Source: a virus. Taken from it: DNA of 64,000 nt. The notes below the pieces were generated by a model. The model was not told where the DNA came from. It ran no database searches and saw nothing but the letters and a program-made list of their open reading frames with translations. Below, piece by piece: positions 1-64,000 of the stretch. The stretch is from the IMG/VR virus record IMGVR_UViG_3300037247_000655, positions 64,001 through 128,000 of that record; one strand, written 5' to 3'. How positions within the stretch are numbered: position 1 is the first letter of the stretch; every line of letters starts with the position of its first letter. The translations under genes were made by a program, and so were the position numbers.

Positions 1-58
1 TTTTAGTGGATTAAGGTATACGCTCAGTGGTAGTTTTGAATAAGGATATAACAGTAAA

Positions 59-131
59 GCCCCGGTATCCCAACGGCAGAGGAACGCGGTTTAGAACCGT
101 GTTAGTGTAGGTTCAAATCCTACTCGGGGCA
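59..131 (+). tRNA. tRNA-Leu(TAG), short variable arm
   Basis: Acceptor GCCCCGG/TCGGGGC; anticodon stem CGCGG/CCGTG with loop TT-TAG-AA; T arm GTAGG-TTCAAAT-CCTAC; 5-nt variable region; no encoded CCA. Confidence 0.9.
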
Positions 132-135
132 TTGT

Positions 136-208
136 GGGCCGGTAACTCAGTGGACAGAGTGGGGATCTTCTACATCCTTAGTCGTAGGTTCGAATCCTAC
201 TCGGCCTA
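136..208 (+). tRNA. tRNA-Arg(TCT)
   Basis: GGGCCGG/TCGGCCT acceptor; D stem ACTC/GAGT; anticodon loop CT-TCT-AC; GTAGG-TTCGAAT-CCTAC. Confidence 0.92.
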
Positions 209-212
209 GTCG

Positions 213-285
213 GGGAATGTAGCTCAGTCGGTAGAGCAACGGCCTTTTAAGCCGTGGGTCCTGGGTTCGAGTCCCAGCGTTCCCA
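213..285 (+). tRNA. tRNA-Lys(TTT)
   Basis: GGGAATG/CGTTCCC acceptor; GCTC/GAGC D stem; ACGGC-CTTTTAA-GCCGT; CTGGG-TTCGAGT-CCCAG. Confidence 0.95.
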
Positions 286-293
286 ATAGGAGT

Positions 294-935
294 ATGGATA
301 TGAAATTGATCGATTTGGTAGGGAAAAGATTCGGAAGATTGGTTGTCCTGAAAAGAGTCGATGATGATAAAAATAAAAACAGGAGATGGTTATGTCTGTG
401 TTACTGTGGTAAAAAGAAAATTGTTCATGGCAGCAGCCTTTATGCTGGCAGAACAAAAAGTTGTGGATGTTTACAGAAGGAAATAGTGAGAAAACTGTTC
501 ACTAAACATGGGCACAGTAAATGTGCAATCTACAACATATGGGCAAGCATGAATCAGAGATGTATCAATCCAAACAACAAAGAATACCACAATTATGGTG
601 GAAGAGGAATTAATGTCTGTAAACGATGGAGAAATTCGTTTCCTAATTTTTTAAAGGATATGGGAGAACGATCAAATAAAAAATACACACTTGAAAGAAC
701 TAATAACAATCGGGGATATTGTAAATCTAATTGTGAATGGGCGACATCGAAACAGAATAGCAGGAATAGGCGAAACAACAGGCCATTAACCCATAACGGT
801 AAGACACAACTTCTAATAGAATGGGCTGAAGAAACCGGGATCGATAGACAAACTATTGCTACAAGAATAGATAGATACGGGTGGTCTATAACAAAGGCTT
901 TGACGACTCCTATCAGAAAGAAGAAAAATTTATGA
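294..935 (+). CDS. HNH-type free-standing homing endonuclease
   Basis: DLxGKRFGRLVV...WLCxCxCG...KSCGC...YGGRGI...ERxNNNRGYCKSNCEWAT pattern typical of phage HNH endonucleases; paralog at 40876..41505. Confidence 0.85.
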   Translation: MDMKLIDLVGKRFGRLVVLKRVDDDKNKNRRWLCLCYCGKKKIVHGSSLYAGRTKSCGCLQKEIVRKLFTKHGHSKCAIYNIWASMNQRCINPNNKEYHNYGGRGINVCKRWRNSFPNFLKDMGERSNKKYTLERTNNNRGYCKSNCEWATSKQNSRNRRNNRPLTHNGKTQLLIEWAEETGIDRQTIATRIDRYGWSITKALTTPIRKKKNL

Positions 936-1978
936 TATTCTCCGAAATAGAAAAACGAGATAAGCTAGTTGAAGAAAAATTACTTAGGTGTGATGACCAA
1001 GGTGACTTGCGAGTATATTCCTACACTAATTGGTGCAAAATATGGAATGATATTACCATGAATAGCAGAGGTATTATTTTTAATCGCAAAACCGGTGAAA
1101 TAATTAGTAGGCCATTTCCTAAATTTTTCAATATGGATCAGACAGCCGAGACTCAGGAGAGAAACCTTCCGTGGCAAGACGGATTTAGGATTTTCCAAAA
1201 ATACGATGGATGGCTAGGAATATTATACAGGGATGGAGGACAATACAGAATAGCTACTAGGGGGTCGTTCCAAAGCACAGGGGCATTGTGGGCTACTGAA
1301 TTCCTGAAAGAATATGACCTTACTGGATTGCCAGACGAGGTAACGTTGCTGTTCGAACTTATCTGTCCTGCGACCAAGATCGTCGTCGACTACCATAATA
1401 GGGAAGAATTAGTATTGTTGGCTGCTTACAATAGACATACCGGTGAAGAGTATGGGTGGGAGCAAGTTGAAGCGTGGGGTGACAAGTTCGGATTTGGTGT
1501 AGCTGATTCTTATGATAGTAATCACCTTAAATATTGTCGTTTGCAAATCGAATCTACATCTGGTCTGGAACTTGAGGGTTTTGTCATTAGGTTTAATAAT
1601 GGCTTGCGAGTAAAGATCAAGTCGGACGACTACTTCCGTAGAAGTAAAATGCGGAGCCATTTGACTTTGTTGACAATTTGGGAAAATATGGTGTGCGGAG
1701 AAGTTCCTCAAGAATTCTGGGACGCAATAGATGACGATTATCATGATGCTTTGAGTAAGATAACAGTAGCGATGGAGTCTCGCTATTTCGAGATTCGACA
1801 AGAAATCAATCATCAGTTTGTAAGTATAGTTGACATTCAAGATCGTAAGGAATTTGCTATCGCAGCTCAAAAGTTGAGCCATACACCTGCGATGTTCGCT
1901 CGCCGAGACAAGCAAGAGAAGCGTGTTGACGATTACGTTATGAAATTTATTCGTCCACATAACAATATAATAGGGTAG
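932..1978 (+). CDS. T4 Rnl1-like RNA ligase
   Basis: RGIIF...SRPFPKFFN, motif I KYDG, IATRGSF, LFELI, EGFVI, RVKIK; ATG at 932 overlaps the HNH stop (ATGA). Confidence 0.9.
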   Translation: MIFSEIEKRDKLVEEKLLRCDDQGDLRVYSYTNWCKIWNDITMNSRGIIFNRKTGEIISRPFPKFFNMDQTAETQERNLPWQDGFRIFQKYDGWLGILYRDGGQYRIATRGSFQSTGALWATEFLKEYDLTGLPDEVTLLFELICPATKIVVDYHNREELVLLAAYNRHTGEEYGWEQVEAWGDKFGFGVADSYDSNHLKYCRLQIESTSGLELEGFVIRFNNGLRVKIKSDDYFRRSKMRSHLTLLTIWENMVCGEVPQEFWDAIDDDYHDALSKITVAMESRYFEIRQEINHQFVSIVDIQDRKEFAIAAQKLSHTPAMFARRDKQEKRVDDYVMKFIRPHNNIIG

Positions 1979-1987
1979 TTTGATTTT

Positions 1988-2059
1988 GTCTCTGTAGTGT
2001 TAACGGCAGCACATTAGCCTTCCAAGCTAAAAGTCTCGGTCCGAATCCGAGTAGAGATA
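1988..2059 (+). tRNA. tRNA-Gly(TCC)
   Basis: GTCTCTG/TAGAGAT acceptor; TTAGC-CTTCCAA-GCTAA; T loop TCCGAAT (non-canonical C at position 55). Confidence 0.88.
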
Positions 2060-2062
2060 TTT

Positions 2063-2158
2063 GATAGTGCATGGCGATGAGTAGCTCTCGGGGTGTATGG
2101 TTCGAATCCATACGTATAAATTGGCACCTGAATCCGGTTCAAGTCCGGGTCGCTATCA
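2063..2158 (+). ncRNA. Aberrant tRNA-like RNA (possible tRNA-Ser(CGA) with selC/allo-tRNA-like fold)
   Basis: Acceptor GATAGTG/CGCTATC+A; terminal T arm ATCCGG-TTCAAGT-CCGGGT; central hairpin GTATGG-TTCGAAT-CCATAC; sits between two tRNAs with 3-4 nt spacers. Confidence 0.65.
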
Positions 2159-2162
2159 TTAA

Positions 2163-2234
2163 GGGTCTGTAGCTCAGTGGTAGAGCGCTGCCTTGAAGCG
2201 GCAGGCGTCGTTGGTTCGAATCCAACTGGACCCA
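2163..2234 (+). tRNA. tRNA-Phe(GAA)
   Basis: GGGTCTG/TGGACCC acceptor; GCTC/GAGC D stem; CTGCC-TTGAAGC-GGCAG; GTTGG-TTCGAAT-CCAAC. Confidence 0.92.
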
Positions 2235-2346
2235 TTGAACAGAAATACCGTCACAACTGAATAAGTGACGGTAAAAGTTCCAGTACACTTCGTAATAAGT
2301 GACTGTGTACAAACATCGGTACTTTGTGATATATGTCGACATTATT

Positions 2347-2354
2347 GTGTATAA
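2347..2354 (+). promoter_or_regulatory. GTGTATAA putative phage promoter motif
   Basis: Exact 8-mer recurring in intergenic gaps upstream of genes; here inside the inverted repeat ACATTAT-tgtgt-ATAATGT. Confidence 0.55.
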
Positions 2355-2360
2355 TGTATT

Positions 2361-2558
2361 GTGATGTCAGAATTTATTGAAATACATCGTGAAACAGGAA
2401 TTCCATGTTTTGAGTGTGGTGAACGATCTGGTATGGATTGTCCAGGTCGGAGACCAGATGAGGCCACACGTTGTACAGTCTGTCTGGAAAAATTCATGAA
2501 AATCGAGCAGCAACTACAATCATCCCATGATCAACGGTCTAAGGATCGTCTGGGGTAG
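2361..2558 (+). CDS. Small Cys-rich hypothetical protein (CxxC...CxxC)
   Basis: 65 aa with CFEC and CTVC; bounded by promoter motif and terminator. Confidence 0.55.
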   Translation: MMSEFIEIHRETGIPCFECGERSGMDCPGRRPDEATRCTVCLEKFMKIEQQLQSSHDQRSKDRLG

Positions 2559-2581
2559 ACTGTGTAGACTGAGATACGCAG

Positions 2582-2615
2582 AACCGGATGGTCCAATGGA
2601 CTGTCCGGTTTTTTT
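2582..2615 (+). terminator. Rho-independent terminator
   Basis: AACCGGATGGTCC-AAT-GGACTGTCCGGTT followed by T run. Confidence 0.85.
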
Positions 2616-2656
2616 GTGCGCATTGGAAGGTACTGATCCTCTTCCTTCCGTTATTC

Positions 2657-2727
2657 GGCCCTGTGGTGTAATGGTACCCCGCCTGCCTTTGGAGCAGGAG
2701 AACTAAGTTCGATTCTTAGCCGGGCCG
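2657..2727 (+). tRNA. tRNA-Gln(TTG)
   Basis: GGCCCTG/CCGGGCC acceptor (one mismatch); CCTGC-CTTTGGA-GCAGG; CTAAG-TTCGATT-CTTAG; weak D stem. Confidence 0.85.
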
Positions 2728-2743
2728 TTTTCCTTGCCTTTTG

Positions 2744-2751
2744 GTGTATAA
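2744..2751 (+). promoter_or_regulatory. GTGTATAA putative phage promoter motif
   Basis: Intergenic, upstream of 2835 gene. Confidence 0.6.
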
Positions 2752-2834
2752 AAATAAGGTAGATGAATCTGTATCGCCTTCAGTTTTTGTGAACTGGAAT
2801 CTTTACAGCCTTATTTTAAGAAAGAGGTAAAGTT

Positions 2835-3386
2835 ATGAGTTTAGTAACAGACAATTGGGCGGCGAATCTTAATCCAGTACCGAAACCAGGTCAGATGTAC
2901 AGGACACTCAGTGCTACAGCCGTATCAGGTTCAGCCGTAACAGATACAGAAGCGTTCTTCACTAAAAGTTGCCCTTTTCCAATCAAGATTGTTGGATTTG
3001 AAGTACAAGCTGTTTCGATGTCCGGTGGAGGATTCAGCGGTAGCGGTTCTGCTCTGACTGTCGCCCTACAGAGTTCCAATGAAGTTGATGTCTCTCCAGC
3101 AGCTCCCACTGCTGTTGTATGGGATACTGTGGTATCTGTTGACGCATCTGGTTCCGCGCAAAGTACTGATAAGCTAATGTTCTCTGCTCCTGGCAACGTC
3201 AGTGGCTTGTTAAATCCTGATATGGACCAGTCGTTTGTTGCTGTACCCAAGGGTGGTTCTTTGAGGGCAACTCTTTCCGCCCAAGCTGCCGATGCTCTAG
3301 GTGTCGCAGGTTCTACTCCAGTTGAACTTCTTGCTGTTGTAGATTTTGTACCAACAGATTTAAAAACACAACGATATAGTTGGTAG
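2835..3386 (+). CDS. Putative virion structural protein (beta-rich, Ser/Ala/Gly/Thr-rich)
   Basis: 183 aa; RBS GAGG; own promoter motif and terminator; composition typical of capsid decoration proteins (inference). Confidence 0.55.
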   Translation: MSLVTDNWAANLNPVPKPGQMYRTLSATAVSGSAVTDTEAFFTKSCPFPIKIVGFEVQAVSMSGGGFSGSGSALTVALQSSNEVDVSPAAPTAVVWDTVVSVDASGSAQSTDKLMFSAPGNVSGLLNPDMDQSFVAVPKGGSLRATLSAQAADALGVAGSTPVELLAVVDFVPTDLKTQRYSW

Positions 3387-3407
3387 TCATTCATCACATA
3401 AATATTC

Positions 3408-3444
3408 AAAGGGCCTGGAGTGAAAAACTCTGGGCCTTTTTTTT
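3408..3444 (+). terminator. Rho-independent terminator
   Basis: AAAGGGCCTGGAGT-gaaaa-ACTCTGGGCCTTT followed by T run. Confidence 0.85.
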
Positions 3445-3455
3445 AATTGCACGTG

Positions 3456-3463
3456 GTGTATAA
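3456..3463 (+). promoter_or_regulatory. GTGTATAA putative phage promoter motif
   Basis: Immediately after terminator, upstream of the tail operon (3532). Confidence 0.6.
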
Positions 3464-3531
3464 CCTAGTAGGACAGGGCTCAGGCCTGGATAGACAGTAC
3501 CATTGCAAAATTTGGGACTGGGAGAAATAAG

Positions 3532-4608
3532 ATGAATATGGCCGAAACAGAACGGTTAATAGATAAAATTAATTGGGGATATATCTCTGCGACCGTGAGA
3601 ACCCAAGATAATTCAATTCTAATATTCACTCTACGTCCTCCCACACCAGAAGAACGAGGCAAATCAGCAATAACTTATGATAGAGAATACAAAAGATGTA
3701 TTCACATGGGCTTATCTAATGAAGTGGATGCGATAACAGATTTTATAATAACTGATCAATGGGATCCAGAGATAGACATCCAAATAGAAGGATTGCAAAA
3801 AGATATTCATAACATTCGCAAGGGTTTAATAGATTTTGTGTTTAATAGAACTAAACTAGAACAATCTCGCTCCCTTTTGCGTCGTGCAGAAAAAGCTCTC
3901 ATGGATCGTCTAAGTAAAAGACATGTTTTATTGCAGAACACAGCAGAAGCTAGTGCTACAATTACACAACAAAGATACTTAATAAGCGTAGTGACACAGA
4001 CTAAAACTGGTGAACCTTTTTGGGCAACTGAAAAAGATTTCGAAAAATTTGACGACATAGGAATTGTTGTGCAATTGTGTGAATTATTTTTTACACAATC
4101 TAAATTACCTACAGCATTAATACGTGAATTAGCAAGATCGCAACAATGGAGAGTATACTGGGAAGTGGCGAAACATACAAGTGATTTATTTGAGAGTAGT
4201 ATTACTTCGTGGTCTAATAATCAGAGAGAATTAGCTTATTGGTCTTCTATATACGACTCAGTTTATGAAGCATATGAGAGACCAGCTAAAGATATTATTA
4301 TAGATGATGATTTACTCGATTCTTGGTTCATAAAACAAGGTGAGAAAGTAGCGAACAACAAGAATAATGAGACAGTACCTATCAAACCTGGAAGTAATGA
4401 AGTTTTTGTGATGGCTGATGCGGAAGGGGCTAAACGTGTTTATGATATGAATGATCCTACATCTAGAACTAAACTAAGGGCTCGTCAAAGATTTTTACAG
4501 AAACACGGTGATACAAAAGAACAAAATTTGCCAGACAGTAAAAGGGAGATTAAACAACAAATTATGAAAGCTAGATCCCAAAAGGCAAAAGATATTAGTA
4601 GAAGATAG
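3532..4608 (+). CDS. Hypothetical phage protein, possible tail assembly chaperone
   Basis: 358 aa helical ORF upstream of tape measure; function from synteny only. Confidence 0.5.
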   Translation: MNMAETERLIDKINWGYISATVRTQDNSILIFTLRPPTPEERGKSAITYDREYKRCIHMGLSNEVDAITDFIITDQWDPEIDIQIEGLQKDIHNIRKGLIDFVFNRTKLEQSRSLLRRAEKALMDRLSKRHVLLQNTAEASATITQQRYLISVVTQTKTGEPFWATEKDFEKFDDIGIVVQLCELFFTQSKLPTALIRELARSQQWRVYWEVAKHTSDLFESSITSWSNNQRELAYWSSIYDSVYEAYERPAKDIIIDDDLLDSWFIKQGEKVANNKNNETVPIKPGSNEVFVMADAEGAKRVYDMNDPTSRTKLRARQRFLQKHGDTKEQNLPDSKREIKQQIMKARSQKAKDISRR

Positions 4609-4616
4609 GGGGTAAA

Positions 4617-4982
4617 ATGTTTGAGAAGGAACAAGAGTTGGCTAGTCTACAAAAAGAACTGCGTAAATCACACGAATCTCGTATAGATGATAAATCAAGG
4701 GGGAGATTGAAGAAGATAGCCAGTAAAAAGTTCAGGACTTGCTTTATTTCAGCGTTATCTGAGTTTGAAAATGAATTTGGTCCTGAAATCTGGGGTCATA
4801 ATATGGATAATGAGACATTGACGGAAAAACAAAGAGATAACCGCATTAGATGGAATGGTGTTAGGAAAAAAATTCTTGATAAGGGCAATGTTCAGCTGCG
4901 TGCGCTGAATATGGAAATGGATCTACACGACATACGATTCAGGGGTTATGTTGTTAATTTCAGGAGAATAGATGATGGATAA
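4617..4982 (+). CDS. Hypothetical phage protein
   Basis: 121 aa, RBS GGGGG, tightly packed in operon. Confidence 0.6.
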   Translation: MFEKEQELASLQKELRKSHESRIDDKSRGRLKKIASKKFRTCFISALSEFENEFGPEIWGHNMDNETLTEKQRDNRIRWNGVRKKILDKGNVQLRALNMEMDLHDIRFRGYVVNFRRIDDG

Positions 4983-5835
4983 TACGTCAAAAGAGATAGT
5001 TGTTGAAACAATTGATAAGGAAGGTAATAAACTCAAGTTACAAATCAACTCGATAGGACATAATATTCTACAAGATGCGCAAATGGTCTATAGCATAAAG
5101 CTTACATCATTGATCAAACAAAGTACAGTAGCTGGTAACGAATTATTATCACGACAACAACTGGAACAGCATCTTGACACTATGGGGATATGGACAGAGG
5201 AGGACAGCAAAAAGTTTCTTGAGATTCAAATAGAACTAAGGGAGATGGAGTTACAGCTCAAGAGTGGCGGGATACGGGTTGCCGAAGCTAAGCAAATAGC
5301 TATATCCATGAAGACAAGAAGAGCTATTTTGTTAGCTCTTTATAATAGGCGTTCACAATTTGATGGTATAACGATGGAATCAATAGCAGAAAATCAGAAG
5401 TTTAAGTTCTTGCTGGTTAGATGTGTAATGAAGGATAATCAGCCATTTTTCAAGAATATGAGTGATTATGATAGTAGACAAAATGAAAAGTCTTCGGTTG
5501 ATGTGGCTGATGCCCTGGCAACTAAGTTATATGGATATGACAGTAAAACTGAATCCAATTTGACAGAAAATCAGTGGTTAAAACAATTTGAGTTTGCTGA
5601 TGATAGTGGTCGGTTGATCGACCTGGAAAAACGTTTGATAGACGTGGATGGTAATCTGATAAATGATGAGGGACGATTGGTAGATGCAGCTGGTAGTCTA
5701 GTTGATAACAAGGGACGACCAGTAGATGAAAATGGTGAGTTTATAGTCGAGGCAAAGCCTTTTTTGGACGATAAAACAGGCAAGCCAATAGAGTCGGATT
5801 GTAAGAAATCTGCTAAGAAGAAGAAAAAAAGATAA
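4972..5835 (+). CDS. Hypothetical protein, possible tail assembly chaperone with 7-aa GxL(I/V)D repeats
   Basis: 287 aa directly upstream of tape measure; GRLID/GNLIN/GRLVD/GSLVD/GRPVD repeats. Confidence 0.55.
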   Translation: MMDNTSKEIVVETIDKEGNKLKLQINSIGHNILQDAQMVYSIKLTSLIKQSTVAGNELLSRQQLEQHLDTMGIWTEEDSKKFLEIQIELREMELQLKSGGIRVAEAKQIAISMKTRRAILLALYNRRSQFDGITMESIAENQKFKFLLVRCVMKDNQPFFKNMSDYDSRQNEKSSVDVADALATKLYGYDSKTESNLTENQWLKQFEFADDSGRLIDLEKRLIDVDGNLINDEGRLVDAAGSLVDNKGRPVDENGEFIVEAKPFLDDKTGKPIESDCKKSAKKKKKR

Positions 5836-5850
5836 TTGAAGGTGAGTTGA

Positions 5851-8800
5851 ATGGCACAGGGTTTCGTTGTTGGTGTCGATTTACGTATACAGCGGGTATT
5901 GGGCTTAGACAAGGTCAAGCAACAGCTGTCTAGTATCCAGGGTGTTAGTGGTGGTACGGGTGCTGTACCTGCACAGTTCGATAAGATATCAAGTTCTGCT
6001 TCGAATGCGGCTATAAATACAGCAAAAGTTAACAAGGTTATAGCAGACACTGGGAACAGCGCCCAGACTGCTGGGGGTAAGATAGGTAATGCTGGAAATA
6101 AAGTACAAGGTTTCGGGGATCAACTAGCTCTAGCTGGTAGGCGATACGCTGCTTTCATCGGAGCTACTGCTGTAGCATTCAAGGCCGTACAATTCATAAG
6201 TGCTGGTACCAAGGCTGTCATAGAATTTGACAAATCTATGGTCTCTCTGTCTCAAATACTCAGGGTTTCTACCGATCAGTTAGGTGGATTGTCTCAACAA
6301 TTCTTGGACCTGTCGGTATCTACTGGAACTAGTGCTGCTGAAATTGCTAATGCCGCTAAGCTGTTAGCTCAAGCTGGTTTCAGAGGTGCGGAATTAACAG
6401 AAGCTGTTTCTCAGCTATCCAAAGTACCACTAACCCCCATCTTCGAGAGTATGGATCAAGCTGTTGACGGTGCCATCGCTGCAATGAGACAGTTTTCTAA
6501 CGAAGGGCTAACCGTCGAAACAGTGTTTGATAAAATGATAAATGTATCTAATACATACGCTGCTTCATTCCCCGATATCATAGAAGGACTCAAGAGGGGT
6601 GGTTCAGCATTCCAGGCTATAGGTGGCACTTTAGATGAGTTTATCGCTGCTTTTACAACGATAAGATCCGTCACTAGAGAGAGTGCTTCTGCTGTTGGTA
6701 CTTCACTGAAAACACTTTCTACAAGACTGGCTGATCCCAAGATTCTCAAATTCCTAGAAACTAAAAATATTCGCTTACTAGAAAAGGGTCAATTTGTTGG
6801 TCCCTTGGAGGCACTTAAAAGAATCGGAGACGGTCTTGAGAGAACTAAAAGTGTGCAAGAGAAAGTTAGTATAGCTGTACGGCTGGGCGGTAGACGTCAA
6901 GTCAGCCGTTTTCTCGCCTTGTCTCAAAATATGGAAAAGAATAACAAGATTTTAGAAACATCAAAAAATTCATACGGAGCATTTAGTGAAGTCGCAGAAA
7001 AGGGATTACAGGCCATCAGTGTAAAAATTGATATTCTTGTAGCAAAATCCAAAAAATTAGCCATAGAATTAGGCGAAAATTTATTCATACCATTTGTTAC
7101 TGGTTTAACGAACGCCTCCACCGCAGCTATAGCGCTACTTTCGGCACTACAACCACTCCTTCCTATATTAGCCACTGTTGGTACACTAGTAGCCGGGACA
7201 GCTATTACAAAAGGTATAGGAAAGTTTCTTGGACCTCGCATAGCCAACCTTGCTGGTCCTGCAGCTTTTACCGCCGCAGGTGGTGGCATCAAAGGAGCTA
7301 AAACGGCCTTGGGTTCTAGTCCATTTGTTCAGGCTGGTTTACTAATTGCCGCAGCTGAAGTTACTGCATCGTTTTTGCGAACATCCGATGGTGCGGATAC
7401 TTTTGCTTCGACACTAGTATCATCTACGGCGCTTATAGCTGCTGCCATTGCCATCTTCAGACAACAAACAATAGCACAATTTGCTACCGGTGGAGGATTA
7501 TTACCTAGTTTGGGTAAGTTTGGAGCAATCGCTACTATCGGGGCTATAGCTTTGCCGTTGGCAATAAATGCTGCTCACAACAGTGCCCAGGAATTATCTA
7601 ATAAAATAATTGAAAGTGCTGTGTTATCTATAAAAAGGATCGATATTCAACCAGCTGATCCCCAGTCACTTCAAAAGGGATTAAGTGATTTATATAATAG
7701 TATAGGGCAAAGTGTCCGAGAATTAACCAAAAGCGCTAATGTAAATAGCGAACCAAGTATAAAAAAATCTCTCGCAAGTGTTGGTCGTTTGGTTTCGAAT
7801 ATTGTCGAAGGAGATTACGCTACCCTTGGGAAACTGGGAGGTCTAACTGAGCGTAATGTTAGAGATCAAGTTAAGGAAATCATAGATAAAAGTCCAAAGA
7901 TAGTTGAAGATATTCTGAAGGGTATCAGTCAGAGTATGGTTGACATAACAGGAAGAATTGATACGACAGAATCAGCAGGACGAGATAGGTTGATTGGCCA
8001 AGGGTTGAGACTCGGATTAAACAGAAAACAGGCTGGTAATTTTTCCGAAGTAATCATAGAGTCTGTCGGTGGGTTGGAAACTTGGTTGAAATTAATTCGT
8101 AAGAATACAACATCTATACAGAACGAAATACGATCTAGAGAGCAATTAATACAATTAACCAAAATTTTTATACCACCAAAACTAGTTGGACAACTACAGC
8201 AATTTTCACACGCTGTAGATAAAACCGTCAGGGCTATCAGTACATCTTCTAGGGCATTTTCGTCACAAATATCTGAAATATCAGGGGGAGTCAGGCCTCC
8301 TTCATTTGATTTTGATTTTGGGGCAGAACAAATTCGAGGGCTTATTAGTTCGAATGGTCTTAAGGATGTTTTTTCATTGACTCCAGATATCCCTAAATTT
8401 GTAAGTGGTATGAAAGATATCGATAATCTAATAGATCAGTTCATATTAACGATTAGTAGTCTGCCGTCTGATGCTGATTTTATTGGAGAAACTGATAGGT
8501 TTTTGGATGTCAGAGCCCCTCAGGCTATCAAAGATAATTTCGGTAAATTTTTCGATACTATTGCCCAGGATCTTGTAGAAGTTTCTGAGGGAAAGTTAAT
8601 AACTGCTGATGAAATTAAGGATAGATTCCGTAAAGAATTTGCTGATTTAGGCACGGGAGCTAGTGATGCTGTCGTTGAAAATGTTAGAAAATTCTTGCAA
8701 GGTACTTTCGCACAGATACAGGATGAACTTAGTCGGTTAGGTACCATTAGGGGATTTGAAGCTGCCGTCTCCGTGAGACCAGAAAGTCAGGCAGATTTTC

Positions 8801-10101
8801 TAAGGACACAATTAATGCGTTCTGGGATAAATGCAGGAGGTGTTTCCGCGGCAGATCAACAAGTGAGACAAAGAGGAACTATCAGTGAACTAGATCTGAT
8901 AAGGAGGGAACAGAATGCACGTGTTGGTGGACGTAACCGCTTGAGTCTTCCCACACCAGAACAAGGATTCTTCGAGGGTAGAGGACAAGGTCTAGTCGAT
9001 ATAGCAGGCGACGAATCAGTTCGTCGACAAGTTCGTGAGAGTTTTGCGAGTATGACCATAGTATTATCGGAAGCACGTAAAAGTTTGTCTGGATTAAAAC
9101 CAGGTGCTGAAGGATTTGTTTTTGCTGCGGAAAGAGCCAAGGAATTAGGACGTCAAGTGATAGAACTACAGGTTAGTTTACAAGCATTGGATCAAGCGAC
9201 AAGTGCCGCTGCTGCGTCAGAATTAGAAACGTTAAAAAGAAGGCAAAAATTTGATGTTATACAGAAGCAGGCCGGTCTTGTCGGGAGAGTAACACCCCTA
9301 AGAGGCGAAAGAATTATATTCGACCTACAGAAAAAACACCTACAGGAACAAGCGGAATTACAAAACAGATATGATGTTATCATAGAAAAAGATCACGCTC
9401 TCAGAGTAGACTTAGCTAGAGAGATTAGCGATATCAACCAGGTTGAATCACAAGAATTTGGAAGGTCAGTGAATTCTTTTGCTGAATCTACCCGCATACA
9501 TATTACTGCTGCCGAACTAATGCACAAATCCATAGCTGATTTTGGACAATCAGTTATTGATTTCAAAAATCTCAGCACAAATACATTACCACTAGGGAAT
9601 GATTCTACTAATAGCATCACTAATGAACAAATAAGGTCGGGTGGTTTTAGCAGATCACAAGATACATCAAATGCTCAGATAATAGGTGAAGATACCGACC
9701 AGGCGATACAACAAGAAATGCTAGATATTATGAATCGCGTCATAGAAGGACAAAATAAAGAATCTAGAGAATCTATTGACAGAGAAACTACTAAAGCTAC
9801 TGGCTCGGACAAGTCGCGTGACGAACAAGGTGTGAAAATTGCACAACTGACAGAAAGTTTGAACAACCTACACGGTATTCTTAGTGAACCAAATGAGTTA
9901 AAGTTGGTAACAGATCAACGTATAGATTTAGATATATCGACCCTACCATCAGATATATCCGCTGAGATTCGTCCCCTCCTAGTAGCTGCTGCTACGCTTG
10001 CTGCGGAGACAGTATCTAGAAAAGTTATGGAGAGCTTAGCATCTAAGGGCGATTCTGAATTGTCGATAGCAGCGACAGATGTAGCGCAGGAGTTAGAATA
10101 A
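5851..10101 (+). CDS. Tail tape measure protein (TP901-like core)
   Basis: 1416 aa, Ala/Gly-rich helical; EFDKSM..., LAQAGF, TRESASAVGTSLKTLSTRL, GGRRQVSRF; hydrophobic central segments. Confidence 0.9.
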   Translation: MAQGFVVGVDLRIQRVLGLDKVKQQLSSIQGVSGGTGAVPAQFDKISSSASNAAINTAKVNKVIADTGNSAQTAGGKIGNAGNKVQGFGDQLALAGRRYAAFIGATAVAFKAVQFISAGTKAVIEFDKSMVSLSQILRVSTDQLGGLSQQFLDLSVSTGTSAAEIANAAKLLAQAGFRGAELTEAVSQLSKVPLTPIFESMDQAVDGAIAAMRQFSNEGLTVETVFDKMINVSNTYAASFPDIIEGLKRGGSAFQAIGGTLDEFIAAFTTIRSVTRESASAVGTSLKTLSTRLADPKILKFLETKNIRLLEKGQFVGPLEALKRIGDGLERTKSVQEKVSIAVRLGGRRQVSRFLALSQNMEKNNKILETSKNSYGAFSEVAEKGLQAISVKIDILVAKSKKLAIELGENLFIPFVTGLTNASTAAIALLSALQPLLPILATVGTLVAGTAITKGIGKFLGPRIANLAGPAAFTAAGGGIKGAKTALGSSPFVQAGLLIAAAEVTASFLRTSDGADTFASTLVSSTALIAAAIAIFRQQTIAQFATGGGLLPSLGKFGAIATIGAIALPLAINAAHNSAQELSNKIIESAVLSIKRIDIQPADPQSLQKGLSDLYNSIGQSVRELTKSANVNSEPSIKKSLASVGRLVSNIVEGDYATLGKLGGLTERNVRDQVKEIIDKSPKIVEDILKGISQSMVDITGRIDTTESAGRDRLIGQGLRLGLNRKQAGNFSEVIIESVGGLETWLKLIRKNTTSIQNEIRSREQLIQLTKIFIPPKLVGQLQQFSHAVDKTVRAISTSSRAFSSQISEISGGVRPPSFDFDFGAEQIRGLISSNGLKDVFSLTPDIPKFVSGMKDIDNLIDQFILTISSLPSDADFIGETDRFLDVRAPQAIKDNFGKFFDTIAQDLVEVSEGKLITADEIKDRFRKEFADLGTGASDAVVENVRKFLQGTFAQIQDELSRLGTIRGFEAAVSVRPESQADFLRTQLMRSGINAGGVSAADQQVRQRGTISELDLIRREQNARVGGRNRLSLPTPEQGFFEGRGQGLVDIAGDESVRRQVRESFASMTIVLSEARKSLSGLKPGAEGFVFAAERAKELGRQVIELQVSLQALDQATSAAAASELETLKRRQKFDVIQKQAGLVGRVTPLRGERIIFDLQKKHLQEQAELQNRYDVIIEKDHALRVDLAREISDINQVESQEFGRSVNSFAESTRIHITAAELMHKSIADFGQSVIDFKNLSTNTLPLGNDSTNSITNEQIRSGGFSRSQDTSNAQIIGEDTDQAIQQEMLDIMNRVIEGQNKESRESIDRETTKATGSDKSRDEQGVKIAQLTESLNNLHGILSEPNELKLVTDQRIDLDISTLPSDISAEIRPLLVAAATLAAETVSRKVMESLASKGDSELSIAATDVAQELE

Positions 10102-10102
10102 A

Positions 10103-11911
10103 ATGCCTTCTGGATTGTTACATGACGAAAATGTAATCTTCTATCATCCATTGGATGATTTTACTGAATATACCAAGGGTCTAGCGTGGACTTCCCTGGA
10201 TAGCAGCTCAAGTTTCGTTCCTGGAATATTGGTCAGTGGTATCAAGCTTGATCCAGGTGAGGCGTTTGAAAGAATAGTATACCCTGCTTCTACGTATGAT
10301 TCAATAGAAAATGCAAGTGGTCTAACTGCCTCTGTTTGGGTTAGTGGTTTCCTGACCTCAGACACCGTCCAAAGATTAGTAAATATAGGAATAGCCGACG
10401 ACACTATCCCCGCCGAAAGAAACGACGCAATATTATACAAGATTGGAACTACTGATGGATTTAATTCCGCTGGTAGACTCGATGGTACTTTTGGGTCTAA
10501 AGTATGGTCACCACCACCAACTAACGATACCGATTGGCATTTTTTCGTAATAGACCTTAGGTATGAAGGAACTGGGTGGAGACATCGAGTTAGTTTGGAT
10601 GGTGCGGATTGGTTGGACTTAGGAGTTAGCGCACACGGTGGAGATATCGCGACCGCAGACTCTAGGCCAATTATAAGAATAGATGATAGTACTACTGCCA
10701 CGATCGTAGTAGATGAAGTTGTTTTCTGGGGAGATAACAACCTTTTTACTGCTCAAGAACTATCTAATTTATATGAATTATACAACACTTATAACACTAC
10801 AATGGACCAATATACCTCGATTTTTGCAACCCCAGCAAGTGGAGGAATAGATCTTTTTGTCAATGGCCATGCAAGTTCTTATGGAAGTATTTCTCTCTAT
10901 ATACCAGCACAGTATGAGACGGGATCAATAGATCTGTTTCTAGCTTCTTCGCCACCAACCAGCGGTAGTGTAGACAACTTTATACACGGACACCTAGCCG
11001 TATTAGATAACAAAGATCAATACATCAAAGGGCACGAATCTGTTTCTGGTGAAGTAGACTTGTATATAAATGCAATACTTGGCTCGTCGTCACCTCTGTA
11101 CATACGGGGTCCGTTACCATCATCAAGTTCTTTGGATAATATCATTACGGGACATATTGCCGTATCTGGTGAATTCTCATTGTTCGTTGATGGCGGGACT
11201 ATCATCAATGCATTTGTAGGTGTCAATGATAACATAGAATCTGATATTGTGGACTTATTCGTCCATGGTGTCCCGTCTGGTTCTAGTCCAACTACCTCAT
11301 ACACCAATAATTCAATAGGATTATTTATAAGCGACGACGGAGATAATGACACACTAACTTTCAATCGTAACTCGTTTGTGCGAGTGGACGATCCAATATC
11401 TACGCCAAGTAGTGGTGCGTGGACGTCATTTGTAAAGGTTGGTAACTCTACAAATAACACAATGAATTTATATACCAATGGTCATGCTTCTGGTGAGCAA
11501 CCGAATGGCATTTTAGTCACCAATTCGTTCTCAACATTTATAGAAGGTTTGTCTACGAATAGTGGAGACCAGGGATTATTAGAGGACGGTTTTTCTTTTA
11601 TAGCTGAGCAAACAGCCAGTTTTGCTAAGGTGTACGATGGAGTCAGTAACGGATTTAATCTATATACATCCGGAGTAATACCTGTGGCACCACCGTCAGC
11701 GGTTTTGGATATGTTCGTGTTTGGTATTACTGGAACTGAGTCTGGTTTTTTTGATTATTATGTAAAAGGCAAGGCGGCTGTGTATAATGATATAGACCTA
11801 TTTGTTTTCGGCATAATTGGATTACCATCCGACAGTGTCTCTTTGTATCTGGAAGTAACTGCTACTGGGGTATTAAATTCAAGCAATAATGTCTATATAC
11901 ATGGTTATTAA
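10103..11911 (+). CDS. Virion/tail protein with N-terminal LamG/concanavalin-like domain and repeated xDL(F/Y)(I/V)xG motifs
   Basis: LTASVWV...DWHFFV...VDEVVFW...FTAQELSNLY LamG pattern; ~13-14 aa repeats in C-terminal half. Confidence 0.7.
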   Translation: MPSGLLHDENVIFYHPLDDFTEYTKGLAWTSLDSSSSFVPGILVSGIKLDPGEAFERIVYPASTYDSIENASGLTASVWVSGFLTSDTVQRLVNIGIADDTIPAERNDAILYKIGTTDGFNSAGRLDGTFGSKVWSPPPTNDTDWHFFVIDLRYEGTGWRHRVSLDGADWLDLGVSAHGGDIATADSRPIIRIDDSTTATIVVDEVVFWGDNNLFTAQELSNLYELYNTYNTTMDQYTSIFATPASGGIDLFVNGHASSYGSISLYIPAQYETGSIDLFLASSPPTSGSVDNFIHGHLAVLDNKDQYIKGHESVSGEVDLYINAILGSSSPLYIRGPLPSSSSLDNIITGHIAVSGEFSLFVDGGTIINAFVGVNDNIESDIVDLFVHGVPSGSSPTTSYTNNSIGLFISDDGDNDTLTFNRNSFVRVDDPISTPSSGAWTSFVKVGNSTNNTMNLYTNGHASGEQPNGILVTNSFSTFIEGLSTNSGDQGLLEDGFSFIAEQTASFAKVYDGVSNGFNLYTSGVIPVAPPSAVLDMFVFGITGTESGFFDYYVKGKAAVYNDIDLFVFGIIGLPSDSVSLYLEVTATGVLNSSNNVYIHGY

Positions 11912-11929
11912 CATTGGAAAGGTGATGTT

Positions 11930-13642
11930 ATGTCTTTAGTTTACACAAAATCTGATAGTGTAGGAAGAAAAATAATACCAGCTCCGATAGTATCGATAGC
12001 TAAAAGTTACGAGACTAACGACAATGATGTGAAAAAAGGAACTACATACTCCATAGTTCTGAAGGGGACCTTACTGCCGTACAATGGAAGCCCCAGTGGA
12101 TCTTACACAAGTATTTCCGATTCGTTTTGGAACCTTGGTGGATATCCACCAGATCAACAAATAGGGATCATTGGTGGTGAACCATTCGATTTATTACTTA
12201 GAAAACAAGAGTCTCTGAGGTGGTTATTTAATGAGGATGGTGGTGCTCTAGAATGGCAACCAGCAGGCGGTCAGCCTCCGGTTAAGTGTTATCCTAAGGT
12301 AATATCCATCAATTTCCAAGAAGGACAGTGGGCGGATAGATGTGATTATGAAATATCCTTAACTGCTTCATTAATCTACATAAATGGTACAGTGGATTCA
12401 GAAGATGATTTTTCTGATGACTTTATATCGTCATCCAACGAAACCTGGTCATTCGAAGAAGTGGATGGTCGGGAAAATAAACAATACAAGGTTGTTCACG
12501 AGGTAAATGCTAAAGGTAAGTTAGGATATGATTCTGTTGGGCATTTACAAGATGATAAACAGGCGTGGGAAAATGCTAAAGATTATGTTGATACCAGAGT
12601 TAATGGTATTGTAGATAACGATGTAATGTTCGCATCTTTAGGTGCTATCGATAAAATTACTGGACAATATAGCACAGTTATAAAGACCGACCAGGATGGT
12701 GGAACATATGGTATTACGGAAGAATGGTTGTTATCAGATGAAACTACCTACGAAGAAAGACAATTTTCCGTAGATTATGACCACGTTAAGGATGAATACA
12801 ACATTACTTATCAAGGAACTATACATGGTGTCACAGCAGATAGTCTCACTGGAGAAGTATCCAACATTGATGTTGCCAAATCTAATATTCCAGACATAGC
12901 AACGGCTAATGCAACTGCTACGTCATATGTTGGATCACTGTTAGATGGACAGACAATACCCGCCTTCCCTAGTAAAGAGACATTTGCTTTGAACCAACTG
13001 GATGGCACGGTATCATTTACATACCAGTGGAACACAGCAGACGACGGTCTATCATATATATCAGATGACTCTCAATTATCATACTCAACAGACGACCTAC
13101 TTCACACATTAACTCTAACCCAGACAGTAAACGGCAAAGGATCAACTCCAAGTTCTCGACTAGTTAATGCACGACAATCGGTATATAGTAATAGCGAAGC
13201 TCTTTTGCAAGCCAAGAGTATCGCCGCAACATCATTGGTTTACAATTTATCGTCTACAGTTCAACTCATTGATCCAAGAGAAGGAACCATTAAAACTACT
13301 TGGGTATGGACTGATAGGGACAGTAATAATTTATCGGTTACAGTTCAAACTCAAGAACAAGTTCCTGTATTAGCTACTATACCCATTCCTGGTAGAGCAA
13401 ATGGTCCAATAATACAAAACATGAATACATTAAGTTCTGAGGTTGTTACTGTAACAATGAAATCTACAAGAAATACTGTGGGATCTAATCCTAAAATACC
13501 ACGGAAACCAACCAATTTGGATCCATTATTATATCTTGATCCAGGAACCGTAGTACTTTACGTATTGAGTGATGTTGAAACATGGAATCCAATAACTAGT
13601 GCAGCAGAAAGAGTCACGAGATATCTTATAGATACACAATAG
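11930..13642 (+). CDS. Putative tail/baseplate protein
   Basis: 570 aa beta-rich ORF downstream of tape measure. Confidence 0.55.
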   Translation: MSLVYTKSDSVGRKIIPAPIVSIAKSYETNDNDVKKGTTYSIVLKGTLLPYNGSPSGSYTSISDSFWNLGGYPPDQQIGIIGGEPFDLLLRKQESLRWLFNEDGGALEWQPAGGQPPVKCYPKVISINFQEGQWADRCDYEISLTASLIYINGTVDSEDDFSDDFISSSNETWSFEEVDGRENKQYKVVHEVNAKGKLGYDSVGHLQDDKQAWENAKDYVDTRVNGIVDNDVMFASLGAIDKITGQYSTVIKTDQDGGTYGITEEWLLSDETTYEERQFSVDYDHVKDEYNITYQGTIHGVTADSLTGEVSNIDVAKSNIPDIATANATATSYVGSLLDGQTIPAFPSKETFALNQLDGTVSFTYQWNTADDGLSYISDDSQLSYSTDDLLHTLTLTQTVNGKGSTPSSRLVNARQSVYSNSEALLQAKSIAATSLVYNLSSTVQLIDPREGTIKTTWVWTDRDSNNLSVTVQTQEQVPVLATIPIPGRANGPIIQNMNTLSSEVVTVTMKSTRNTVGSNPKIPRKPTNLDPLLYLDPGTVVLYVLSDVETWNPITSAAERVTRYLIDTQ

Positions 13643-13654
13643 GGGGGATTATTA

Positions 13655-16156
13655 ATGGCAGGACAGGTACAAAGTTATCAATCTTACCACCTATTTGGTG
13701 GATTAGTACGTAATATCAATACGACATTGGGTATAAATCAAAATCCTACTGTTGTGACAGTTTCTGTGGTAAAGGATACGCAAGGTATAACTGTTGAAAA
13801 TAGACGACTTACGCACATACAAATAGGTGTATTTGATTTTCGTGGTATAGTACAGTCGTGGAGTCGGGCGAAGGTTGACATATCTGGTAAAGATGTTTAT
13901 CAGATACGTATAACAGACACCAAACCAGTATTGAATGCAGCTAACGTGATTATTGGATCTTCGTTCGACAGTGACGGTAGTCTATTGTCAACCATGACGC
14001 AATCTGAAAATTACGGGGATAATGTCATATCTATCCTCCCCAATAATGCATCACAAATAATTGAGGGTATCCCCTTTGCAACGATAAAGAGTGCTGTAGA
14101 AAGTTCTGAAATTAAATACGGAAATTCAAGATATACGGTAAAATTTAATTTCACTTTACCTGGTAGGGGAAGTGAGGTTGAATACTCCTTGGGCGGCAGA
14201 GCCCTTTCTTTGTTGGAATTAATATCTCAGATAGGTAATGATCATGGCCTGGATTGGTTCGTAACAACCTCTGAAGATAATGTTATTTCTATAAATATGT
14301 ATGGCAGAACAAGTATAACAGACAAGACTGTCGATCAATTAGCTGCATTACATCAGGGTGCCATTATTAAAAGACACGAAGGAGAGGAAAATAGGGATGC
14401 TGTTCAGAGAGTTGTTCTGATAGGTGGACATAGAACTCGTCTTAGTAAGATAAGTGGATCACAATGGGAACAATTTTGGGGATTTGACTCTAATGGAGAC
14501 AAAAGATCAGAGCCCGTATACTCAATAGAAGAAATGACTAAAATAATCAACAACAATTTTACATCAGACGACTACACAGAAGATGATGCTCAAAAAATCT
14601 TATCTTATGCTAATGAATTTTGGGGACGAAAATTTATTTCTAGCGTTGGTTCTGCCGTGATCGGTTCTGATGGTGAATCGTGGGTATTACCAACTAGTGC
14701 CGGATGGTGGTCATCCGATTCCCCACCAGAAAATCTAGATCAGGATGGTAGATTGAAATTTCAAACAGAGGATGGAAGATGGGTTACTTTTATTGCCCTT
14801 GCAATACCCGGCAATAGATTCGCTTTTGGTCCTCATGCTCTAAACTACGAATGGGATGATGAATTATTTTCTAATCCAAATACACATATCAACGACAATA
14901 ATACTATTTGTATGAAATCATCTTTGGAAATTGTTGATACTGCACAGGGTGGCGATAAATATTTTTTGATAACAACTGCTACTCCATTGCGAGTACAATC
15001 ATCTACAGAAGTAACTGAAGATTCTGTTACTTCTACAGTAACTACCAAGACGAGAGCTGATAATTTGGGATATTTATATTTAGCAGTTATTGATCAGAGG
15101 TTGACATATGGTCCATGGTCTAACGGGAATAACGCAATTGGTCGCGCTGATGTACTAATTGACACATCTTTGACTCCGTGGAATTTCGGGTACAGAGGTA
15201 TTAATGACACGATTGGTCTGAATTTATTGGATCAAGTTGCTAGAGCAAAAATCAAGACAGTTGCAGATACTGTTATGGATGCAAAGACGGTTGAATTAGA
15301 GGTCGCAGGATTACCTCAAATAAACTTAGGTGATCAATTACAAACAACAGGTGCTATAACCTCTATCCAAATAGTATTTGCTGTTAACGGCGTAAGAACT
15401 ACATATAAATCACTGCAATACACCAATGATTTATCTAAACATCTAAGAAAACAACAGGACTTACTAGATCTACTTAGACGTCAAGCATCTGAATTTAATA
15501 ACAAAACCGATAAGGATTTGGAACTAGACAAGGCTGTTAGATCATTAAAAAATGACATACCTGACCCACCAATAGACGCCGGTAATGAAGGGCAACCTAC
15601 TAGACGCGAGCTTAGAACATTACTTGGGAGAGTATATGCACGCAGTAGTTTGGATCAACCTAAATATAATGTCACGCCAATGGCGTGGTCTAGTGATATT
15701 TTTGGTGAACTTACTCTTGTCAGAGATCCTGTTGTTTTCGGGAATTATCTAAATGTGGTAAACATGAGTGAAAAACAAACTGCCCAAGGACGCTTGGCTG
15801 TAGGTACTGATGTTCAAATAAAAGAATTTGCCATTACTGATGGTGGAATAGTTTCGTATTATATGGATATTTCTGTATCTCCAACAGAGAGTTTCAAAGC
15901 AACTATCAATTTACACGTGAGCAATAGTCAACCGACATACAAGGTTACACCAGTGAATAATAGTGTGCAAGAAATCAATTTAACAGATAGGGAGCGTTTA
16001 TCATTGAATGAAGTCCTGAATATCGGAGAACCAGCAAATTTCCGTGGATATATAGACACGGGTACGGAAGTGACGATTAATTGGAATGAAAATTCTGACG
16101 GATCTTTTACTCCATTTATGGAACAGCAACTCAATCTATTTTTGCCACCATTTTAA
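13655..16156 (+). CDS. Putative tail tip/baseplate hub protein
   Basis: 833 aa in tail module; coiled coil followed by duplicated C-terminal domain. Confidence 0.55.
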   Translation: MAGQVQSYQSYHLFGGLVRNINTTLGINQNPTVVTVSVVKDTQGITVENRRLTHIQIGVFDFRGIVQSWSRAKVDISGKDVYQIRITDTKPVLNAANVIIGSSFDSDGSLLSTMTQSENYGDNVISILPNNASQIIEGIPFATIKSAVESSEIKYGNSRYTVKFNFTLPGRGSEVEYSLGGRALSLLELISQIGNDHGLDWFVTTSEDNVISINMYGRTSITDKTVDQLAALHQGAIIKRHEGEENRDAVQRVVLIGGHRTRLSKISGSQWEQFWGFDSNGDKRSEPVYSIEEMTKIINNNFTSDDYTEDDAQKILSYANEFWGRKFISSVGSAVIGSDGESWVLPTSAGWWSSDSPPENLDQDGRLKFQTEDGRWVTFIALAIPGNRFAFGPHALNYEWDDELFSNPNTHINDNNTICMKSSLEIVDTAQGGDKYFLITTATPLRVQSSTEVTEDSVTSTVTTKTRADNLGYLYLAVIDQRLTYGPWSNGNNAIGRADVLIDTSLTPWNFGYRGINDTIGLNLLDQVARAKIKTVADTVMDAKTVELEVAGLPQINLGDQLQTTGAITSIQIVFAVNGVRTTYKSLQYTNDLSKHLRKQQDLLDLLRRQASEFNNKTDKDLELDKAVRSLKNDIPDPPIDAGNEGQPTRRELRTLLGRVYARSSLDQPKYNVTPMAWSSDIFGELTLVRDPVVFGNYLNVVNMSEKQTAQGRLAVGTDVQIKEFAITDGGIVSYYMDISVSPTESFKATINLHVSNSQPTYKVTPVNNSVQEINLTDRERLSLNEVLNIGEPANFRGYIDTGTEVTINWNENSDGSFTPFMEQQLNLFLPPF

Positions 16157-16168
16157 GGGAGATGTCTT

Positions 16169-17269
16169 ATGAGGGTGGGACCGAATCAAGATATAAATAA
16201 TCCTGAAGTACTTATAACATTGGCATATGATTTTCAACGTCAAAGTGATGATTTTGGAGATCTGTTAGCAGAATACAATGCACAAAATCCTGATGTGAAT
16301 AGTGGGGCAACTATCGTTGATGTATCAATTCCATTTCTTAAAACTGACGGTTCTACGCAATTATTACATGGAGAGAGTATAGAACCAAGTGGCAACACCC
16401 TTTTATATGATATCGATTTAGTTTCTAATTCTGTTATCACAACTTATATCAACTTAGCTGAACGTTTTAGAGATTATTGGGAAACTTTGAATAATGTCAT
16501 AGATCAGGTTGGTCCATGGACCTATGATACGGAGAACGATATTGATCCAGAAGGGCCTATTTTTCTAGATTTTGGTAACAACATATCGCGTATACGTGGA
16601 TCACTGGGGGGGGTATCCTACACAACAACATCGTTTTCTTATTCCCCGTCTTCGTCCCAACCTATTCCTGCTTGGACTGGCGTTGGACCTACTTATTATA
16701 ACTACAGTACGCATCCACAATTATTACGAGAAATAGGCGATATGTCATTGATTAAAAATACAGATTCTGATATATCTTGGGAAACTATTTATTGGTATAC
16801 TAAAGACACGGATAATGGCGGGAGCTTTAGGGGTGCTGATGCATATTTTGGGGCTAATCCAAATCTCGGCTATCCTGCAGAACTACAGTATATACAATTC
16901 TACAATGATAAAACATTTCCTATATATATATCATTATCTATGAGTATTGCTTCAACAATGGAAGCTGCCTTTAGCGCTGGTCTTAGTTCATGGGCTGAAA
17001 TTGGTGATCTTGATGATTATCCAACTCCTTTTGGAGGTGAAAAATCCTTTTTATCTTCATGGATGTCAGTTGGTCAAGCAGCAACACCAGGTGAAGTTGT
17101 AAGTTTAAGTGCAGAAAGAACTGTAGAGATACCACCTGGAAAATCTGCATTTATAGGGTGTCAAGGTAGTACAGGTACGGCATCTTTCCAAGACGGAGAT
17201 ACTGGTTCCGTATCTATAACGCTAACGCTGGATGAAAAGACAATCACACATTCCGCTGTCCTTGGATAA
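16169..17269 (+). CDS. Putative tail/virion protein
   Basis: 366 aa acidic, beta-rich, in tail module. Confidence 0.5.
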   Translation: MRVGPNQDINNPEVLITLAYDFQRQSDDFGDLLAEYNAQNPDVNSGATIVDVSIPFLKTDGSTQLLHGESIEPSGNTLLYDIDLVSNSVITTYINLAERFRDYWETLNNVIDQVGPWTYDTENDIDPEGPIFLDFGNNISRIRGSLGGVSYTTTSFSYSPSSSQPIPAWTGVGPTYYNYSTHPQLLREIGDMSLIKNTDSDISWETIYWYTKDTDNGGSFRGADAYFGANPNLGYPAELQYIQFYNDKTFPIYISLSMSIASTMEAAFSAGLSSWAEIGDLDDYPTPFGGEKSFLSSWMSVGQAATPGEVVSLSAERTVEIPPGKSAFIGCQGSTGTASFQDGDTGSVSITLTLDEKTITHSAVLG

Positions 17270-17275
17270 CTAATT

Positions 17276-17283
17276 GTGTATAA
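17276..17283 (+). promoter_or_regulatory. GTGTATAA putative phage promoter motif
   Basis: In 34-nt gap upstream of 17304. Confidence 0.6.
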
Positions 17284-17303
17284 ACAAGTGAAAGGAATAC
17301 AAA

Positions 17304-17912
17304 ATGGCTGAAGTTAAGATGTACGTAGCAGAAACTGATGTTTATATCAGTACTGATGAATCATTGGGATTTTTTGGTCCTGCTGGGTTCGGAGATCCAT
17401 TATCACTTGGCGAATTCAATGGTCGTACATTCATTACAAATTCAAGTGGTTCTGTATCTTATACAGAATGTGACAACTGTAAAAAAGTATCAACATCTGG
17501 TGTTGTTATAGGACAGGTGGGAGATGGGATCAATTTACAGAATCTTCCAAATTACCTAGCAACGCTGAATATAAGGTTTACACATCCACAAGCAGTATTA
17601 GTACAAGATGCTAGATTAATAGTATCCGATGGTAGTTCTAGTGCACCTGTTGGTTTAAGTGTGTATGGCGCAGAGATAATACATACAAGTAAGTTACAAA
17701 CAGATGTTGGAACTGGAGATACGGAATGGCAACTAATGGATGGTTCAGACAACCCATTGTATTTAGTTAGTTCCCCAGGGGAATCTGGGTTTAGTCCTTT
17801 GGGACCAGCCACATTAGATACCAGACACGATTGGTATTGTGCTATGTCTGTTGCCCCAACATTACCTGGGGATAAACAGTTTGTTTTGGAAGTTTCTCTC
17901 GAATTCATCTAA
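17304..17912 (+). CDS. Putative virion structural protein (paralog of 17971..18612)
   Basis: Shares LGFFG, TFI(T/S), NIRFT, SPG.SG.SP, DTRHDWY, LE(F/Y) motifs with downstream gene. Confidence 0.65.
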   Translation: MAEVKMYVAETDVYISTDESLGFFGPAGFGDPLSLGEFNGRTFITNSSGSVSYTECDNCKKVSTSGVVIGQVGDGINLQNLPNYLATLNIRFTHPQAVLVQDARLIVSDGSSSAPVGLSVYGAEIIHTSKLQTDVGTGDTEWQLMDGSDNPLYLVSSPGESGFSPLGPATLDTRHDWYCAMSVAPTLPGDKQFVLEVSLEFI

Positions 17913-17915
17913 AAT

Positions 17916-17923
17916 GTGTATAA
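17916..17923 (+). promoter_or_regulatory. GTGTATAA putative phage promoter motif
   Basis: In gap upstream of 17971. Confidence 0.6.
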
Positions 17924-17970
17924 TATATTGGTTAAATGTATGTTTTTAATACAAAAAGGAGGTGAAAAAC

Positions 17971-18612
17971 ATGGCAGCAGCAATTAACTTTTATGCAGGA
18001 GAGGGAGCGGGGGTTTGGACAGATCTTAGTTCGTCTGGTATGGGCTTTTTCGGTGCTACATTTGGGACTTCGGTTCAAGTCGGGCAGTATCAAGATAGCA
18101 CTTTCATAAGTTCAGCTAACGGCGCTTCGGAGGGTCCTCAAGCCACTAACTGTAAGTATGACACGTCTGATGGTTCTGGAACAATCATCAATGGAGATGT
18201 GGCAGTGGCCCCGTCTGCGGTACCTATCAACTCAGGGACCATGAATATAAGGTTTACTTTTGATACGGTTGTCAAAACGCAGAATTGTCAACTACGTATC
18301 TTCGATAGGACGACCATTACCAACGGAGCAACTGGTGTAATTACACAAGTACTTCAAGTTTCCAACGGAGGTTCTGGAGTAAGTTCGAGTGGAACAGCAG
18401 AAGCACCAGCCAGTCATACGGGATGGATAGCTCCGTCTGGCTCTGGCGTAACAGTGGCACTTCTGAGCAGTGCTGGTAGTGGTGGTCTTAGTCCTTCCGG
18501 TACCGACACCACAGACACACGACACGACTGGTACGCTTGTCTATCGGCTACTCCAACCAGTATTGGTTCCAAGGAATTATTCGGACTTTATTGTCAGTTG
18601 GAATATTTGTAA
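17971..18612 (+). CDS. Putative abundant virion structural protein (Ser/Gly/Thr-rich)
   Basis: Strong RBS AGGAGGT before ATG 17971; paralog of 17304 gene. Confidence 0.65.
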   Translation: MAAAINFYAGEGAGVWTDLSSSGMGFFGATFGTSVQVGQYQDSTFISSANGASEGPQATNCKYDTSDGSGTIINGDVAVAPSAVPINSGTMNIRFTFDTVVKTQNCQLRIFDRTTITNGATGVITQVLQVSNGGSGVSSSGTAEAPASHTGWIAPSGSGVTVALLSSAGSGGLSPSGTDTTDTRHDWYACLSATPTSIGSKELFGLYCQLEYL

Positions 18613-18641
18613 CCTATTATAAGATAAGAACTTAGGAAAAC

Positions 18642-18686
18642 AGGAGTGTTGATTGTCCCGGCGATCATAGCTCCTTCTTTTATTTT
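18642..18686 (+). terminator. Terminator-like hairpin upstream of HNH gene
   Basis: AGGAG..TGATTGT-cccg-GCGATCA..CTCCT followed by TCTTTTATTTT. Confidence 0.55.
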
Positions 18687-18698
18687 CGGATACTAAAT

Positions 18699-19421
18699 GT
18701 GAAAAGAAAACCCCTGCTGAGAAACGAAGATGGCTGGATAATAAATATTTGTACAGACTGTGGTAAGACGAGGCTTTCTCGACAAAAGAAACTAAAACCA
18801 TTATGTAAAAGTTGTGGCATAAAGAAAAGTTTCGTATCTAGACCTGCCGTTGGGCTTAAAACTCTAGACAATATGGATAAAATAATAATAGAATATAAAT
18901 CTGGTAGAAGTCTATTGTCTCTTGGTAAACAATATGGTGTCTCGGCAATGACAATCAGGACTAAGATTATCGATCTTGGCTGTGAAACAAGACGTCCTCC
19001 AGAGATCTCTATCCGATTAGGTACTATATCAAAGGCACATGAACGCATTAAAGAAATGTGTAAAACAGGTGAATTCCAGCGGAATAGAAGTGCAATGTTA
19101 CAAGGCGTTACAATAGAAGAATGGAAAGGTTTCATAACACCAGAGAACAAGCGACTAGTTGCTAGCCCAGAATATAAACAATGGCAACAATCAGTATTCG
19201 GCAGAGATAATCGTATTTGCCAACTGTGCAGTAAAACAAAATGCCCGATAGCGGCCCATCATATTTATCCTAAAGCCAAATATCCAGACATGGTTTTAGA
19301 TGTTGATAACGGCATAACACTGTGTGATAAGTGTCATCACAAAACAATTGGCAATGAAGATAAATATATAAACTTATTTACTTCAATACTCTTTGGTGGC
19401 TTATGTGGCAAAAAACGATAG
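18699..19421 (+). CDS. HNH endonuclease with N-terminal Zn finger/HTH
   Basis: CTDC..CKSC; VFGRDNRICQLC...AHHI...NGITLCDKCH. Confidence 0.85.
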   Translation: MKRKPLLRNEDGWIINICTDCGKTRLSRQKKLKPLCKSCGIKKSFVSRPAVGLKTLDNMDKIIIEYKSGRSLLSLGKQYGVSAMTIRTKIIDLGCETRRPPEISIRLGTISKAHERIKEMCKTGEFQRNRSAMLQGVTIEEWKGFITPENKRLVASPEYKQWQQSVFGRDNRICQLCSKTKCPIAAHHIYPKAKYPDMVLDVDNGITLCDKCHHKTIGNEDKYINLFTSILFGGLCGKKR

Positions 19422-19717
19422 GACTTGACGGAGAAACATATGATTCTATATCAGAATCAAAGGTAGCCGACTGGCTATTAACTAACGATATAGAATACGA
19501 ACCACACAAGCGTCTTCCGAAAAGTCGTAGTATATCCGATTTCTATCTACCAGAATATGACCTCTGGGTTGAATATGACGGTCTCATGGAAGTAAGGACT
19601 GATGATAAACTAAAGAAGAAAATAGCGTTCTACGAAAAAAGCGGATTGAAATTTTTAGTTATTACCAGAAGCAATTGGCAAAGAGACCTTGTTGGGCGAA
19701 TAGAATTGGGAGGATAG
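19403..19717 (+). CDS. Small PD-(D/E)xK / Vsr-like nuclease
   Basis: ESKVADWL...IEYE...SDFYLP...VEYDG. Confidence 0.7.
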   Translation: MWQKTIGLDGETYDSISESKVADWLLTNDIEYEPHKRLPKSRSISDFYLPEYDLWVEYDGLMEVRTDDKLKKKIAFYEKSGLKFLVITRSNWQRDLVGRIELGG

Positions 19718-20074
19718 ATGATACAAAAAAGGCACACATTCTACGGTATCTGTGGTACTATACTAGGCGTTATTTGTGGCATAGCTGGTACTGCCTTTTC
19801 TCTTGGCGCAGATAGCCAAGCTACACTGAACTCTATAGTAAAGAATGATTCAGCGATAACAGACCTTAAAACAGCAGATATCAAACATGAAACATCAGTT
19901 CAAAGAGAAATGGACAGATACGTTGTAGTTATAACAGCTCAAATGACTGGTATACAAGAATGTATATCTAATCTCACAGAGACTGTAGGAAAGTTGCGCA
20001 CTGATGTCCAAGTACTAAAGGCTATAATTGAACGTGTTGAACAGAATATACAAAACAGGTCTGATCACGACTAA
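19718..20074 (+). CDS. Membrane-anchored coiled-coil protein (possible holin-type)
   Basis: N-terminal hydrophobic helix then heptad-rich C-terminus; last gene of + arm. Confidence 0.45.
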   Translation: MIQKRHTFYGICGTILGVICGIAGTAFSLGADSQATLNSIVKNDSAITDLKTADIKHETSVQREMDRYVVVITAQMTGIQECISNLTETVGKLRTDVQVLKAIIERVEQNIQNRSDHD

Positions 20075-20544
20075 TGCCACCTGTATATAACTTCTATTGC
20101 ACGACGCAAAAGAACACTCAGGACACAAGCTTCTCCGCTACTAATTGAATGATGGATCACATCCTGGGCATCACCCCTCTTTGTGCTCAGTCTAATATGA
20201 AATCGACCACCTTCATTCTTGTCAAAACGCAGAATAGCGTTGCCCTTTTCGTTTGAGTGATATAGGCCCTTATATCTGCCTGATTGAGTATCTAAAGAAC
20301 CTACCCCAGCCTGCAACCCGACGAGAGTCGCAAGAATCTCGCCTATATCGGCTATACCTAGCTTGAAGATTAGCTTGCTGTCCCAATCAAACCTGGCATT
20401 GTTGTTACTGTCCTTGCCATCCTGGCTAGCCATTTCTAAAAAGACACAATCTCTTTTAGACCCCAGACTCCACTGAGAGGCAGCACCTTGGCCATCGTTC
20501 TTAGCTTTGTATAACATATATTGTTCACTGAACTTATCTGACAT
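20071..20544 (-). CDS. Whirly-like ssDNA-binding protein
   Basis: YMLYKAK..AA, FLEMA, FDWDSKLIFKLGIADIG, LYH, IRLS, ISSGEACVL, C-terminal RWH align by eye with the plant Whirly domain (SIYKGKAA, LLQFA, YDWSKKQVFSLSVTEIG, FFH, FNLS, ITRAEFAVL, GWH). Confidence 0.7.
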   Translation of the reverse strand: MSDKFSEQYMLYKAKNDGQGAASQWSLGSKRDCVFLEMASQDGKDSNNNARFDWDSKLIFKLGIADIGEILATLVGLQAGVGSLDTQSGRYKGLYHSNEKGNAILRFDKNEGGRFHIRLSTKRGDAQDVIHHSISSGEACVLSVLLRRAIEVIYRWH

Positions 20545-21488
20545 TATTTACTATCCTTTTCTGAGGCCATTTCTCTCATTCTCGAAGAAGTAGCAACTGC
20601 GTCCTCATACGACAATGACTTCAAATTTACTTCGCCAGTCTGGTCATTCAATTCATATTTCATACCCATGCCATCCAAGATTTCTGTGATTTTAAAATCA
20701 TGGCGATCGGCCATCATTCTAATGAGTGTAATCTGACCAACATGTATTTTCCCACCAGGCTGGACATCATCCACAGCCGCCATCGTTTTACTTACTTCCT
20801 CTGCGGCCACCACACGCTTGAGAAAAAGTGCATTACGATACATCCTGCCCTTGGCTCTAGTGTCAGCCATGGCAACCAAATACGTCGCATAATCTTCCAG
20901 ACAGTTATCGCTGTGGGCATCCGCAAGGGCTTCGAACCTTTTGGTTCTTCCCTCTGGTGTAATAAATACACCCCATGCTTTGACACATGCACGGAATCTA
21001 TTTTCTTCTGTCGGAGCTGCGATCAGATCGCATCCTTCCTCTATTAGCTCACCGACAAGTTCGCAAGCCACCCGTCTAAGACCTTCAACTCGTGGGTTAC
21101 TCCCATCTACTTCATCTTGAAGGAATTTCCCTAGTACATACTGGGTCCATTCGGGACTACTGGGAGTCGGTGGATCAGTCTCTTCTAGTTCTGGTTCATC
21201 CGTATCCGAGTCCGAGTCCTTTATGTAATCTTTTGCGTCTGGCAAACCACCATTAATGACAGTCTCGACGTCACTATCTCCATCACTACTATTCTCTGCA
21301 ATGTTACTCATGACTTCCAGCCCTTCTTCTCCCTTGTTGTGTTCTTGGAGTTTTTCGCACAACGCAGGCCTCTTCAATTTATACCCTTTTCCGTCTAGCA
21401 ACTGTTCCTGCGTATATCCTAGACCAATCAACGTGTCCCTGAGTTCTTGGGCCTTCATCTTAGTGGGCGGATTGGTTTTGTCTGACAT
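20544..21488 (-). CDS. Rad52/Sak-like single-strand annealing protein
   Basis: GLRRVA...AMADTRAKGRMYRNAL...AAEE motif resembling Rad52/22-type SSAPs; acidic linker. Confidence 0.6.
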   Translation of the reverse strand: MSDKTNPPTKMKAQELRDTLIGLGYTQEQLLDGKGYKLKRPALCEKLQEHNKGEEGLEVMSNIAENSSDGDSDVETVINGGLPDAKDYIKDSDSDTDEPELEETDPPTPSSPEWTQYVLGKFLQDEVDGSNPRVEGLRRVACELVGELIEEGCDLIAAPTEENRFRACVKAWGVFITPEGRTKRFEALADAHSDNCLEDYATYLVAMADTRAKGRMYRNALFLKRVVAAEEVSKTMAAVDDVQPGGKIHVGQITLIRMMADRHDFKITEILDGMGMKYELNDQTGEVNLKSLSYEDAVATSSRMREMASEKDSK

Positions 21489-22068
21489 TTTTCATCTCCG
21501 TTATGACTAATTTGGCTAACATTTCCGCATTAAAATCGGGAATTATAGTGTCGCACACTTGAACTCCAAATTCTTCTTCTATCAATGACTTATGAGACTC
21601 ATGTCTTACCACTACCTTGATCCTGGGATCACAAAATGCCAATTTCATATCAGACGGATCGATGCATGGCTTGTCTATGAATTCTGGATCAAATGCATAA
21701 TGGTAAATAACTGGAGCGTTACTCGCCAAAGCATCTATCGTGGTCCCTATGCTAGTTGAAATCAGCGGGTCTTCCTTCCATCTAGTAAGCTCTGACACAC
21801 TGAATACTGGGTATAGCGGTGTGACACACGGAGGTATAATATGTTGGGCAAAAACACATATGTCCACACCAGCGCACGTCTTACATAGCTCATTCATAGA
21901 CGTAAGCCCAAGATATGTTAAATGCGACACAGCAAGATGACTAAAGACAAAACCTAACACGGATATATCGTCATCCAGGCTAAGACCTATTCTACCAACC
22001 TCTTTCGACGCCTGGGTTTTCCTCATTGTTGCGTCTTTTTGTTGAGTGTTTTTGTTCCTCTTAGTCAC
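21460..22068 (-). CDS. Hypothetical protein, possible GT-B N-terminal half
   Basis: 202 aa alpha/beta ORF at end of glycosyltransferase cluster. Confidence 0.5.
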   Translation of the reverse strand: MTKRNKNTQQKDATMRKTQASKEVGRIGLSLDDDISVLGFVFSHLAVSHLTYLGLTSMNELCKTCAGVDICVFAQHIIPPCVTPLYPVFSVSELTRWKEDPLISTSIGTTIDALASNAPVIYHYAFDPEFIDKPCIDPSDMKLAFCDPRIKVVVRHESHKSLIEEEFGVQVCDTIIPDFNAEMLAKLVITEMKNVRQNQSAH

Positions 22069-22831
22069 CTGGTTGTCCCCTGCGTCGTACCACCATCTGT
22101 TGGGCTAATTTTTCCGATTGCAGTATACGTTGCCGAGCAGCGTCGTCTACCGGAGTTATAGTATTGTTGTGTAGTGGTGCTGGTATATGGTATATGAGAC
22201 CTATCTCGGATATCCTAAGCATCAAATCGTATTCTTCTCTAGCAGCCATTTGTTCGTTGAAACCACTTTTTAGACTGATGAATACTTGCGACCTAACTAA
22301 AAAATTACCATCATAAGGATAGCCAGCCAATAGCCTCTGCATATCAAAAGAATTACGAAAAACTCTTTCAACTCTACCGTCTGAGTGGTAGTTGTCGCAA
22401 TCACTAACTACACATGCTATCGACGGGTTACTCTGGAAAGCCCTGATAGATTGTGCAATTTTGTCTGGCGAGTACCAACTGACAGGGTCCATAAAACCAA
22501 ATATAGTAACACCCTGCCACTTAGATTGCATGGCTATATTCAAGGTGTGTCCTGCAGAACTGATTCTTTTCCTAAAGATTCGAACAGGAACACCATTTAA
22601 TGTACCTTCGAATTCAGGAGGCAGACCCTTCTTCCCATCTAAAGTAATTTGCTTGGCGCCAAGGATCTTGCACATCAGGTCATAAGTGCCATCAGTACTA
22701 TCGTTATCTCCAACGATTACTTGATTAGCTGGACGAACACCTTTGGTTACGGAATCTAAGGATCTTCTGATAGTTCCCACATTGTTGTGTGTGACAGATA
22801 CTATAGTAACGCTTTCTTTATCTTGCATCAT
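22061..22831 (-). CDS. Glycosyltransferase family 2
   Basis: VTIVSVTHN...VIVGDNDSTDGT...GFNEQM..EEYDLMLRI; ATGA overlap with upstream stop. Confidence 0.85.
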   Translation of the reverse strand: MMQDKESVTIVSVTHNNVGTIRRSLDSVTKGVRPANQVIVGDNDSTDGTYDLMCKILGAKQITLDGKKGLPPEFEGTLNGVPVRIFRKRISSAGHTLNIAMQSKWQGVTIFGFMDPVSWYSPDKIAQSIRAFQSNPSIACVVSDCDNYHSDGRVERVFRNSFDMQRLLAGYPYDGNFLVRSQVFISLKSGFNEQMAAREEYDLMLRISEIGLIYHIPAPLHNNTITPVDDAARQRILQSEKLAQQMVVRRRGQPGD

Positions 22832-23589
22832 GTCAATCCACACTCAGAACAAAACCAAGAGAGATGCATCTCTGTTGTATTTTCTTCTTTTTTCAACTCT
22901 TCTGAGAATGATTTGCTGTCCAGAGGCTTAGTTAGTGCTAAATATGGTTTGGTTATAAACAAGCCGTACTGGTATTTATTGGGAACGATGACGGTACCTC
23001 CCACAACACAGGGGAATGACCATTGGATAACACGACTAGGTACGTTTTTTACATGGTCGGCTAAGTAGTCCATGTTTTTTACCATATTGCCAGCAGGTAT
23101 TGTCATGAAAAACGGAGACCTAACCTGATTAACTATACGTTTGATAGTATCCTCTCGTTGTAATACCGATTCGTTGTTCACACTACTGTCTACCACCGTA
23201 TCTATGTTATGTTTATGGCCGAGATATTCTAACGCTAAATTACGTCGTCTACCGAAACCAGTAACGTCTATTATAATAGCTCTTTCGGCATATGGTATGT
23301 ACCAACCAGTCCCCAGAGTACGTTCTAAGTCTGCTATGGAATTAAAGTTCTCATCAAAAAACACCAATAGATCAAACTTCAGTTCATTCTCTTTCACCAC
23401 CGCGTTGACCATTTTACCTATGCGTGTATCGTCTTGTCGTTTCGCCCATTTACTACTACGACAATATCTACAGTATCCGGGAGCGAAAACCACATTGTCC
23501 CTTTCGACACACACTTGTTGCAGAGCGCATCCTTTCTTAGAATCATCCTTTTTAAGGAAACAACATCCTTCACATCCCGTAGTTATCAC
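22828..23589 (-). CDS. Hypothetical protein with Cys-rich N-terminus
   Basis: TGCEGCCF...GCAL...GYCRYCR; 253 aa, within glyco cluster. Confidence 0.6.
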   Translation of the reverse strand: MITTGCEGCCFLKKDDSKKGCALQQVCVERDNVVFAPGYCRYCRSSKWAKRQDDTRIGKMVNAVVKENELKFDLLVFFDENFNSIADLERTLGTGWYIPYAERAIIIDVTGFGRRRNLALEYLGHKHNIDTVVDSSVNNESVLQREDTIKRIVNQVRSPFFMTIPAGNMVKNMDYLADHVKNVPSRVIQWSFPCVVGGTVIVPNKYQYGLFITKPYLALTKPLDSKSFSEELKKEENTTEMHLSWFCSECGLT

Positions 23590-24059
23590 TTTGCAGCCTC
23601 CACATAGATAGCGACACCTTCATATCTCTTGAGTAATATAGACAATCCAGCCTCCTTTATCATAGACAACAATGTTGACGCATCTAATATCGACATCCTT
23701 CTATCATTGTCTGCTTGTGTACCAAAGGTAATCTTAGAATATTCCTGAAGACTAAATTGGCCTTGAACAAACGCATTTGCAACCACATGGCCGTCTGGTA
23801 TGAGAATCTTAAGCACTCCACCAGTTATGAGTTTGCGACCCCAATTGGACAATGTTTGTTGAATTATGTCTGGAGGTAAATATTCTATACAGTCTGCCGC
23901 TATAATTTCATCAACAGTGTTGTCCTCGGTAATCCAATCTAATGATTGTATATCTCCTTGCTTATAGTCAACGCCAGTAGGTAGTGCAGGAGAAGGCAGA
24001 CGGTCTATGTTGACGTATCCTGTTCGTATATCTGTACCACATCCGAGGTTCAATTTCAT
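23586..24059 (-). CDS. Class I SAM-dependent methyltransferase (type 11-like)
   Basis: MKLNLGCG...GYVNID...VDEI...LITGGVLKILIPD. Confidence 0.85.
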   Translation of the reverse strand: MKLNLGCGTDIRTGYVNIDRLPSPALPTGVDYKQGDIQSLDWITEDNTVDEIIAADCIEYLPPDIIQQTLSNWGRKLITGGVLKILIPDGHVVANAFVQGQFSLQEYSKITFGTQADNDRRMSILDASTLLSMIKEAGLSILLKRYEGVAIYVEAAK

Positions 24060-24069
24060 AATTTACTCC

Positions 24070-25089
24070 TTATGACAATCTACCAGAAGGACACTTAGAA
24101 ACCCTTCTAAAGATCTCATTCCATTTATTAAGAAACTGCTGTTGTCCAAACTGTTCTATAACCGTTTGTCTACCTGCATCACCTATTACTTTAGCAAGAT
24201 CTTTGTCATTAATCAACAATTCTATACGCTCTCTCATAACCTTAGGATCATTTGTTATGAAACCATTTACGCCGTCTTCTATAAATTCAGGCATTGATGT
24301 TGTTGCAGTAGTAACTATCGGGCATCCAACAGACATAGCTTCTAGTAAAGAAAATGGACAGGATGACCAAAGTGTGGTGTTAAGATATACAGACGCACGA
24401 CGATAAAGGTCTCTGAGGTGGTCGGTGTTGTCTGCCATTTTTGACAATCCAGGAGTTTCTCCCCATATACTTACTGGCAATCCTTCTGTCACTTCTTTCC
24501 ATAATGAAAAACCACAAATTCTGTCTCTTTTAATATAGTCCCATACTGCAGACATTACCTTCCCATCGCCACCTACCCATCCGTTCCAGTATTCAGTATC
24601 CATTCCATGCCTTAAAACAGAAACATCTGGATCATCAAGGTCATGGAACCACGCCCCAACAGAGAAATCGGCAACAAAAATATTGTGATCACACTTTAGG
24701 TGACCAACTTGATCTGTTGTTTTATCGTCCCAGTCGGGCCATGGCAGTGTATGTTCCATCTGCAACAATGGGCAATTGAGCTGTTGTGCCAATTGTAGCA
24801 TTATCGGATAATGATCTATTCTATTTTGTGTTAACACAAGATCGAAAGATATATCTATTTTCAATTGATCTGGTATATCTTTGCCGTTAAGCATAAAAAA
24901 GTTGGGAGGTAATGGACGCTCTTTGGTATCCCATGGATGGAATCTAGGATGTTGCAAGACGTAAAAGTTGTGACCTGTTTTTGCCAGGGTGGCACTATAG
25001 CCCTCGTGATTATTGGCGTATAGAATATTCAACGGCCTGTTGTCATCTCTATTGATACTTCTTAATACACTAGAAAGTGGTGCAGCCAT
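24070..25089 (-). CDS. Glycosyltransferase family 4 (GT-B)
   Basis: HGMDTEYW; YLNTT...SLLEAMSVGCPIVT...EFIEDGVNGF. Confidence 0.88.
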   Translation of the reverse strand: MAAPLSSVLRSINRDDNRPLNILYANNHEGYSATLAKTGHNFYVLQHPRFHPWDTKERPLPPNFFMLNGKDIPDQLKIDISFDLVLTQNRIDHYPIMLQLAQQLNCPLLQMEHTLPWPDWDDKTTDQVGHLKCDHNIFVADFSVGAWFHDLDDPDVSVLRHGMDTEYWNGWVGGDGKVMSAVWDYIKRDRICGFSLWKEVTEGLPVSIWGETPGLSKMADNTDHLRDLYRRASVYLNTTLWSSCPFSLLEAMSVGCPIVTTATTSMPEFIEDGVNGFITNDPKVMRERIELLINDKDLAKVIGDAGRQTVIEQFGQQQFLNKWNEIFRRVSKCPSGRLS

Positions 25090-25099
25090 TTGTTTACCT

Positions 25100-26278
25100 C
25101 TATTCAGTCAAAAGACCCTTGGCTATCATCCCCACTTTGGGATAGCTGAATTCAGCCGCACGTCGTTTTGCAGCATCTCCCCTAATACTCAATTTGTCGT
25201 CTTGCCACGCCGTATATGCGTGTTTCATACATTGAATCAGGGCTTTTATGTCTGGGTCAAACCAGAATTCGTCCCCGGTGTATAAATCAGGGAAACTGTC
25301 AACCATACCAAAACATGGTGTTAACTGTCCATTAACTAGCCAACCACAATTAATACGTGGACACCATCTAAACCGTTTACTATCTGAATCCCAGTCTCTC
25401 TGAGTTGTTTTTATTGTTAGTTCTGGGAAAGAACCCCAGTTGCTCAGAATCACAGGATTACAAAAGCCCATAGCATCGTGTGCTGGGATACCCCAGGCTT
25501 CCCCATGGGATGCCGAAACAAAAACATCACCTGTCACATGGATTTTATCTAGTTCATTTTCAGAAAGAAAGTTGGTCATACACACTACTGGCGGATAGTA
25601 TGGGTGCCTTATGTATATATGTAAAGACTTCTTGATGTCCTGGATTGTGGTTCTTAAGATATTAATTGCTTCGTCTGATTTCTTACCTGGTACATTAGTT
25701 TTGATAACCAAAACAACATCATCTCGAAGACTAAATGCACTATAGAATGCTCTCAAAACTGCTACTATATTTTTCCTCCGAGTCATTTCCCCTATAGTAT
25801 AAAAAACACACTTATTTTTGAATTCTGGTGAATCAATGGGTTCCGGAGGATTGTCGAATCTTTTTATATCACATGCACATGGTAAGATTTTTACTGGTAC
25901 CGTAACACCACTGTCTTTCGCAGCCTGCGCATTCTGTAGAGATGGAACCCATAATTCGTCCATAAGATTGCAACAATGTGCCCAGTTTGATCTACTAAAA
26001 TGAGTTGTCTCCCAACACATCATACCAATATTTTTTACCCCAGCTTTGTATTCGAACTGATGAGGTAAAACGTGTTGAATTACTACCGATACGTTGTCAA
26101 CAGATTTCTTTTCTAGATGTTCTACTTTTTCCGCTAGTTCAAGATTGCTGCTTGGAGATAGTTTTATTGCTCTAGCAACAACATCGATGCCACCAGCTTC
26201 CATAGCCAACATATTATGCACAGCTTGGTTACTATACCCAGTACCATCACGAAATACAGATAAATAAGCAACCTTCAT
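25100..26278 (-). CDS. Glycosyltransferase family 4 (GT-B)
   Basis: DGTGYS; RRKNI; DVFVSASHGEAWGIPAHDAM. Confidence 0.88.
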   Translation of the reverse strand: MKVAYLSVFRDGTGYSNQAVHNMLAMEAGGIDVVARAIKLSPSSNLELAEKVEHLEKKSVDNVSVVIQHVLPHQFEYKAGVKNIGMMCWETTHFSRSNWAHCCNLMDELWVPSLQNAQAAKDSGVTVPVKILPCACDIKRFDNPPEPIDSPEFKNKCVFYTIGEMTRRKNIVAVLRAFYSAFSLRDDVVLVIKTNVPGKKSDEAINILRTTIQDIKKSLHIYIRHPYYPPVVCMTNFLSENELDKIHVTGDVFVSASHGEAWGIPAHDAMGFCNPVILSNWGSFPELTIKTTQRDWDSDSKRFRWCPRINCGWLVNGQLTPCFGMVDSFPDLYTGDEFWFDPDIKALIQCMKHAYTAWQDDKLSIRGDAAKRRAAEFSYPKVGMIAKGLLTE

Positions 26279-29199
26279 TACATCACCACCATACTAATTT
26301 GTCCAGGATCTGCTTTCTTGAGAGAAGATGTTCTTTTCTCTTCAACTACATTAGCCTGTTGCACAAGTCCCATGAAATGCTCAACTAACATCTTGCGATC
26401 AAACGGTACTCGCCTATCTCCAACGGTCCGTGATCCACTATTGAGAGCCTTAAGCCATTCACCGGAAAAATGAGTGTGTAACATTTCTGGGTGATTCCAA
26501 ACCTTGCCTATAACCCAATTGATAAATTCACTATTGTTCATATTGTTGCTAGGAGGTGTCAAATTTGGATTATGAAGACGAGCTGTGGGGCATAGCCAGG
26601 TTTCTGTCTGATCCTGAATTTTGGTTTCACGGATAACTTGTCCCCAGATAGCCGCTGTTCTTTCCCATCCCCTTCTTTTCATGGGTAATTCCTGTCCGTA
26701 AGTTGCAACTGGTTCTTCTATATACGCTCTGGTTTGTTGCATCTTCGTGTTTCTCGCATCTTCGCTAAGTTTGAGAAAACGATCCATTTTTCTGACAAAA
26801 TCGTCATTACTAGGCAAAGCCCTTCTTTGTTCAGTTTCAATAATAGCTTCCCAAAAGAATTTATGTACTTCTATTGGAATAGAGGTAGGATTATCCAAAT
26901 GGTCTTCCATAGCAGAGTATCTCACCGCCATAGTAGGTACGCCACAAGCCTGAGCCTCAGTTAAGGGCATACCCCAGCCCTCACACGTAGAATACTGCAC
27001 GTACAAATCGAAAGACTTGATGATGTCTGCTAACACATTCCGGGGGCACGAATGACTCGCATTAGGCGGATGCGCAGCTAATTTGCCACACTTACGACAA
27101 ACCATGATTTCCCCAGAGAAAAACGATGGATAAGCAGTGTTGCACTCGCTACATAGATATGTCATTATGACCTTGTTGCCTATTTTGAAATCACGAATAG
27201 CTTTCGCTATGTCATAACCAACATCAGGGTAACTAGTATGTAAGTAAAGAAACGTTTTCCTTGCCAACTCCGTATGTCCCTTGGATGTTGATCGATTAAC
27301 CCACATGGCAAACGCTTCTATCAAGTCGTAGTACAACTTTCGTTTTTGATTCCGCATTACGGTTCCGACAATAAGAGAATTAGGATCTATGCCAAGTTTT
27401 TGTTTGTGTTCTCTTTTATTGTCTGGTGGTTTGAATACGTCTAGGTCTGCGCCAGGAGATGCTATAGTTATAAGATTAGTTCCTTTCCTACCGGTTTTTT
27501 TTAATAGCTGCATACCATACTTAGAGTACGTAAGAATACGATCGCACTGCTTGTATGAATCTAACCAAAGCTCTCTCTGCGGCTCCCCATCGATTGTTGG
27601 CATCCATATAAAAGAAAAATTATGACGCACAGAAGAACGTAGTATAAACTCGTCCATCCACCAATCTCGAATACTGCAATTGTGAACACTGAACCCCGTT
27701 ACATAGCTATTATCTTGATCTACTTCTAGGTTATAAACTTGTCCATGATATTGTTCTGTTCGTATCCGCCGAATCGGAACAACTATGTAATCATCTTCGA
27801 TCCATCCAATACCTCCTTTGTCTATCCATTTTGGATTAAGAGATTTTCTCGACAAAAGTTCTGACTGTTTGTTAATAAACTCATGTGCCAAACGGGCTGA
27901 TTGACCATAACATTCTACATCGAACGACAACCTTTCTGTTTTGACCAATTTCGAAGGTTTATTGATCTTCCACATTATCGACGCCTTAACCCCTATTCTC
28001 GCAAACAGCATTCGTACTTGTCTTGCCAAGGTTTCAGAAACAGTGCTCAATGAAACCGTGTCAGGACCGTAATATCCATCGCCCTTAATTAACCCCTCTA
28101 GAAATGACTGGATTAATTCGATATCATTTGATTTCCAAATACAATCTGGTATTCTTTTATTGTGTGCGCCACAACCAACCATCTTCCCCATTAATTCTTT
28201 GATAAGAACAGAACAACATTTTACTGATTGACCATTTGACACTTTTGACTTCACCACGGAAGTAGACAGCCCAAATAAATCCTGTATTAGTGATTGTACG
28301 TCTTTGACATATTCGTTTTCCTTTATGGTAATGCCAAAATCGAGACTAATAGAATTACCAGAGTTTGAGCCTTCTGCGCAATAGTAGCCCAGTAGTCTAG
28401 CAAAACGTTTAGTTATATGGATGTACTTGGGTATGCCGTGGTCTTTTTTGTAATCCTGGTGCCCTGCTGGGTAAACCTTCGTGTCTATATTATCATAGAT
28501 AAATTGATCAAAGTAACAGGTTGTATCTAAAACATTTGACCGCTCTTTTTCGGGACGATGAATGGGAATTAGAACATAATCACCGGAAGACAAGTTTCGT
28601 GCTTCCACGAACTTCGCGTCATCAACAGAATGTCTGTCTCTAACATCTCTTTGTTTCCAAGTTCGTTTCTTACTTTTAATCACTAGGATTGGATGTTCTG
28701 GTGTAAAAGTATAACATTGATTGTCATTGTGTGGATAAATCTTAACAACATCACCTATATGTTGCCGTCTCGTAATATCTAAAACTTTTCGAGCTTTCCC
28801 CGTATGGGAAATAACTAATTCACCTTTTTGAATATCCTCTATATTTTTTACACCACTTGGCGTTTCCACTTTCGTCCCAGGAGGAACACATACTATATCA
28901 GGCTTAAAATCGAGACATACATCATCAAATATTCCTTCGCCGAATTGATTGGTAGGATTAGCCTGATACTTTTGCATAGCCTGCTGGTCACTCCTTGGCG
29001 GCGCAACTGGATAGAACTTCCAAGGAACTTGACTACACCGTTGATCGTCTGCGTGGGCGTAAGAACCCATTTCCGCAATTTCGAATTCGTTAGTTGCATG
29101 CAGTCTTTGAATAACTTCGTTCCAATAGGTACTAAATCCAGTAGCGAGATAAGACGCCTCACCTGTAAACAAAACACGGCGTTTGCGATTAGATTCCAT
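26278..29199 (-). CDS. Intein-containing glycosyltransferase family 4
   Basis: TGFSTY N-terminus; VMRNQKRK; DLYVQYSTCEGWGMPLTEAQACGVP; internal CxxC..CxxC; interrupted by intein. Confidence 0.88.
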   Translation of the reverse strand: MESNRKRRVLFTGEASYLATGFSTYWNEVIQRLHATNEFEIAEMGSYAHADDQRCSQVPWKFYPVAPPRSDQQAMQKYQANPTNQFGEGIFDDVCLDFKPDIVCVPPGTKVETPSGVKNIEDIQKGELVISHTGKARKVLDITRRQHIGDVVKIYPHNDNQCYTFTPEHPILVIKSKKRTWKQRDVRDRHSVDDAKFVEARNLSSGDYVLIPIHRPEKERSNVLDTTCYFDQFIYDNIDTKVYPAGHQDYKKDHGIPKYIHITKRFARLLGYYCAEGSNSGNSISLDFGITIKENEYVKDVQSLIQDLFGLSTSVVKSKVSNGQSVKCCSVLIKELMGKMVGCGAHNKRIPDCIWKSNDIELIQSFLEGLIKGDGYYGPDTVSLSTVSETLARQVRMLFARIGVKASIMWKINKPSKLVKTERLSFDVECYGQSARLAHEFINKQSELLSRKSLNPKWIDKGGIGWIEDDYIVVPIRRIRTEQYHGQVYNLEVDQDNSYVTGFSVHNCSIRDWWMDEFILRSSVRHNFSFIWMPTIDGEPQRELWLDSYKQCDRILTYSKYGMQLLKKTGRKGTNLITIASPGADLDVFKPPDNKREHKQKLGIDPNSLIVGTVMRNQKRKLYYDLIEAFAMWVNRSTSKGHTELARKTFLYLHTSYPDVGYDIAKAIRDFKIGNKVIMTYLCSECNTAYPSFFSGEIMVCRKCGKLAAHPPNASHSCPRNVLADIIKSFDLYVQYSTCEGWGMPLTEAQACGVPTMAVRYSAMEDHLDNPTSIPIEVHKFFWEAIIETEQRRALPSNDDFVRKMDRFLKLSEDARNTKMQQTRAYIEEPVATYGQELPMKRRGWERTAAIWGQVIRETKIQDQTETWLCPTARLHNPNLTPPSNNMNNSEFINWVIGKVWNHPEMLHTHFSGEWLKALNSGSRTVGDRRVPFDRKMLVEHFMGLVQQANVVEEKRTSSLKKADPGQISMVVM
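27679..28890 (-). mobile_element. Intein with LAGLIDADG homing endonuclease in GT4 gene (404 aa)
   Basis: Begins CVPPGTKVETPSG, block B FTPEHPI, LAGLIDADG-like LLGYYCAEGS and FLEGLIKGDG, ends VYNLEVDQDNSYVTGFSVHN; +1 residue Cys. Confidence 0.93.
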
Positions 29200-29779
29200 A
29201 ACCACTCCTCATGAGTTTGGGACGTAAATTCCTGGTTCGCAACCATCTCTGTTTTCTACTGAGACCTAGCTTGTTGATCTGTCCATCCATCTGTGACACA
29301 ATCATATCCTTATCTTCTTTAGTCAAGTTAATAGACGACAAAATATCTGATAGCACGGAAAACGGATCAATGGTATCAACAGGTTCTACAAATAAAGTTT
29401 GCCAAGACTGTGGGTGGAGCATAGATCTAAGGACTTCTAGTTTAAGCCCTGTTATCTGTAGTTGTTCACAGATCTCGTGGTCATTCTTGCCTAAACCAGA
29501 AAGCATTTCAACCTGATGAATCTGTCTCTTTACTCTGCATGGTGCAGAGACCACGCACATCGCCCCCAAAGCAGTGTCTCTCATCGCACGAGCTATAGAT
29601 ACTATCGCATAGGCAGTGAAGTTATTCTTATTATGTCCCCCAGCTTTAATCTCTGCTAATTTGAGATGTCCAGCTTGTATATAATCTTCTGCATCCGCGC
29701 AACTATTGTTATAGGCAGCATCTATTTTTATAGCGAAATAAGATATAAACTTTTCTAGTGTCTGTTCTGCTTCCTGCAT
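29189..29779 (-). CDS. Sigma-70-like factor (regions 2-4, divergent)
   Basis: AEDYIQAGHLKL...NFTAYAIVSIARAMRD region-2-like; EICEQLQIT HTH-like. Confidence 0.65.
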   Translation of the reverse strand: MQEAEQTLEKFISYFAIKIDAAYNNSCADAEDYIQAGHLKLAEIKAGGHNKNNFTAYAIVSIARAMRDTALGAMCVVSAPCRVKRQIHQVEMLSGLGKNDHEICEQLQITGLKLEVLRSMLHPQSWQTLFVEPVDTIDPFSVLSDILSSINLTKEDKDMIVSQMDGQINKLGLSRKQRWLRTRNLRPKLMRSGYGI

Positions 29780-30207
29780 TAGAATGGGACACTGGGATCG
29801 TTAGTGGGAGCCTGAGCACTTGGTTCAGCTACTTTGGTCGCCTGTGCTGGTTGTGCTTCATCGCTGTTTTTAGCGGTCTTCACACACAACTGAAAATCAC
29901 GGACATTCAAAGAATAGGCGACCCTCTTTTGACCACTATCCTTGTCTTCCCAGCTATCTTGTTTAATATATCCATTGACGTAAATAGGCTGGCCCTTCTT
30001 GACTAGTTCAGACATCCTGGTTGCCTTAGCACTCCATACCTGCGCCCTCATAAAACAGGGTTCGTTCTGCCACTGATCATTATTATCCTTATAACTACGA
30101 TTAAAAGCCAGGTTGACAGTACAAACGGGCGTTTTCTTCTGTCCAACGAACTTTAGCTCCGGATCTGCAGTTGCAACACCAACACCATTAAAACTTAACT
30201 CTGCCAT
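29779..30207 (-). CDS. ssb: Single-stranded DNA-binding protein
   Basis: DPELKF...LAFNRSY...KKGQPIYVNGYIKQDSWEDK; C-terminal VPF tail. Confidence 0.95.
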   Translation of the reverse strand: MAELSFNGVGVATADPELKFVGQKKTPVCTVNLAFNRSYKDNNDQWQNEPCFMRAQVWSAKATRMSELVKKGQPIYVNGYIKQDSWEDKDSGQKRVAYSLNVRDFQLCVKTAKNSDEAQPAQATKVAEPSAQAPTNDPSVPF

Positions 30208-30233
30208 TACACATACCCTTCCAATAAATACAT
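30207..30233 (-). CDS. 8-codon uORF (MYLLEGYV) coupled to ssb
   Basis: AAGGAGGA RBS 7 nt before ATG; stop overlaps ssb start (TAATG). Confidence 0.4.
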   Translation of the reverse strand: MYLLEGYV

Positions 30234-30283
30234 TAGTTAGTCCTCCTTGTTATACGTCCAAAGAGGTATTCTGTTGCACAAAA

Positions 30284-32152
30284 TTATAATAATTTTTGTA
30301 TATTCTTAACAATAAAGCTGCCCTTTCTTTTATCCCCGTAAACAAGACAGATAACATCATCTTTACATAATCCCCTAAGCTTGGAAAATACGTCGGGGAA
30401 GACTACCGCGTGATCCACTGAATACGTAGAATCTGACATAGTCAAGAAACACATTGGCTTACCGGGATTCTTACCTCTTTTTGTTTTAGTATGTTTCACA
30501 CTATCTATTATGACACACACAACAATATCATCCTGATTAGTAGCCTTAGCTATATCTAGGCAGGTATGTGTGGCAAGTGTTTGGTCTGCATCGTCGGCCT
30601 GAGAACAAGAAAGGGCGATTCCAAGAAAATACTTCTCCGCAGTAGCATTAGCCATGTTTGTATCCTTCAGTGGACTTTCTGTCATGGCGGCTTTCCTGGC
30701 CATCATTGTCCGTCTAGCATCACTGGCACACGGTGGTTTGACGACAATATCTCGATATCCATTGTCTAGCATTAGTTTTTCTAATTTCTTCTTAGTCCGT
30801 CCCCCTAGTTCGGACAACCACGACACTTTCTCTTCACTTGAAGTATATACAAATTTACTGTCCCCATCTGTGATTCCGTCAAAAGCAACATCGGCTTGGT
30901 CCAAGTATTCCTGTGTAGCTTTTACCAATTCACCCTTGGTCATTTGCTTGATAGTTTTTGTTTTGCATCCAGCAGGCTGGGACATTTGTAGTAATATTTC
31001 CTGTGTAGTCATCTCACCAAGTTCCAGTTGATTGAAAAAATAAACTTTCTCTTTACCGGTTAGACCCTTTACTTCTACTTTTTTGCCAGATTCGTCATGA
31101 ACAGAAGTCCCCAGTATTACTTCAAGTTCTCTGACCATCTCACTACGCTCCATACCGTAGCAATCGCACGCACCTGACTTAATTAAAGCTATTCCAACAT
31201 TTCTGTGAAAATCAGGGACAGAGGCCAAAAAGCCACCCCAAGTTCCCAAACATGGACTAGATACTTTTAAAGGGTCCATTCCTGGCGTTTCTGTGGCCGC
31301 TGAGACGATCTTCTTGATAGCCGAGGCACCAACACCCCTAATATGCGCCAGGCCAAAAGCTATGCCATTCTTTGTTTTTTCTGCCATCGTAAAATGTGTG
31401 TTTCCACTTCTGATGTCAGGAGGTAGAATTTCAACACCGAATAACCTGGCATCCTGTACTAATTTGTAAATCTCCTCCTTAGGATCACCCTTATAACTAG
31501 AATATGTAAGGTAACTTGTGAAGAACTCTCTAGGAAAGTGGCACTTTATCCAAGCAGTTTGGTATGCAATCAGACCATAACTTACAGCATGGCTTTTATT
31601 AAAACTGTAGCGTTGACATTTTTCAATCCAACCAAAGATTTCTTCAGCTACTTCTAAGTCAATCTTGCCATATTCTTGGGCACCTTTGATAAATTTAGAC
31701 TTTACTTTAGCCATAAGCTTAGAATCCTTTTTACCTATAGCTTTTCTCAGCGTATCGGCACTTTCGGGACTAAGACCAGCCAAGTCGGTAGCTATTCTCA
31801 GCGCTTGCTCCTGATACACCATCTGGGCGTGAGTAGATTCTAATATCGGTTTTAAGGCGGGATGTAGATAAGTTATTTTTTTCTTTCCAAACTTAACGTC
31901 GACATAGGCTTGACTGAGCCCACTTTCAAGTGGACCTGGACGTAAAATACTCACTAACGCAGCCAATTCTTCTATACTATCGGGCTTTAATTTCTTTGAC
32001 CAATCTTGACCAAGATTTTTTTCAAGCTGGAAGACTCCAACAGTATTACCACTAGCCAGAAGCCTCCATACGGCAGGGCAATCCAAGTTGATGTTGTTGA
32101 TATCGAACTTACCCCTGTCTACGCGACATTTACAATTAGCGAACTCTATCAT
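30284..32152 (-). CDS. dnaE: DNA polymerase III alpha, C-terminal half (fingers, HhH, OB)
   Basis: TVGVFQLE, ILRPGPLE, MVYQEQ, YSFNKSHAVSY, LPPDI, GLAHIRGVG, LIKSGACD, EKYFLG, OB fold MCFLTMSD..AVVFP. Confidence 0.92.
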   Translation of the reverse strand: MIEFANCKCRVDRGKFDINNINLDCPAVWRLLASGNTVGVFQLEKNLGQDWSKKLKPDSIEELAALVSILRPGPLESGLSQAYVDVKFGKKKITYLHPALKPILESTHAQMVYQEQALRIATDLAGLSPESADTLRKAIGKKDSKLMAKVKSKFIKGAQEYGKIDLEVAEEIFGWIEKCQRYSFNKSHAVSYGLIAYQTAWIKCHFPREFFTSYLTYSSYKGDPKEEIYKLVQDARLFGVEILPPDIRSGNTHFTMAEKTKNGIAFGLAHIRGVGASAIKKIVSAATETPGMDPLKVSSPCLGTWGGFLASVPDFHRNVGIALIKSGACDCYGMERSEMVRELEVILGTSVHDESGKKVEVKGLTGKEKVYFFNQLELGEMTTQEILLQMSQPAGCKTKTIKQMTKGELVKATQEYLDQADVAFDGITDGDSKFVYTSSEEKVSWLSELGGRTKKKLEKLMLDNGYRDIVVKPPCASDARRTMMARKAAMTESPLKDTNMANATAEKYFLGIALSCSQADDADQTLATHTCLDIAKATNQDDIVVCVIIDSVKHTKTKRGKNPGKPMCFLTMSDSTYSVDHAVVFPDVFSKLRGLCKDDVICLVYGDKRKGSFIVKNIQKLL

Positions 32153-32192
32153 ACTACATTATACCTCTAACTAAACGATTTGTTCCATGTTT

Positions 32193-33125
32193 TTACAATA
32201 TAATATCAACAGAAAAAAATTGTCCCTTTATATCTTGCCATATATTATGAGACAATCCTCCGTCAGATTGTATTGCATAGTAATTATTATGTAACTCGTA
32301 TCCGGCTGATGCTATTTTATTAGTTTGTGCATCATTATGGATAGCTTGTTCGCACACATCAAGTAGGTCTGATAAATCTTGCTTGACAGACAAGTAATGC
32401 ACATCTGGTTCCATACAGTTAAGCCATCGAACATCTTGTAGACAACATGACACCACAGCAGAACCGACACCAAGGGTCTCGAACATACGATAGGTTAACG
32501 GACTATTGCCCGGCATACATAGCGATAGCAGTGATTGATTTATGGTTCTGAGATAGAAGCTCCTTGGACGATGACCAATTTCTACACCGCTAATATCTCT
32601 CGGTTCAGTCCCACCCTCTTGCCCAACAATACCACCAACGAACCACGGTTGACTTTTCAGGATTTCGCACGCACGGATTCTTAGGTTGTCTTTTGTACTC
32701 TGTGCTCCTGTTGGCAATCCAAAGAAACACGCCTTGGGCTTCTTTGTCGATGGTTTAGGTAAACCACCAATCAGAAATGGATGTACCGTTATCATCTTAT
32801 CCAGTATCCGTGGATCATAGATGGCAAGGTTATTATCCCACTGTATTTTTGCGAAAGCAGATACTTTATCGATTAATTCATCTGGCAGACCGTCGAGTTT
32901 GAATACATTCAAGTCTCCTAAAGATACAAGAACTATTTGACCACGAAAAGCCAATATTTCATCGACGATAAACTGGTCCAGAGCGTGAGGCCATATGCAG
33001 TCCACAAACCATATATCTGCGTCATTCCTGTTAGTTAGCGTATGTCCATATCTTTGGAGGGTTTGCAGTAAAGCGTACATTCTTGGTGGTGTAGCCTTGT
33101 GGATTGCAAGTGTGCGTATCTTCAT
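32193..33125 (-). CDS. Glycosyltransferase (GT90/CAP10-like, GT-B)
   Basis: FFGLPTG...LRIRAC; LCMPGN...TYRMFETL; PDVHYLSVKQDLSDL. Confidence 0.65.
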   Translation of the reverse strand: MKIRTLAIHKATPPRMYALLQTLQRYGHTLTNRNDADIWFVDCIWPHALDQFIVDEILAFRGQIVLVSLGDLNVFKLDGLPDELIDKVSAFAKIQWDNNLAIYDPRILDKMITVHPFLIGGLPKPSTKKPKACFFGLPTGAQSTKDNLRIRACEILKSQPWFVGGIVGQEGGTEPRDISGVEIGHRPRSFYLRTINQSLLSLCMPGNSPLTYRMFETLGVGSAVVSCCLQDVRWLNCMEPDVHYLSVKQDLSDLLDVCEQAIHNDAQTNKIASAGYELHNNYYAIQSDGGLSHNIWQDIKGQFFSVDIIL

Positions 33126-33140
33126 TATCTTATCCCCTAA

Positions 33141-33833
33141 TTATTCGAATGTGTATCCAAATCTATTAACAATGTATTTATCCATTTTCTCAACCGATTG
33201 TCTAAGCTTGGCGTCATAATACTCTTGATACCTGCCATGTTTAGAAGTATTCACCTTCGCCATTGTTGCTAGAGTGTTTTTCTGTTGTTCTGTTATTCCA
33301 ACAGTGGTATCTGCCAGGAAATTAGTTAGGTCTTCTCTAAGGTTTTCGGTACGGCACAAATGAATATTAAATACCATATCATCTGTTATGGACTTGGTTT
33401 TCAATGCTTTGAATACCACAGCTTGATTACGACAATAACTTTGTATATAATAGTATGTGTAAATTCCTATCCCAAGCCTATTGATTAATCCAAAATCTAT
33501 GTTATGGACTTTGGTATTCAAATTGGCAATCTTACTCATGAATTCAACAAAGTTTGTTTGTTTGCCATTGGGATGTAATACTTTAAAAGGCCCTTTTAAA
33601 GCTTCTGTTCTCTGAGTACTAGCATACCAGGATACATACCAATCCCACGGATTACGGATTGTGCCCAGTATAGGTTTCTGTCTATATCTCTTTGGGATAT
33701 CACATGCTTTGTCATGAACTATTCCATTGTATTTGGCGTTCGGTATGTTGTTAGTCAGATATTCTCGAATAAATGATCCTCCAGTTTTTTGAAGATGTAT
33801 ACAAATAAAATGTGGTGTGACAATCATTTGCAA
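33141..33833 (-). CDS. Sulfotransferase family protein
   Basis: 5'-PSB IHLQKTGGS; 3'-PB IRNPWDWYVSWY; RTENLREDL; YQEYYD; FGYTF. Confidence 0.88.
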   Translation of the reverse strand: MQMIVTPHFICIHLQKTGGSFIREYLTNNIPNAKYNGIVHDKACDIPKRYRQKPILGTIRNPWDWYVSWYASTQRTEALKGPFKVLHPNGKQTNFVEFMSKIANLNTKVHNIDFGLINRLGIGIYTYYYIQSYCRNQAVVFKALKTKSITDDMVFNIHLCRTENLREDLTNFLADTTVGITEQQKNTLATMAKVNTSKHGRYQEYYDAKLRQSVEKMDKYIVNRFGYTFE

Positions 33834-34729
33834 ATTCCTTGTACTTGATTCAGAAGCTCTACCACGCGATCACTATAAGTGGGACATCTATCAAAACCGC
33901 ACTTACGTATTTTTTCCCTCTCATCATCGTGGTCGCAATAATAATCTATTGTTGTTTTCAGTGAGTTCATGTCGTGTCGCGGGAATACGACCAACTCTTC
34001 CCCAATTACAAATTCCTGCTCCATACCAACTGTTGCTGGATGTAACAAGAATCCACCGCGACCACGTTGTTCGTATAGACGATTACTCCAATAATAATTG
34101 CCAGGTAACGAATCACCAACTACAACCTTTGTCGACCTTAGTAATTTATTTAGCTCTAACCCACGAATTTGGTCGCACGGGTTTTCAGATGCGCCAAAGA
34201 CCTTGAATTTCTTCCCATAAGTGTCTTGCAGGAAGTTTACTAATTTCTTGCGATACTCGTTGTACACACTGCCGACAAAGATAATATCACAATCAACAGC
34301 GATAGGGTCTACCCATACACGATCGGGAGCGTGAAGGCCTTGTCGTAAGGTGATGTGGTCAACTCCAAACTGAGCCTTCCACTGATCGTCGCACCCACCA
34401 TCAGTTGTGCAAACTAGGTCTGACAAATATAGTTTGCGTTTTCTTATTATGGTTTGTGCCCTGTCGAGGTAGAAGAGTCTGTCGAAACTCCAGTGTACCA
34501 CCAGAATATTCTGTTGATTTAACCACGGCAGTAGTATTCCAAAATAGTCAGCCCCTTTGCCACACAACACGAAGTCTGGTTTGTTGCTGGTGATTATCTG
34601 CTTAATCTTAGTCAGGGCTGTTTCTAGAGGCACTTTGGTCACATTGATCCCTAGTTCGTTGAATGCCGTTGTTATGTAGTTGCCGCTAGAGAAGAAGTGG
34701 TCAAACTTATCGATATATATAATGTTCAC
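33824..34729 (-). CDS. CgeB-like glycosyltransferase (GT-B)
   Basis: DIIFVGS...YWSNRLYE..GRGGFLL..EREKIRKCG; GTG start. Confidence 0.8.
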   Translation of the reverse strand: MNIIYIDKFDHFFSSGNYITTAFNELGINVTKVPLETALTKIKQIITSNKPDFVLCGKGADYFGILLPWLNQQNILVVHWSFDRLFYLDRAQTIIRKRKLYLSDLVCTTDGGCDDQWKAQFGVDHITLRQGLHAPDRVWVDPIAVDCDIIFVGSVYNEYRKKLVNFLQDTYGKKFKVFGASENPCDQIRGLELNKLLRSTKVVVGDSLPGNYYWSNRLYEQRGRGGFLLHPATVGMEQEFVIGEELVVFPRHDMNSLKTTIDYYCDHDDEREKIRKCGFDRCPTYSDRVVELLNQVQGICK

Positions 34730-34768
34730 AATAACATACCTCCACAAAACTGTCCTGTGCAATTCTAA

Positions 34769-35497
34769 TTAAGCAGGCTTCTTCCACAATGCACGGACGT
34801 ATCTCTGCCCCTTGTCTCCACTGAGTTTCCACTTAGCTACTTCTTCCATACCACATCTCTCGCGCAGTATGTCCAGTGCTTTGTATTCGAATTCTGTCAT
34901 ATGTCCCGCTGGGCTGAAGCGTATCAACTCGGAAGCGTTCTTAATTGGAACTTCGATATGGATATGGCCATTCGGCTTCAGCATCTTTACAGCTTTGTCC
35001 ATTGATTCAAGGGGGTTAATAACATGCTCAAGTGTGTTCCAGAACACTACCAAATCGAATTTATTATCAACTGCAAATGGGTCATCTTCCACAAAACCAT
35101 GAAAAATATCTAAGCCATAATTATGTCTTGCCCATGCAATGGCTTGCCAACTTAATTCGTTACCGTATACTTTCCATCCCTTTGATTGGGCAATGTGCAT
35201 TACAAAACCTGCTGCTGCTCCTACATCATAAAGTTTACCTACAGTAACGTGTGGTTTAATGAGATCCAATTGTTCAGAAGCCTGGGTAAGACGCTTCTTC
35301 CTGGTTTCTGAATTGGTACAAGCAGTAAGCATCATATTTGCTAACGACTGCTTCAAAGCAGCCTTGGACGGCACTTCAGTATTCCAATGCACCTGGCACA
35401 TTTTACATGCAAAAAATTTATCAACCACCGGACCAGACAATTTACTTCCGCAAAATCTACATTTCATAATTTTTGTATGACTAATCACTTTATCCAT
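34769..35497 (-). CDS. Class I SAM-dependent methyltransferase with N-terminal Zn ribbon
   Basis: CRFC..CKMC; LYDVGAAAG; FDLVVFWNTLEHV; LKPNGHIHIEVP. Confidence 0.88.
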   Translation of the reverse strand: MDKVISHTKIMKCRFCGSKLSGPVVDKFFACKMCQVHWNTEVPSKAALKQSLANMMLTACTNSETRKKRLTQASEQLDLIKPHVTVGKLYDVGAAAGFVMHIAQSKGWKVYGNELSWQAIAWARHNYGLDIFHGFVEDDPFAVDNKFDLVVFWNTLEHVINPLESMDKAVKMLKPNGHIHIEVPIKNASELIRFSPAGHMTEFEYKALDILRERCGMEEVAKWKLSGDKGQRYVRALWKKPA

Positions 35498-36246
35498 CTC
35501 CCAGCTTCACGAATTTTCCTAACCAAACTCTGGTCTTTTGGCCATACTTTTCTGTCTGGCCTACCGTAATTGATTACATCAATTATTACACCCATAGCGT
35601 CACAAGCATGGACAAAAACCGACGAAGATAAAACTCTATACCTAGCCTCACGGGCTAAAACAAAAGAAAAATTGATGTCTGGATCAGCGCAGTAGTGGTT
35701 GCCACCAAGCCCTGTATCTATAACTGGTAAATCTGGTAAGTGTTTTTTGATCCAATCTGCGCAATCCCAATCGTGTGTGGTATGGAATTCTATTTGTGTA
35801 TGTCTGTATATGTACCCGTTTGGGTAGCAAGACGAAACAAGGTCCATGGCTCTTGCTTCGGTATCCGGGGGAATAAAAACTTCAAGTTGATTGTCGTCAG
35901 GTGTAATACCGCATTCCTTCCAGTTGGTCGCAATTTTACATCCTTTTATGATTGATTCGTGCAAACAACTTATGGACATATCATAATGTTTGGATAGTCG
36001 CTCGAATTGTAGAATATTCAATTCCTTTTGACACTCGAATCCTAAATCGGATCTCCACGGGTTGTCAATATTTACAAAACCTTTTACATATGGACATTCT
36101 CTCAATAGGCCAGAATTGAAAACTTCAGGTCTACACATCAAATCAATAGTATGTCCTTGTTTATAAAGATGTCTCAAAATTGGTGTCAATAAGACAACAT
36201 CCCCCAATCCGTGCCAGTATAGAATGATTACTTTCTTATTTTTCAT
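35485..36246 (-). CDS. GT9 (heptosyltransferase)-like protein
   Basis: HGLGDVVLLTPILRHL GT9 N-terminal motif; SSSVFVHACDAMG. Confidence 0.7.
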   Translation of the reverse strand: MKNKKVIILYWHGLGDVVLLTPILRHLYKQGHTIDLMCRPEVFNSGLLRECPYVKGFVNIDNPWRSDLGFECQKELNILQFERLSKHYDMSISCLHESIIKGCKIATNWKECGITPDDNQLEVFIPPDTEARAMDLVSSCYPNGYIYRHTQIEFHTTHDWDCADWIKKHLPDLPVIDTGLGGNHYCADPDINFSFVLAREARYRVLSSSVFVHACDAMGVIIDVINYGRPDRKVWPKDQSLVRKIREAGRWIK

Positions 36247-36250
36247 ATAT

Positions 36251-36811
36251 CTAAACCCTTAAGATAACCTCAATAAAAGCTTCTGCTCCCATCTGAGTTT
36301 GGTCAACGTTACCCAGTGAATAATCATAGTCCGTATCTACTATTTTTACAGACAATATGTCAACATCAAACTGTTTCAACCATGATTGAATGTGAATAGA
36401 TTTGGGCAACTGACTGCATGTCTTCATGGTGAAAGACCATAAATGACTTTTGTTAAAAGTACTGGGCCACTTGTCGTGTTCATATAATGTTTCGTCGGGG
36501 ACAGTAAAGAAAACAATCCCGCCCGGCCTTACAATTCGTATCCACGATTTAAGTGCTTGAGCAGGATCGCCGATGTGTTCTAGGCAATTCGATGAATAGG
36601 CGAAGTCAACACTGTCATCTTTCATTTCTCCCATCGTTTGAGCTTCATGGGCACTGCTATGGTGCAACTTATCATAAGGGATCACGTTGCCGTCAATAAT
36701 TTGCAGGATGTCTTTACCACATCCTATGTCTATTCCATTACCACAAAGATACCTATGAAAATATCCAGCTGCTAAGCGACGAGGATATCCTTTTCTTGTT
36801 TCGTTACTCAT
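36251..36811 (-). CDS. SAM-dependent methyltransferase (type 11)
   Basis: GIDIGCG; DFAYSSNCLEH; WIRIVRPGGIVFFTVPD. Confidence 0.9.
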   Translation of the reverse strand: MSNETRKGYPRRLAAGYFHRYLCGNGIDIGCGKDILQIIDGNVIPYDKLHHSSAHEAQTMGEMKDDSVDFAYSSNCLEHIGDPAQALKSWIRIVRPGGIVFFTVPDETLYEHDKWPSTFNKSHLWSFTMKTCSQLPKSIHIQSWLKQFDVDILSVKIVDTDYDYSLGNVDQTQMGAEAFIEVILRV

Positions 36812-37494
36812 AATTCCTCCTCTTGTACATGATGATATGGTGCCCACTCTGGTACAATTCGTTCACTATAAGATGGTGAGTCTAGAATATGCCGTATATA
36901 CACGCTACTTTGTATTCGTTGACTGACAGCCATTATACTTATTATTCCTTGAAATGTTGTGACGTGTTGGGCCATGCTTACAACACCAAGTGCTTCCAAT
37001 AAAGATGTTTTATTGGTTAAATTAATAACGTTATCGCCTTTTATCTTCTTAGCTGTCTCACTTGTTCCTAAAACTACAACTGGGTAGCATGAATTTTTAA
37101 TTGTTGTATCTATGATTTTTTCAGTCAATATTCTTTTTTGATCTGGTCTACCAGATCGTGGATTCAAGACAACATAATGTTCTGGTAAATCAGATACTTT
37201 AGGGAAAACAAAGTTTGGGAAGACACACCAGTCGTCTGGGGAAGATAGTATTTTACCAAATTTCTTATGAGGTGTAAAAGCAGAGTATATTCTTGGGTTT
37301 ATTGTGTCTGGTTTGTCTACAAACTCCACACGTATATTTGGCATTAACGAGTAAATTTGTCTAATCAATCCTTGCCATTTTTTGTTATCTGTGTGGTGTC
37401 TACATAGAATATGCTCTATCTTCGCAACGTGATATAGAATACATAAATTTATATATGTATCTCCAATTGTACCGCTACATCCGTAAGTTTTCAT
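36808..37494 (-). CDS. GT9 (heptosyltransferase)-like protein
   Basis: GTIGDT; YVVLNP; VINLTNKTSLLEALGVV. Confidence 0.7.
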   Translation of the reverse strand: MKTYGCSGTIGDTYINLCILYHVAKIEHILCRHHTDNKKWQGLIRQIYSLMPNIRVEFVDKPDTINPRIYSAFTPHKKFGKILSSPDDWCVFPNFVFPKVSDLPEHYVVLNPRSGRPDQKRILTEKIIDTTIKNSCYPVVVLGTSETAKKIKGDNVINLTNKTSLLEALGVVSMAQHVTTFQGIISIMAVSQRIQSSVYIRHILDSPSYSERIVPEWAPYHHVQEEEL

Positions 37495-38455
37495 CTTGTA
37501 ACTCCTTGAGCGAACACACGGCAGTACCGGTTTTACCCACGACAATTCCTGCCGCCAGGTTGCTTAATTTGACAGCTTGTTGCAAATTGTAGTCATTGGC
37601 GACACAAGCTGCAAAAGTGCTTAATACAGTATCTCCTGCTCCTGTTACATCAAGTATCATTTGTGGATCATCTCGATTGATAGATATGTGTGCTGGGAAA
37701 ATATGTGACTGTCCTTCTTGATCAAGTAAGAAAATACCATCATGCGACATAGTGATTATAACCGCTTTTAAGTTGAATTTTTTCTTAATGGCGTGAGCCA
37801 AATCTTGTACTGTCTCATTATTGTCAGACACTACCAGTTGCTTAGCTTCAGCGAGGTTAGGTGTAATACAAAATACATCACAGAACAATTCACTATTGAC
37901 TGGCTTGATGTCACATATAATTGGACATACAAATGACGATCTGATTACTTTCATTACTTTATCCGTAACAGTTCCTTTAGCATAATCAGACACAACTATT
38001 ACATCAAAGTGTTGCTGTTGACTAAGTTTCTTTAGATGTTCTATCATTGTAGACTCATGTCTTTTTCTGTGCGATAAGGTTTTTATTGTTGAATCATCAT
38101 CGTATCGTACCATATGCTGTCTATTTGCAATAATACGTGTTTTAGAGATAGATGGAGCAGTTGAAAAAATTAAATTATTACATCCAATCAGATGTATCTT
38201 CAATTGTTGTTTTAGTTGATTTCCTGTGTAGTCGTCACCAATATACCCTACAAGTTTAACATTACATCCGAATGATTTAAGATTTACCGCCACATTTGCT
38301 GCTCCACCAGCAGCGACATTTTCTTTAGATATAAGAACAACAGGAACAGGTGCTTCTGGAGATATACGGGTAGCTGTACCATACTTGTAAATATCAAGCA
38401 TAATATCTCCAATCACTAAAATTCGTGCATCATTGAATGTCAATGATTGTGTCAT
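37475..38455 (-). CDS. rfaE1: Heptose-7-phosphate kinase (RfaE/HldE kinase domain, PfkB family)
   Basis: ILVIGDIMLD.Y.YG...RISPEAPVPV, GGAANVA.NL, SDYAKG, TPNLAEA, DVTGAGDTV, NLAAGIVVGKTGTA. Confidence 0.93.
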   Translation of the reverse strand: MTQSLTFNDARILVIGDIMLDIYKYGTATRISPEAPVPVVLISKENVAAGGAANVAVNLKSFGCNVKLVGYIGDDYTGNQLKQQLKIHLIGCNNLIFSTAPSISKTRIIANRQHMVRYDDDSTIKTLSHRKRHESTMIEHLKKLSQQQHFDVIVVSDYAKGTVTDKVMKVIRSSFVCPIICDIKPVNSELFCDVFCITPNLAEAKQLVVSDNNETVQDLAHAIKKKFNLKAVIITMSHDGIFLLDQEGQSHIFPAHISINRDDPQMILDVTGAGDTVLSTFAACVANDYNLQQAVKLSNLAAGIVVGKTGTAVCSLKELQDENLRM

Positions 38456-40086
38456 GCCTGTCTCCTCACAACAGAAATACCAAAGGTATAAAGTCCTCTT
38501 ACAGACCTCTCTTTTCTGTTTGCAATATCGACGTTGCTGAAGTCGGTGTCACCGACTCTTACAACCCCCATTTGCTTTAACGGTTTGAGGATTCGTTCTT
38601 CAAACGTCTCTGGGGTGTAAACCCTAGAATCTGTATGGGAACCAACAGGTCTATCCAAAACGATGGTCCTGTTTGCGTCTGGATACTCGATATATTTGTC
38701 GTAGAAATCCGTAGAGATCACCATAACGCCACCCGGTTTCAGATAACGAGCGAGATTCTGTATTGCCTTTGTATCTTCGTCAATGTGTTCAATGACACTT
38801 AGGTTAGTTATCAAATCAAATTGACCTTCTAGATCTTGGTCGAATTCTCTTAGGTCTCCGATGATACTCTTTACGCCAAACTTATCTCCAGTCTCATCTC
38901 TATAAGATCCATCAGAAACATCAATTGTTGTAACATTGTATCCCCTGTGTGACAGATAATATGGGAATACCGAGCGGGCACTACCTACATCTAGCGTCTT
39001 GCCTCTGATTCTGTGTCCTGAATATAACAAACTATAAGCATATTCGAACCACTTCAATTCATTACACTCTAACGAGTGTTCTATTCCAAATAATTTAATG
39101 TCTGCAAACAAACTCTCTATCTCAGGCAATTCCCTTTCTCTCTTGTCATAAAGCTTAGTCAACACTTGAGGCTTGGCGGTTTTATTCTTGACACACCCAA
39201 CCCTTGGGACATCGCACCAATTACACAGCCCATAATGACGACAAGTAACAGCTTTGTCTGGTACTGGCTTGAAGTTTTTAACATTACAGACCGGTCCAAT
39301 ATTGTAGTACATCTTATAATGACAGTGATAGTAGTCACCATTAGGCCCAATAATCAAGCTTCTTCTAGGATGAAAACACTGGGCTTCTTTTCCAGTTGCC
39401 TGTCCGCATATGTGTCTATAAGCAGCCAAGTCTGTTAAACCACATCTTTCCCCTACTCGCTTTAAGTCGTGATAATTTTCATCTGGCATCAAGTTCCCTT
39501 GATCAAAAGGAGCATTGAAACCATTTGCGTCATCATGAAATCCCAAGAACGAACCTTCGGTCATAGAAATATTTGCACTAACCTTTTTTATCTCATTTCC
39601 GTATTGTTCCATGACTCCTGGCGCATATACGAATGATGTTTGATCAACAAAGTATGAACCCTTTCTCCATTTTGCAATGACAGCTAAGTATTCATCTGCG
39701 GTAATGTGATTGGGATGAAATGTTGTGTTAATTCTAAGTGTCGAAGTTGGATGAACTTTGAACCTCTTGTCGAAATCGGGGTCTTTATAAAATGGACTTT
39801 TGCAGTTGGTCGTCATTGTGATGTTGTAGTTCTTCAGACCGTTTATGATTTCAACAATATCTGGATGTAGAGTCGGTTCTCCACCAATGATGGACAATTT
39901 TTGTCCATGCTCGTGTTCAACTCCGTTCCACCACTCCAGGATTTCCTTTCCACTCATTTCCTTTTGTGATACTCTACGACCTCTTCCATTGAGAATACAG
40001 AATGGGCATCCAGCACTACAACGTAGTGTGATCATATGCGCCCAATAACACCTCTGGTGATTATAATGTGATGGCAGCTTAGTCAT
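38452..40086 (-). CDS. Radical SAM (with Cys-rich SPASM/twitch-like region) fused to class I methyltransferase
   Basis: CSAGCPFC; GGEPTLHPD; IGPNGDYYHC...CRHYGLCNWC; LDVGSA..FDLITNLSVIEH..LKPGG. Confidence 0.85.
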   Translation of the reverse strand: MTKLPSHYNHQRCYWAHMITLRCSAGCPFCILNGRGRRVSQKEMSGKEILEWWNGVEHEHGQKLSIIGGEPTLHPDIVEIINGLKNYNITMTTNCKSPFYKDPDFDKRFKVHPTSTLRINTTFHPNHITADEYLAVIAKWRKGSYFVDQTSFVYAPGVMEQYGNEIKKVSANISMTEGSFLGFHDDANGFNAPFDQGNLMPDENYHDLKRVGERCGLTDLAAYRHICGQATGKEAQCFHPRRSLIIGPNGDYYHCHYKMYYNIGPVCNVKNFKPVPDKAVTCRHYGLCNWCDVPRVGCVKNKTAKPQVLTKLYDKRERELPEIESLFADIKLFGIEHSLECNELKWFEYAYSLLYSGHRIRGKTLDVGSARSVFPYYLSHRGYNVTTIDVSDGSYRDETGDKFGVKSIIGDLREFDQDLEGQFDLITNLSVIEHIDEDTKAIQNLARYLKPGGVMVISTDFYDKYIEYPDANRTIVLDRPVGSHTDSRVYTPETFEERILKPLKQMGVVRVGDTDFSNVDIANRKERSVRGLYTFGISVVRRQA

Positions 40087-40879
40087 CTAAAATTCCTTTG
40101 TCTAGCAAAGTATCAACATTTTGTACCACTTCTTTTGGAGATGGCACCCTATTCTGACAAATAAACTCTACCGGAGTGTTAAACGGATTCCATAGTTTCT
40201 TGTATCTTTTTTCGAGTGTGTGGTGTATGGATGCTATCCATGTAACATGAGGACACCCACATAAACTTGCAAGATGTATGGGTCCGCTACTTGGTCCGAC
40301 AACACACTTTGCTGAGGATATTGCGCTGCACTGTTTTTCCAGTGATTGGCCTCTCAAATCTTCTGCACCATCTGGACAATAATTATCGACACCTCCGAAA
40401 CAAGCAACAGATAAACCCCGCGATATTAGTATTTCAACCAAATGTTGACATTTACCAAAGGGATATTGTTTACCTGATATTATTTTCCCATCAATACGTT
40501 TAATAGGGCGAAATGCACATAAAACATCAGCTACATACCCTGGAGATTCTGGTGACAAGTTTCTCCATAATCGCTTGGTCGATATTCTTTCTGGTTCATC
40601 ACTGTGTTTGGCAAATTCTTTGTGGGGCGACAATGTTTTATCTGCATTTATTATTGGATAATCACCCAATAGCTGGCCATCACAATAAGAAGTACCAATA
40701 GTATCAAGTGGTATAAATTTGTCTGCAAATTCATATAAGTATTGTGACCCTTTTGGCGCTGCGACTATTACATGATTATATTTTTTAGCATGATATCTCA
40801 CCAATGGATTATAAAAACATAATTCCCATCCAAATTCCCCAACCCAGGGTTTACAATATAATGCTGTCATTCTTTTCAC
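40079..40879 (-). CDS. GT9-like glycosyltransferase
   Basis: GEFGWE; AEDLRGQSL; CVVGPSSGPIHLASLCGCPHV. Confidence 0.78.
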   Translation of the reverse strand: MKRMTALYCKPWVGEFGWELCFYNPLVRYHAKKYNHVIVAAPKGSQYLYEFADKFIPLDTIGTSYCDGQLLGDYPIINADKTLSPHKEFAKHSDEPERISTKRLWRNLSPESPGYVADVLCAFRPIKRIDGKIISGKQYPFGKCQHLVEILISRGLSVACFGGVDNYCPDGAEDLRGQSLEKQCSAISSAKCVVGPSSGPIHLASLCGCPHVTWIASIHHTLEKRYKKLWNPFNTPVEFICQNRVPSPKEVVQNVDTLLDKGILDD

Positions 40880-41505
40880 CCTCTCGTTGGAGTTGTTAAT
40901 GCCTTATTAATTGACCAATGACCCCTAACGAGTCGCTCTCGTATAGTCCTTTTGTTAATACCGGTTTCTTCTGCCCAAGCCGAGATGCATTGCGTTTTTT
41001 TGTTAAACGTAATCATATAATTACTACGTTTATTTCTGCTATTTTCTTTGGGTGTTGTCCATCGACAATTTTCTTTACAATAATTTCCATCGTTGTCGAT
41101 TCTATCTATCTGCAAACCAATTGGGACTTCACCCATATCATCTAAGAAATTCTTAAATTTTTTCCATCGATCACAGATAATGATCCCTCTGCCACCATAA
41201 TTCTTCCAATGCTGATCATTTTGGTTGGTACATCTTTGTATAATGCTTGACCATACATTGTAAGTTTTTCTTGTTCTACCAGCATCGTTTTTTGTATGGC
41301 CGTGTTTAACATTGTTACCTTTTCTACGTAGACATCCGCAGCTTTTAGTATTACCTCTTTTCAAACTATTCCCACAAATTATCTTTTCATTGCCACAATC
41401 ACATTTACACAGCCATTCATAATGACCATCACTACTTTTCCCTGTCGGCTTAATCACGACTAATTTATTAAATTTCTTACCAGTTAGATCTATAAAATTT
41501 GACAT
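40876..41505 (-). CDS. HNH-type free-standing homing endonuclease
   Basis: DLTGKKFNKL..WLCKCDCG..KSCGC..YGGRGI..IDRIDNDGNYCKENCRW; paralog of 294..935. Confidence 0.87.
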   Translation of the reverse strand: MSNFIDLTGKKFNKLVVIKPTGKSSDGHYEWLCKCDCGNEKIICGNSLKRGNTKSCGCLRRKGNNVKHGHTKNDAGRTRKTYNVWSSIIQRCTNQNDQHWKNYGGRGIIICDRWKKFKNFLDDMGEVPIGLQIDRIDNDGNYCKENCRWTTPKENSRNKRSNYMITFNKKTQCISAWAEETGINKRTIRERLVRGHWSINKALTTPTRG

Positions 41506-41511
41506 AATATA

Positions 41512-42249
41512 TCATCTTAAAGTATGACCATCTCTAGTATATATTGTCACACCATTTCTATCAATGACCCTATTGACGTTTAGATGATCCATCAACATAT
41601 TGAGGTGATATTGCATACGTTTATTCCTGTGATTAAAATAGTTTTGATCTCTAATTGGCATATGCCCAGTGACTATACCAGGAGTATACACAATATTCAA
41701 CTTCCCTAAAGCACGACAAAAAAACGGAATATGATCACATGTCTTGAACAAAGCACTCCATCCACCAATTCCCCTGATCTTTTCTGTTCTACCCATCCAG
41801 AACTGAAGAACAATATCCCATAGATCAAAGTTTCTTAGTCGACTGCGCGGATTTGGCTTAAAAATAAGCGCATTGTCTTCTATGTGGAGTGAACTTTGAT
41901 ACTGGGGGTGGCCATCAACTTGTCCTCCTACAATGTCGATTTCTGTATTGTTTTCGAGAATTTCCAACCATTTTGATAATTGTGTCCTGTCATTAAAAAT
42001 AAAATCATCATCAAGAGTTACTACATACGGCGTATCAACCTTACTAAGTGCAAGATTACGGCCAGCCGAAACACCACTATCGTACGGCATTAATAGATGT
42101 TCTGCTCCTGTAATAGAATGTGGTTTAGCACTGTCATCTGCTACAATTATTCTAATATCAGGATACATCATTCTGATGCTATAAATCAGCCTATCTACAC
42201 ATCTAGGTCGTTCAAATGTTTTGACTATCAGAGTTACTTTGTCTCGCAT
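41512..42249 (-). CDS. Glycosyltransferase family 2
   Basis: VTLIVKTFERP; IIVADDS; GVSAGRN; VTLDDDF (DxD). Confidence 0.88.
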   Translation of the reverse strand: MRDKVTLIVKTFERPRCVDRLIYSIRMMYPDIRIIVADDSAKPHSITGAEHLLMPYDSGVSAGRNLALSKVDTPYVVTLDDDFIFNDRTQLSKWLEILENNTEIDIVGGQVDGHPQYQSSLHIEDNALIFKPNPRSRLRNFDLWDIVLQFWMGRTEKIRGIGGWSALFKTCDHIPFFCRALGKLNIVYTPGIVTGHMPIRDQNYFNHRNKRMQYHLNMLMDHLNVNRVIDRNGVTIYTRDGHTLR

Positions 42250-44609
42250 TCTTGCACCTCTTTGAATTCTTCGTCTAACACAGAATCTGCTGATTCTCCA
42301 TTAATTAGATCCATCGCTTTCCATAGCTTATCCAACGCTACGACCCCCAGAAAATCGAATTTCACCGCCCCCATAGCTTCTGCATCAGACATCTCTAGAC
42401 CGACAACTCTATCTTTATTTTTGGCATCATAAACCATTGGTACAAGTTCTTCTATGGGCCTATCTGCTATAACGACACCAGCAGCATGTTTTGATTGTGA
42501 TTTTTTAGTACCTTCGATTCTCATAGCCTGATCAAACAACGGCTTATACCACTCGTAAGCATCTTTTACTTGTTCAATATGGTGTATCGCCCATTGTAAG
42601 ATACCATAATCGTCACCATGATCTTCTCTTGCTTGCCTTAACTCATCAGATATAGACGCCTCATCAGGTATATGACGTGTAATATCGTTACATAAATCAT
42701 GGGGAGTCATACATATATCATCTGCGTTCTTTCCCTCTTTGATTGATTTCACTTTCATAAGATGCTTGACAGTATCTGGATGAGCACGGAACACTTCTTT
42801 CAAAGCTGCTTTACCCTGGAGTCTTCCGAACGTAATCATTTGCGCAACGTATTCTTCACCCCATCTCTTTTTCAGATACGTAATGACTTCGTTGCGAAAC
42901 ACAACCCCTATATCCGTATCAATATCAGGAAGGCTAATATGACCCTTATGGATAGTTACATCTTTGTTGGTGTCCAATTCACAAGATTCAACTATTGTTA
43001 TACCAAGACCATGTGCCAAATGTGAGTTAGATGGATTAGTAGACGGCTTCTCTTTGATCATATCAGCCAAGTACATCCACATACGAGAATTATTGGCATC
43101 AATCCATTCAACTTCCTTCCTCATCATATCCGTAAACACCACGGGGTCAAATGGATCTTTACAATATTGTTCTATTCGTCCAGCCAGGTGAAGAGAGACA
43201 TATTTCCTGTCTGAGTCTATATCCCTTGTGTGTAATAGTTCAAAGTTATCAGACATCCAAGACATGAAACTAGTATGCCCGACATCAAAGTGAGGTGGTA
43301 TGTTACGACTCATATTATAGAATCTTTCAAAATACAAACCGTATTTGATCGGATCTATTCCTGTTATTCCTGTTAGATAATTGATAAGTGATCCTGCTCC
43401 AGAACCTCGTCCCTTGCCTCTTGGTCCGTTGGATTCGTCTACGAACTTACATGCATCCCAAACTATAAGAAAATAATCTGCTAATCCGGCCTCTTGGATG
43501 ACTATGAGTTCCCTTTTTAATCTTTTCCAATATGTAGCCTTTTGTGATTGATCAAGATGGGACAACTTTTCCTTAGCACCTTCTATACACAGGTGTTTGA
43601 GATATTCTATAGAATTCATGCCAAGTTTTTTAGACTCATCATTTGTAAAAATTGGCAAATACGGATTATGGCCAAGCGATGAGTATTCTATACGATCTGC
43701 TATGTCTAATGTCGCTTGCAGTTCTGCTTCCGTAAATGTCTCCCGCATTTCTTCGTATGACGGTATATAGTACTTATCAGAAACAAAAAAGTCCATTACA
43801 TCTTGGCCGGTGGAGATTTTGTAGTCTTGCGCCTCTTTTGTTGTATGGAGACTTGCATACAAAAGCAATCGTTGGTCCTCAGCATCTTCTTGTCTACAAT
43901 AATGGGCATCAATGGTGGCGACTGTGGGAACACCAGTTTCTATACTTAGCTCACGGAGACATTCGACAACCACAGTTTGAATTCCCATCGATTCGTCCTG
44001 TAATTCTAAATAATAATTGTCTTTTCCGAATATCTCTATATGCTTTTGAATTATTGCTTTGCCAACTTCTAACCAATCTGGTTTTAGATACTTTCTAGCC
44101 TCAGCAACATTGTGATTACGACCAGCCATGATAGCTTCTTTAAAATCTATAAACAGCTCCATAGATAACTCCCCTGCGATGCACGCAGTCAGGAATATGA
44201 GATTTCTACGTTTTGCGAATTTAGCTATGCCAGTCAGATCTATTCTAGGTTTTCGATAGAAGTGGTCCGGTTTATTAGTTTCAGATACCAACCGCATTAA
44301 ATCTTCGATTCCTTGATCGTTTTTAGCAAGAACTATTAAGTGATGTCTTTTGTTGTTGGCGTTGTTTTTTATAGTTGGGTCTTGTTCACAGACATATAGT
44401 TCACATCCGATAATGGGTTTGATTTTTGCTTTTCGTGCTGCATCATAGAATGTCTTCATACAGCTTATATTTCCATGGTCTGAAATTGTGCAAGCAGGAA
44501 GTCCCAACTCAACACATCTGTTAACTATGTCTTTTGGTGAACAAAGTCCGTCCAATAAACTAAAGTATGAATGTAAATGAAGTGGGACATATGTTTTTGT
44601 ATTATTCAT
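42234..44609 (-). CDS. dnaE: DNA polymerase III alpha, N-terminal half (PHP, palm, thumb)
   Basis: LHLHSYFSLLDG, SDHGN, IGCE, TIDAHY, GRGSGAGS, FERF, PDIDTD, SKHAAGVVI, KFDFLG; ends shortly after KFDFLG. Confidence 0.93.
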   Translation of the reverse strand: MNNTKTYVPLHLHSYFSLLDGLCSPKDIVNRCVELGLPACTISDHGNISCMKTFYDAARKAKIKPIIGCELYVCEQDPTIKNNANNKRHHLIVLAKNDQGIEDLMRLVSETNKPDHFYRKPRIDLTGIAKFAKRRNLIFLTACIAGELSMELFIDFKEAIMAGRNHNVAEARKYLKPDWLEVGKAIIQKHIEIFGKDNYYLELQDESMGIQTVVVECLRELSIETGVPTVATIDAHYCRQEDAEDQRLLLYASLHTTKEAQDYKISTGQDVMDFFVSDKYYIPSYEEMRETFTEAELQATLDIADRIEYSSLGHNPYLPIFTNDESKKLGMNSIEYLKHLCIEGAKEKLSHLDQSQKATYWKRLKRELIVIQEAGLADYFLIVWDACKFVDESNGPRGKGRGSGAGSLINYLTGITGIDPIKYGLYFERFYNMSRNIPPHFDVGHTSFMSWMSDNFELLHTRDIDSDRKYVSLHLAGRIEQYCKDPFDPVVFTDMMRKEVEWIDANNSRMWMYLADMIKEKPSTNPSNSHLAHGLGITIVESCELDTNKDVTIHKGHISLPDIDTDIGVVFRNEVITYLKKRWGEEYVAQMITFGRLQGKAALKEVFRAHPDTVKHLMKVKSIKEGKNADDICMTPHDLCNDITRHIPDEASISDELRQAREDHGDDYGILQWAIHHIEQVKDAYEWYKPLFDQAMRIEGTKKSQSKHAAGVVIADRPIEELVPMVYDAKNKDRVVGLEMSDAEAMGAVKFDFLGVVALDKLWKAMDLINGESADSVLDEEFKEVQECETK

Positions 44610-45555
44610 TATCTACTCCCGGTTTTCCAATTGCTAGCTGCTGTTCGTATGTCAACTTGGCATATTTGTTTTTCACAAAGTCTCCTCCAGAAGTATGTAA
44701 ATCGCTCCACACCCTATCACAGATACCATTGCGACCGAAAGAACACATCTTACAAGACCAGTGCTTATTTCTTCGTATCAACGTATCGTTCTTTACAGTT
44801 CTTAAAAAGTCATAGAGAAACTCGACGGTACCAATAAGATCATTGCGAGATAATGCAATTGTTATTGGGCCACCACTATTAGCATAAAAGAAGGTGATAA
44901 TTATATTCTTGTATTGTGGATAAAGAAAGAATGCTGCTAGGTGGTATAGTCTAGGTTGTACTTCTCTCATCAGAACTTTTTCGTCAATTGGTTCCTGTGT
45001 ATGAAAATTTGTTCTATTACCAGATTTCCAGTCTATTATTTCTAAAGTATCTTTGTCTATTTCACGGGTTAGATCAATGAAACCTCGCACAGTAAACTGT
45101 TTCTCTTCTCCTTCATTATTTGAGCATTTCCATTCTTCTCCAGGCATCTCCAGAGAAAACCATTGTTCTGCTTCTAATACATCTACTAAATAGGGATTAT
45201 AAAATTCATCAGCAAGTACGGTCTCAAGAGCAACTCTACACTTCTTGAAGTCAGCAGCTTCCTTTAGGGCACCAGTTTCTCTATCTACACGAGTAGTAAC
45301 TTTCCTGATCTGTATTTCTGGAGAATTTTGAGTGTGCTCGTCCCATGCTCTATTCAGCAACCACATCGGATCAACATTGGTTTTGCCACGTTTTTTTAGC
45401 CGAGCCATCCATTCCAGAGCCTGATGTATGATGCTACCCTGAAGAGCCGCCTTACCAGTTTTAGATTCTAGACCTAAAAGGTAATGCAGATAATAAGCGA
45501 ATTGGCAATGATTATATGTCCCAATTGCACTAGAGCTACATCTTACAATTTTCAT
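44602..45555 (-). CDS. PD-(D/E)xK exonuclease (Cas4/AddB-like)
   Basis: SSSAIGTYNHC..GSIIH..RGFID..IIDWKSG..QPRLY..CKMC..C. Confidence 0.85.
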   Translation of the reverse strand: MKIVRCSSSAIGTYNHCQFAYYLHYLLGLESKTGKAALQGSIIHQALEWMARLKKRGKTNVDPMWLLNRAWDEHTQNSPEIQIRKVTTRVDRETGALKEAADFKKCRVALETVLADEFYNPYLVDVLEAEQWFSLEMPGEEWKCSNNEGEEKQFTVRGFIDLTREIDKDTLEIIDWKSGNRTNFHTQEPIDEKVLMREVQPRLYHLAAFFLYPQYKNIIITFFYANSGGPITIALSRNDLIGTVEFLYDFLRTVKNDTLIRRNKHWSCKMCSFGRNGICDRVWSDLHTSGGDFVKNKYAKLTYEQQLAIGKPGVDNE

Positions 45556-45857
45556 ATGTAGAAACTCCTAAAATATATCTCTAGAGCCGGAACACAATGG
45601 CAATACGATGGGGGAAATTCTAGAGTGTAACAAGCTGCACTAACAACCTGTGAATTGCTTAATAATAACGAACCCCTAATTGCTATGCGTCTCCGAAATC
45701 TATTCCATTTAGACAGGAGAGGCATATTCACTTTTGGCCAATGTTTATCAATGAATATCTTCCACCACAATACTTCAAATCTGAAAATAATTTCACCTAT
45801 ATCATGAGTCATCCAGTTCCTGTGCGATCCGTGATAGTTCCTGAACAATACCCTCAT
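45552..45857 (-). CDS. Hypothetical protein
   Basis: 101 aa filling gap, ATGA overlap with downstream gene. Confidence 0.45.
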   Translation of the reverse strand: MRVLFRNYHGSHRNWMTHDIGEIIFRFEVLWWKIFIDKHWPKVNMPLLSKWNRFRRRIAIRGSLLLSNSQVVSAACYTLEFPPSYCHCVPALEIYFRSFYI

Positions 45858-45927
45858 TGATATGGTTCCTGTTTATTCTGACGACTCCGTCTCTCGCGAT
45901 TCAAGGCCATCAATTACACGAGGAACT

Positions 45928-46320
45928 TTAGTCGTTCTTCCCTCGGTTACCACAGTGTTCGTACCACGCCTTGACACGTGGAGTTACGTCGTCCAGGTCA
46001 TCTCTACCACACTCCTGGAAGTGCATAATAGCATTAGCGTTAAACACAACCGCTGCTAAGTGATCTTCATCAGACTCACCACGCTCAAAGGATGCTATGT
46101 GCCGTTTCATACTAGCGAGAAACCGGCTATATGGCATCCCCTTAGCCCAATTCCATTCATCATACTTTTTTGCGCCACTGCTGTAGTGTAATGCCGTTCG
46201 TTGTTCGGCGAGTGGAGGGATGAGGTCAAACCTTGGTTTTCCATCGTCTGTATCTCGAACAGCACCGCCATCAAACTTCTGTCGTTCACCAGAATCCTTA
46301 ATATCAAACTGCTTAGCCAT
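45928..46320 (-). CDS. dATP/dGTP diphosphohydrolase-like protein (DUF5664)
   Basis: GAVRD...GKPRFDLIP...GAKKY..WNWAKG...RH...EDHLAAVVFN. Confidence 0.85.
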   Translation of the reverse strand: MAKQFDIKDSGERQKFDGGAVRDTDDGKPRFDLIPPLAEQRTALHYSSGAKKYDEWNWAKGMPYSRFLASMKRHIASFERGESDEDHLAAVVFNANAIMHFQECGRDDLDDVTPRVKAWYEHCGNRGKND

Positions 46321-47479
46321 TTCCATTCTCCATTACATAACCGTCAGAAAAAACCTCAGATCTAGATGTCTGTTGTAAAATAGGACCAATCTTACTCGCT
46401 ATGTCACTTGGTAACATATCTCCAATATCACCTTCTGTATCGGGTGTCACACAAAATACCCTAAAATAGTGTTGGAAATCTTCCTTGATTCTATCCATTG
46501 CTGTCTGTCCGGCTTTATCGTTATCGAACGTACATATAACAGTCAATGCTCCAGCATTTTGAAGCATCAAACGTTGTTGTTTAGATATACTTAATCCAAG
46601 CAATGCTACGCTGTTTCTAATACCAGCAGCCTCGTAAGCCCAGACATCCCCTGGCCCTTCACACAATATTGCTGTACCAGTTTTCCCTATGAATGGCTTC
46701 GCGTACCAAGAGTTATATAAACACAATCCCCCTCGCAACCCCTTTGAGTGTTTCCATTTGGTATACACAGCACTGTATTCAGAATCTGGACACGATGTTC
46801 TATCCGGATGATGGTGCAAACCACAGTCATCACATTTATTATATATACTTCTACCAGACCATCCTACAACATATCTGCCAGTAATATCTAATATGGGGAA
46901 AAATGCCCTTTTGTACATCTGTTTCCCTTTGATATTACAAAAAGATATATGATACTTAGCTATTATCTCTGGTGATACACCTCTATTCGGATAATAAACC
47001 TGATCAGCCTGGAGCTTAGACACTACCGTTGACAATGGTAATCCATTATTTATCTTGGTGACGATGCTTTTTCTCTTGTGCAGTTTTATTACTTTAGATA
47101 TCTCTATATCCTGGGCAGTTGTTTCGCTTGTTCCAAACTGATCCAAACCAAGAGCTTGAGCTACGAATTTTACTGATTGATGAAACTCCCATTTCTTTCC
47201 TGTCTTGCGACTCATAGTCCCTCGCACTAGACCAAAAATACTATTTGAAGGACCTGTCAACGGATCGCGGTGGCACCCCCTTGTTTTGCACTCAAAATGG
47301 TTAGATTGTAATGCCCAGAACAAGCCCCTGTCATTATCACCATCATGAATAGGGCAAGCACTTTGAATATAGTCGTGCCGTTCAGTAAATTCTACACCCA
47401 TAGCATCAAAGATTTCACAAACTCTTTCACAAGCCCTGGCTTGAATAAACTCTACTTGACTCGCATTGAATCTTTGCAC
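46313..47479 (-). CDS. dnaG: DNA primase
   Basis: CPIH...C..C Zn domain; FPILD..VVGWSGR; TOPRIM CEGPGD..FDND.AG..DIGD. Confidence 0.9.
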   Translation of the reverse strand: MQRFNASQVEFIQARACERVCEIFDAMGVEFTERHDYIQSACPIHDGDNDRGLFWALQSNHFECKTRGCHRDPLTGPSNSIFGLVRGTMSRKTGKKWEFHQSVKFVAQALGLDQFGTSETTAQDIEISKVIKLHKRKSIVTKINNGLPLSTVVSKLQADQVYYPNRGVSPEIIAKYHISFCNIKGKQMYKRAFFPILDITGRYVVGWSGRSIYNKCDDCGLHHHPDRTSCPDSEYSAVYTKWKHSKGLRGGLCLYNSWYAKPFIGKTGTAILCEGPGDVWAYEAAGIRNSVALLGLSISKQQRLMLQNAGALTVICTFDNDKAGQTAMDRIKEDFQHYFRVFCVTPDTEGDIGDMLPSDIASKIGPILQQTSRSEVFSDGYVMENGNG

Positions 47480-47481
47480 TG

Positions 47482-48924
47482 CTATGATTCCTTAGCTTTA
47501 TTTTCTAAAGAAGACTTAACTACGGCAGAAAATGTTTGTCCTTCTATGAACTTGCCTACCTCAAGCTTCTCTACCACGTTTATATATTCACCACTTTCCA
47601 TACCAGCTCCAAATCTAGTATCTGTTACCACCAACTTCTTTGTACCATTTATTGGGGGATCTTCGTTTAGTTCGGTTTGTGTTTTCTTTTTCAATATAGT
47701 AAAATTGGAACATAACCACGCAATCCTGTCAGAACCCGACACTACCTCTGACCCTTCTTTTTCTATCCCGTCTCTATTAAGTTGAACAGTAGCCAATACT
47801 GGTAGTTTGAATTTAACGGCAAAGTTGTGTAGTGCCGTCACAAGAAAACCAAGCAATTGATACTCCTGTAACCCCTTCTTCAAACCACCATCATCCATGA
47901 GTTTAAGATAATCATATATAATTAGACACGGTTTTGCTGCGCCGCTGTGTGTAAATCCAACCTTCTTTGATAACCATCTTCTTGCTATGGACATGATCGC
48001 ATGCGGAGCTAAGCCCGCTACCGAAAAATGATCTATGGACAGACCTTCTATCTTATCTTGACAACTCCATAATGCTTCCTCTTCTTGCTTGTTGTGCTTA
48101 AAACTTCCAGTCTCTATGCGATTCAAATCTATGCCTGACACTAAAGATGATAGGCGGTGCAACTGGATGTCGCTTGTTAACTCTGTGTCTAAATACAATA
48201 CTGGAATTCCATGCTCTGCTATATTACATGCTACGTTGATGCAGAAAAAACTTTTTCCAATTTTAGTTCTAGCACCTACAACATTTACGGTAGCAGGTCT
48301 CAATCCTCCTCCGATTGCATTATCCCAAGCGGGAAACCCTGTCGGCAAGCCTACTATGTCCTGTGGTGTCTCTGCCAGGGCTTTCATCACACTATCGAAT
48401 TGTTGCCCAAGAGATACAACGGTAGCACCCTGATCCATAATCTGTCCTGTGAATCCAAAGATAGGTTCCTCTATCTGTCCAATTATATCGTCGACATCTT
48501 CTGCCCCTGTGATTTTCTTTAGATTGTTCTGAACAGCAACCGCTGCCATATATCCTTGTCTTGCTATGGATAGCTTGTATACAGCTATCACTAATGATCT
48601 AATATTATCTTTAGATGATTCATTCTCTCCTATTATCGCCTCTAGGTATTCAGTGTGTTTCCCGTCATTTACGAAATTGTCGCAATTAAGAATTTTTGCT
48701 GCTGCTTGAATACTAGGAATATCAAAAGTCTTAGCATCATCATGACTAACAAGATGGGAAAGTATTTTGAATAACTCTTGATTGATTGGCCAATAAAAAT
48801 CCTTCACACCAATAAGGTCTTCAACTTCGAAAAAACAATCGGTGCCATATGTGGTTATACCAGAAAGTATAGCACGCTCCATACCTGCATCTTGTAATAT
48901 AGCATTTGATTTACTTTTCATCAA
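47482..48924 (-). CDS. dnaB: Replicative DNA helicase
   Basis: GLPTGF; GARTKIGKS; YLDTEL; IIYDYLKL; QLNR; SGSDRI. Confidence 0.92.
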   Translation of the reverse strand: MMKSKSNAILQDAGMERAILSGITTYGTDCFFEVEDLIGVKDFYWPINQELFKILSHLVSHDDAKTFDIPSIQAAAKILNCDNFVNDGKHTEYLEAIIGENESSKDNIRSLVIAVYKLSIARQGYMAAVAVQNNLKKITGAEDVDDIIGQIEEPIFGFTGQIMDQGATVVSLGQQFDSVMKALAETPQDIVGLPTGFPAWDNAIGGGLRPATVNVVGARTKIGKSFFCINVACNIAEHGIPVLYLDTELTSDIQLHRLSSLVSGIDLNRIETGSFKHNKQEEEALWSCQDKIEGLSIDHFSVAGLAPHAIMSIARRWLSKKVGFTHSGAAKPCLIIYDYLKLMDDGGLKKGLQEYQLLGFLVTALHNFAVKFKLPVLATVQLNRDGIEKEGSEVVSGSDRIAWLCSNFTILKKKTQTELNEDPPINGTKKLVVTDTRFGAGMESGEYINVVEKLEVGKFIEGQTFSAVVKSSLENKAKES

Positions 48925-49499
48925 ACAAATCTACTCTTTGTACCCATTAGACATTTCTTACATTTTTGACCCATTTCTCCACCAGGTCTATTAGATTGGA
49001 ACATACTATCACATTCACTACACTCAACATCATAGCTATTTATTTGTGGTCGCTTTACTTGGATAGTTTTAGTTTTCTCAGCTAAAATCTTGTTCTTCTC
49101 TATCTCAATTGGATCTGGATTATTTGTAATAAAACGGACTCCATCAGTTTGTTTCTGTACCGCAGTCTTCCTTCTTGAATCAATATCTGGAGGACTACCT
49201 TCTTCATCTTTATTTACTGATTTAGATTTTTTAGATGTCTTTTTTCTACTAACCTTTTTCTTTAAGGCTTTTGGTGGTTTTGTGGTTGGTGTTTGTTGCA
49301 GCTCAAGAACATTGGATAACATATCTGCAACCTGACGCAATGCAGCTTCCGCATCTTGAATTGTTAACTTAGCAATGAACGCTTTTGCCGAAGGTACACT
49401 TAAAGTTTCTCCGGTAAGTCGCTCATACCCCTCACAAACTATATCCCAGTTTCCTGTGCGAATACCTTCTGCTATATACTCAATAGGACTCATCAACAA
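48921..49499 (-). CDS. Hypothetical protein with C-terminal Zn finger
   Basis: Lys-rich linker; CSEC...CKKC. Confidence 0.6.
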   Translation of the reverse strand: MLMSPIEYIAEGIRTGNWDIVCEGYERLTGETLSVPSAKAFIAKLTIQDAEAALRQVADMLSNVLELQQTPTTKPPKALKKKVSRKKTSKKSKSVNKDEEGSPPDIDSRRKTAVQKQTDGVRFITNNPDPIEIEKNKILAEKTKTIQVKRPQINSYDVECSECDSMFQSNRPGGEMGQKCKKCLMGTKSRFV

Positions 49500-49909
49500 C
49501 TCCCCTCATTATATCTGGCTCTTACTAAACCATTAATACTCTGTCCAATTACTTCTATCCTACGTGCAAGGTAAACTATTCTATCAAGTCTTAGTTCAAC
49601 CTCTTTAACTAACTTATTAAGCTTAGGACGATCATCACCCAACAAACGGTTTACTACCTGTTTTGACCACCTAAGAAACGTTTGACATTCATTTGTTTTT
49701 TGCTGCAAAAATAAAGCATACTGAGCTAAAATAACTGTATCTTCAGACAGATCTACTGAAGATTGTTCTCTTAACAACTCTCTAGTAAACCCAAGAATCT
49801 TTTCAACTTCATCATTAGATGGCTGATGTTGTGGTAACCCTAATGCTTTACACCACTTATCTAGCTCATCTGAATACAATGCTATTTCATTGGTCAAATC
49901 ACTCATCAT
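49493..49909 (-). CDS. Helical hypothetical protein (possibly UvsY-like)
   Basis: 138 aa all-helical, near recA; UvsY assignment is inference only. Confidence 0.45.
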   Translation of the reverse strand: MMSDLTNEIALYSDELDKWCKALGLPQHQPSNDEVEKILGFTRELLREQSSVDLSEDTVILAQYALFLQQKTNECQTFLRWSKQVVNRLLGDDRPKLNKLVKEVELRLDRIVYLARRIEVIGQSINGLVRARYNEGSC

Positions 49910-50258
49910 AAATTTCTAACATTTTAAACCCATTTAATTCGCACCAATCTCGTTTCTTTTGATCCGTATCTTGTTGTTTGTGAAATTCTCTTTTCGTTTT
50001 GTGAAAATGTTTTACGTGTTCCGTGTGTTGTTTTCCATTACATTCGATCACTAAATTAACTGATGGTATAAAAAAATCTATGATAAATCTCTCAACTGGT
50101 ATGATCACCTCTTCAAAAATAATATCATGAGGGTATTTTTCGGCTAGTTGTTGACCTATCCTATATTGAAACAACGACTTACATTTTTCTTTTGATCTTC
50201 TTTTTTTATTACTTAATCGTATCCTTGTGGTTCCACCATTGAGTAGTTTAACTTCCAT
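49899..50258 (-). CDS. Vsr/DUF559-like endonuclease
   Basis: IDFFIP..LVIECNGKQH..QDTDQKKRDWC..GFKMLEI. Confidence 0.8.
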   Translation of the reverse strand: MEVKLLNGGTTRIRLSNKKRRSKEKCKSLFQYRIGQQLAEKYPHDIIFEEVIIPVERFIIDFFIPSVNLVIECNGKQHTEHVKHFHKTKREFHKQQDTDQKKRDWCELNGFKMLEIYDE

Positions 50259-50259
50259 G

Positions 50260-50781
50260 TTATGGGTTAATTCCCATCATTATACAATGAATGTATTCAA
50301 GCTCGTCCGAGATAAGACCTTTATCCTTAGGTATCCACCTAACTACTTCTATGTCTTGATTTTCCAACATATCCTTTACGACCTGATTGACATCTTCCAG
50401 TTTTGCATCAGTATATAATCCACTTTGTGATGTAGTAATAGGTCCATACACTACTCGCTTAATACCCTTCTGAATAATATGAGCCCAACAGTGAGTACAT
50501 GGAGGTCCACTCACATACAAAGTAGCATCTTCCAAATCTCCAGTAGAATTTAGTATTGCATTTTCTTCTGAATGCAATATAGGAGGATATTTTTCTGGTC
50601 GCATCTGTGGCATCTTATCATCATTGACACCCCTAGGGTAACCGTTATATCCTTGGCCAACTATACATCCACGACTATTTATAATAACACAACCACATTG
50701 GGTACTTGTATCTGGACTTCGTGTCTTAGCCCAAATAGCTTGTACCATAAAATAGTCGTCCCAGCAAAGTCTAGTTCTCAC
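50260..50781 (-). CDS. dCMP deaminase
   Basis: WDDYFM, RSPD..TQCG, GYNGYP, HSEENAI, PCTHC; GTG start after AAGGAGG. Confidence 0.92.
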   Translation of the reverse strand: MRTRLCWDDYFMVQAIWAKTRSPDTSTQCGCVIINSRGCIVGQGYNGYPRGVNDDKMPQMRPEKYPPILHSEENAILNSTGDLEDATLYVSGPPCTHCWAHIIQKGIKRVVYGPITTSQSGLYTDAKLEDVNQVVKDMLENQDIEVVRWIPKDKGLISDELEYIHCIMMGINP

Positions 50782-51832
50782 TATTATTGTCCTCCTTAGG
50801 TAGAACCACATCTCTAACTTCTTTTTCCAATAATTGTAATTTATCAGGGTTGTCTCTAAGAAAATTGGATAACCTTGCCAATCCCTGGAACTTCGGTGGA
50901 TCACCATCATCTGCGAACATAGGTAATGAGTACCAAGATCCAGCCTTCTCTATTAATCCAAGATTTTCCGCAGTAGTCACAATATCCCTTATAACATCAA
51001 TACCAAAACCATATCTCAATGGTAATATGCACGGAAGAAGAGGTCTGCCAAGCGCAGATGACTGTACAGTAATATGCATGTCGTGACCGTCAGAAGTATT
51101 GGTTTCTGCGTTGCGTTCCCATTGTTGTGTCCACGTTACCTTCAACCACACAGAACACGCATATTGTATAGCCACCCCGCCCTTCTCTACAAATTTTGGA
51201 CCACGTGGTTCCCTACTGGTCATTAGCTGGGATATAAAAATCAGTATTACATTTTTTGAATCAACGATTTGTTGGGCACGTCTAAAGAATGCAGACAACA
51301 ACTTGGCTGGTCCAGCCATGTCTCTACTAGAACCAATGTCGTCCTCTTGTTCTGTCATGGTTGATAAAGCAGCAATGCTATCAATGACAACAACTGCCTT
51401 CTCTTGGGTCTTGGCGATCCGTTCTATAATGTTTAGGTAGTCTTCTGCTGTCAATGGCTTGTCTATATGATGAGGAATGACCTTGAGCTTAGCTGGATCT
51501 AGACCGTGGATAGTGGACAATAACGCAGGAGTACATCTTCGCTCTATATTTATATAGTAGGTTGGTCTGTTAAGTTCTTGTGCATTTCTGAGCAATTCTA
51601 AACATAATGTAGTTTTTCCAGACTTTGCTTTTCCGGTTATCAAACAAATCGTTCCATCAGGGATCCCACCGTTTAGGGCAATGTCTAGCGACAACGGGGT
51701 GTGAAGAATATCTCTGGTACATGGAGGCAAAGCCTTTTCTGCCGTGGCTATAATACCATGGCCATGTATTCTAATCAAAAACTCATCCAAGGATTCATCT
51801 GCAATCTTTGCTTTTGTTTTTGTCTTAGCCAT
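50771..51832 (-). CDS. recA: RecA/UvsX recombinase
   Basis: SLDIALNGGIP; GKAKSGKT; VVIDSIAAL; FISQL; GGVAIQY; GLIEKAGSWY. Confidence 0.92.
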   Translation of the reverse strand: MAKTKTKAKIADESLDEFLIRIHGHGIIATAEKALPPCTRDILHTPLSLDIALNGGIPDGTICLITGKAKSGKTTLCLELLRNAQELNRPTYYINIERRCTPALLSTIHGLDPAKLKVIPHHIDKPLTAEDYLNIIERIAKTQEKAVVVIDSIAALSTMTEQEDDIGSSRDMAGPAKLLSAFFRRAQQIVDSKNVILIFISQLMTSREPRGPKFVEKGGVAIQYACSVWLKVTWTQQWERNAETNTSDGHDMHITVQSSALGRPLLPCILPLRYGFGIDVIRDIVTTAENLGLIEKAGSWYSLPMFADDGDPPKFQGLARLSNFLRDNPDKLQLLEKEVRDVVLPKEDNNSEN

Positions 51833-52295
51833 TCTCTTCATCTCTTATCTTAGCAAGTGCAGTTTTTCTTCCTGTATCAACAAACGTAGCGTTCTTTTTG
51901 TTGTCTATTTCGGTGTGTTGCTGTCTTTTGGATAATTCTAAACGTTGTGCAGTCAAAGATTCTACACGGTTATTCGTCCACCGCACTATCGTTGCTATTG
52001 TCTTCTTGGCAACAAGCGCTTTTATATTGCGTTCTCGGATTATCTCTACCAAAGCTCTCCGTAATAGGGCGTCAGAAAGATTCAATTCTTTTCCTAGGTT
52101 GGTTACTCCTCTTATTTCTCTCCCATACTTAGGTCCCCAATATTTCTTATCAGACCAAAATCGTGGACCAATCTTTGGATTAACATTCATACACACCAAT
52201 TCTATTATGTAGTCTCTGAATGTGACATATAATCCAGGCGTAGTAGGAGAAAGGTAAGGATGTTTTTCGCTTTTTGGTTGATGCCTTATTGCCAT
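51825..52295 (-). CDS. Hypothetical protein
   Basis: 156 aa basic ORF in tightly packed operon. Confidence 0.65.
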   Translation of the reverse strand: MAIRHQPKSEKHPYLSPTTPGLYVTFRDYIIELVCMNVNPKIGPRFWSDKKYWGPKYGREIRGVTNLGKELNLSDALLRRALVEIIRERNIKALVAKKTIATIVRWTNNRVESLTAQRLELSKRQQHTEIDNKKNATFVDTGRKTALAKIRDEENG

Positions 52296-52720
52296 TATGG
52301 ATTCCTGATCAAAAAGAAACCTGCATCTGCCACTGTTCTTTCTTCTGTTTGTGCGTGGTCAAAACCTGGTTGTCGGTACCAAACTATATTGATCTTTTGT
52401 CCATCATAATATCCTATGCCGATGTAATTAAACTGGGCACCACCCCAAACAGCCATGTGTTTCTGCCCAAAAAAGTATCCCTTTTGGTTAGGCGGCATTG
52501 GTATGTCCACACCCTTTGGGCCTTGCAGACGAAGGTTTGATATGGATATGTCCTTATTTGCGCCAAGCCATTTAGCCAAACGAACCCATGCATGTCTTTC
52601 TTTAGGCCTATCGTCTTGTATCACGGTTCTCCCATCTGATAACGACACCACGAACCTATTAGTAGGAACAGCATCTGTTACTGCAAATGCCAGGATAGCG
52701 TCGTTTACTGTATTATACAT
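52295..52720 (-). CDS. Hypothetical protein
   Basis: 141 aa, stop overlaps next start. Confidence 0.65.
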   Translation of the reverse strand: MYNTVNDAILAFAVTDAVPTNRFVVSLSDGRTVIQDDRPKERHAWVRLAKWLGANKDISISNLRLQGPKGVDIPMPPNQKGYFFGQKHMAVWGGAQFNYIGIGYYDGQKINIVWYRQPGFDHAQTEERTVADAGFFLIRNP

Positions 52721-53075
52721 CTACAGATTCCCCCTTGTCTCCTTGTTGGGCATATGGAGAACGGCCTAACTGTTCGTCTGCCCTGCTAGACTCAGTCGCG
52801 TTCATAGCACAAACACCTTTGCCAGCATCCAATGCTTTTCTAGGATCTTCAGGTTTGATCCGTATGACACCGTCTCTAAGAGAGTTGGGTTTCTTTTCGC
52901 GATCCACATTATCATCACATATTTCAGCAACTATCAGACCCTCTCCGTAAGAGTCGAATTTATCTGACACAGCCTTCAAAAACCTTTCCTTAGACTTAGT
53001 ATGCTTGCGACCTAGGTTGACATTAGATTTCTGCAGAAACTCCATTAAATCTGTTTGAAACTCTTTAAAAGTCAT
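52713..53075 (-). CDS. Hypothetical protein
   Basis: 120 aa, overlapping neighbours. Confidence 0.6.
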   Translation of the reverse strand: MTFKEFQTDLMEFLQKSNVNLGRKHTKSKERFLKAVSDKFDSYGEGLIVAEICDDNVDREKKPNSLRDGVIRIKPEDPRKALDAGKGVCAMNATESSRADEQLGRSPYAQQGDKGESVDV

Positions 53076-53373
53076 TTCTGAATCTCCTTTGAGCGAGAGT
53101 GTATGGTACCTTATTTTTGCTTCTGAGAAAAACAGTGTAATCGCTGTAACACTCTTTACTACAAGACTTCAATCTCCAAAATAATCCGCCACGTTCTTTA
53201 TCTTTTTTCTGCAAATTGTGATCAATATTGTATGGACTGAATAGATCCATCTCGTTAGAAGCCAACACCATGTATCTGTCACCAATCCACTTAGCAAAAA
53301 CAACAAATGTTGGCTCGACATCATGAACAACAGAATGAGGAGTACCATGTATATCTACTGCTATTAAGTTCAC
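53065..53373 (-). CDS. Hypothetical protein
   Basis: 102 aa, overlapping neighbours. Confidence 0.6.
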   Translation of the reverse strand: MNLIAVDIHGTPHSVVHDVEPTFVVFAKWIGDRYMVLASNEMDLFSPYNIDHNLQKKDKERGGLFWRLKSCSKECYSDYTVFLRSKNKVPYTLAQRRFRNDF

Positions 53374-53705
53374 TTATTTCTAGCCTCGAACAAAACATCG
53401 GTCTGTGGGGAATCTGTGTCTACGTCAATAGGTTCGAACATCATATCGTCGTTCGGAGCACCTGGAAAAAACTGACCAGATATCTGCTCGACCAATGAAT
53501 ATCCACTACAAAAACCACACTTCACAGCTACACGCGTCAACACGTTAGCCTTATCCACACCCTGTGTTTTCACCAATTGAAGCACCAGCAATTCATGGTC
53601 ACAATTCGAGCACTTAAAATTAACCTGACCCTGATCAGTCAAACCCTTTAATTTTTTTTCTGCAGAGTCAATCTTACCAGTTGTAATCTTTTGTTTATCC
53701 ATCAA
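53370..53705 (-). CDS. Zn-ribbon hypothetical protein
   Basis: CSNC...CGFC. Confidence 0.6.
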   Translation of the reverse strand: MMDKQKITTGKIDSAEKKLKGLTDQGQVNFKCSNCDHELLVLQLVKTQGVDKANVLTRVAVKCGFCSGYSLVEQISGQFFPGAPNDDMMFEPIDVDTDSPQTDVLFEARNK

Positions 53706-54007
53706 CCTACCTTACCTTCCTTTATATACTTATCAGGATCTTTAAGTACATCCTTGTTAATCTTTCCATCTCTCCAGAATGGTTTTTCGCCTTTGAACTT
53801 TCCTTCGCCTAACTTATCTTTGTGTGTCTTGCGACCCTTACACGGATTCTCAGTACCTCTTATGATCACAGCCGCTCCAGGGCTGATCAACTTGACCAAT
53901 CCCGGTTTACAACACTCGGGACAAGACAATAGAGGCTCCATGGACATACTATGAAATGCCTCGAACTCAAATCCACACAAACTGCACTCGTAATCATATG
54001 TAGGAAT
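53702..54007 (-). CDS. FmdB-family zinc ribbon protein (ATT start)
   Basis: In-frame (I)PTYDYECSLCGFEFE...CPEC..LVKLIS matches the FmdB MP.Y.Y.C..C pattern; AGGAGG 8 nt upstream of ATT. Confidence 0.8.
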   Translation of the reverse strand: MPTYDYECSLCGFEFEAFHSMSMEPLLSCPECCKPGLVKLISPGAAVIIRGTENPCKGRKTHKDKLGEGKFKGEKPFWRDGKINKDVLKDPDKYIKEGKVG

Positions 54008-54408
54008 TACTTATTCCTCCTACTACGTCGATTCATTCTATTATCTTTAAAAGCAACCCTAGCACCATCAGATCTAATTGATGTATCAACATTGATCGAT
54101 TTGACAGAATCTTCCTGTATATTCTCTTCGCATTCTAACGGATCCGTTTCTTTGCTCAAGTGATCAAAATGAGCAAAACCCCCAGAATTATAATGTGTTT
54201 TACCAGCTATTTTTTCCCAGTATCTTGTGAAGCGACGAGACTTTCTTTCTTCTGGAGATAGATCAATTGTAGTACAATCCGCAATTAAACCTTCCGCTAA
54301 CTTAGTTCTTCGCTTTGCAGACTTTAACTTCCATCGCATTACTGCCGATTTCCATCGCCTCATTGACCTACGAGCAAATCTACGAAAACGAAATACAATA
54401 TTCTTCAT
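54007..54408 (-). CDS. Basic hypothetical protein
   Basis: 133 aa Arg-rich; RBS AAGGAG; GGTATAAT upstream. Confidence 0.6.
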   Translation of the reverse strand: MKNIVFRFRRFARRSMRRWKSAVMRWKLKSAKRRTKLAEGLIADCTTIDLSPEERKSRRFTRYWEKIAGKTHYNSGGFAHFDHLSKETDPLECEENIQEDSVKSINVDTSIRSDGARVAFKDNRMNRRSRRNK

Positions 54409-54441
54409 AACAATCTCCTTTACACCTAATTATACCTAAAA

Positions 54442-54966
54442 CTACGTCTTTTGTTCCGCAAAAGTTCCCATTTTCTTTGCGAAATTTCCAAGATCTTTAC
54501 GGTTTTTCTCTAAACGATCTATCTCCGGAACAGTGTCCGGAGCATGAACACACATTTTGAGATGTCGTTTAATTTCTTTAACGACTTCATCTCCAAAAGG
54601 CGAAGCCTCTCCCGCATTTTTAACAGCACGAGTTAACAAACTCAACATACTGCCGCGTTTCATGAAAGCGCGTATCAATAGTAAACCAGCTCCAACGAAA
54701 ATAATTGCCATAACACTAGTTCCGATAACAACCCATCCAGCACCACTGTAATTAATGGTTTCTGCTTGTACACTTTTCTTCCAAATAGATAGTTCTTCTG
54801 CAACTGTCTCAAGATTACCCATGTCCATACGGATTCCTTGTATATCTGCTTTAAAAGCTTCTGGGGCCATGCAGCCTGGCAAGACACAAAAAGATATGAG
54901 AATCATCAATATGACCATGAATGCACCATGTGTCCATAGTATCATCGCTTTCGTTGTTTCTTGCAT
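54442..54966 (-). CDS. Membrane protein / putative lipoprotein
   Basis: Hydrophobic N-terminus ending LPGC, second TM helix WVVIGTSVMAIIFVGAGLLLI. Confidence 0.6.
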   Translation of the reverse strand: MQETTKAMILWTHGAFMVILMILISFCVLPGCMAPEAFKADIQGIRMDMGNLETVAEELSIWKKSVQAETINYSGAGWVVIGTSVMAIIFVGAGLLLIRAFMKRGSMLSLLTRAVKNAGEASPFGDEVVKEIKRHLKMCVHAPDTVPEIDRLEKNRKDLGNFAKKMGTFAEQKT

Positions 54967-55424
54967 CGCTTTACCTTTCCTTTTTCTTTTCTCCTTAGGA
55001 ACACTTCATTGACAAGTGCATCTGCTCGTTTGTTTAGGTGGCGTGGTACCCACTTGATAGAATAATCCTCAAACTTACTCAACAACTCTAATACAAGATC
55101 TCTATGTTTGATTAGTTCTGGCTTTTTCGCCTTGTACACACCGATAACCTGTCGAACTATTAGTTGTGAGTCTCCAATAATATGAATTGTATCAACTCCA
55201 GCTTTTAAACTGCCCTGAAGCCCGGCGATTAGGGCTCGATATTCTGCAATATTGGACGTCCCTTCTCCACATGTCCTCTTGCCGGATGCTATGATTTTTG
55301 TACCCTCTGAAAGATAGTGTGGTGCTTCGGCAATAATTGAGGGAAAAGGTTTGTCCACCAACAACCAACCATATGCCATGGTTCCTTGTCTAATGCCACC
55401 ATCGAAGTACAGAGTAGCTTCCAT
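54942..55424 (-). CDS. rnhA: Ribonuclease HI
   Basis: YFDGG; TSNIAEYRALIAGL; IIGDSQLIV; WVPRHLNKRADAL. Confidence 0.92.
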   Translation of the reverse strand: MEATLYFDGGIRQGTMAYGWLLVDKPFPSIIAEAPHYLSEGTKIIASGKRTCGEGTSNIAEYRALIAGLQGSLKAGVDTIHIIGDSQLIVRQVIGVYKAKKPELIKHRDLVLELLSKFEDYSIKWVPRHLNKRADALVNEVFLRRKEKGKVKRCKKQRKR

Positions 55425-56377
55425 TAGAACGGAGTCTCCGAATCATCTATTTCTGTTTGCGCACCCTTGCACATGTCGCGGAAGAAGCACCGATCGCAGG
55501 ATTTTTCGTTGTCCGTCCTTTTGAAGTACGATGGATTATCTTTGTTATCAAATGCCTTTTTCAACATTGGAGTTTCACTTTGTATGATACCAGCCTGCCT
55601 TTTAATGTGTTGCATGGTTACATCGAGGTGAGGTGTTGCCTGCTCGCCAAGCTCTGCAAATGCTGCCAAATAAACTGGTATGATTACAATGTCTTCTGGT
55701 TGGTCTGCCCATCCTTGTTTTAATGCGTACATACTATAACTTACCAATTGGTCTATCACGCTATCACTGACCATACCGGTCTTCCAATCCAATAAGTACA
55801 CTTTACCTTTGTATCTAAAACCACAATCTATTTTAACAGTTACCTCTTCGCCTGTACTTAATTGGAATTTTTGGAAGTCTTCTAGAGTCAGCCAATCTTC
55901 TTTCGGGAGATTTTGTAGTATACTAAACAATGGCATGTCATAAAATGCCTTGAGGGAGCTTAGGACCTTCTGTTTATATGATGCCAATTTATCTGGTGCT
56001 ATTTCTTCTTGATAGAAATGTTCTGCAAGATTGGTATTTTTCTTAGGACTTCCCTGCCATCTCTTTCCTACCGATTGCTTCCAACCTTTTCGAAGTGCCT
56101 GGACACCATCATGTTGTGCTTGTTGAAGTGTCTTCCATTCTCCTGTTGTGCGACCAGTAGTGATGATTTCTTCTATAATATCGTGGACGAGAGAACCCAC
56201 GAACATAGGAAAATTGGTCATATTCTTAAGCATATATGCGCGAGACTTTTCCTGTGGAGCACTGGTTAACCAACCTTCCCAGGCTACGTGATAGATTAAA
56301 TGATATCTCCACGCGCACTCTCTTAGAGTTTTTATACGACTATTTGACCAAGCATACGTCTGTTCTATATTACCCAT
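55424..56377 (-). CDS. PD-(D/E)xK nuclease (Cas4-like)
   Basis: WSNSRI..C; GSLVH; KID..LLDWKTG..QLVSY..CDRCFFRDMC. Confidence 0.85.
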   Translation of the reverse strand: MGNIEQTYAWSNSRIKTLRECAWRYHLIYHVAWEGWLTSAPQEKSRAYMLKNMTNFPMFVGSLVHDIIEEIITTGRTTGEWKTLQQAQHDGVQALRKGWKQSVGKRWQGSPKKNTNLAEHFYQEEIAPDKLASYKQKVLSSLKAFYDMPLFSILQNLPKEDWLTLEDFQKFQLSTGEEVTVKIDCGFRYKGKVYLLDWKTGMVSDSVIDQLVSYSMYALKQGWADQPEDIVIIPVYLAAFAELGEQATPHLDVTMQHIKRQAGIIQSETPMLKKAFDNKDNPSYFKRTDNEKSCDRCFFRDMCKGAQTEIDDSETPF

Positions 56378-56531
56378 TGGTTTTCCTTTTTAGTTTGAGA
56401 CATTTTTTGCATGATACATGTGCCCATCTAGTACGTGAAAATATGTGTGCATTTTTACTATTGAGTTTCGCACAACACAAAGTTGGGTTGTCGTAATGTT
56501 TCTTTGGTGTTATAGCTTTATGTATCTTCAT
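56370..56531 (-). CDS. Small Zn-finger protein (53 aa, below ORF-track cutoff)
   Basis: MKIHKAITPKKHYDNPTLCCAK...WAHVSCKKCLKLKRKTNG; fills gap exactly between neighbours. Confidence 0.65.
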   Translation of the reverse strand: MKIHKAITPKKHYDNPTLCCAKLNSKNAHIFSRTRWAHVSCKKCLKLKRKTNG

Positions 56532-56533
56532 TA

Positions 56534-56776
56534 TTACTTACAATTCTTACAGGTAATCGTCCTGTACTGTGTCCTATTCTCACCACACGAAGCCTGTGCA
56601 TTGGTAGCCTCTCTATCAACTTCACTAACCTTCCTTGTTCCACAACATTTACGACATGTTGCATAACGAGCATTGGTGCTGCATCGTTCACACAAATCAT
56701 AGGTTCCGAACGACACACCCTTGGTATCTTTTATAACTAGAGAACAAAGATCACACTTACGAATTTTCACTTCCAT
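56534..56776 (-). CDS. Small Cys-rich (Zn finger) protein
   Basis: CDLC, CERC, CRKC, CKNC; RBS AAGGAG. Confidence 0.6.
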   Translation of the reverse strand: MEVKIRKCDLCSLVIKDTKGVSFGTYDLCERCSTNARYATCRKCCGTRKVSEVDREATNAQASCGENRTQYRTITCKNCK

Positions 56777-56800
56777 CTCCTTTAGTCTATACTACCACTA

Positions 56801-57298
56801 TTAAGAATATGCCCACGACCTTTTTCCTTTTATATCAGAAATTGTCATCCGAGTAACACCAAATATATCTGCTATTTGTCTTTGTAAAAGATTGCCCTGT
56901 AATAATAATCGTCTTATTTCCGAGACCTGCTCTAGAGTCAGTTTCGATCTTCCATTCCTTTGGCCCCTGTTGGTTCTGCGATGACGTATTTTATCTTCTT
57001 CGTTTTCTTTCCTTGTACCCCAAGACAAATTAGATCGACAATTGTTCTGTTTATTTCCATCAAAGTGTCTTACTTCATGTTTTATGGTTGGAGGATCACC
57101 AATAAACGCATAAGCTACCAAACGATGTACTCGGTGGTATCTCCTATCGCAATTCACTCTTAAATCTACCATATTATAACCATTAGAAATACGTGGTTTC
57201 AGTATCTTTTTGGTTTGTTTTCGTCTAACATATCCTATATCAGATACTTCATAATACCCTTCATATCCAACAACTGGTTTCCAGTATTCTTTAATCAC
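56801..57298 (-). CDS. NUMOD4-HNH homing endonuclease with C-terminal HTH
   Basis: WKPVVGYEGYYEVSD; VHRLVA.AF; VRHFDGNKQNN..NLSWGT; QRQIADIFGV. Confidence 0.9.
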   Translation of the reverse strand: MIKEYWKPVVGYEGYYEVSDIGYVRRKQTKKILKPRISNGYNMVDLRVNCDRRYHRVHRLVAYAFIGDPPTIKHEVRHFDGNKQNNCRSNLSWGTRKENEEDKIRHRRTNRGQRNGRSKLTLEQVSEIRRLLLQGNLLQRQIADIFGVTRMTISDIKGKRSWAYS

Positions 57299-58481
57299 CT
57301 TGAAGTCTTTCTGTGATACCATCTCTCTTAAGATAATATCCACGGTCAAAGAACGGAAAGAACTCAGGGGAAAATTTCGTTATGCTACCCTTAATGTCCT
57401 GCTGTAAAGTTACAATACAAAATCCTACATGAGCTGCAAGCTTTCGTTTACGCATGAATAAAGTTTGGTCTTGCATTGTCCCTGCTTGTAAACAATGAAT
57501 GTTTCTAACGTAACAATATTCCATTTTATGATAATGTCCTATTATGCATACTGCTGGTTTTTCCCCTCCTGTAAAACTTTCTGCCAATTTTTGAGAAGAG
57601 TATGAAAGAGCATATGAACTACCCCCGCCAGCATGAATAACTTTTATAATAGCTGATCCATGTGGCGCCTTTAATTCAAAATCCGACTCCATATATCCCA
57701 GATAGACTAGATCTTCTCGGCCTTGAGCCCTTGCTTCTAACATCAAATAACGACCAAACTCGATTCCTTCTCGTTGGTGCCACCACCCACAATGGTCATC
57801 TCCATCTACGTAATATGTTTTAATTCCTGGTTTTGAAGGCCAGTGATCTATCGCGTATTGACATTGATCTGCGATACCGTGAGCTAGTAATTCGTGAGTA
57901 TTGAATCTACATTCTCCATCTACATAATTTCCTGGGCATAGAACTGTTGTTATCCCCCTTCTTTCGAATTCGTCATAAGCAGCATTAAGTACATCTAGTC
58001 GTTCAGCCTTACTGCATAGATGCATATCTGCAATGACACCGAATGATATTGGTTTTCCGTAGTTATGATTTGCCATTATAATCTTTGGACAAGATTGTTC
58101 CACCGATTTACCAAGTTGAATTGTGCTGCCACGTCGCATTATAATGTAACCGCGCTCTTCCATATCATTAATTACAGCAAGCACATCCTCCTCTGTTGAA
58201 TGCATCTTCTCAGCAACCTTGGCGGGTGTAATCGCTTTCTTTATGCGTCTAGCAACTTCTGATCTAAACAAAGGATCACTTGGATCAATTCCCACAATAG
58301 GTACACCTGATAATATTGTTTCTGCCTGGGTGATAAGCTTCCGAGCCTTCCATACGGAAACACCTAAAGTACTCGCCACTTCTTCCCTTAATGTACCAGT
58401 ACTCCCAGCCTTATTGTGAGATCTAATAAGTTGAATAACTTCCTGCACCTCTGCGCTCAATTGCGGCTTTTCTTTAGCCAT
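57291..58481 (-). CDS. HTH-fused calcineurin-like metallophosphoesterase
   Basis: ADMHL, PGNYVDG, DGDDH, IHAGGG, GHYH motifs; N-terminal HTH-like region. Confidence 0.82.
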   Translation of the reverse strand: MAKEKPQLSAEVQEVIQLIRSHNKAGSTGTLREEVASTLGVSVWKARKLITQAETILSGVPIVGIDPSDPLFRSEVARRIKKAITPAKVAEKMHSTEEDVLAVINDMEERGYIIMRRGSTIQLGKSVEQSCPKIIMANHNYGKPISFGVIADMHLCSKAERLDVLNAAYDEFERRGITTVLCPGNYVDGECRFNTHELLAHGIADQCQYAIDHWPSKPGIKTYYVDGDDHCGWWHQREGIEFGRYLMLEARAQGREDLVYLGYMESDFELKAPHGSAIIKVIHAGGGSSYALSYSSQKLAESFTGGEKPAVCIIGHYHKMEYCYVRNIHCLQAGTMQDQTLFMRKRKLAAHVGFCIVTLQQDIKGSITKFSPEFFPFFDRGYYLKRDGITERLQGD

Positions 58482-58483
58482 AT

Positions 58484-61408
58484 CTAACTTCCACCTTTCG
58501 TTGTATCACATTTACCGCTTGGACAATCATTAACCGCAGCTTCTTCCGCCATGTCATCCAAGTGTTTTTTAGCCTCAGATATAGGCATAGGAACCAGAGG
58601 ACTCTCTCCCTTACTTCCATCCCTATACACGGTTATTCCCTTGAGTTTTACTATATGTTTTCTCAAATCCTTTGACAACTGTTCTACTGGATAATCTGCT
58701 GGTAAATTTATTGTTTTAGAGATAGAGTTGTCTATATGTTTCTGGCAAGCTACCTGCATTACAAGATGCGCTTCTGGTGAGATATCATGAGCACCCTGAA
58801 AATGTTTAGTAGACCTATGCGTTCGTATGAATTTTTTCAACAATGGATGAACAACAACTTCAGTAACACCATCCCTTTTACTGTCATCATGCATATTTTT
58901 ATGTATGTTAAAGCGTCTCTCATATACCGGTTGAAACAATGGTTCAATACCGGATGAACAACCAGCAACGATGGATGTTGTCCCAGTCGGCGCAATACAG
59001 AGTAAAGCACAGTTTCTGATACCATGTTCTTTAATTAATCTCCGATGATTGCGAGTTAAATGTTTCCTAGCAAAACCAGTTTTGATATGCTGTTCTGCAT
59101 CAAAAGAATGGAATGGTCCCTTTTCTATTGCAATTCTTATGCTAGCGTGATAAGCCTGTTTTTTTATGCAGTTCATCACCTTATCAATCAGATCCCTAGA
59201 TTCTTGACTAGAATATTTTATACCTAGTTCAAGCAACATGTCATGAAGTCCCATCACTCCCAAGCCAATTCGACGATGTTTTTGAGATGTTTCTTCTATC
59301 AGAGGCAGTGGATAATTATTTTGATCTAACACGTTGTCTAGGAAACGAACACTTAGAGAAACTGTTTCTTCTAACATATCTAGGTCAATCTCATTATCAA
59401 CGACATGAGTGTGTAAATTTATAGCTCCTAAACAGCAGCATCCATATTCTTCCAAAGTGACCTCACCGCAATTTCCAACAACCAGTCCATTAACTATTAA
59501 GGAATGTGTATCAGGTTCATTAAGACAGTAAACATCTTCTACTCCATCCTTAACTATAGATTTGATTTTAGTGATAAATCTTTCTGGCTTACGACATTTC
59601 CTTCCCCTTTGATCCAATAATTCAGTAAGTTGTTTTTGTTTATTTCCAGCGAAAGCAATAAGTTTCTCAAAAGTAATAGAATTAGGCCTATTTATAATCA
59701 ATTCGTATTGTGTTTTGCACAGATAGGGTTTGTGCCCACCATGACCATCGGGCAAATTGCGGTATTGTTCATCTCTTCTCTTATGGATACTGGATATTAT
59801 TCCAAAATTGTTGAGAAGAATTTGTACATCCTGTAATAACGGAAGATTACTTTGGGAAAGTCTAACAGAAAGGGAACCTTTGGTTCCACGATCTTTGAGT
59901 TGAACAGAACCATCTGCTTGAAACAATCCAGCCAGATAACCCTTTACTAATTCTCGTGACCCTCTCCAAACTAATTCTGGAACACGATTTTTGAATGTTC
60001 TGATGTTCTCATCAAATTCTTCAGAAAAGTATCTAGATAATCTTATCGACGCAATACGTTTTTTATCCGGTTCCAAACAACTCCTAACAGTTACGAATCC
60101 ATATTCCTTTTTAGTCTTAGTAAATTTTTTATTATTTATTTTTCCATTAACTATACACAGCGTTTGGTCGCATAATTCATCTTCACTCCAGTAATCTAAA
60201 CACATTATAACATCTTTGTCGGATCTAATTGTTGTCCCATCTCCAGTAAATGATCCGATTATCAATCCATCTCCATAATCACCGATATCTCCCCAGATAC
60301 CTTCTCCAGATTGTAAATTAAGTTCATGGCCTTCAGATAATACTTTTAATGGCCTACGGCCTAGTTGTGTTATAAATTCATGATATTCAGTACATCTTAT
60401 CGTATGTCCATGTGATGTGGTTACTTTATAAATTTGCTGCTGTTTCCCCGTCATTTTCACAGGACTTGCTTGTCGAACTTTAATACCGCGTAAAATAGAA
60501 TTTACACATCTATTATCTGTAGATACGTGATTATTCCCGCCAGATTCAAATAACTCACCAAAAGATATAATCCCACGATCTGTATGAAGTCGCATTTCCT
60601 TTGTAAAACAAGGATTAGTTGAGGAGAACTCTCCACCACTGGCATAAGCTAATGTATTTTGTTCATCTATAAAACCCTTATTCAGAAAACCAGGATCTCC
60701 ACCCTTCCACGCATTTTGTATAATCTTATCCCAGACTTCCTTAGCAGGAATCCTACCACGTTCTTCCCCTTGCCACTTAAAGACTATCTCTCCTTGGTCG
60801 TCAAGCAACTTAAAAAACTCATTATCAACCAATACGGAAATATTAGCATTAGTTAATTCTTTGTTATCAAGTTTCGCTTCCAAAAATTCAAGCAGGTCTG
60901 GGTGGTCATAATTCAAACAGAATAAAAGAGCGGATCTGCGCCCCCCACCTTCTCGCAACTCATTACAGACACCATTGACGGCCCTCATCAGACTGACAGA
61001 ACCAGTAGCTTCTCCACCAGTCCCTCTAATCTTCGTGCCTCTAGGTCTAATTTTGGAAAAGTTAATGCCGACTCCACCACCCGTTCCGGAAATGATTGTT
61101 ACATTACGGAGGACATCTCCCCACCCTTCTCGACTGTCCTCTGCGGGAATACAGAAACAGTTTAAAAGCTGACCACGAGGACGCCCTGCTCCTCTCCATA
61201 TCCTACCACCCGGAGAAAAACGATTGGTTTGCAATATCTCAATGAATCTAGCGAAGTACTCATCCCTCTTTGTTCCAAGTTCTGCATCAGCTATATTCCT
61301 GGAGACCCTTTCACAAGCCTGAGAGAATGTCTCCTCTTCATGAATAGCATATCTATCCTTAAAGATCTGTAAAGCGAACCCCTGTGGTTCATACATCTCT
61401 GTGCTCAC
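58484..61408 (-). CDS. nrdJ: Class II (B12-dependent) ribonucleotide reductase, intein-containing
   Basis: FSPGGRI, LLNCF, GGGVG, GGRRSA, TNP|C-intein|CGE, CCLGAINL, RRIGLGVMG, IAPTGT, ISKTIN, KGITVYRDGS, C-terminal CPSGKC. Confidence 0.93.
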   Translation of the reverse strand: MSTEMYEPQGFALQIFKDRYAIHEEETFSQACERVSRNIADAELGTKRDEYFARFIEILQTNRFSPGGRIWRGAGRPRGQLLNCFCIPAEDSREGWGDVLRNVTIISGTGGGVGINFSKIRPRGTKIRGTGGEATGSVSLMRAVNGVCNELREGGGRRSALLFCLNYDHPDLLEFLEAKLDNKELTNANISVLVDNEFFKLLDDQGEIVFKWQGEERGRIPAKEVWDKIIQNAWKGGDPGFLNKGFIDEQNTLAYASGGEFSSTNPCFTKEMRLHTDRGIISFGELFESGGNNHVSTDNRCVNSILRGIKVRQASPVKMTGKQQQIYKVTTSHGHTIRCTEYHEFITQLGRRPLKVLSEGHELNLQSGEGIWGDIGDYGDGLIIGSFTGDGTTIRSDKDVIMCLDYWSEDELCDQTLCIVNGKINNKKFTKTKKEYGFVTVRSCLEPDKKRIASIRLSRYFSEEFDENIRTFKNRVPELVWRGSRELVKGYLAGLFQADGSVQLKDRGTKGSLSVRLSQSNLPLLQDVQILLNNFGIISSIHKRRDEQYRNLPDGHGGHKPYLCKTQYELIINRPNSITFEKLIAFAGNKQKQLTELLDQRGRKCRKPERFITKIKSIVKDGVEDVYCLNEPDTHSLIVNGLVVGNCGEVTLEEYGCCCLGAINLHTHVVDNEIDLDMLEETVSLSVRFLDNVLDQNNYPLPLIEETSQKHRRIGLGVMGLHDMLLELGIKYSSQESRDLIDKVMNCIKKQAYHASIRIAIEKGPFHSFDAEQHIKTGFARKHLTRNHRRLIKEHGIRNCALLCIAPTGTTSIVAGCSSGIEPLFQPVYERRFNIHKNMHDDSKRDGVTEVVVHPLLKKFIRTHRSTKHFQGAHDISPEAHLVMQVACQKHIDNSISKTINLPADYPVEQLSKDLRKHIVKLKGITVYRDGSKGESPLVPMPISEAKKHLDDMAEEAAVNDCPSGKCDTTKGGS
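59471..60610 (-). mobile_element. Intein with LAGLIDADG endonuclease in nrdJ (380 aa)
   Basis: Begins CFTKEMRLHT, block B CTEYHEF, IIGSFTGDG and YLAGLFQADG, ends DVYCLNEPDTHSLIVNGLVVGN; +1 Cys of NPCGE. Confidence 0.93.
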
Positions 61409-62052
61409 TAAGCATCTCCTCCATTTATTCGTAAGGTTCTGTCACTATCAGAACCAATAATTGCCTGTTGACTACTACTAGGTTGCTTCTTTAAATACGA
61501 CGTCACAGCGGACCTAAACGGATCTATTGTCCTGCTATAATATTCTCCATAACGAGAGTAAGCCATGGAGTCTGCGATGCGCAACTTGAACCAATTCTGA
61601 ATATTATCCCGTCCAACATCAGCGATGAATTTCCTAATGGTTTTTTCCTTGGTGGCCCCAGTTATGTCATACATATGTGTAGACACTAGCCTGACGACAC
61701 GATCTGTCACATACGAAGAGGCACCCCATTCCCCCAACCTCCTGACCGCTATCTTAGCCGACTCTATATCGTGATTCGGAAATCTAGACTGTGGATTAGT
61801 GGTCGGTTTTATACAACTTTTCCCTAGGTCGTGAAATAGGCCAGACAGCAAAGCTATCGAGGTGGCGTCCGACAGACTATCTATGACCAACATTGTATGT
61901 TCCCACACGGATTGGCCGTTGCTGTGCTTAATATCCTTAGCTACTTCTAGCTCTGGGAAATCAGATGGCGCATGATTAGACATCCAATAATCACTGGGAT
62001 TACCAAATCTCATTCCTATCACCACTTGTTGTATCAAAGGTCTCTTGTCCAT
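61408..62052 (-). CDS. Stand-alone HD-domain phosphohydrolase resembling the HD region of CCA-adding enzymes
   Basis: FPEL..H...VWEHTMLV..LFHDLGK..FPNHD..HM..LRIAD. Confidence 0.78.
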   Translation of the reverse strand: MDKRPLIQQVVIGMRFGNPSDYWMSNHAPSDFPELEVAKDIKHSNGQSVWEHTMLVIDSLSDATSIALLSGLFHDLGKSCIKPTTNPQSRFPNHDIESAKIAVRRLGEWGASSYVTDRVVRLVSTHMYDITGATKEKTIRKFIADVGRDNIQNWFKLRIADSMAYSRYGEYYSRTIDPFRSAVTSYLKKQPSSSQQAIIGSDSDRTLRINGGDA

Positions 62053-62847
62053 TTAGTTTGAAGTATAGCTACTTTCTATGATGTCTATAGCCATCAACAA
62101 AGAGATGGCCTTTGCCATGTGGGGAATTATCTGGCCACGCTTGGTTGTCGACATCATATATGGAACACCTATCAGATAATAATGGCCATCGTATTCCTTG
62201 AACAATCCGCCTCCGCTTGAACCGTTGACTATTGATGCGGTATTAGCGTAAACAACCCATTCTATTTCGCCGCAAGCACCATTTGCAATCCCAGAAATTA
62301 TTCCTTCTGTGGGTAGGGGCCTCATACCCAACTTACAACCAACAGAGACTACCTCGTCAAATATTGTTATTTGGTCTAATTGAGCCATGTCCGCCATCTT
62401 GGCTACTGGTAGCATTTCTTTGGAAGTGAAAGACAAAACTGATAAATCTCGGTGCGCATCTTCCTCCACAACGCGTGCCACGTGGTCGGACCACTCGTCA
62501 CTTAGGATACTAAAAGTTAAAACGCCACATCCAGTATCCACAGCCTTCGTCGTTGTCCTTCCTGTCAAAAAGTCCACGCTGTCCACCTGGGTAATCCATC
62601 TTGGGCGTATGACGTGTTCGTTTGTAAGCACCCTGTATTCGAATACTCCATCGTCATTTCGACGCAACCGATCTATGACTGTTCCAGAACCTGTTCCATA
62701 CTGGGTGTAGACGAGGACTATCGGGCCTATTGTTTCCTCCCGTTTGATCTCTTTTGTGTCTGGCGACAGTAGTAGTTCTGTATTAATTGCGTCTATTGGT
62801 GAACACAAGATCAAGTATAACACTAATGTTTTTAACAACAAAATCAT
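62053..62847 (-). CDS. Trypsin-like serine protease with signal peptide
   Basis: GSGTVI; LTNEHV; RDLSVL; NGSSGGGLF. Confidence 0.88.
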   Translation of the reverse strand: MILLLKTLVLYLILCSPIDAINTELLLSPDTKEIKREETIGPIVLVYTQYGTGSGTVIDRLRRNDDGVFEYRVLTNEHVIRPRWITQVDSVDFLTGRTTTKAVDTGCGVLTFSILSDEWSDHVARVVEEDAHRDLSVLSFTSKEMLPVAKMADMAQLDQITIFDEVVSVGCKLGMRPLPTEGIISGIANGACGEIEWVVYANTASIVNGSSGGGLFKEYDGHYYLIGVPYMMSTTKRGQIIPHMAKAISLLMAIDIIESSYTSN

Positions 62848-62912
62848 ATTTTGTTTTCCAGAAAGAAATATTGCACGGCTCTATGCAGAGTAATACAAAC
62901 TTAACCAATCAC

Positions 62913-63356
62913 CTACCCTGCGAATTCTTGAACCCCATCGAGTGCCCCGTCGATTCCCGACGAAACAATAGCTATTATCAACTCTTGATCTTCTGTCATA
63001 TTAAAATCCAATGCCCCGAGATATCTATCTAATAGATCTATTATAGTCAAACCATATACCTGATATTTCTGAGGCAATTCTGTTGCTACCAGCTGGCGGG
63101 CACCTGTAAAATTCGGTTGACCAGGTACAGATAATAAGTCTTTCATCGCTACTAGGTACCCTTTGATTAAGTTTACGTCTTCTGACGGCATATCAGCTTC
63201 TTTCAAAGCGAGGCGTGTCGCCATCTTGGAGAACATAAAAACATCAGCTTTCAAATTAGGAACATTATCCTGCCAATCACCCCCACCAGTGCTACATCCG
63301 ACAACCGGTCCACACATGACCACCAACAACAACGAAATTATCGACCACTTCTTCAT
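62913..63356 (-). CDS. Putative lipoprotein
   Basis: MKKWSIISLLLVVMCGPVVGC lipobox-like signal. Confidence 0.65.
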   Translation of the reverse strand: MKKWSIISLLLVVMCGPVVGCSTGGGDWQDNVPNLKADVFMFSKMATRLALKEADMPSEDVNLIKGYLVAMKDLLSVPGQPNFTGARQLVATELPQKYQVYGLTIIDLLDRYLGALDFNMTEDQELIIAIVSSGIDGALDGVQEFAG

Positions 63357-63398
63357 TTTTTCACCCTTTTCCTGATAAAACCCAAAAACCACAGTTAG

Positions 63399-63406
63399 TT
63401 ATACAC
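63399..63406 (-). promoter_or_regulatory. GTGTATAA putative phage promoter motif
   Basis: TTATACAC on + strand in gap upstream of lipoprotein gene. Confidence 0.55.
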
Positions 63407-63419
63407 ACATAACTAGCTA

Positions 63420-63743
63420 TTACTGACATTCTCTTTCTATTTTTTCTCTTCGTTTTTGTTTGCTTTGTTGATTTGCGTCTATATCCTTCTGGCGACCATA
63501 TCTCCATGTACGCTTAGACCTTTTTTTACCACCCGACTTGTCTGGAGGACTCTCTACGTGATACAATTCTCCACACATAACTTGTCCGGTCGTCTTACTT
63601 GTATGTTTTTCTCTACACTTATCTTTACACCTGAGCCTATCTCCCCCTCCACATGCGCACAAATCCAGCCCAGACAATCTCCTGAGTCTCTGTGTCTTTT
63701 TTTCTTCTCTCTTTTTTTTGTTATGACCCTTTTCGTTTTCCAT
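63420..63743 (-). CDS. Basic Cys-containing hypothetical protein
   Basis: 107 aa Lys/Arg-rich, CAC..CKDKC..CG. Confidence 0.55.
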   Translation of the reverse strand: MENEKGHNKKKREEKKTQRLRRLSGLDLCACGGGDRLRCKDKCREKHTSKTTGQVMCGELYHVESPPDKSGGKKRSKRTWRYGRQKDIDANQQSKQKRREKIERECQ

Positions 63744-63746
63744 TAC

Positions 63747-64000
63747 TTATCCCACCTTTATTGTAAATTTATGTTTCATTTTATTAATAGCCCTTGTTTT
63801 AATACGATAAACTGTAGACGGCACAATGCCATGAGAAGAAGCGACCTCTCTGGTAGTCTTGTGCTCAAAAAATAACTCTGCAATAATGCTTGTCTCTTCT
63901 TCATTTAGACACGCCAAACATTCCTGTATGGTCATCCCAGAATCTAAATCCCCACAAAGTCCAGCAAAATTAGACATACGTTCATGAGATATGCTCTGTG
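63747..64000 (-). CDS. Sigma-70 region 4 HTH protein (5' truncated by window edge)
   Basis: CLNEEE..II...FFEHKTTREVA...STVYRIKTRAINKMK; frame open to 64000. Confidence 0.75.
   Translation of the reverse strand, partial: QSISHERMSNFAGLCGDLDSGMTIQECLACLNEEETSIIAELFFEHKTTREVASSHGIVPSTVYRIKTRAINKMKHKFTIKVG

Follow-up and report, generated by a model that had tools for sequence, protein, structure and literature searches.

Whirly proteins are regarded as plant-specific guardians of organelle genomes. The plant organellar Whirlies, WHY1, WHY2, WHY3 and potato PBF-2 p24 (entries 4kop, 4koo, 1l3a and 3n1h), are built on a two-repeat β4-α fold. They bind ssDNA without sequence specificity and take part in recombination and repair in organelles together with ODB1, a Rad52-like protein (PMC6981420), and they stimulate the strand exchange performed by organellar RecA (bioRxiv 10.64898/2026.10.24.761589). 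The PC4/Whirly superfamily also includes phage proteins that bind single-stranded nucleic acid. ChmC of jumbo phages consists of a β3-α repeat, lacks sequence similarity to Whirlies, has a preference for RNA and is involved in mRNA handling (PMC11077065). The PC4-like protein of phage T5 is a single-repeat dimer of the PC4 type and has been implicated in recombination-dependent replication (PMC7549692).

Single-strand annealing proteins (SSAPs) of the Rad52 structural superfamily, including human and yeast RAD52, the Sak proteins of phages 80alpha and ul36, Mgm101, P22 Erf and lambda Red-beta, possess a core composed of a helix, three strands and a basic helix. In RAD52, the basic residues R55, K152, R153 and R156 line the ssDNA groove. 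SSAPs form modules with cognate SSBs, such as Sak-SSB of 80alpha, Sak4-SSB of HK620 and the C-terminal domain of Red-beta acting on the SSB tail, and in such modules the two genes are adjacent and co-oriented. The C-terminal domain of Red-beta binds both lambda Exo and the SSB tail, as seen in the solved entries 8tfu and 6m9k.

The window analysed in the present study, a stretch of 64,000 nucleotides, belongs to the 165.5-kb genome of an uncultured tailed phage known from metagenomes alone. It contains two minus-strand ORFs encoding proteins of 157 and 314 aa (Table 1), which probably constitute a translationally coupled recombination module consisting of a Rad52-superfamily SSAP and a Whirly-family ssDNA-binding partner. 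The pair appears to represent a novel type of recombination module among phages. The interpretation of the locus as a Whirly plus SSAP module, proposed in the earlier note, is supported, and the checks of fold and of conserved pairing that were open to computation all came out in its favour. The separately encoded SSB and RecA that the same note mentioned were both located by Pfam matches. The 157-aa gene is the final gene of a long minus-strand transcription block; a scan for promoters and terminators around the pair yielded nothing above the shuffled expectation, and no terminator was detected after the Whirly gene.

Table 1. Features of the Whirly and annealase-like locus and related genes, in positions of the window.
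Feature	Position	Strand	Basis
Whirly-family ssDNA-binding protein gene (157 aa)	20071..20544	-	ORF, Pfam PF08536, AF2, VIA
Rad52-fold annealase-like (SSAP-like) gene (314 aa)	20544..21488	-	ORF, AF2, Foldseek, VIA, BFVD
Small N-terminal helical domain of the SSAP-like protein, residues 1-65	21294..21488	-	AF2 helices
Acidic, length-variable disordered linker of the SSAP-like protein, residues 66-100	21189..21293	-	pLDDT, alignment
Rad52-like annealase core, residues 103-230	20799..21182	-	VIA matches, invariant arginines
C-terminal helical domain of the SSAP-like protein, residues 245-314	20547..20756	-	pLDDT 86-93, VIA
Translational-coupling junction, AAGGA then TAATG	20542..20558	-	Sequence
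Upstream neighbour orf202 (202 aa)	21460..22068	-	Family HMM
Canonical OB-fold SSB	29779..30207	-	Pfam SSB, E 3.1e-22
RecA-family recombinase	50771..51841	-	PF00154, E 6.2e-25, above family cut-off
PD-(D/E)XK nuclease	44602..45555	-	Pfam PDDEXK_1, E 8.7e-19

The 157-aa protein is a true member of the Whirly family. All the Whirly motifs quoted for it earlier are present in the translation, namely YKAK..GAAS, FDWDSKLIFKLGIADIGEIL, YH, RLS, ISSGEACVLSVLL and the terminal RWH. The Pfam model PF08536 matches the protein with 16.9 bits (E 0.0058, profile positions 28-133 of 136), which is below the curated cut-off of 23 bits. The same model matches 34 of the 35 homologues at E <= 0.01 (best 3.5e-7), and a precomputed PF08536 match exists for several of them. 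In the opposite direction, the family profile of the phage protein matches plant WHY2 (4kop) with E 0.003 over the motif FDW..K..F.L...[DE][IV]G and over the C-terminal helix, which ends in W. This motif, a histidine after the linker and the C-terminal tryptophan are common to the plant and phage proteins.

The AF2 model of the 157-aa protein (pLDDT 92.8) has the topology β4-α-β4-α, the two-repeat fold of the plant Whirlies. The structure searches placed plant Whirlies closest, which bears out the fold suggested before: Foldseek matched WHY1 and PBF-2 with E 5e-7, and VIA aligned 131-133 residues of WHY1, WHY2, WHY3 and PBF-2 with Z 16.8-18.1, rmsd 1.9-2.2 A and 17-23% identity. MRP1/2 reached Z 16.1-16.6 in VIA, and the next fold after Whirly/MRP was PURA, with Z 8. 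The resemblance to Whirlies is far beyond chance. Unlike the T5 protein, the phage Whirly has two repeats and is detectable with the plant Pfam model.

Several features distinguish the phage protein from its plant relatives. It has no transit peptide, ends directly after the second helix at 157 aa, and translational coupling links its gene to that of an annealase. In place of a contiguous KGKAAL motif, which is absent, the sequence reads YKAKNDGQGAASQW (YKAK-x5-GAAS), and the consensus of the phage family is YKA.N.G.GAASQW, with K-x-K and AA separated by a five-residue insertion. KGKAAL is a motif of higher-plant Whirlies, where the second lysine is needed for the 24-mer (PMC3245945), and it is missing in green-algal Whirly-like proteins as well (PMC9070903). 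By analogy with the plant proteins, the phage Whirly most likely forms a tetramer. No PHROG family exists for this protein, and the blastn and tblastn searches of 50,697 GenBank phages returned no match for it. A scan of prokaryotic genome contigs for the Whirly family found no copy, with a sensitivity that was low because a single peptide pattern was used.

As judged by its predicted fold and genomic context, the 314-aa protein appears to be an SSAP belonging to the Rad52 structural superfamily. The AF2 model (pLDDT 77.6) contains H134-144, E147-157, E167-176, E182-191 and H200-220, that is, a helix, three long β-strands and a long basic helix, the arrangement of the Rad52-type fold. RAD52 was the best PDB match in Foldseek pdb, VIA wide and pdb_via; the scores of human RAD52 against the core were moderate (VIA Z 8.2-8.8 over 113-116 residues). 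It was first in the exhaustive VIA search (Z 8.2, 116 residues), and it accounted for the entire top ten after VIA re-alignment (Z 7.5-8.8). Further VIA matches of the core included Sak of phage 80alpha (Z 7.3, the alignment covering 106 of 128 residues), Mgm101 (Z 6.3) and the N-terminal domain of Red-beta (Z 5.8). Unrelated dsRBD-like α-β3-α domains scored about 1-1.5 Z below RAD52 for the same core. Among viral models, the BFVD search gave 34 matches at E <= 1e-3, and the named ones, reaching E 1e-5, were Rad52/59/22, ERF, RecT and 'DNA single-strand annealing protein'.

The sequence AMADTRAKGRMYRNAL, quoted in the earlier note for the Rad52/Sak-like gene, is present in the 314-aa translation. 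The long basic helix of the core carries the invariant pattern A.TRA..R..R..L.L. Residues R138, R139, R211, R215 and R218, numbered as in the window protein, are invariant or nearly so across the broad annealase-like family. The end-point offset of the alignment with 8ril (model 147-224, chain 85-162) would place R215 and R218 near RAD52 R153 and R156, and the aligned ranges suggest that the invariant arginines lie on the helix after the sheet, as in the DNA groove of RAD52.

The claim of Rad52/Sak-like affinity stands for the core fold; at the level of sequence, no link to the Pfam families Rad52, Sak or ERF was found. The 314-aa protein has neither a Pfam nor a PHROG match. None of 71 family members matched Pfam Rad52, Sak, ERF, RecT or Mgm101 at E <= 0.01 or recombinase PHROGs at E <= 0.001, and the family profile found nothing among PDB sequences at E <= 10. 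The hhalign comparison of family alignment A4 with a Sak alignment of low diversity (Neff 1.8) aligned the basic helix alone and was not significant (E 0.08), and neither was the comparison with 80alpha Sak as a single sequence.

Compared with the known Rad52-superfamily SSAPs, the 314-aa protein has an additional N-terminal helical domain and an acidic linker, and its family, separate from theirs, is large (about 1,970 clusters at 50% identity) and unannotated. The N-terminal domain (helices 13-22, 27-30 and 40-65, pLDDT ~88-90) is conserved in alignment A2 and absent from many shorter family members. It showed no significant family or fold match; the Pfam RuvA_C hit (E 0.43) was too weak and was disregarded. 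In the linker, pLDDT is below 50 at residues 65-100, and the corresponding A2 columns are highly gapped and rich in D/E. The C-terminal domain, like that of Red-beta, is a separate helical domain and matches the latter in VIA (Z 6.0-6.1, 59-61 residues). The helical arrangement is a common one and the match is weak; the domain may serve to bind a partner.

A homologue of the 314-aa protein was found in a cultured phage, as gp49 of Paenibacillus phage API480 (hhalign probability 97.9%, E 5.6e-13). It was reached through the single weak match that the window annealase gave in blastn and tblastn searches of the 50,697 GenBank phages. The genes flanking API480 gp49 are annotated as host-nuclease inhibitor on one side and as SSB on the other. 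In Rossellomorea phage phiT1, gp34 carries the annotation 'DNA repair and recombination protein', which likewise speaks for the annealase identity.

The two genes of the window are translationally coupled. The 314-aa gene ends with a stop codon at 20546-20544, and the 157-aa gene starts with ATG at 20544-20542, so one base is common to both genes. The junction reads TAATG, in agreement with the overlap reported before, and an AAGGA ribosome-binding site is located at 20558-20554. The 314-aa gene directly precedes the gene of a putative ssDNA-binding protein, as the sak gene of 80alpha directly precedes ssb, and the orientation of the two genes is the same, as in other SSAP and SSB modules. Unlike in those modules, the partner has the Whirly fold and not the OB-fold, and the OB-fold SSB is encoded separately, 9 kb away.

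The adjacency is conserved. The annealase gene is immediately upstream of the Whirly gene in all 23 IMG/VR phage loci found via the latter, and 8 further pairs were found among more distant annealase loci, which answers the question of conserved pairing raised in the earlier note positively. Among the 23 loci, protein identity is 34-67%, and the pairing persists where the flanking genes differ. The distance from the SSAP stop to the Whirly start is within -38 to +12 nt in most of the 31 related loci, and the annealase tree has Whirly-paired members on several of its deep branches. Of 106 loci searched with the orf202 family HMM, 90 have an orf202 gene upstream of the one for the SSAP-like protein, either adjacent or with one 260-aa gene between; orf202 has no Pfam match and no PDB sequence match.

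Most annealase-like genes of the wider family are paired with a zinc-ribbon protein and not with a Whirly: at 72 of 82 distant loci it is a zinc-ribbon protein that occupies the downstream slot. This protein has generic zinc-ribbon Pfam matches only and no PDB relative. The Whirly gene was not found in five complete genomes of the zinc-ribbon type, and a zinc-ribbon homologue was not found in the phage of the window. In API480, the same slot is occupied by an ordinary SSB. The blastn and tblastn searches of the 50,697 GenBank phages gave no match for the zinc-ribbon-type annealase, and PHROGs contain no family for the distant pair members or for the 71 annealase-like family members.

On the basis of gene order, translational coupling and analogy with the described modules, we infer that the two proteins are functionally coupled, acting as an annealase and a dedicated ssDNA-handling partner. 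The PD-(D/E)XK enzyme of the phage, or a similar nuclease, is a candidate for resecting a DNA end. The Whirly would then coat and unfold the exposed single strand, protecting it and disfavouring pairing over short microhomologies, which would give it the role that a cognate SSB performs beside other phage annealases. The annealase, with its putative DNA groove at the basic helix, the extra N-terminal helical domain, the acidic linker and the C-terminal helical domain, would pair long complementary strands, a step required in recombination-dependent replication, in the formation of concatemers and in the repair of breaks. RecA of the phage is a possible second client that the Whirly might also assist. 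A role of the annealase in circularising a terminally redundant genome was considered and dropped: the 'direct terminal repeat' of the record is exactly 127 bp long, which looks like an assembler k-mer overlap, and thus points to a circular assembly and not to a physical repeat.

The position of the Whirly gene could reflect operon packing and not partnership, the protein acting alone as a chaperone of nucleic acids in general or as a regulator. Possible roles would be mRNA handling, as for ChmC, RNA annealing, as for trypanosome MRP1/2, or nucleoid compaction together with transcriptional control, as for plant WHIRLY1/p24. This explanation is unlikely, though it has several observations on its side. 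Proteins with the Whirly fold include binders of RNA and of DNA, ChmC being a phage example of the former (PMC11077065), and MRP1/2 fit the model nearly as well as the plant Whirlies do, the latter having Z of 17-18. The phage already encodes an OB-fold SSB, so the Whirly need not be the partner of the annealase. In addition, all Whirly-annealase pairs come from one broad, syntenic phage group, so the adjacency is partly inherited gene order and not repeated independent association. The prediction of a complex between the full 314-aa protein and the Whirly (score 0.00, mark 0.32) has no bearing on binding either way. Partnership is favoured over mere packing by the survival of the stop/start overlap and of strict adjacency through the observed divergence and the changes of flanking genes, as well as by the slot itself, which is otherwise filled by the zinc-ribbon protein, or by SSB in API480, the Whirly and zinc-ribbon partners being mutually exclusive in complete genomes. 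Besides, the sequence similarity of the phage protein is to plant DNA-repair Whirlies, whereas ChmC has no sequence similarity to any known protein.

Two further explanations change the role of the 314-aa protein or the purpose of the pair. It is rather improbable that this protein is not an annealase but another nucleic-acid binder with a dsRBD-like α-β3-α core, such as a factor that initiates replication or melts the origin, the Whirly then stabilising the melted strand. The dsRBD and ribosomal S5-like domains, with Z 6.5-7.2, score just below RAD52, and a sequence-level link to known SSAP families is lacking. The gene lies within a block of replication and modification genes, and gp34 of phiT1 has an annotated replication protein on one side and a helicase on the other. 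However, the RAD52 alignments span the core far more fully than those of dsRBDs (about 70 residues), five different Rad52-superfamily proteins are among the matches, annotated Rad52, ERF and SSAP proteins dominate in BFVD, and the API480 order of Gam-like inhibitor, homologue and SSB is a classic recombination arrangement. For some defence systems of hosts, the trigger is a phage SSB or recombination protein. A counter-defence device, in which a non-OB ssDNA binder and a divergent annealase replace the SSB and SSAP sensed by the host, would be consistent with the change of class in the partner slot and with the strong divergence of the family from known SSAP families. This explanation is very improbable: the locus has no pointer to defence or counter-defence, canonical SSB and RecA are retained by the phage, and the pair is old and stably inherited, not sporadic. 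A translationally coupled recombination module is the preferred reading.

Several organellar replication proteins are thought to have come from phage. The phage pair of Whirly and Rad52-like proteins might be the source of, or sister to, the plant-organelle system of WHY and the Rad52-like ODB, an origin that we consider rather improbable at present. If it is true, the green lineage acquired its 'plant-specific' Whirly family from a phage, and the phage module would be a minimal working model of how a Whirly steers annealing away from microhomologies. The searchable literature contained no description of a phage family that is detectable by the plant Whirly model and hard-wired to a Rad52-fold annealase.

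The locus brings to light a very large annealase-like family annotated by neither Pfam nor PHROGs, with a partner slot that cycles between Whirly, zinc-ribbon protein and OB-fold SSB and represents both a natural experiment on the demands that an annealase makes on its ssDNA-binding partner and a possible source of new recombineering pairs. The locus also provides a simple system of two proteins for studying how a Whirly modulates strand annealing, and a concrete candidate for the provenance of the plant Whirly family.

In the complete virus record (165,526 bp, of which the window covers bases 64001-128000), the annealase-like and Whirly genes come at the end of an extended run of minus-strand genes for replication, recombination and glycan modification. 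The 157-aa Whirly gene is the last of these and converges with a plus-strand gene, meeting its 3′ end; a scan around the pair found no terminator-like hairpin after it. The two genes are translationally coupled: the stop of the 314-aa gene and the start of the 157-aa gene have one base in common within TAATG, as the overlap described in the earlier note implied, and 9 nt 5′ of the junction there is a ribosome-binding site, AAGGA. The motifs quoted in that note are all present in the translations, and SSB and RecA are indeed encoded apart from the pair. On its convergent side, the Whirly gene is closely followed by an HNH endonuclease gene, found in some relatives only (loci L006, L014 and L030, with a remnant in L003), which is the pattern expected of a mobile homing endonuclease.

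Features of the window and parts of the 314-aa protein model
Feature	Position	Strand	Remark
HNH endonuclease gene	18699-19421	plus	
Whirly gene	20071-20544	minus	ORF, 157 aa
Annealase-like gene	20544-21488	minus	ORF, 314 aa
orf202	21460-22068	minus	no Pfam or PDB sequence match
Glycosyltransferase gene with intein	26278-29205	minus	GT1/GT4-type
SSB	29779-30207		separate from the pair
DNA polymerase III alpha, part	30284-32152	minus	
DNA polymerase III alpha, part	42234-44609	minus	
PD-(D/E)XK nuclease	44602-45555		
RecA	50771-51841		separate from the pair
314-aa protein, N-terminal small helical domain	residues 1-65		model
314-aa protein, acidic disordered linker	residues 66-100		model; length variable
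314-aa protein, core	residues 103-230		model; helix, three long strands, long helix
314-aa protein, C-terminal helical domain	residues 245-314		model

The Pfam Whirly model (PF08536) matched the 157-aa protein nearly end to end, with a score (16.9 bits, E 0.0058) that falls short of the curated cut-off. The protein has 113 metagenomic homologues (42-94% identity), and the same model matched 34 of 35 aligned homologues at E ≤ 0.01 (best 3.5e-7). Compared with PDB sequences, the family profile picked out plant Whirlies alone (WHY2, E 0.003), and the alignment with WHY2 takes in both FDW..K..F.L and the C-terminal helix with its final W. The confident AlphaFold model (pLDDT 92.8, pTM 0.86) has the order beta4-alpha-beta4-alpha, and the top Foldseek matches were WHY1, PBF-2, StWhy2 and trypanosome MRP1/2 (E about 5e-7 to 1e-5). 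Re-alignment gave Z 16.8-18.1 with plant Whirlies (rmsd 1.9-2.2 Å, 131-133 residues, 17-23% identity), Z 16.1-16.6 with MRP1/2 and only 8.2 with the next fold, PURA. The contiguous KGKAAL of higher plants is absent, the protein having YKAK, five residues and GAAS instead; this motif is also missing from green-algal Whirly-like proteins (PMC9070903). Judging from profile matches and the predicted structure, the protein is a Whirly, and the domain assignment of the earlier note is borne out.

The 314-aa protein gave no match in Pfam and PHROG searches, and its model (pLDDT 77.6) comprises four parts. Foldseek against the PDB placed RAD52 first, weakly (E 5e-3), and also listed Sak and Mgm101. 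In an exhaustive search of 48,161 chains by VIA structure alignment, human RAD52 ranked first for the core (Z 8.2, 116 residues), and the matches also included 80alpha Sak (7.3, 106/128 residues), yeast Rad52 (6.7), Mgm101 (6.3) and the Red-beta N-domain (5.8); on re-alignment, RAD52 made up all top ten entries (Z 7.5-8.8). Among predicted viral structures, 34 matched the model at E ≤ 1e-3, the named ones being Rad52/59/22, ERF, RecT and 'DNA single-strand annealing protein'. However, dsRBD-like domains reach Z about 7 against the core, and because this margin under RAD52 is small, the Rad52-type fold predicted for the core is held as supported but not proven. The gene's designation as Rad52/Sak-like is supported as regards the fold, with RAD52 on top in both structure searches, but not as regards a sequence link: the family profile found zero matches among PDB sequences, and hhalign against Sak stayed below significance, aligning the basic helix alone. 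The modelled C-terminal domain gives a hint of resemblance to that of Red-beta (VIA Z 6.0-6.1), which is seen in solved entries bound to lambda Exo and to the SSB tail.

The annealase-like core belongs to a very large family without Pfam or PHROG annotation (alignments A3 and A4). Its profile matched 1,968 representative clusters (50% identity) among 1.84 billion proteins at E ≤ 1e-3, and 1,356 at E ≤ 1e-10, while 0/71 sampled members match a relevant Pfam or PHROG family. GLRR in the first helix and A.TRA..R..R..L.L in the long helix are invariant. One weak tblastn match of the window's annealase led to gp49 of Paenibacillus phage API480, which profile alignment establishes as a true homologue (hhalign probability 97.9%, E 5.6e-13). 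Its neighbours carry the annotations 'host-nuclease inhibitor protein' on one side and 'single-stranded DNA-binding protein' on the other, the classic surroundings of a phage annealase. Its relatives in Rossellomorea phage phiT1 (gp34, annotated 'DNA repair and recombination protein') and in Bacillus phage 0305phi8-36 (gp18) each lie amid replication genes; gp49, gp34 and gp18 are the family's cultured members. In a distant relative (L016:5126-6005), the gene consists of two ORFs, an 80-aa N-terminal one and a 218-aa one with the core and C-terminal part, which would be a natural split or else the result of a frameshift.

The pairing proposed in the earlier note is conserved in related genomes. 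A Whirly-family scan of IMG/VR gave 23 loci (34-67% identity), all 23 with the annealase-like gene immediately upstream, and the pairing persists in a distant Whirly group, though downstream genes and glycosyltransferases are not in common. Among 83 distant annealase-like loci (80 from a scan, 28-49% identity to the query, and three fetched through protein look-up), a Whirly gene lies downstream in eight. In 72 of the 82 with any ORF in that slot, it is occupied by a conserved zinc-ribbon protein of 108-125 aa (L027-L108, e.g. L037:4642-5007 and L058:4711-5058; alignment A6), with CxxC ... CxxC and a C-terminal LFPKRKD..G..L.N.GW.KW motif. Its Pfam matches are to generic zinc ribbons only, and no PDB relative was found; it is a candidate for a new ssDNA-binding or accessory partner. 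The two partners are mutually exclusive where checkable: the Whirly gene is absent from 5/5 complete zinc-ribbon-type genomes, and a zinc-ribbon homologue from the window's whole record. Both types mostly start a few bases from the annealase stop. In a FastTree phylogeny of 87 annealase-like proteins, members with a Whirly partner are spread over several deep branches, and zinc-ribbon-paired ones fall into two well-supported large clades. Parsimony gives 4-5 partner changes, 1-2 of them forced by well-supported branches; no direction of change is claimed because the tree is unrooted, with long branches.

The orf202 family lies upstream of the annealase-like gene, adjacent or one gene apart, in 90/106 loci, and may be a third module member or the final gene of the glycosyltransferase cluster. 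A protein of ~260 aa is encoded directly upstream of the annealase-like gene in 77/82 distant loci (e.g. L017:4302-5078 and L028:3217-3999), too regularly for a roaming homing endonuclease; it is similar to HNH endonucleases (phrog_559, E 1.4e-14) and carries a helix-turn-helix-like region at its N-terminus, and the window's lineage lacks it at this site. Elsewhere in the window, DNA polymerase III alpha is encoded in two halves, PHP+NTPase and finger+HhH, with ~10 kb of genes of the glycosyltransferase, methyltransferase, radical-SAM and sugar-kinase types between them. A glycosyltransferase gene is broken by an intein that includes a LAGLIDADG endonuclease domain (matches to Hint_2, Intein_splicing and LAGLIDADG_3). 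The 'direct terminal repeat' at the ends of the full record, outside the window, is exactly 127 bp, the usual largest assembler k-mer, and therefore probably reflects a circular assembly rather than a true repeat at the termini.

It is well established that a phage annealase gene can adjoin the gene of an ssDNA-binding protein, as in phage 80alpha, where ssb follows the Sak gene in the annotated order. In plants, Whirly tetramers cover ssDNA and hold back microhomology-mediated repair (PMC3245945); plant Whirlies also share a pathway with the Rad52-like ODB1 (PMC6981420) and stimulate organellar RecA (bioRxiv 10.64898/2026.10.24.761589). What the sequences and models show are folds, family relations, translational coupling and conserved adjacency; from this arrangement and these plant roles, we infer ssDNA binding, annealing and contact between the 157-aa and 314-aa proteins. 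The phage Whirly would coat resected ssDNA, the candidate resection enzyme being the PD-(D/E)XK nuclease, and would hand the strand to the annealase or render it selectively available; the annealase would then pair long homologies in recombination-dependent replication and repair. Phage RecA may be a second client of the Whirly.

Whirlies have been described as plant-specific (PMC9070903). From phages, two members of the wider PC4/Whirly superfamily are known: the jumbo-phage RNA binder ChmC, which resembles Whirly in structure only (PMC11077065), and the T5 PC4-like protein (PMC7549692); unlike the present family, neither is found by the plant Whirly model or paired with an annealase. Full-text searches turned up no paper linking a Whirly to a phage annealase. 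The module of annealase and ssDNA-binding protein is of a known kind, and a Whirly as its partner appears to be new; it is possible that the plant Whirly is of phage origin.

Follow-up and report, generated by a model that had tools for sequence, protein, structure and literature searches.

Pol III alpha, the model replicase of bacteria, has been investigated as a single chain; to our knowledge, the natural splits of it described to date are rejoined by inteins. The locus analyzed here raises the question of how a phage could make a replicative polymerase from a dnaE gene that lies in two pieces, separated by 10,082 nt and each with its own stop or start. It lies in a 64,000-nt window (positions 64,001 to 128,000 of IMG/VR record IMGVR_UViG_3300037247_000655) of an uncultured phage, a metagenome-assembled contig that constitutes a complete 165.5-kb viral genome with a DTR. 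Each half is present there in single copy, and the ORFs and the phrog_374 match bear out the initial annotation, which had placed twelve genes, including an HNH endonuclease, between the halves; all twelve are on the minus strand. Searches of the complete genome for PolA and PolB found neither, and the family B profile PF00136 had no match. The only DNA polymerase found in this phage is of the Pol III alpha type, encoded as two proteins without a splicing signal. The genome's own DnaB and SSB genes adjoin the halves; the SSB gene is listed in Table 1. The PD-(D/E)XK nuclease gene is next to the N-half in every relative, and the C-half/SSB junction has a steady length among them, 77–93 nt. No clamp gene was matched in the genome by the PF02768 profile, which leaves the replisome context incomplete.

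Table 1. Features of the split dnaE locus, in window coordinates
Feature	Position	Strand	Basis
PD-(D/E)XK nuclease gene, adjoins N-half upstream	44602..45555	-	PF12705, 8.7e-19; phrog_69 exonuclease
dnaE N-half (PHP, palm, thumb), 791 aa	42234..44609	-	Pfam; Taq DnaE 6-636 alignment; AF2 model
Sub-clade-specific helical insert, ~120 aa (residues 436-556), directly before PDIDTD	42942..43304	-	gap vs Taq at position 458
Acidic C-terminal tail of N-half, residues 771-791	42237..42299	-	Taq alignment stops at residue 770
Cargo gene 1, GT2 glycosyltransferase	41512..42249	-	PF00535, 1.7e-12
Cargo gene 2, free-standing HNH homing-type endonuclease	40876..41505	-	phrog_374, 2.5e-68
Cargo genes 3-12	32193..40879	-	Pfam; NCBIfam
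Radical SAM-methyltransferase fusion	38452-40086	-	Pfam
RfaE-domain-I-like heptose-7-phosphate kinase	37475-38455	-	NCBIfam TIGR02198, 1.2e-84
Two methyltransferases	36251-36847, 34769-35497	-	Pfam
GT1-like glycosyltransferase	33824-34762	-	Pfam
Weak GT-like gene	32193-33125	-	Pfam
Four further genes of cargo 3-12, no assigned family	within 32193..40879	-	
Promoter-like motif GGAACA-N17-TATAAT	32158..32186	-	-10 element ends 5 nt before C-half ATG
dnaE C-half (fingers, HhH beta-binding domain, OB fold), 622 aa	30284..32152	-	Pfam; alignment; AF2; Foldseek
C-half head, residues 1-25, C7-x-C9 ... C25	32078..32152	-	conservation in 44 C-halves
SSB gene, adjoins C-half downstream	29779..30207	-	phrog_44, 5.3e-28

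The N-half carries what the first half of a DnaE should. It matched the Pfam families PHP (PF02811, 8e-40) and DNA_pol3_alpha (PF07733, 5.5e-67), with PDIDTD at residues 561–566 and KFDFLG at 750–755, and it stops 36 aa past the latter; the motifs and this end point are as described in the initial annotation. Residues 686–770 align with Taq DnaE 553–636. All nine PHP metal-ligand positions are as in Taq, each either invariant or conserved to at least 90%; H11, H13, D20, H45, E70, H90, D234 and H236 are invariant in 45 homologues, as are the catalytic D562, D564 and D752. Essential residues missing at the breakpoint had been named as a possible objection to a working enzyme; the catalytic and PHP residues are in place. 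The ∼120-aa insert, missing from N-halves of 610–650 aa, is predicted to be folded (pLDDT 72–95 in the AF2 model, vs 90.1 for the whole half). The acidic tail has no counterpart in single-chain DnaE and is disordered in the model (pLDDT <50 at residues 775–791). A (D/E)(D/E)xVL(D/E)E-like tail pattern occurs in most sub-clade relatives; the tail is variable, and short in L008 and L011.

The C-half supplies the remainder. Pfam matched DNA_pol3_finger (PF17657, 1.6e-47, from profile position 19) and HHH_6 (PF14579). The AF2 model (pLDDT 84.5) aligned by Foldseek with the Mtb, Taq and E. coli DnaE structures over ∼625 columns, OB fold included, at E ∼5e-21. The protein begins MIEFANCKC...FDINNINLDC...VGVFQLE, and from residue 15 onward it aligns from Taq 642 and E. 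coli 583. In its head, C25 is invariant and C7 and C9 are at least 90% conserved among 44 C-halves, and in the wider clade the motif reads F-x-CGC-x-F ... INLxCxKTW. This Cys head is specific to split forms, being absent from the contiguous homologue P0133 and from the aligned stretch of E. coli alpha.

Alignment to E. coli DnaE, which had been suggested as a check, placed the C-half on alpha 583–902, and the halves are complementary. As had been claimed, the C-half begins at the residues that normally follow the N-half: in the Taq and E. coli alignments the two abut within ∼5 residues. Those ∼5 residues belong to a surface loop (E. coli residues ∼574–582) that the helix downstream of the third catalytic Asp leads into, and short tails, 21 aa on the N-half and 14 aa on the C-half, replace them. 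Both halves fold confidently alone in the predicted models, and the cut divides the active site, leaving the catalytic Asp residues in the N-half and the FNKSH fingers motif in the C-half.

Could the halves nonetheless be ligated after translation? DnaE is a family in which inteins are frequent at other sites, and the F-A-N-C of the C-half head loosely resembles the Asn end of a C-intein followed by a +1 Cys, so that the N-half tail and C-half head might together form a very small or atypical split intein. Cyanobacterial split DnaE (Ssp/Npu) and fractured metagenomic DnaE loci are rejoined in this way, by protein trans-splicing, and the fractured genes have split inteins together with a free-standing endonuclease gene between the parts (Dassa et al. 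2009, PMC2677866). Our locus is likewise one enzyme from two genes, but differs at the junction. The break is at another site, and YSFNKSH is contiguous inside the C-half, leaving the cyanobacterial split site before FNKSH intact. Pfam found no intein or Hint domain in either half or at the junction, although it detects inteins elsewhere in relatives; the earlier reading that neither end has intein motifs thus holds. The tails total ∼35 aa, compared with 88–105 aa for the N part of natural split inteins, to which a C part is added (PMC2677866). The head Asn is Lys in L004, so is not conserved, and N-half tails in the wider clade go down to ∼12–20 aa without a conserved Cys or Ser. We consider ligation by such an intein very improbable.

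Rejoining at the RNA or DNA level, whether by an intron, trans-splicing, ribosomal bypass or programmed excision of the island, appears more improbable still. A single long transcript is plausible, given that the intervening genes are all on the same strand and that no minus-strand terminator was found between the halves. Yet an Rfam scan of 29500–45500 with E up to 1 gave no match and no intron, which also speaks to the objection that a spliced dnaE mRNA might exist; a repeat scan found no direct repeats flanking the island, and no cargo ORF matched a recombinase family. Moreover, a conserved stop or start and a separate tail mark each half, and the C-half has a promoter to itself. We know of no ribosomal bypass approaching ten kb with 12 ORFs, a span far beyond any known case.

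Because the source is a metagenome-assembled contig, the junctions had to be considered as possible products of chimeric assembly or faulty sequencing. This explanation is refuted, and its probability is negligible, because the same break recurs in independent contigs from many metagenome samples and in more than 100 protein clusters from several databases. All relatives of 73–79% identity that reach far enough have it (L004/5, L008, L010, L011 and L012, as well as L007, in which the island is syntenic), with 5–10 kb of mosaic cargo between the halves. More widely, we found at least 120 protein clusters, at 49–84% identity, nearly all of 750–800 aa and without the finger domain. Among 138 cluster representatives, 100 end no more than 70 aa past the D752 column, mostly 19–23 aa after the motif. 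Distant loci were found by a related-locus search with a 5-sequence alignment as query, which put the clade at 571 or more IMG/VR contigs; of 66 distant viral contigs with both halves, 62 have the order N-half, exonuclease gene, C-half, with a gap of 850–1000 nt occupied by a DnaQ-like exonuclease gene. From this distribution we take the split to be ancient and common to a very large clade of aquatic phages, neither artefact nor recent.

In a FastTree phylogeny, whose supports are SH-like only and whose deep branches are uncertain, split forms fall in one clade (SH-like 98) with contiguous DnaEs nested inside, and at least four changes of split/contiguous state are needed; there may thus have been several origins of the split, or several reversals. 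Proteins of 881–1396 aa nested in the split clade were considered as exonuclease fusions, but Pfam shows them to be contiguous DnaEs with inteins. Likewise MT837784, the best GenBank phage match, was considered as adjacent split ORFs but is actually one contiguous 1173-aa gene.

The halves have also travelled together. They are always present together at the surveyed loci, and their distance matrices correlate strongly (Mantel r = 0.907; none of 999 permutations reached this value), which answers the earlier concern that they might be of different phylogenetic origin. These data bear too on whether the split polymerase is defunct, or its halves have separate jobs as a PHP nuclease and a DNA-binding protein while the host replisome copies the phage. 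The missing clamp match would suit that reading, and the complete PHP metal site could act alone. We nevertheless judge it unlikely: homologues down to ∼40% identity keep the GSGAGS motif, the FNKSH of the fingers and the catalytic Asp residues of the polymerase without exception; the halves co-evolve and are always co-present; and DnaB and SSB genes of the phage itself lie beside the halves, with no other polymerase in the genome.

The precise clade-wide break, the co-inheritance and the divided active site agree with the heterodimeric Pol III alpha proposed in the initial annotation. The replicative polymerase is likely a DnaE of two polypeptides that assemble non-covalently; both assembly and activity we infer from sequence. 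Subunit 1 would provide the PHP domain with its complete metal site, the thumb, and the palm with all three catalytic Asp residues; subunit 2 would add the fingers with FNKSH, the HhH domain and the OB fold. Roles are also conceivable for the acidic tail and the Cys-rich head. Against this reading, the tails measure just 21 and 14 aa, and that of the N-half is variable.

Compared with single-chain DnaE (Taq 2HPI/3E0D/4IQJ, E. coli 2HNH/5FKU, M. tuberculosis 7PU7; phage MT837784), the enzyme has the same domains, order and catalytic residues, and the C-half fold aligns over its full length. It differs in that two genes, and presumably two chains, take the place of one; the cut is immediately beyond the palm-fingers junction and has ∼30 extra residues, and the enzyme also has the Cys-rich head and the 120-aa insert before the catalytic motif. 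The PHP domain, the palm with three Asp residues and the fingers, HhH and OB domains of Pol III alpha are all there; the single chain is not. On these features we class it as a homologue of DnaE whose subunit architecture is new.

A published likeness outside polymerases is NrdA-a/NrdA-b of Aeromonas phage Aeh1, split by mobE, in which the tails at the break site are essential for activity (Crona et al. 2011, PMC3045599). There too an essential enzyme is in two polypeptides with unique break tails; a homing-type endonuclease gene lies in both gaps, in ours as one of 12 genes; for our enzyme, non-covalent working is the putative counterpart. Aeh1 nrdA is a case of one phage and one endonuclease, whereas here the enzyme is another, the split is ancient and clade-wide, and what occupies the gap is an exonuclease gene or as many as 13 cargo genes. 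One relative does have a break of exactly the Aeh1 type: in L012 the N-half is additionally broken by an HNH gene at the ∼120-aa insert, before the catalytic PDIDTD, making a three-piece dnaE. Replicative polymerases from two separately encoded chains are known in family B. In T4-related phages gp43 is broken into two genes that lie 2–3 kb from each other (Petrov and Karam, cited in PMC2677866), and PhiKZ DNAP-N/DNAP-C form a stable 1:1 complex by cryo-EM (PMC13648687). Ours belongs to family C, and neither its fold nor its break site is related to theirs. Within family C, group 2.2 jumbo phages have a 'minimal' Pol III alpha split into two stand-alone proteins (Iyer et al. 2021, PMC7824862). 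That version consists of a core nucleotidyltransferase and a template-binding part, lacks PHP and the remaining domains, has its parts encoded far apart and co-occurs with PolB (PMC7824862); here the DnaE is full-size with PHP, no second polymerase was found beside it, and one operon carries the two halves in collinear order. A literature search found no published description of a two-chain, non-intein, full-size DnaE.

The split point had further been proposed as an insertion hotspot for cargo, and the suggested comparison of breakpoint and cargo across relatives agrees: the break is the same and the cargo variable. The gap ranges from ∼0.9 kb (one exonuclease gene) to 10 kb (12 genes), and its content is mosaic even among close relatives, while neighbouring junctions differ by <0.9 kb. 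In the source phage, cargo gene 1 starts 16 nt inside the end of the N-half gene, and cargo genes 3–12 are syntenic in L007 only, being mosaic in other relatives. The only mobility-type gene in the island is that of the HNH endonuclease, one of 12 genes there, whereas most wider-clade gaps have an exonuclease gene and no endonuclease; homologues of the HNH gene occur at several sites around dnaE (L004, L007, L009, L011, L012, L082). With the split apparently far older than either, the island and the HNH gene are not its creators.

Neither the gap exonuclease nor the micro-protein of wider-clade gaps was found in the source genome and its close relatives, and the only RNase_T-type gene of the genome has no BLAST similarity to the gap exonuclease. 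We take the exonuclease gap as the probable ancestral state, for which the glycan island is a derived replacement. In the wider clade, a DnaQ-like exonuclease gene normally occupies the gap, and its translation is coupled to that of the C-half; in the source sub-clade the gene is missing from the gap, which has become a permissive slot in the replication operon, gathering HNH endonucleases and a mosaic of sugar-modifying genes. A search for a thymidylate-synthase-like gene was negative; a DNA-hypermodification role of the cargo is therefore unsupported from that side.

A large natural two-chain family would show that palm and fingers can be separate subunits, and would offer a natural tolerated cut site for engineering and a sequence set for studying how a composite active site assembles. 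The locus and its relatives also give, within one family, an evolutionary series of contiguous gene, exonuclease gap, 5–10 kb mosaic cargo and HNH-generated three-piece gene, and they show that glycan-modifying genes can use a replication operon as their landing pad.

The C-half has its own GGTATAAT, ending 5 nt ahead of the ATG, as claimed. The GGAACA-N17-TATAAT motif that it belongs to has identical spacing in L004, L008, L011 and L012. By acquiring this promoter, the C-half may have come to be expressed from a leaderless or near-leaderless mRNA. A bolder reading, which we regard as rather doubtful, is that the split is a selected design and not a tolerated scar. The Cys head (possibly a zinc knuckle) and acidic tail would then be a docking module, the gap a privileged expression slot that held first a proofreading exonuclease and micro-protein and later sugar-modifying cargo, and the leaderless C-half promoter a means of setting stoichiometry or timing. 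A generic sigma-70 and terminator scan gave sites no commoner than chance. The bipartite GGAACA/TATAAT motif has 15 copies in the genome vs 2.6 in shuffles; these are usually followed by a Shine-Dalgarno sequence and ATG, and a sister of the C-half site lies at 54429–54457.

In the window, dnaE is broken into two complementary, non-overlapping halves, as the initial annotation had described. Alignment to solved structures pairs residues 6-770 of the N-half (PHP, palm and thumb) with Taq DnaE 6-636, and the C-half (fingers, HhH and OB) from residue 15 on with Taq from 642 and E. coli alpha from 583; the halves are therefore complementary. No essential residues are missing at the break, where alignment resumes past ~5 Taq loop residues that are replaced by a 21-aa N-half tail and a 14-aa C-half head. 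The N-half carries the catalytic motifs PDIDTD (561-566) and KFDFLG (750-755), and YSFNKSH is uninterrupted inside the C-half. The palm of E. coli alpha reportedly extends to residue 560, with fingers from 561 (Lamers et al. 2006); on these limits the cut falls at E. coli residues ~574-582, right behind the first helix beyond the third catalytic Asp. A folded helical insert, found only in the sub-clade of the window phage and its close relatives, lies directly N-terminal of PDIDTD.

Features of the split dnaE loci
Feature	Locus	Position	Strand	Remarks
dnaE N-half	window	42234-44609	-	791 aa; Pfam PHP and DNA_pol3_alpha
Helical insert in N-half	window	42942-43304	-	~120 aa
HNH endonuclease, gap ORF	window	40876-41505		phrog_374, 2.5e-68
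Kinase near RfaE domain I (heptose-7-phosphate kinase), gap ORF	window	37475-38455	-	TIGR02198, 1.2e-84
Promoter-like element of C-half	window	32158-32186	-	GGAACA-N17-TATAAT
dnaE C-half	window	30284-32152	-	622 aa; Pfam DNA_pol3_finger from profile position 19, and HHH_6
GT1/GT4-type glycosyltransferase	window	26278-29205	-	975 aa; LAGLIDADG intein at ~residues 105-510
Further bipartite motif	window	54429-54457	-
Three-piece DnaE	L012	10001-12965		N-half cut into 456-aa and 312-aa ORFs
HNH gene in N-half	L012	11371-12030		homologue of window ORF 40876-41505
Intein in PHP domain of N-half	L011	7962-11405		LAGLIDADG-type; IIG|CELY
Insertion in C-half fingers	L010	20858-22180		PGPLE|SGL
Insertion in C-half fingers	L011	18169-20997		PGPLE|SGL; in frame, 942-aa ORF
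CC-containing micro-ORF	L016	11900-12100
CC-containing micro-ORF	L018	11900-12079
CC-containing micro-ORF	L038
CC-containing micro-ORF	L050

The source genome, an IMG/VR virus record of 165,526 bp that has direct terminal repeats and is rated complete, contains each half once. Searches for the PolA and PolB families gave no match in it, leaving the split DnaE as its only detectable polymerase.

N-halves at 73-79% identity were found in 10 related viral contigs, and the break was identical in every one that reached far enough. Recurrence in so many independent contigs excludes an assembly chimera at the junctions. Nor do the halves appear to differ in origin, since their pairwise identities correlate at r = 0.907 over 52 loci, with 0 of 999 permutations as high. 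What differs is the cargo between them. The N-to-C distance was 5.0 kb in L004 and L005, 6.8 kb in L011, 7.8 kb in L012, 8.5 kb in L010, 9.7 kb in L008, 10,082 nt in the window and >10 kb in L007, whose island is syntenic with that of the window. Neighbouring junctions in the same loci varied far less (nuclease-to-N, -7 to 821 nt; C-to-SSB, 77-93 nt). Clustering of the gap proteins revealed a mosaic: nearly all window families are shared with L007 only, two families beside the C-half in five loci are both missing from the window, and further blocks are common to L009, L010 and L011, others to L008 and L012. The mosaic content, range of lengths and less variable neighbouring junctions indicate that the gap acts as a variable cargo slot, supporting the proposal that the split point is an insertion hotspot.

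Could the halves be rejoined? A spliced message or a rearrangement is disfavored by the lack of any Rfam match (E up to 1, 29500-45500), of direct repeats flanking the island and of a minus-strand terminator between the halves. Protein ligation fares no better, in line with the initial reading that neither end bears intein motifs: no Hint-type domain was matched in either half, although Pfam detects inteins in relatives, natural split-intein parts are far longer than these tails (PMC2677866), and the Asn ahead of Cys7 in the window is Lys in L004.

The split is widespread. Among the best 120 clusters (49-84% identity) from a 5.8-billion-protein collection, nearly all spanned 750-800 aa and matched only PHP and DNA_pol3_alpha, and those of ~1140-1160 aa had the same domains plus an intein. 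In an exhaustive search set of 50%-identity representatives, counting proteins of at least 560 aa, 100 of 138 stop within 70 aa past the D752 column and 31 run on into the fingers; the tail is mostly 19-23 aa among motif-positive representatives. Short N-halves of 610-650 aa, 41-46% identical, end at the same place, and the contiguous relative P0133 reads through the break site. With five of these proteins as seeds, at least 571 viral contigs were confirmed by a scan, and 80 contigs examined yielded 66 loci (L014 and L016 included) with both halves present. In 62 of these, the halves lie 850-1000 nt apart and enclose a DnaQ-like RNase_T exonuclease gene (~230 aa), whose stop in this wider clade usually overlaps the C-half start. 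The exceptions have additional genes in the gap: a GT47-like gene in L014, a homologue of the HNH gene in L082, and 3.5-4.5 kb in each of L070 and L087. A micro-ORF that encodes ~60 aa and carries an (I/L)SCC-like motif, between N-half and exonuclease gene, was conserved in the four loci translated.

When a phylogeny was built from the N-half region with FastTree, split forms grouped in a single clade (106 rows, 100 of them split; SH-like support 98), separate from 32 unsplit rows. Three small groups of genuinely contiguous DnaEs are nested within it, reflecting either re-fusion or repeated splitting; the tree requires at least four changes. Neither the gap exonuclease nor the micro-protein has a detectable homologue in the window sub-clade, no micro-protein homologue being found in the genome, and the sole RNase_T-type gene of the genome is far off and dissimilar to the gap exonuclease. 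The most economical history starts from a gap with the exonuclease gene; the window sub-clade then lost that gene and accumulated cargo. The initial interpretation is supported, with one correction: the island did not cause the split, which is much older, but fills it.

Twelve ORFs, an HNH endonuclease gene among them as first annotated, separate the halves in the window. Besides those in the table, they encode a GT2 glycosyltransferase, a radical SAM-methyltransferase fusion, two methyltransferases, two GT-B-like proteins (one clear, one weak), and four proteins without assigned family. Several gap families of the relatives are glycosyltransferases or methyltransferases too. The heptose-7-phosphate kinase gene adjoins the radical SAM-methyltransferase fusion, methyltransferases and glycosyltransferases, and together these look like a phage pathway for a methylated-heptose glycan. 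The base composition of the island does not differ from that of its flanks. These hold genes for replication, with a PD-(D/E)XK nuclease gene upstream, DnaB slightly further upstream and SSB downstream.

Immediately 5' of the C-half is a promoter-like element whose -10 ends 5 nt before the ATG, an arrangement kept in L004, L008, L011 and L012. The genome has 15 copies of the bipartite motif G(G/C)AACA-N16-18-(C/G)GTATAAT, where shuffles give 2.6, and the motif mostly precedes a Shine-Dalgarno sequence and start codon, as it does at 54429-54457; this recurrence and context make it most likely a phage promoter, defining a candidate class. With its -10 so near the ATG, the C-half message would be leaderless or nearly so. 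Some other sites, 0-9 nt from a start codon, could likewise yield leaderless mRNAs. C-halves of the wider clade are, by contrast, coupled in translation to the exonuclease gene, and the C-half promoter looks like an adaptation of the sub-clade to its long gap.

Judged by its motifs, neither half has a complete active site: the N-half contributes the Asp triad and GSGAGS, the C-half the fingers motif FNKSH, all invariant among homologues. Each half is confidently predicted to fold on its own (pLDDT 90.1 for the N-half, 84.5 for the C-half), and the C-half model can be aligned from end to end with the C-terminal portions of DnaE from Mtb, Taq and E. coli. The last 17 N-half residues are predicted to be disordered and in most sub-clade members are acidic, with a (D/E)(D/E)xVL(D/E)E-like pattern. 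The C-half head has C7-x-C9 and C25; among 44 C-halves C25 is invariant and C7 and C9 are at least 90% conserved, and these cysteines are missing from P0133 and, in the aligned stretch, from E. coli alpha. The head may be a docking element, perhaps metal-binding. All nine PHP metal ligands are intact, so proofreading could be intrinsic, which would suit the loss of the exonuclease gene. Sequence comparison supports a two-subunit reading, in which the halves would assemble.

In the known split DnaEs, those of cyanobacteria and of three 'fractured' loci from metagenomes, split inteins rejoin the parts (PMC2677866), whereas the window DnaE has none. T4-related gp43 (as cited in PMC2677866) and the PhiKZ polymerase, solved as a 1:1 complex (PMC13648687), share an intein-less break, but belong to family B rather than Pol III alpha. 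Jumbo phages have a 'minimal' Pol III alpha module that is likewise divided into two (Iyer et al. 2021, PMC7824862), but it lacks PHP and other domains and accompanies PolB, and is therefore a different object. The mechanistic analogue is NrdA-a/NrdA-b of phage Aeh1, which needs its break-site tails for activity (PMC3045599). Our full-text literature search turned up no account of a full-size DnaE that is cut at the palm-fingers junction and lacks an intein. The initial observation is confirmed, and the window DnaE belongs with enzymes encoded in pieces. Specific to it is a derived state: the loss of the exonuclease gene from the gap in favor of 5-10 kb of mosaic cargo (heptose, methyl and glycosyl genes), a dedicated C-half promoter, and a third, endonuclease-made break in a sister genome. 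A few cultured actinophages in GenBank are annotated with two-ORF DnaEs at other break sites, with a small gene between (MH576972 Gordonia Beyoncage gp64/66; NC_070765 Mycobacterium Onyinye gp82/84) or with ORFs adjacent (MH153807 Rhodococcus Peregrin gp99/100).

The sister genome is L012, where the HNH gene, bordered by overlapping stop and start codons, breaks the N-half inside its 120-aa insert. HNH gene copies also occupy several other positions around dnaE. The L011 fingers insertion, at the same site as that of L010, is in frame and thus probably an intein; inteins therefore coexist with the intein-less split. The intein-bearing glycosyltransferase gene of the window, an unusual intein host, is intein-free in L004.
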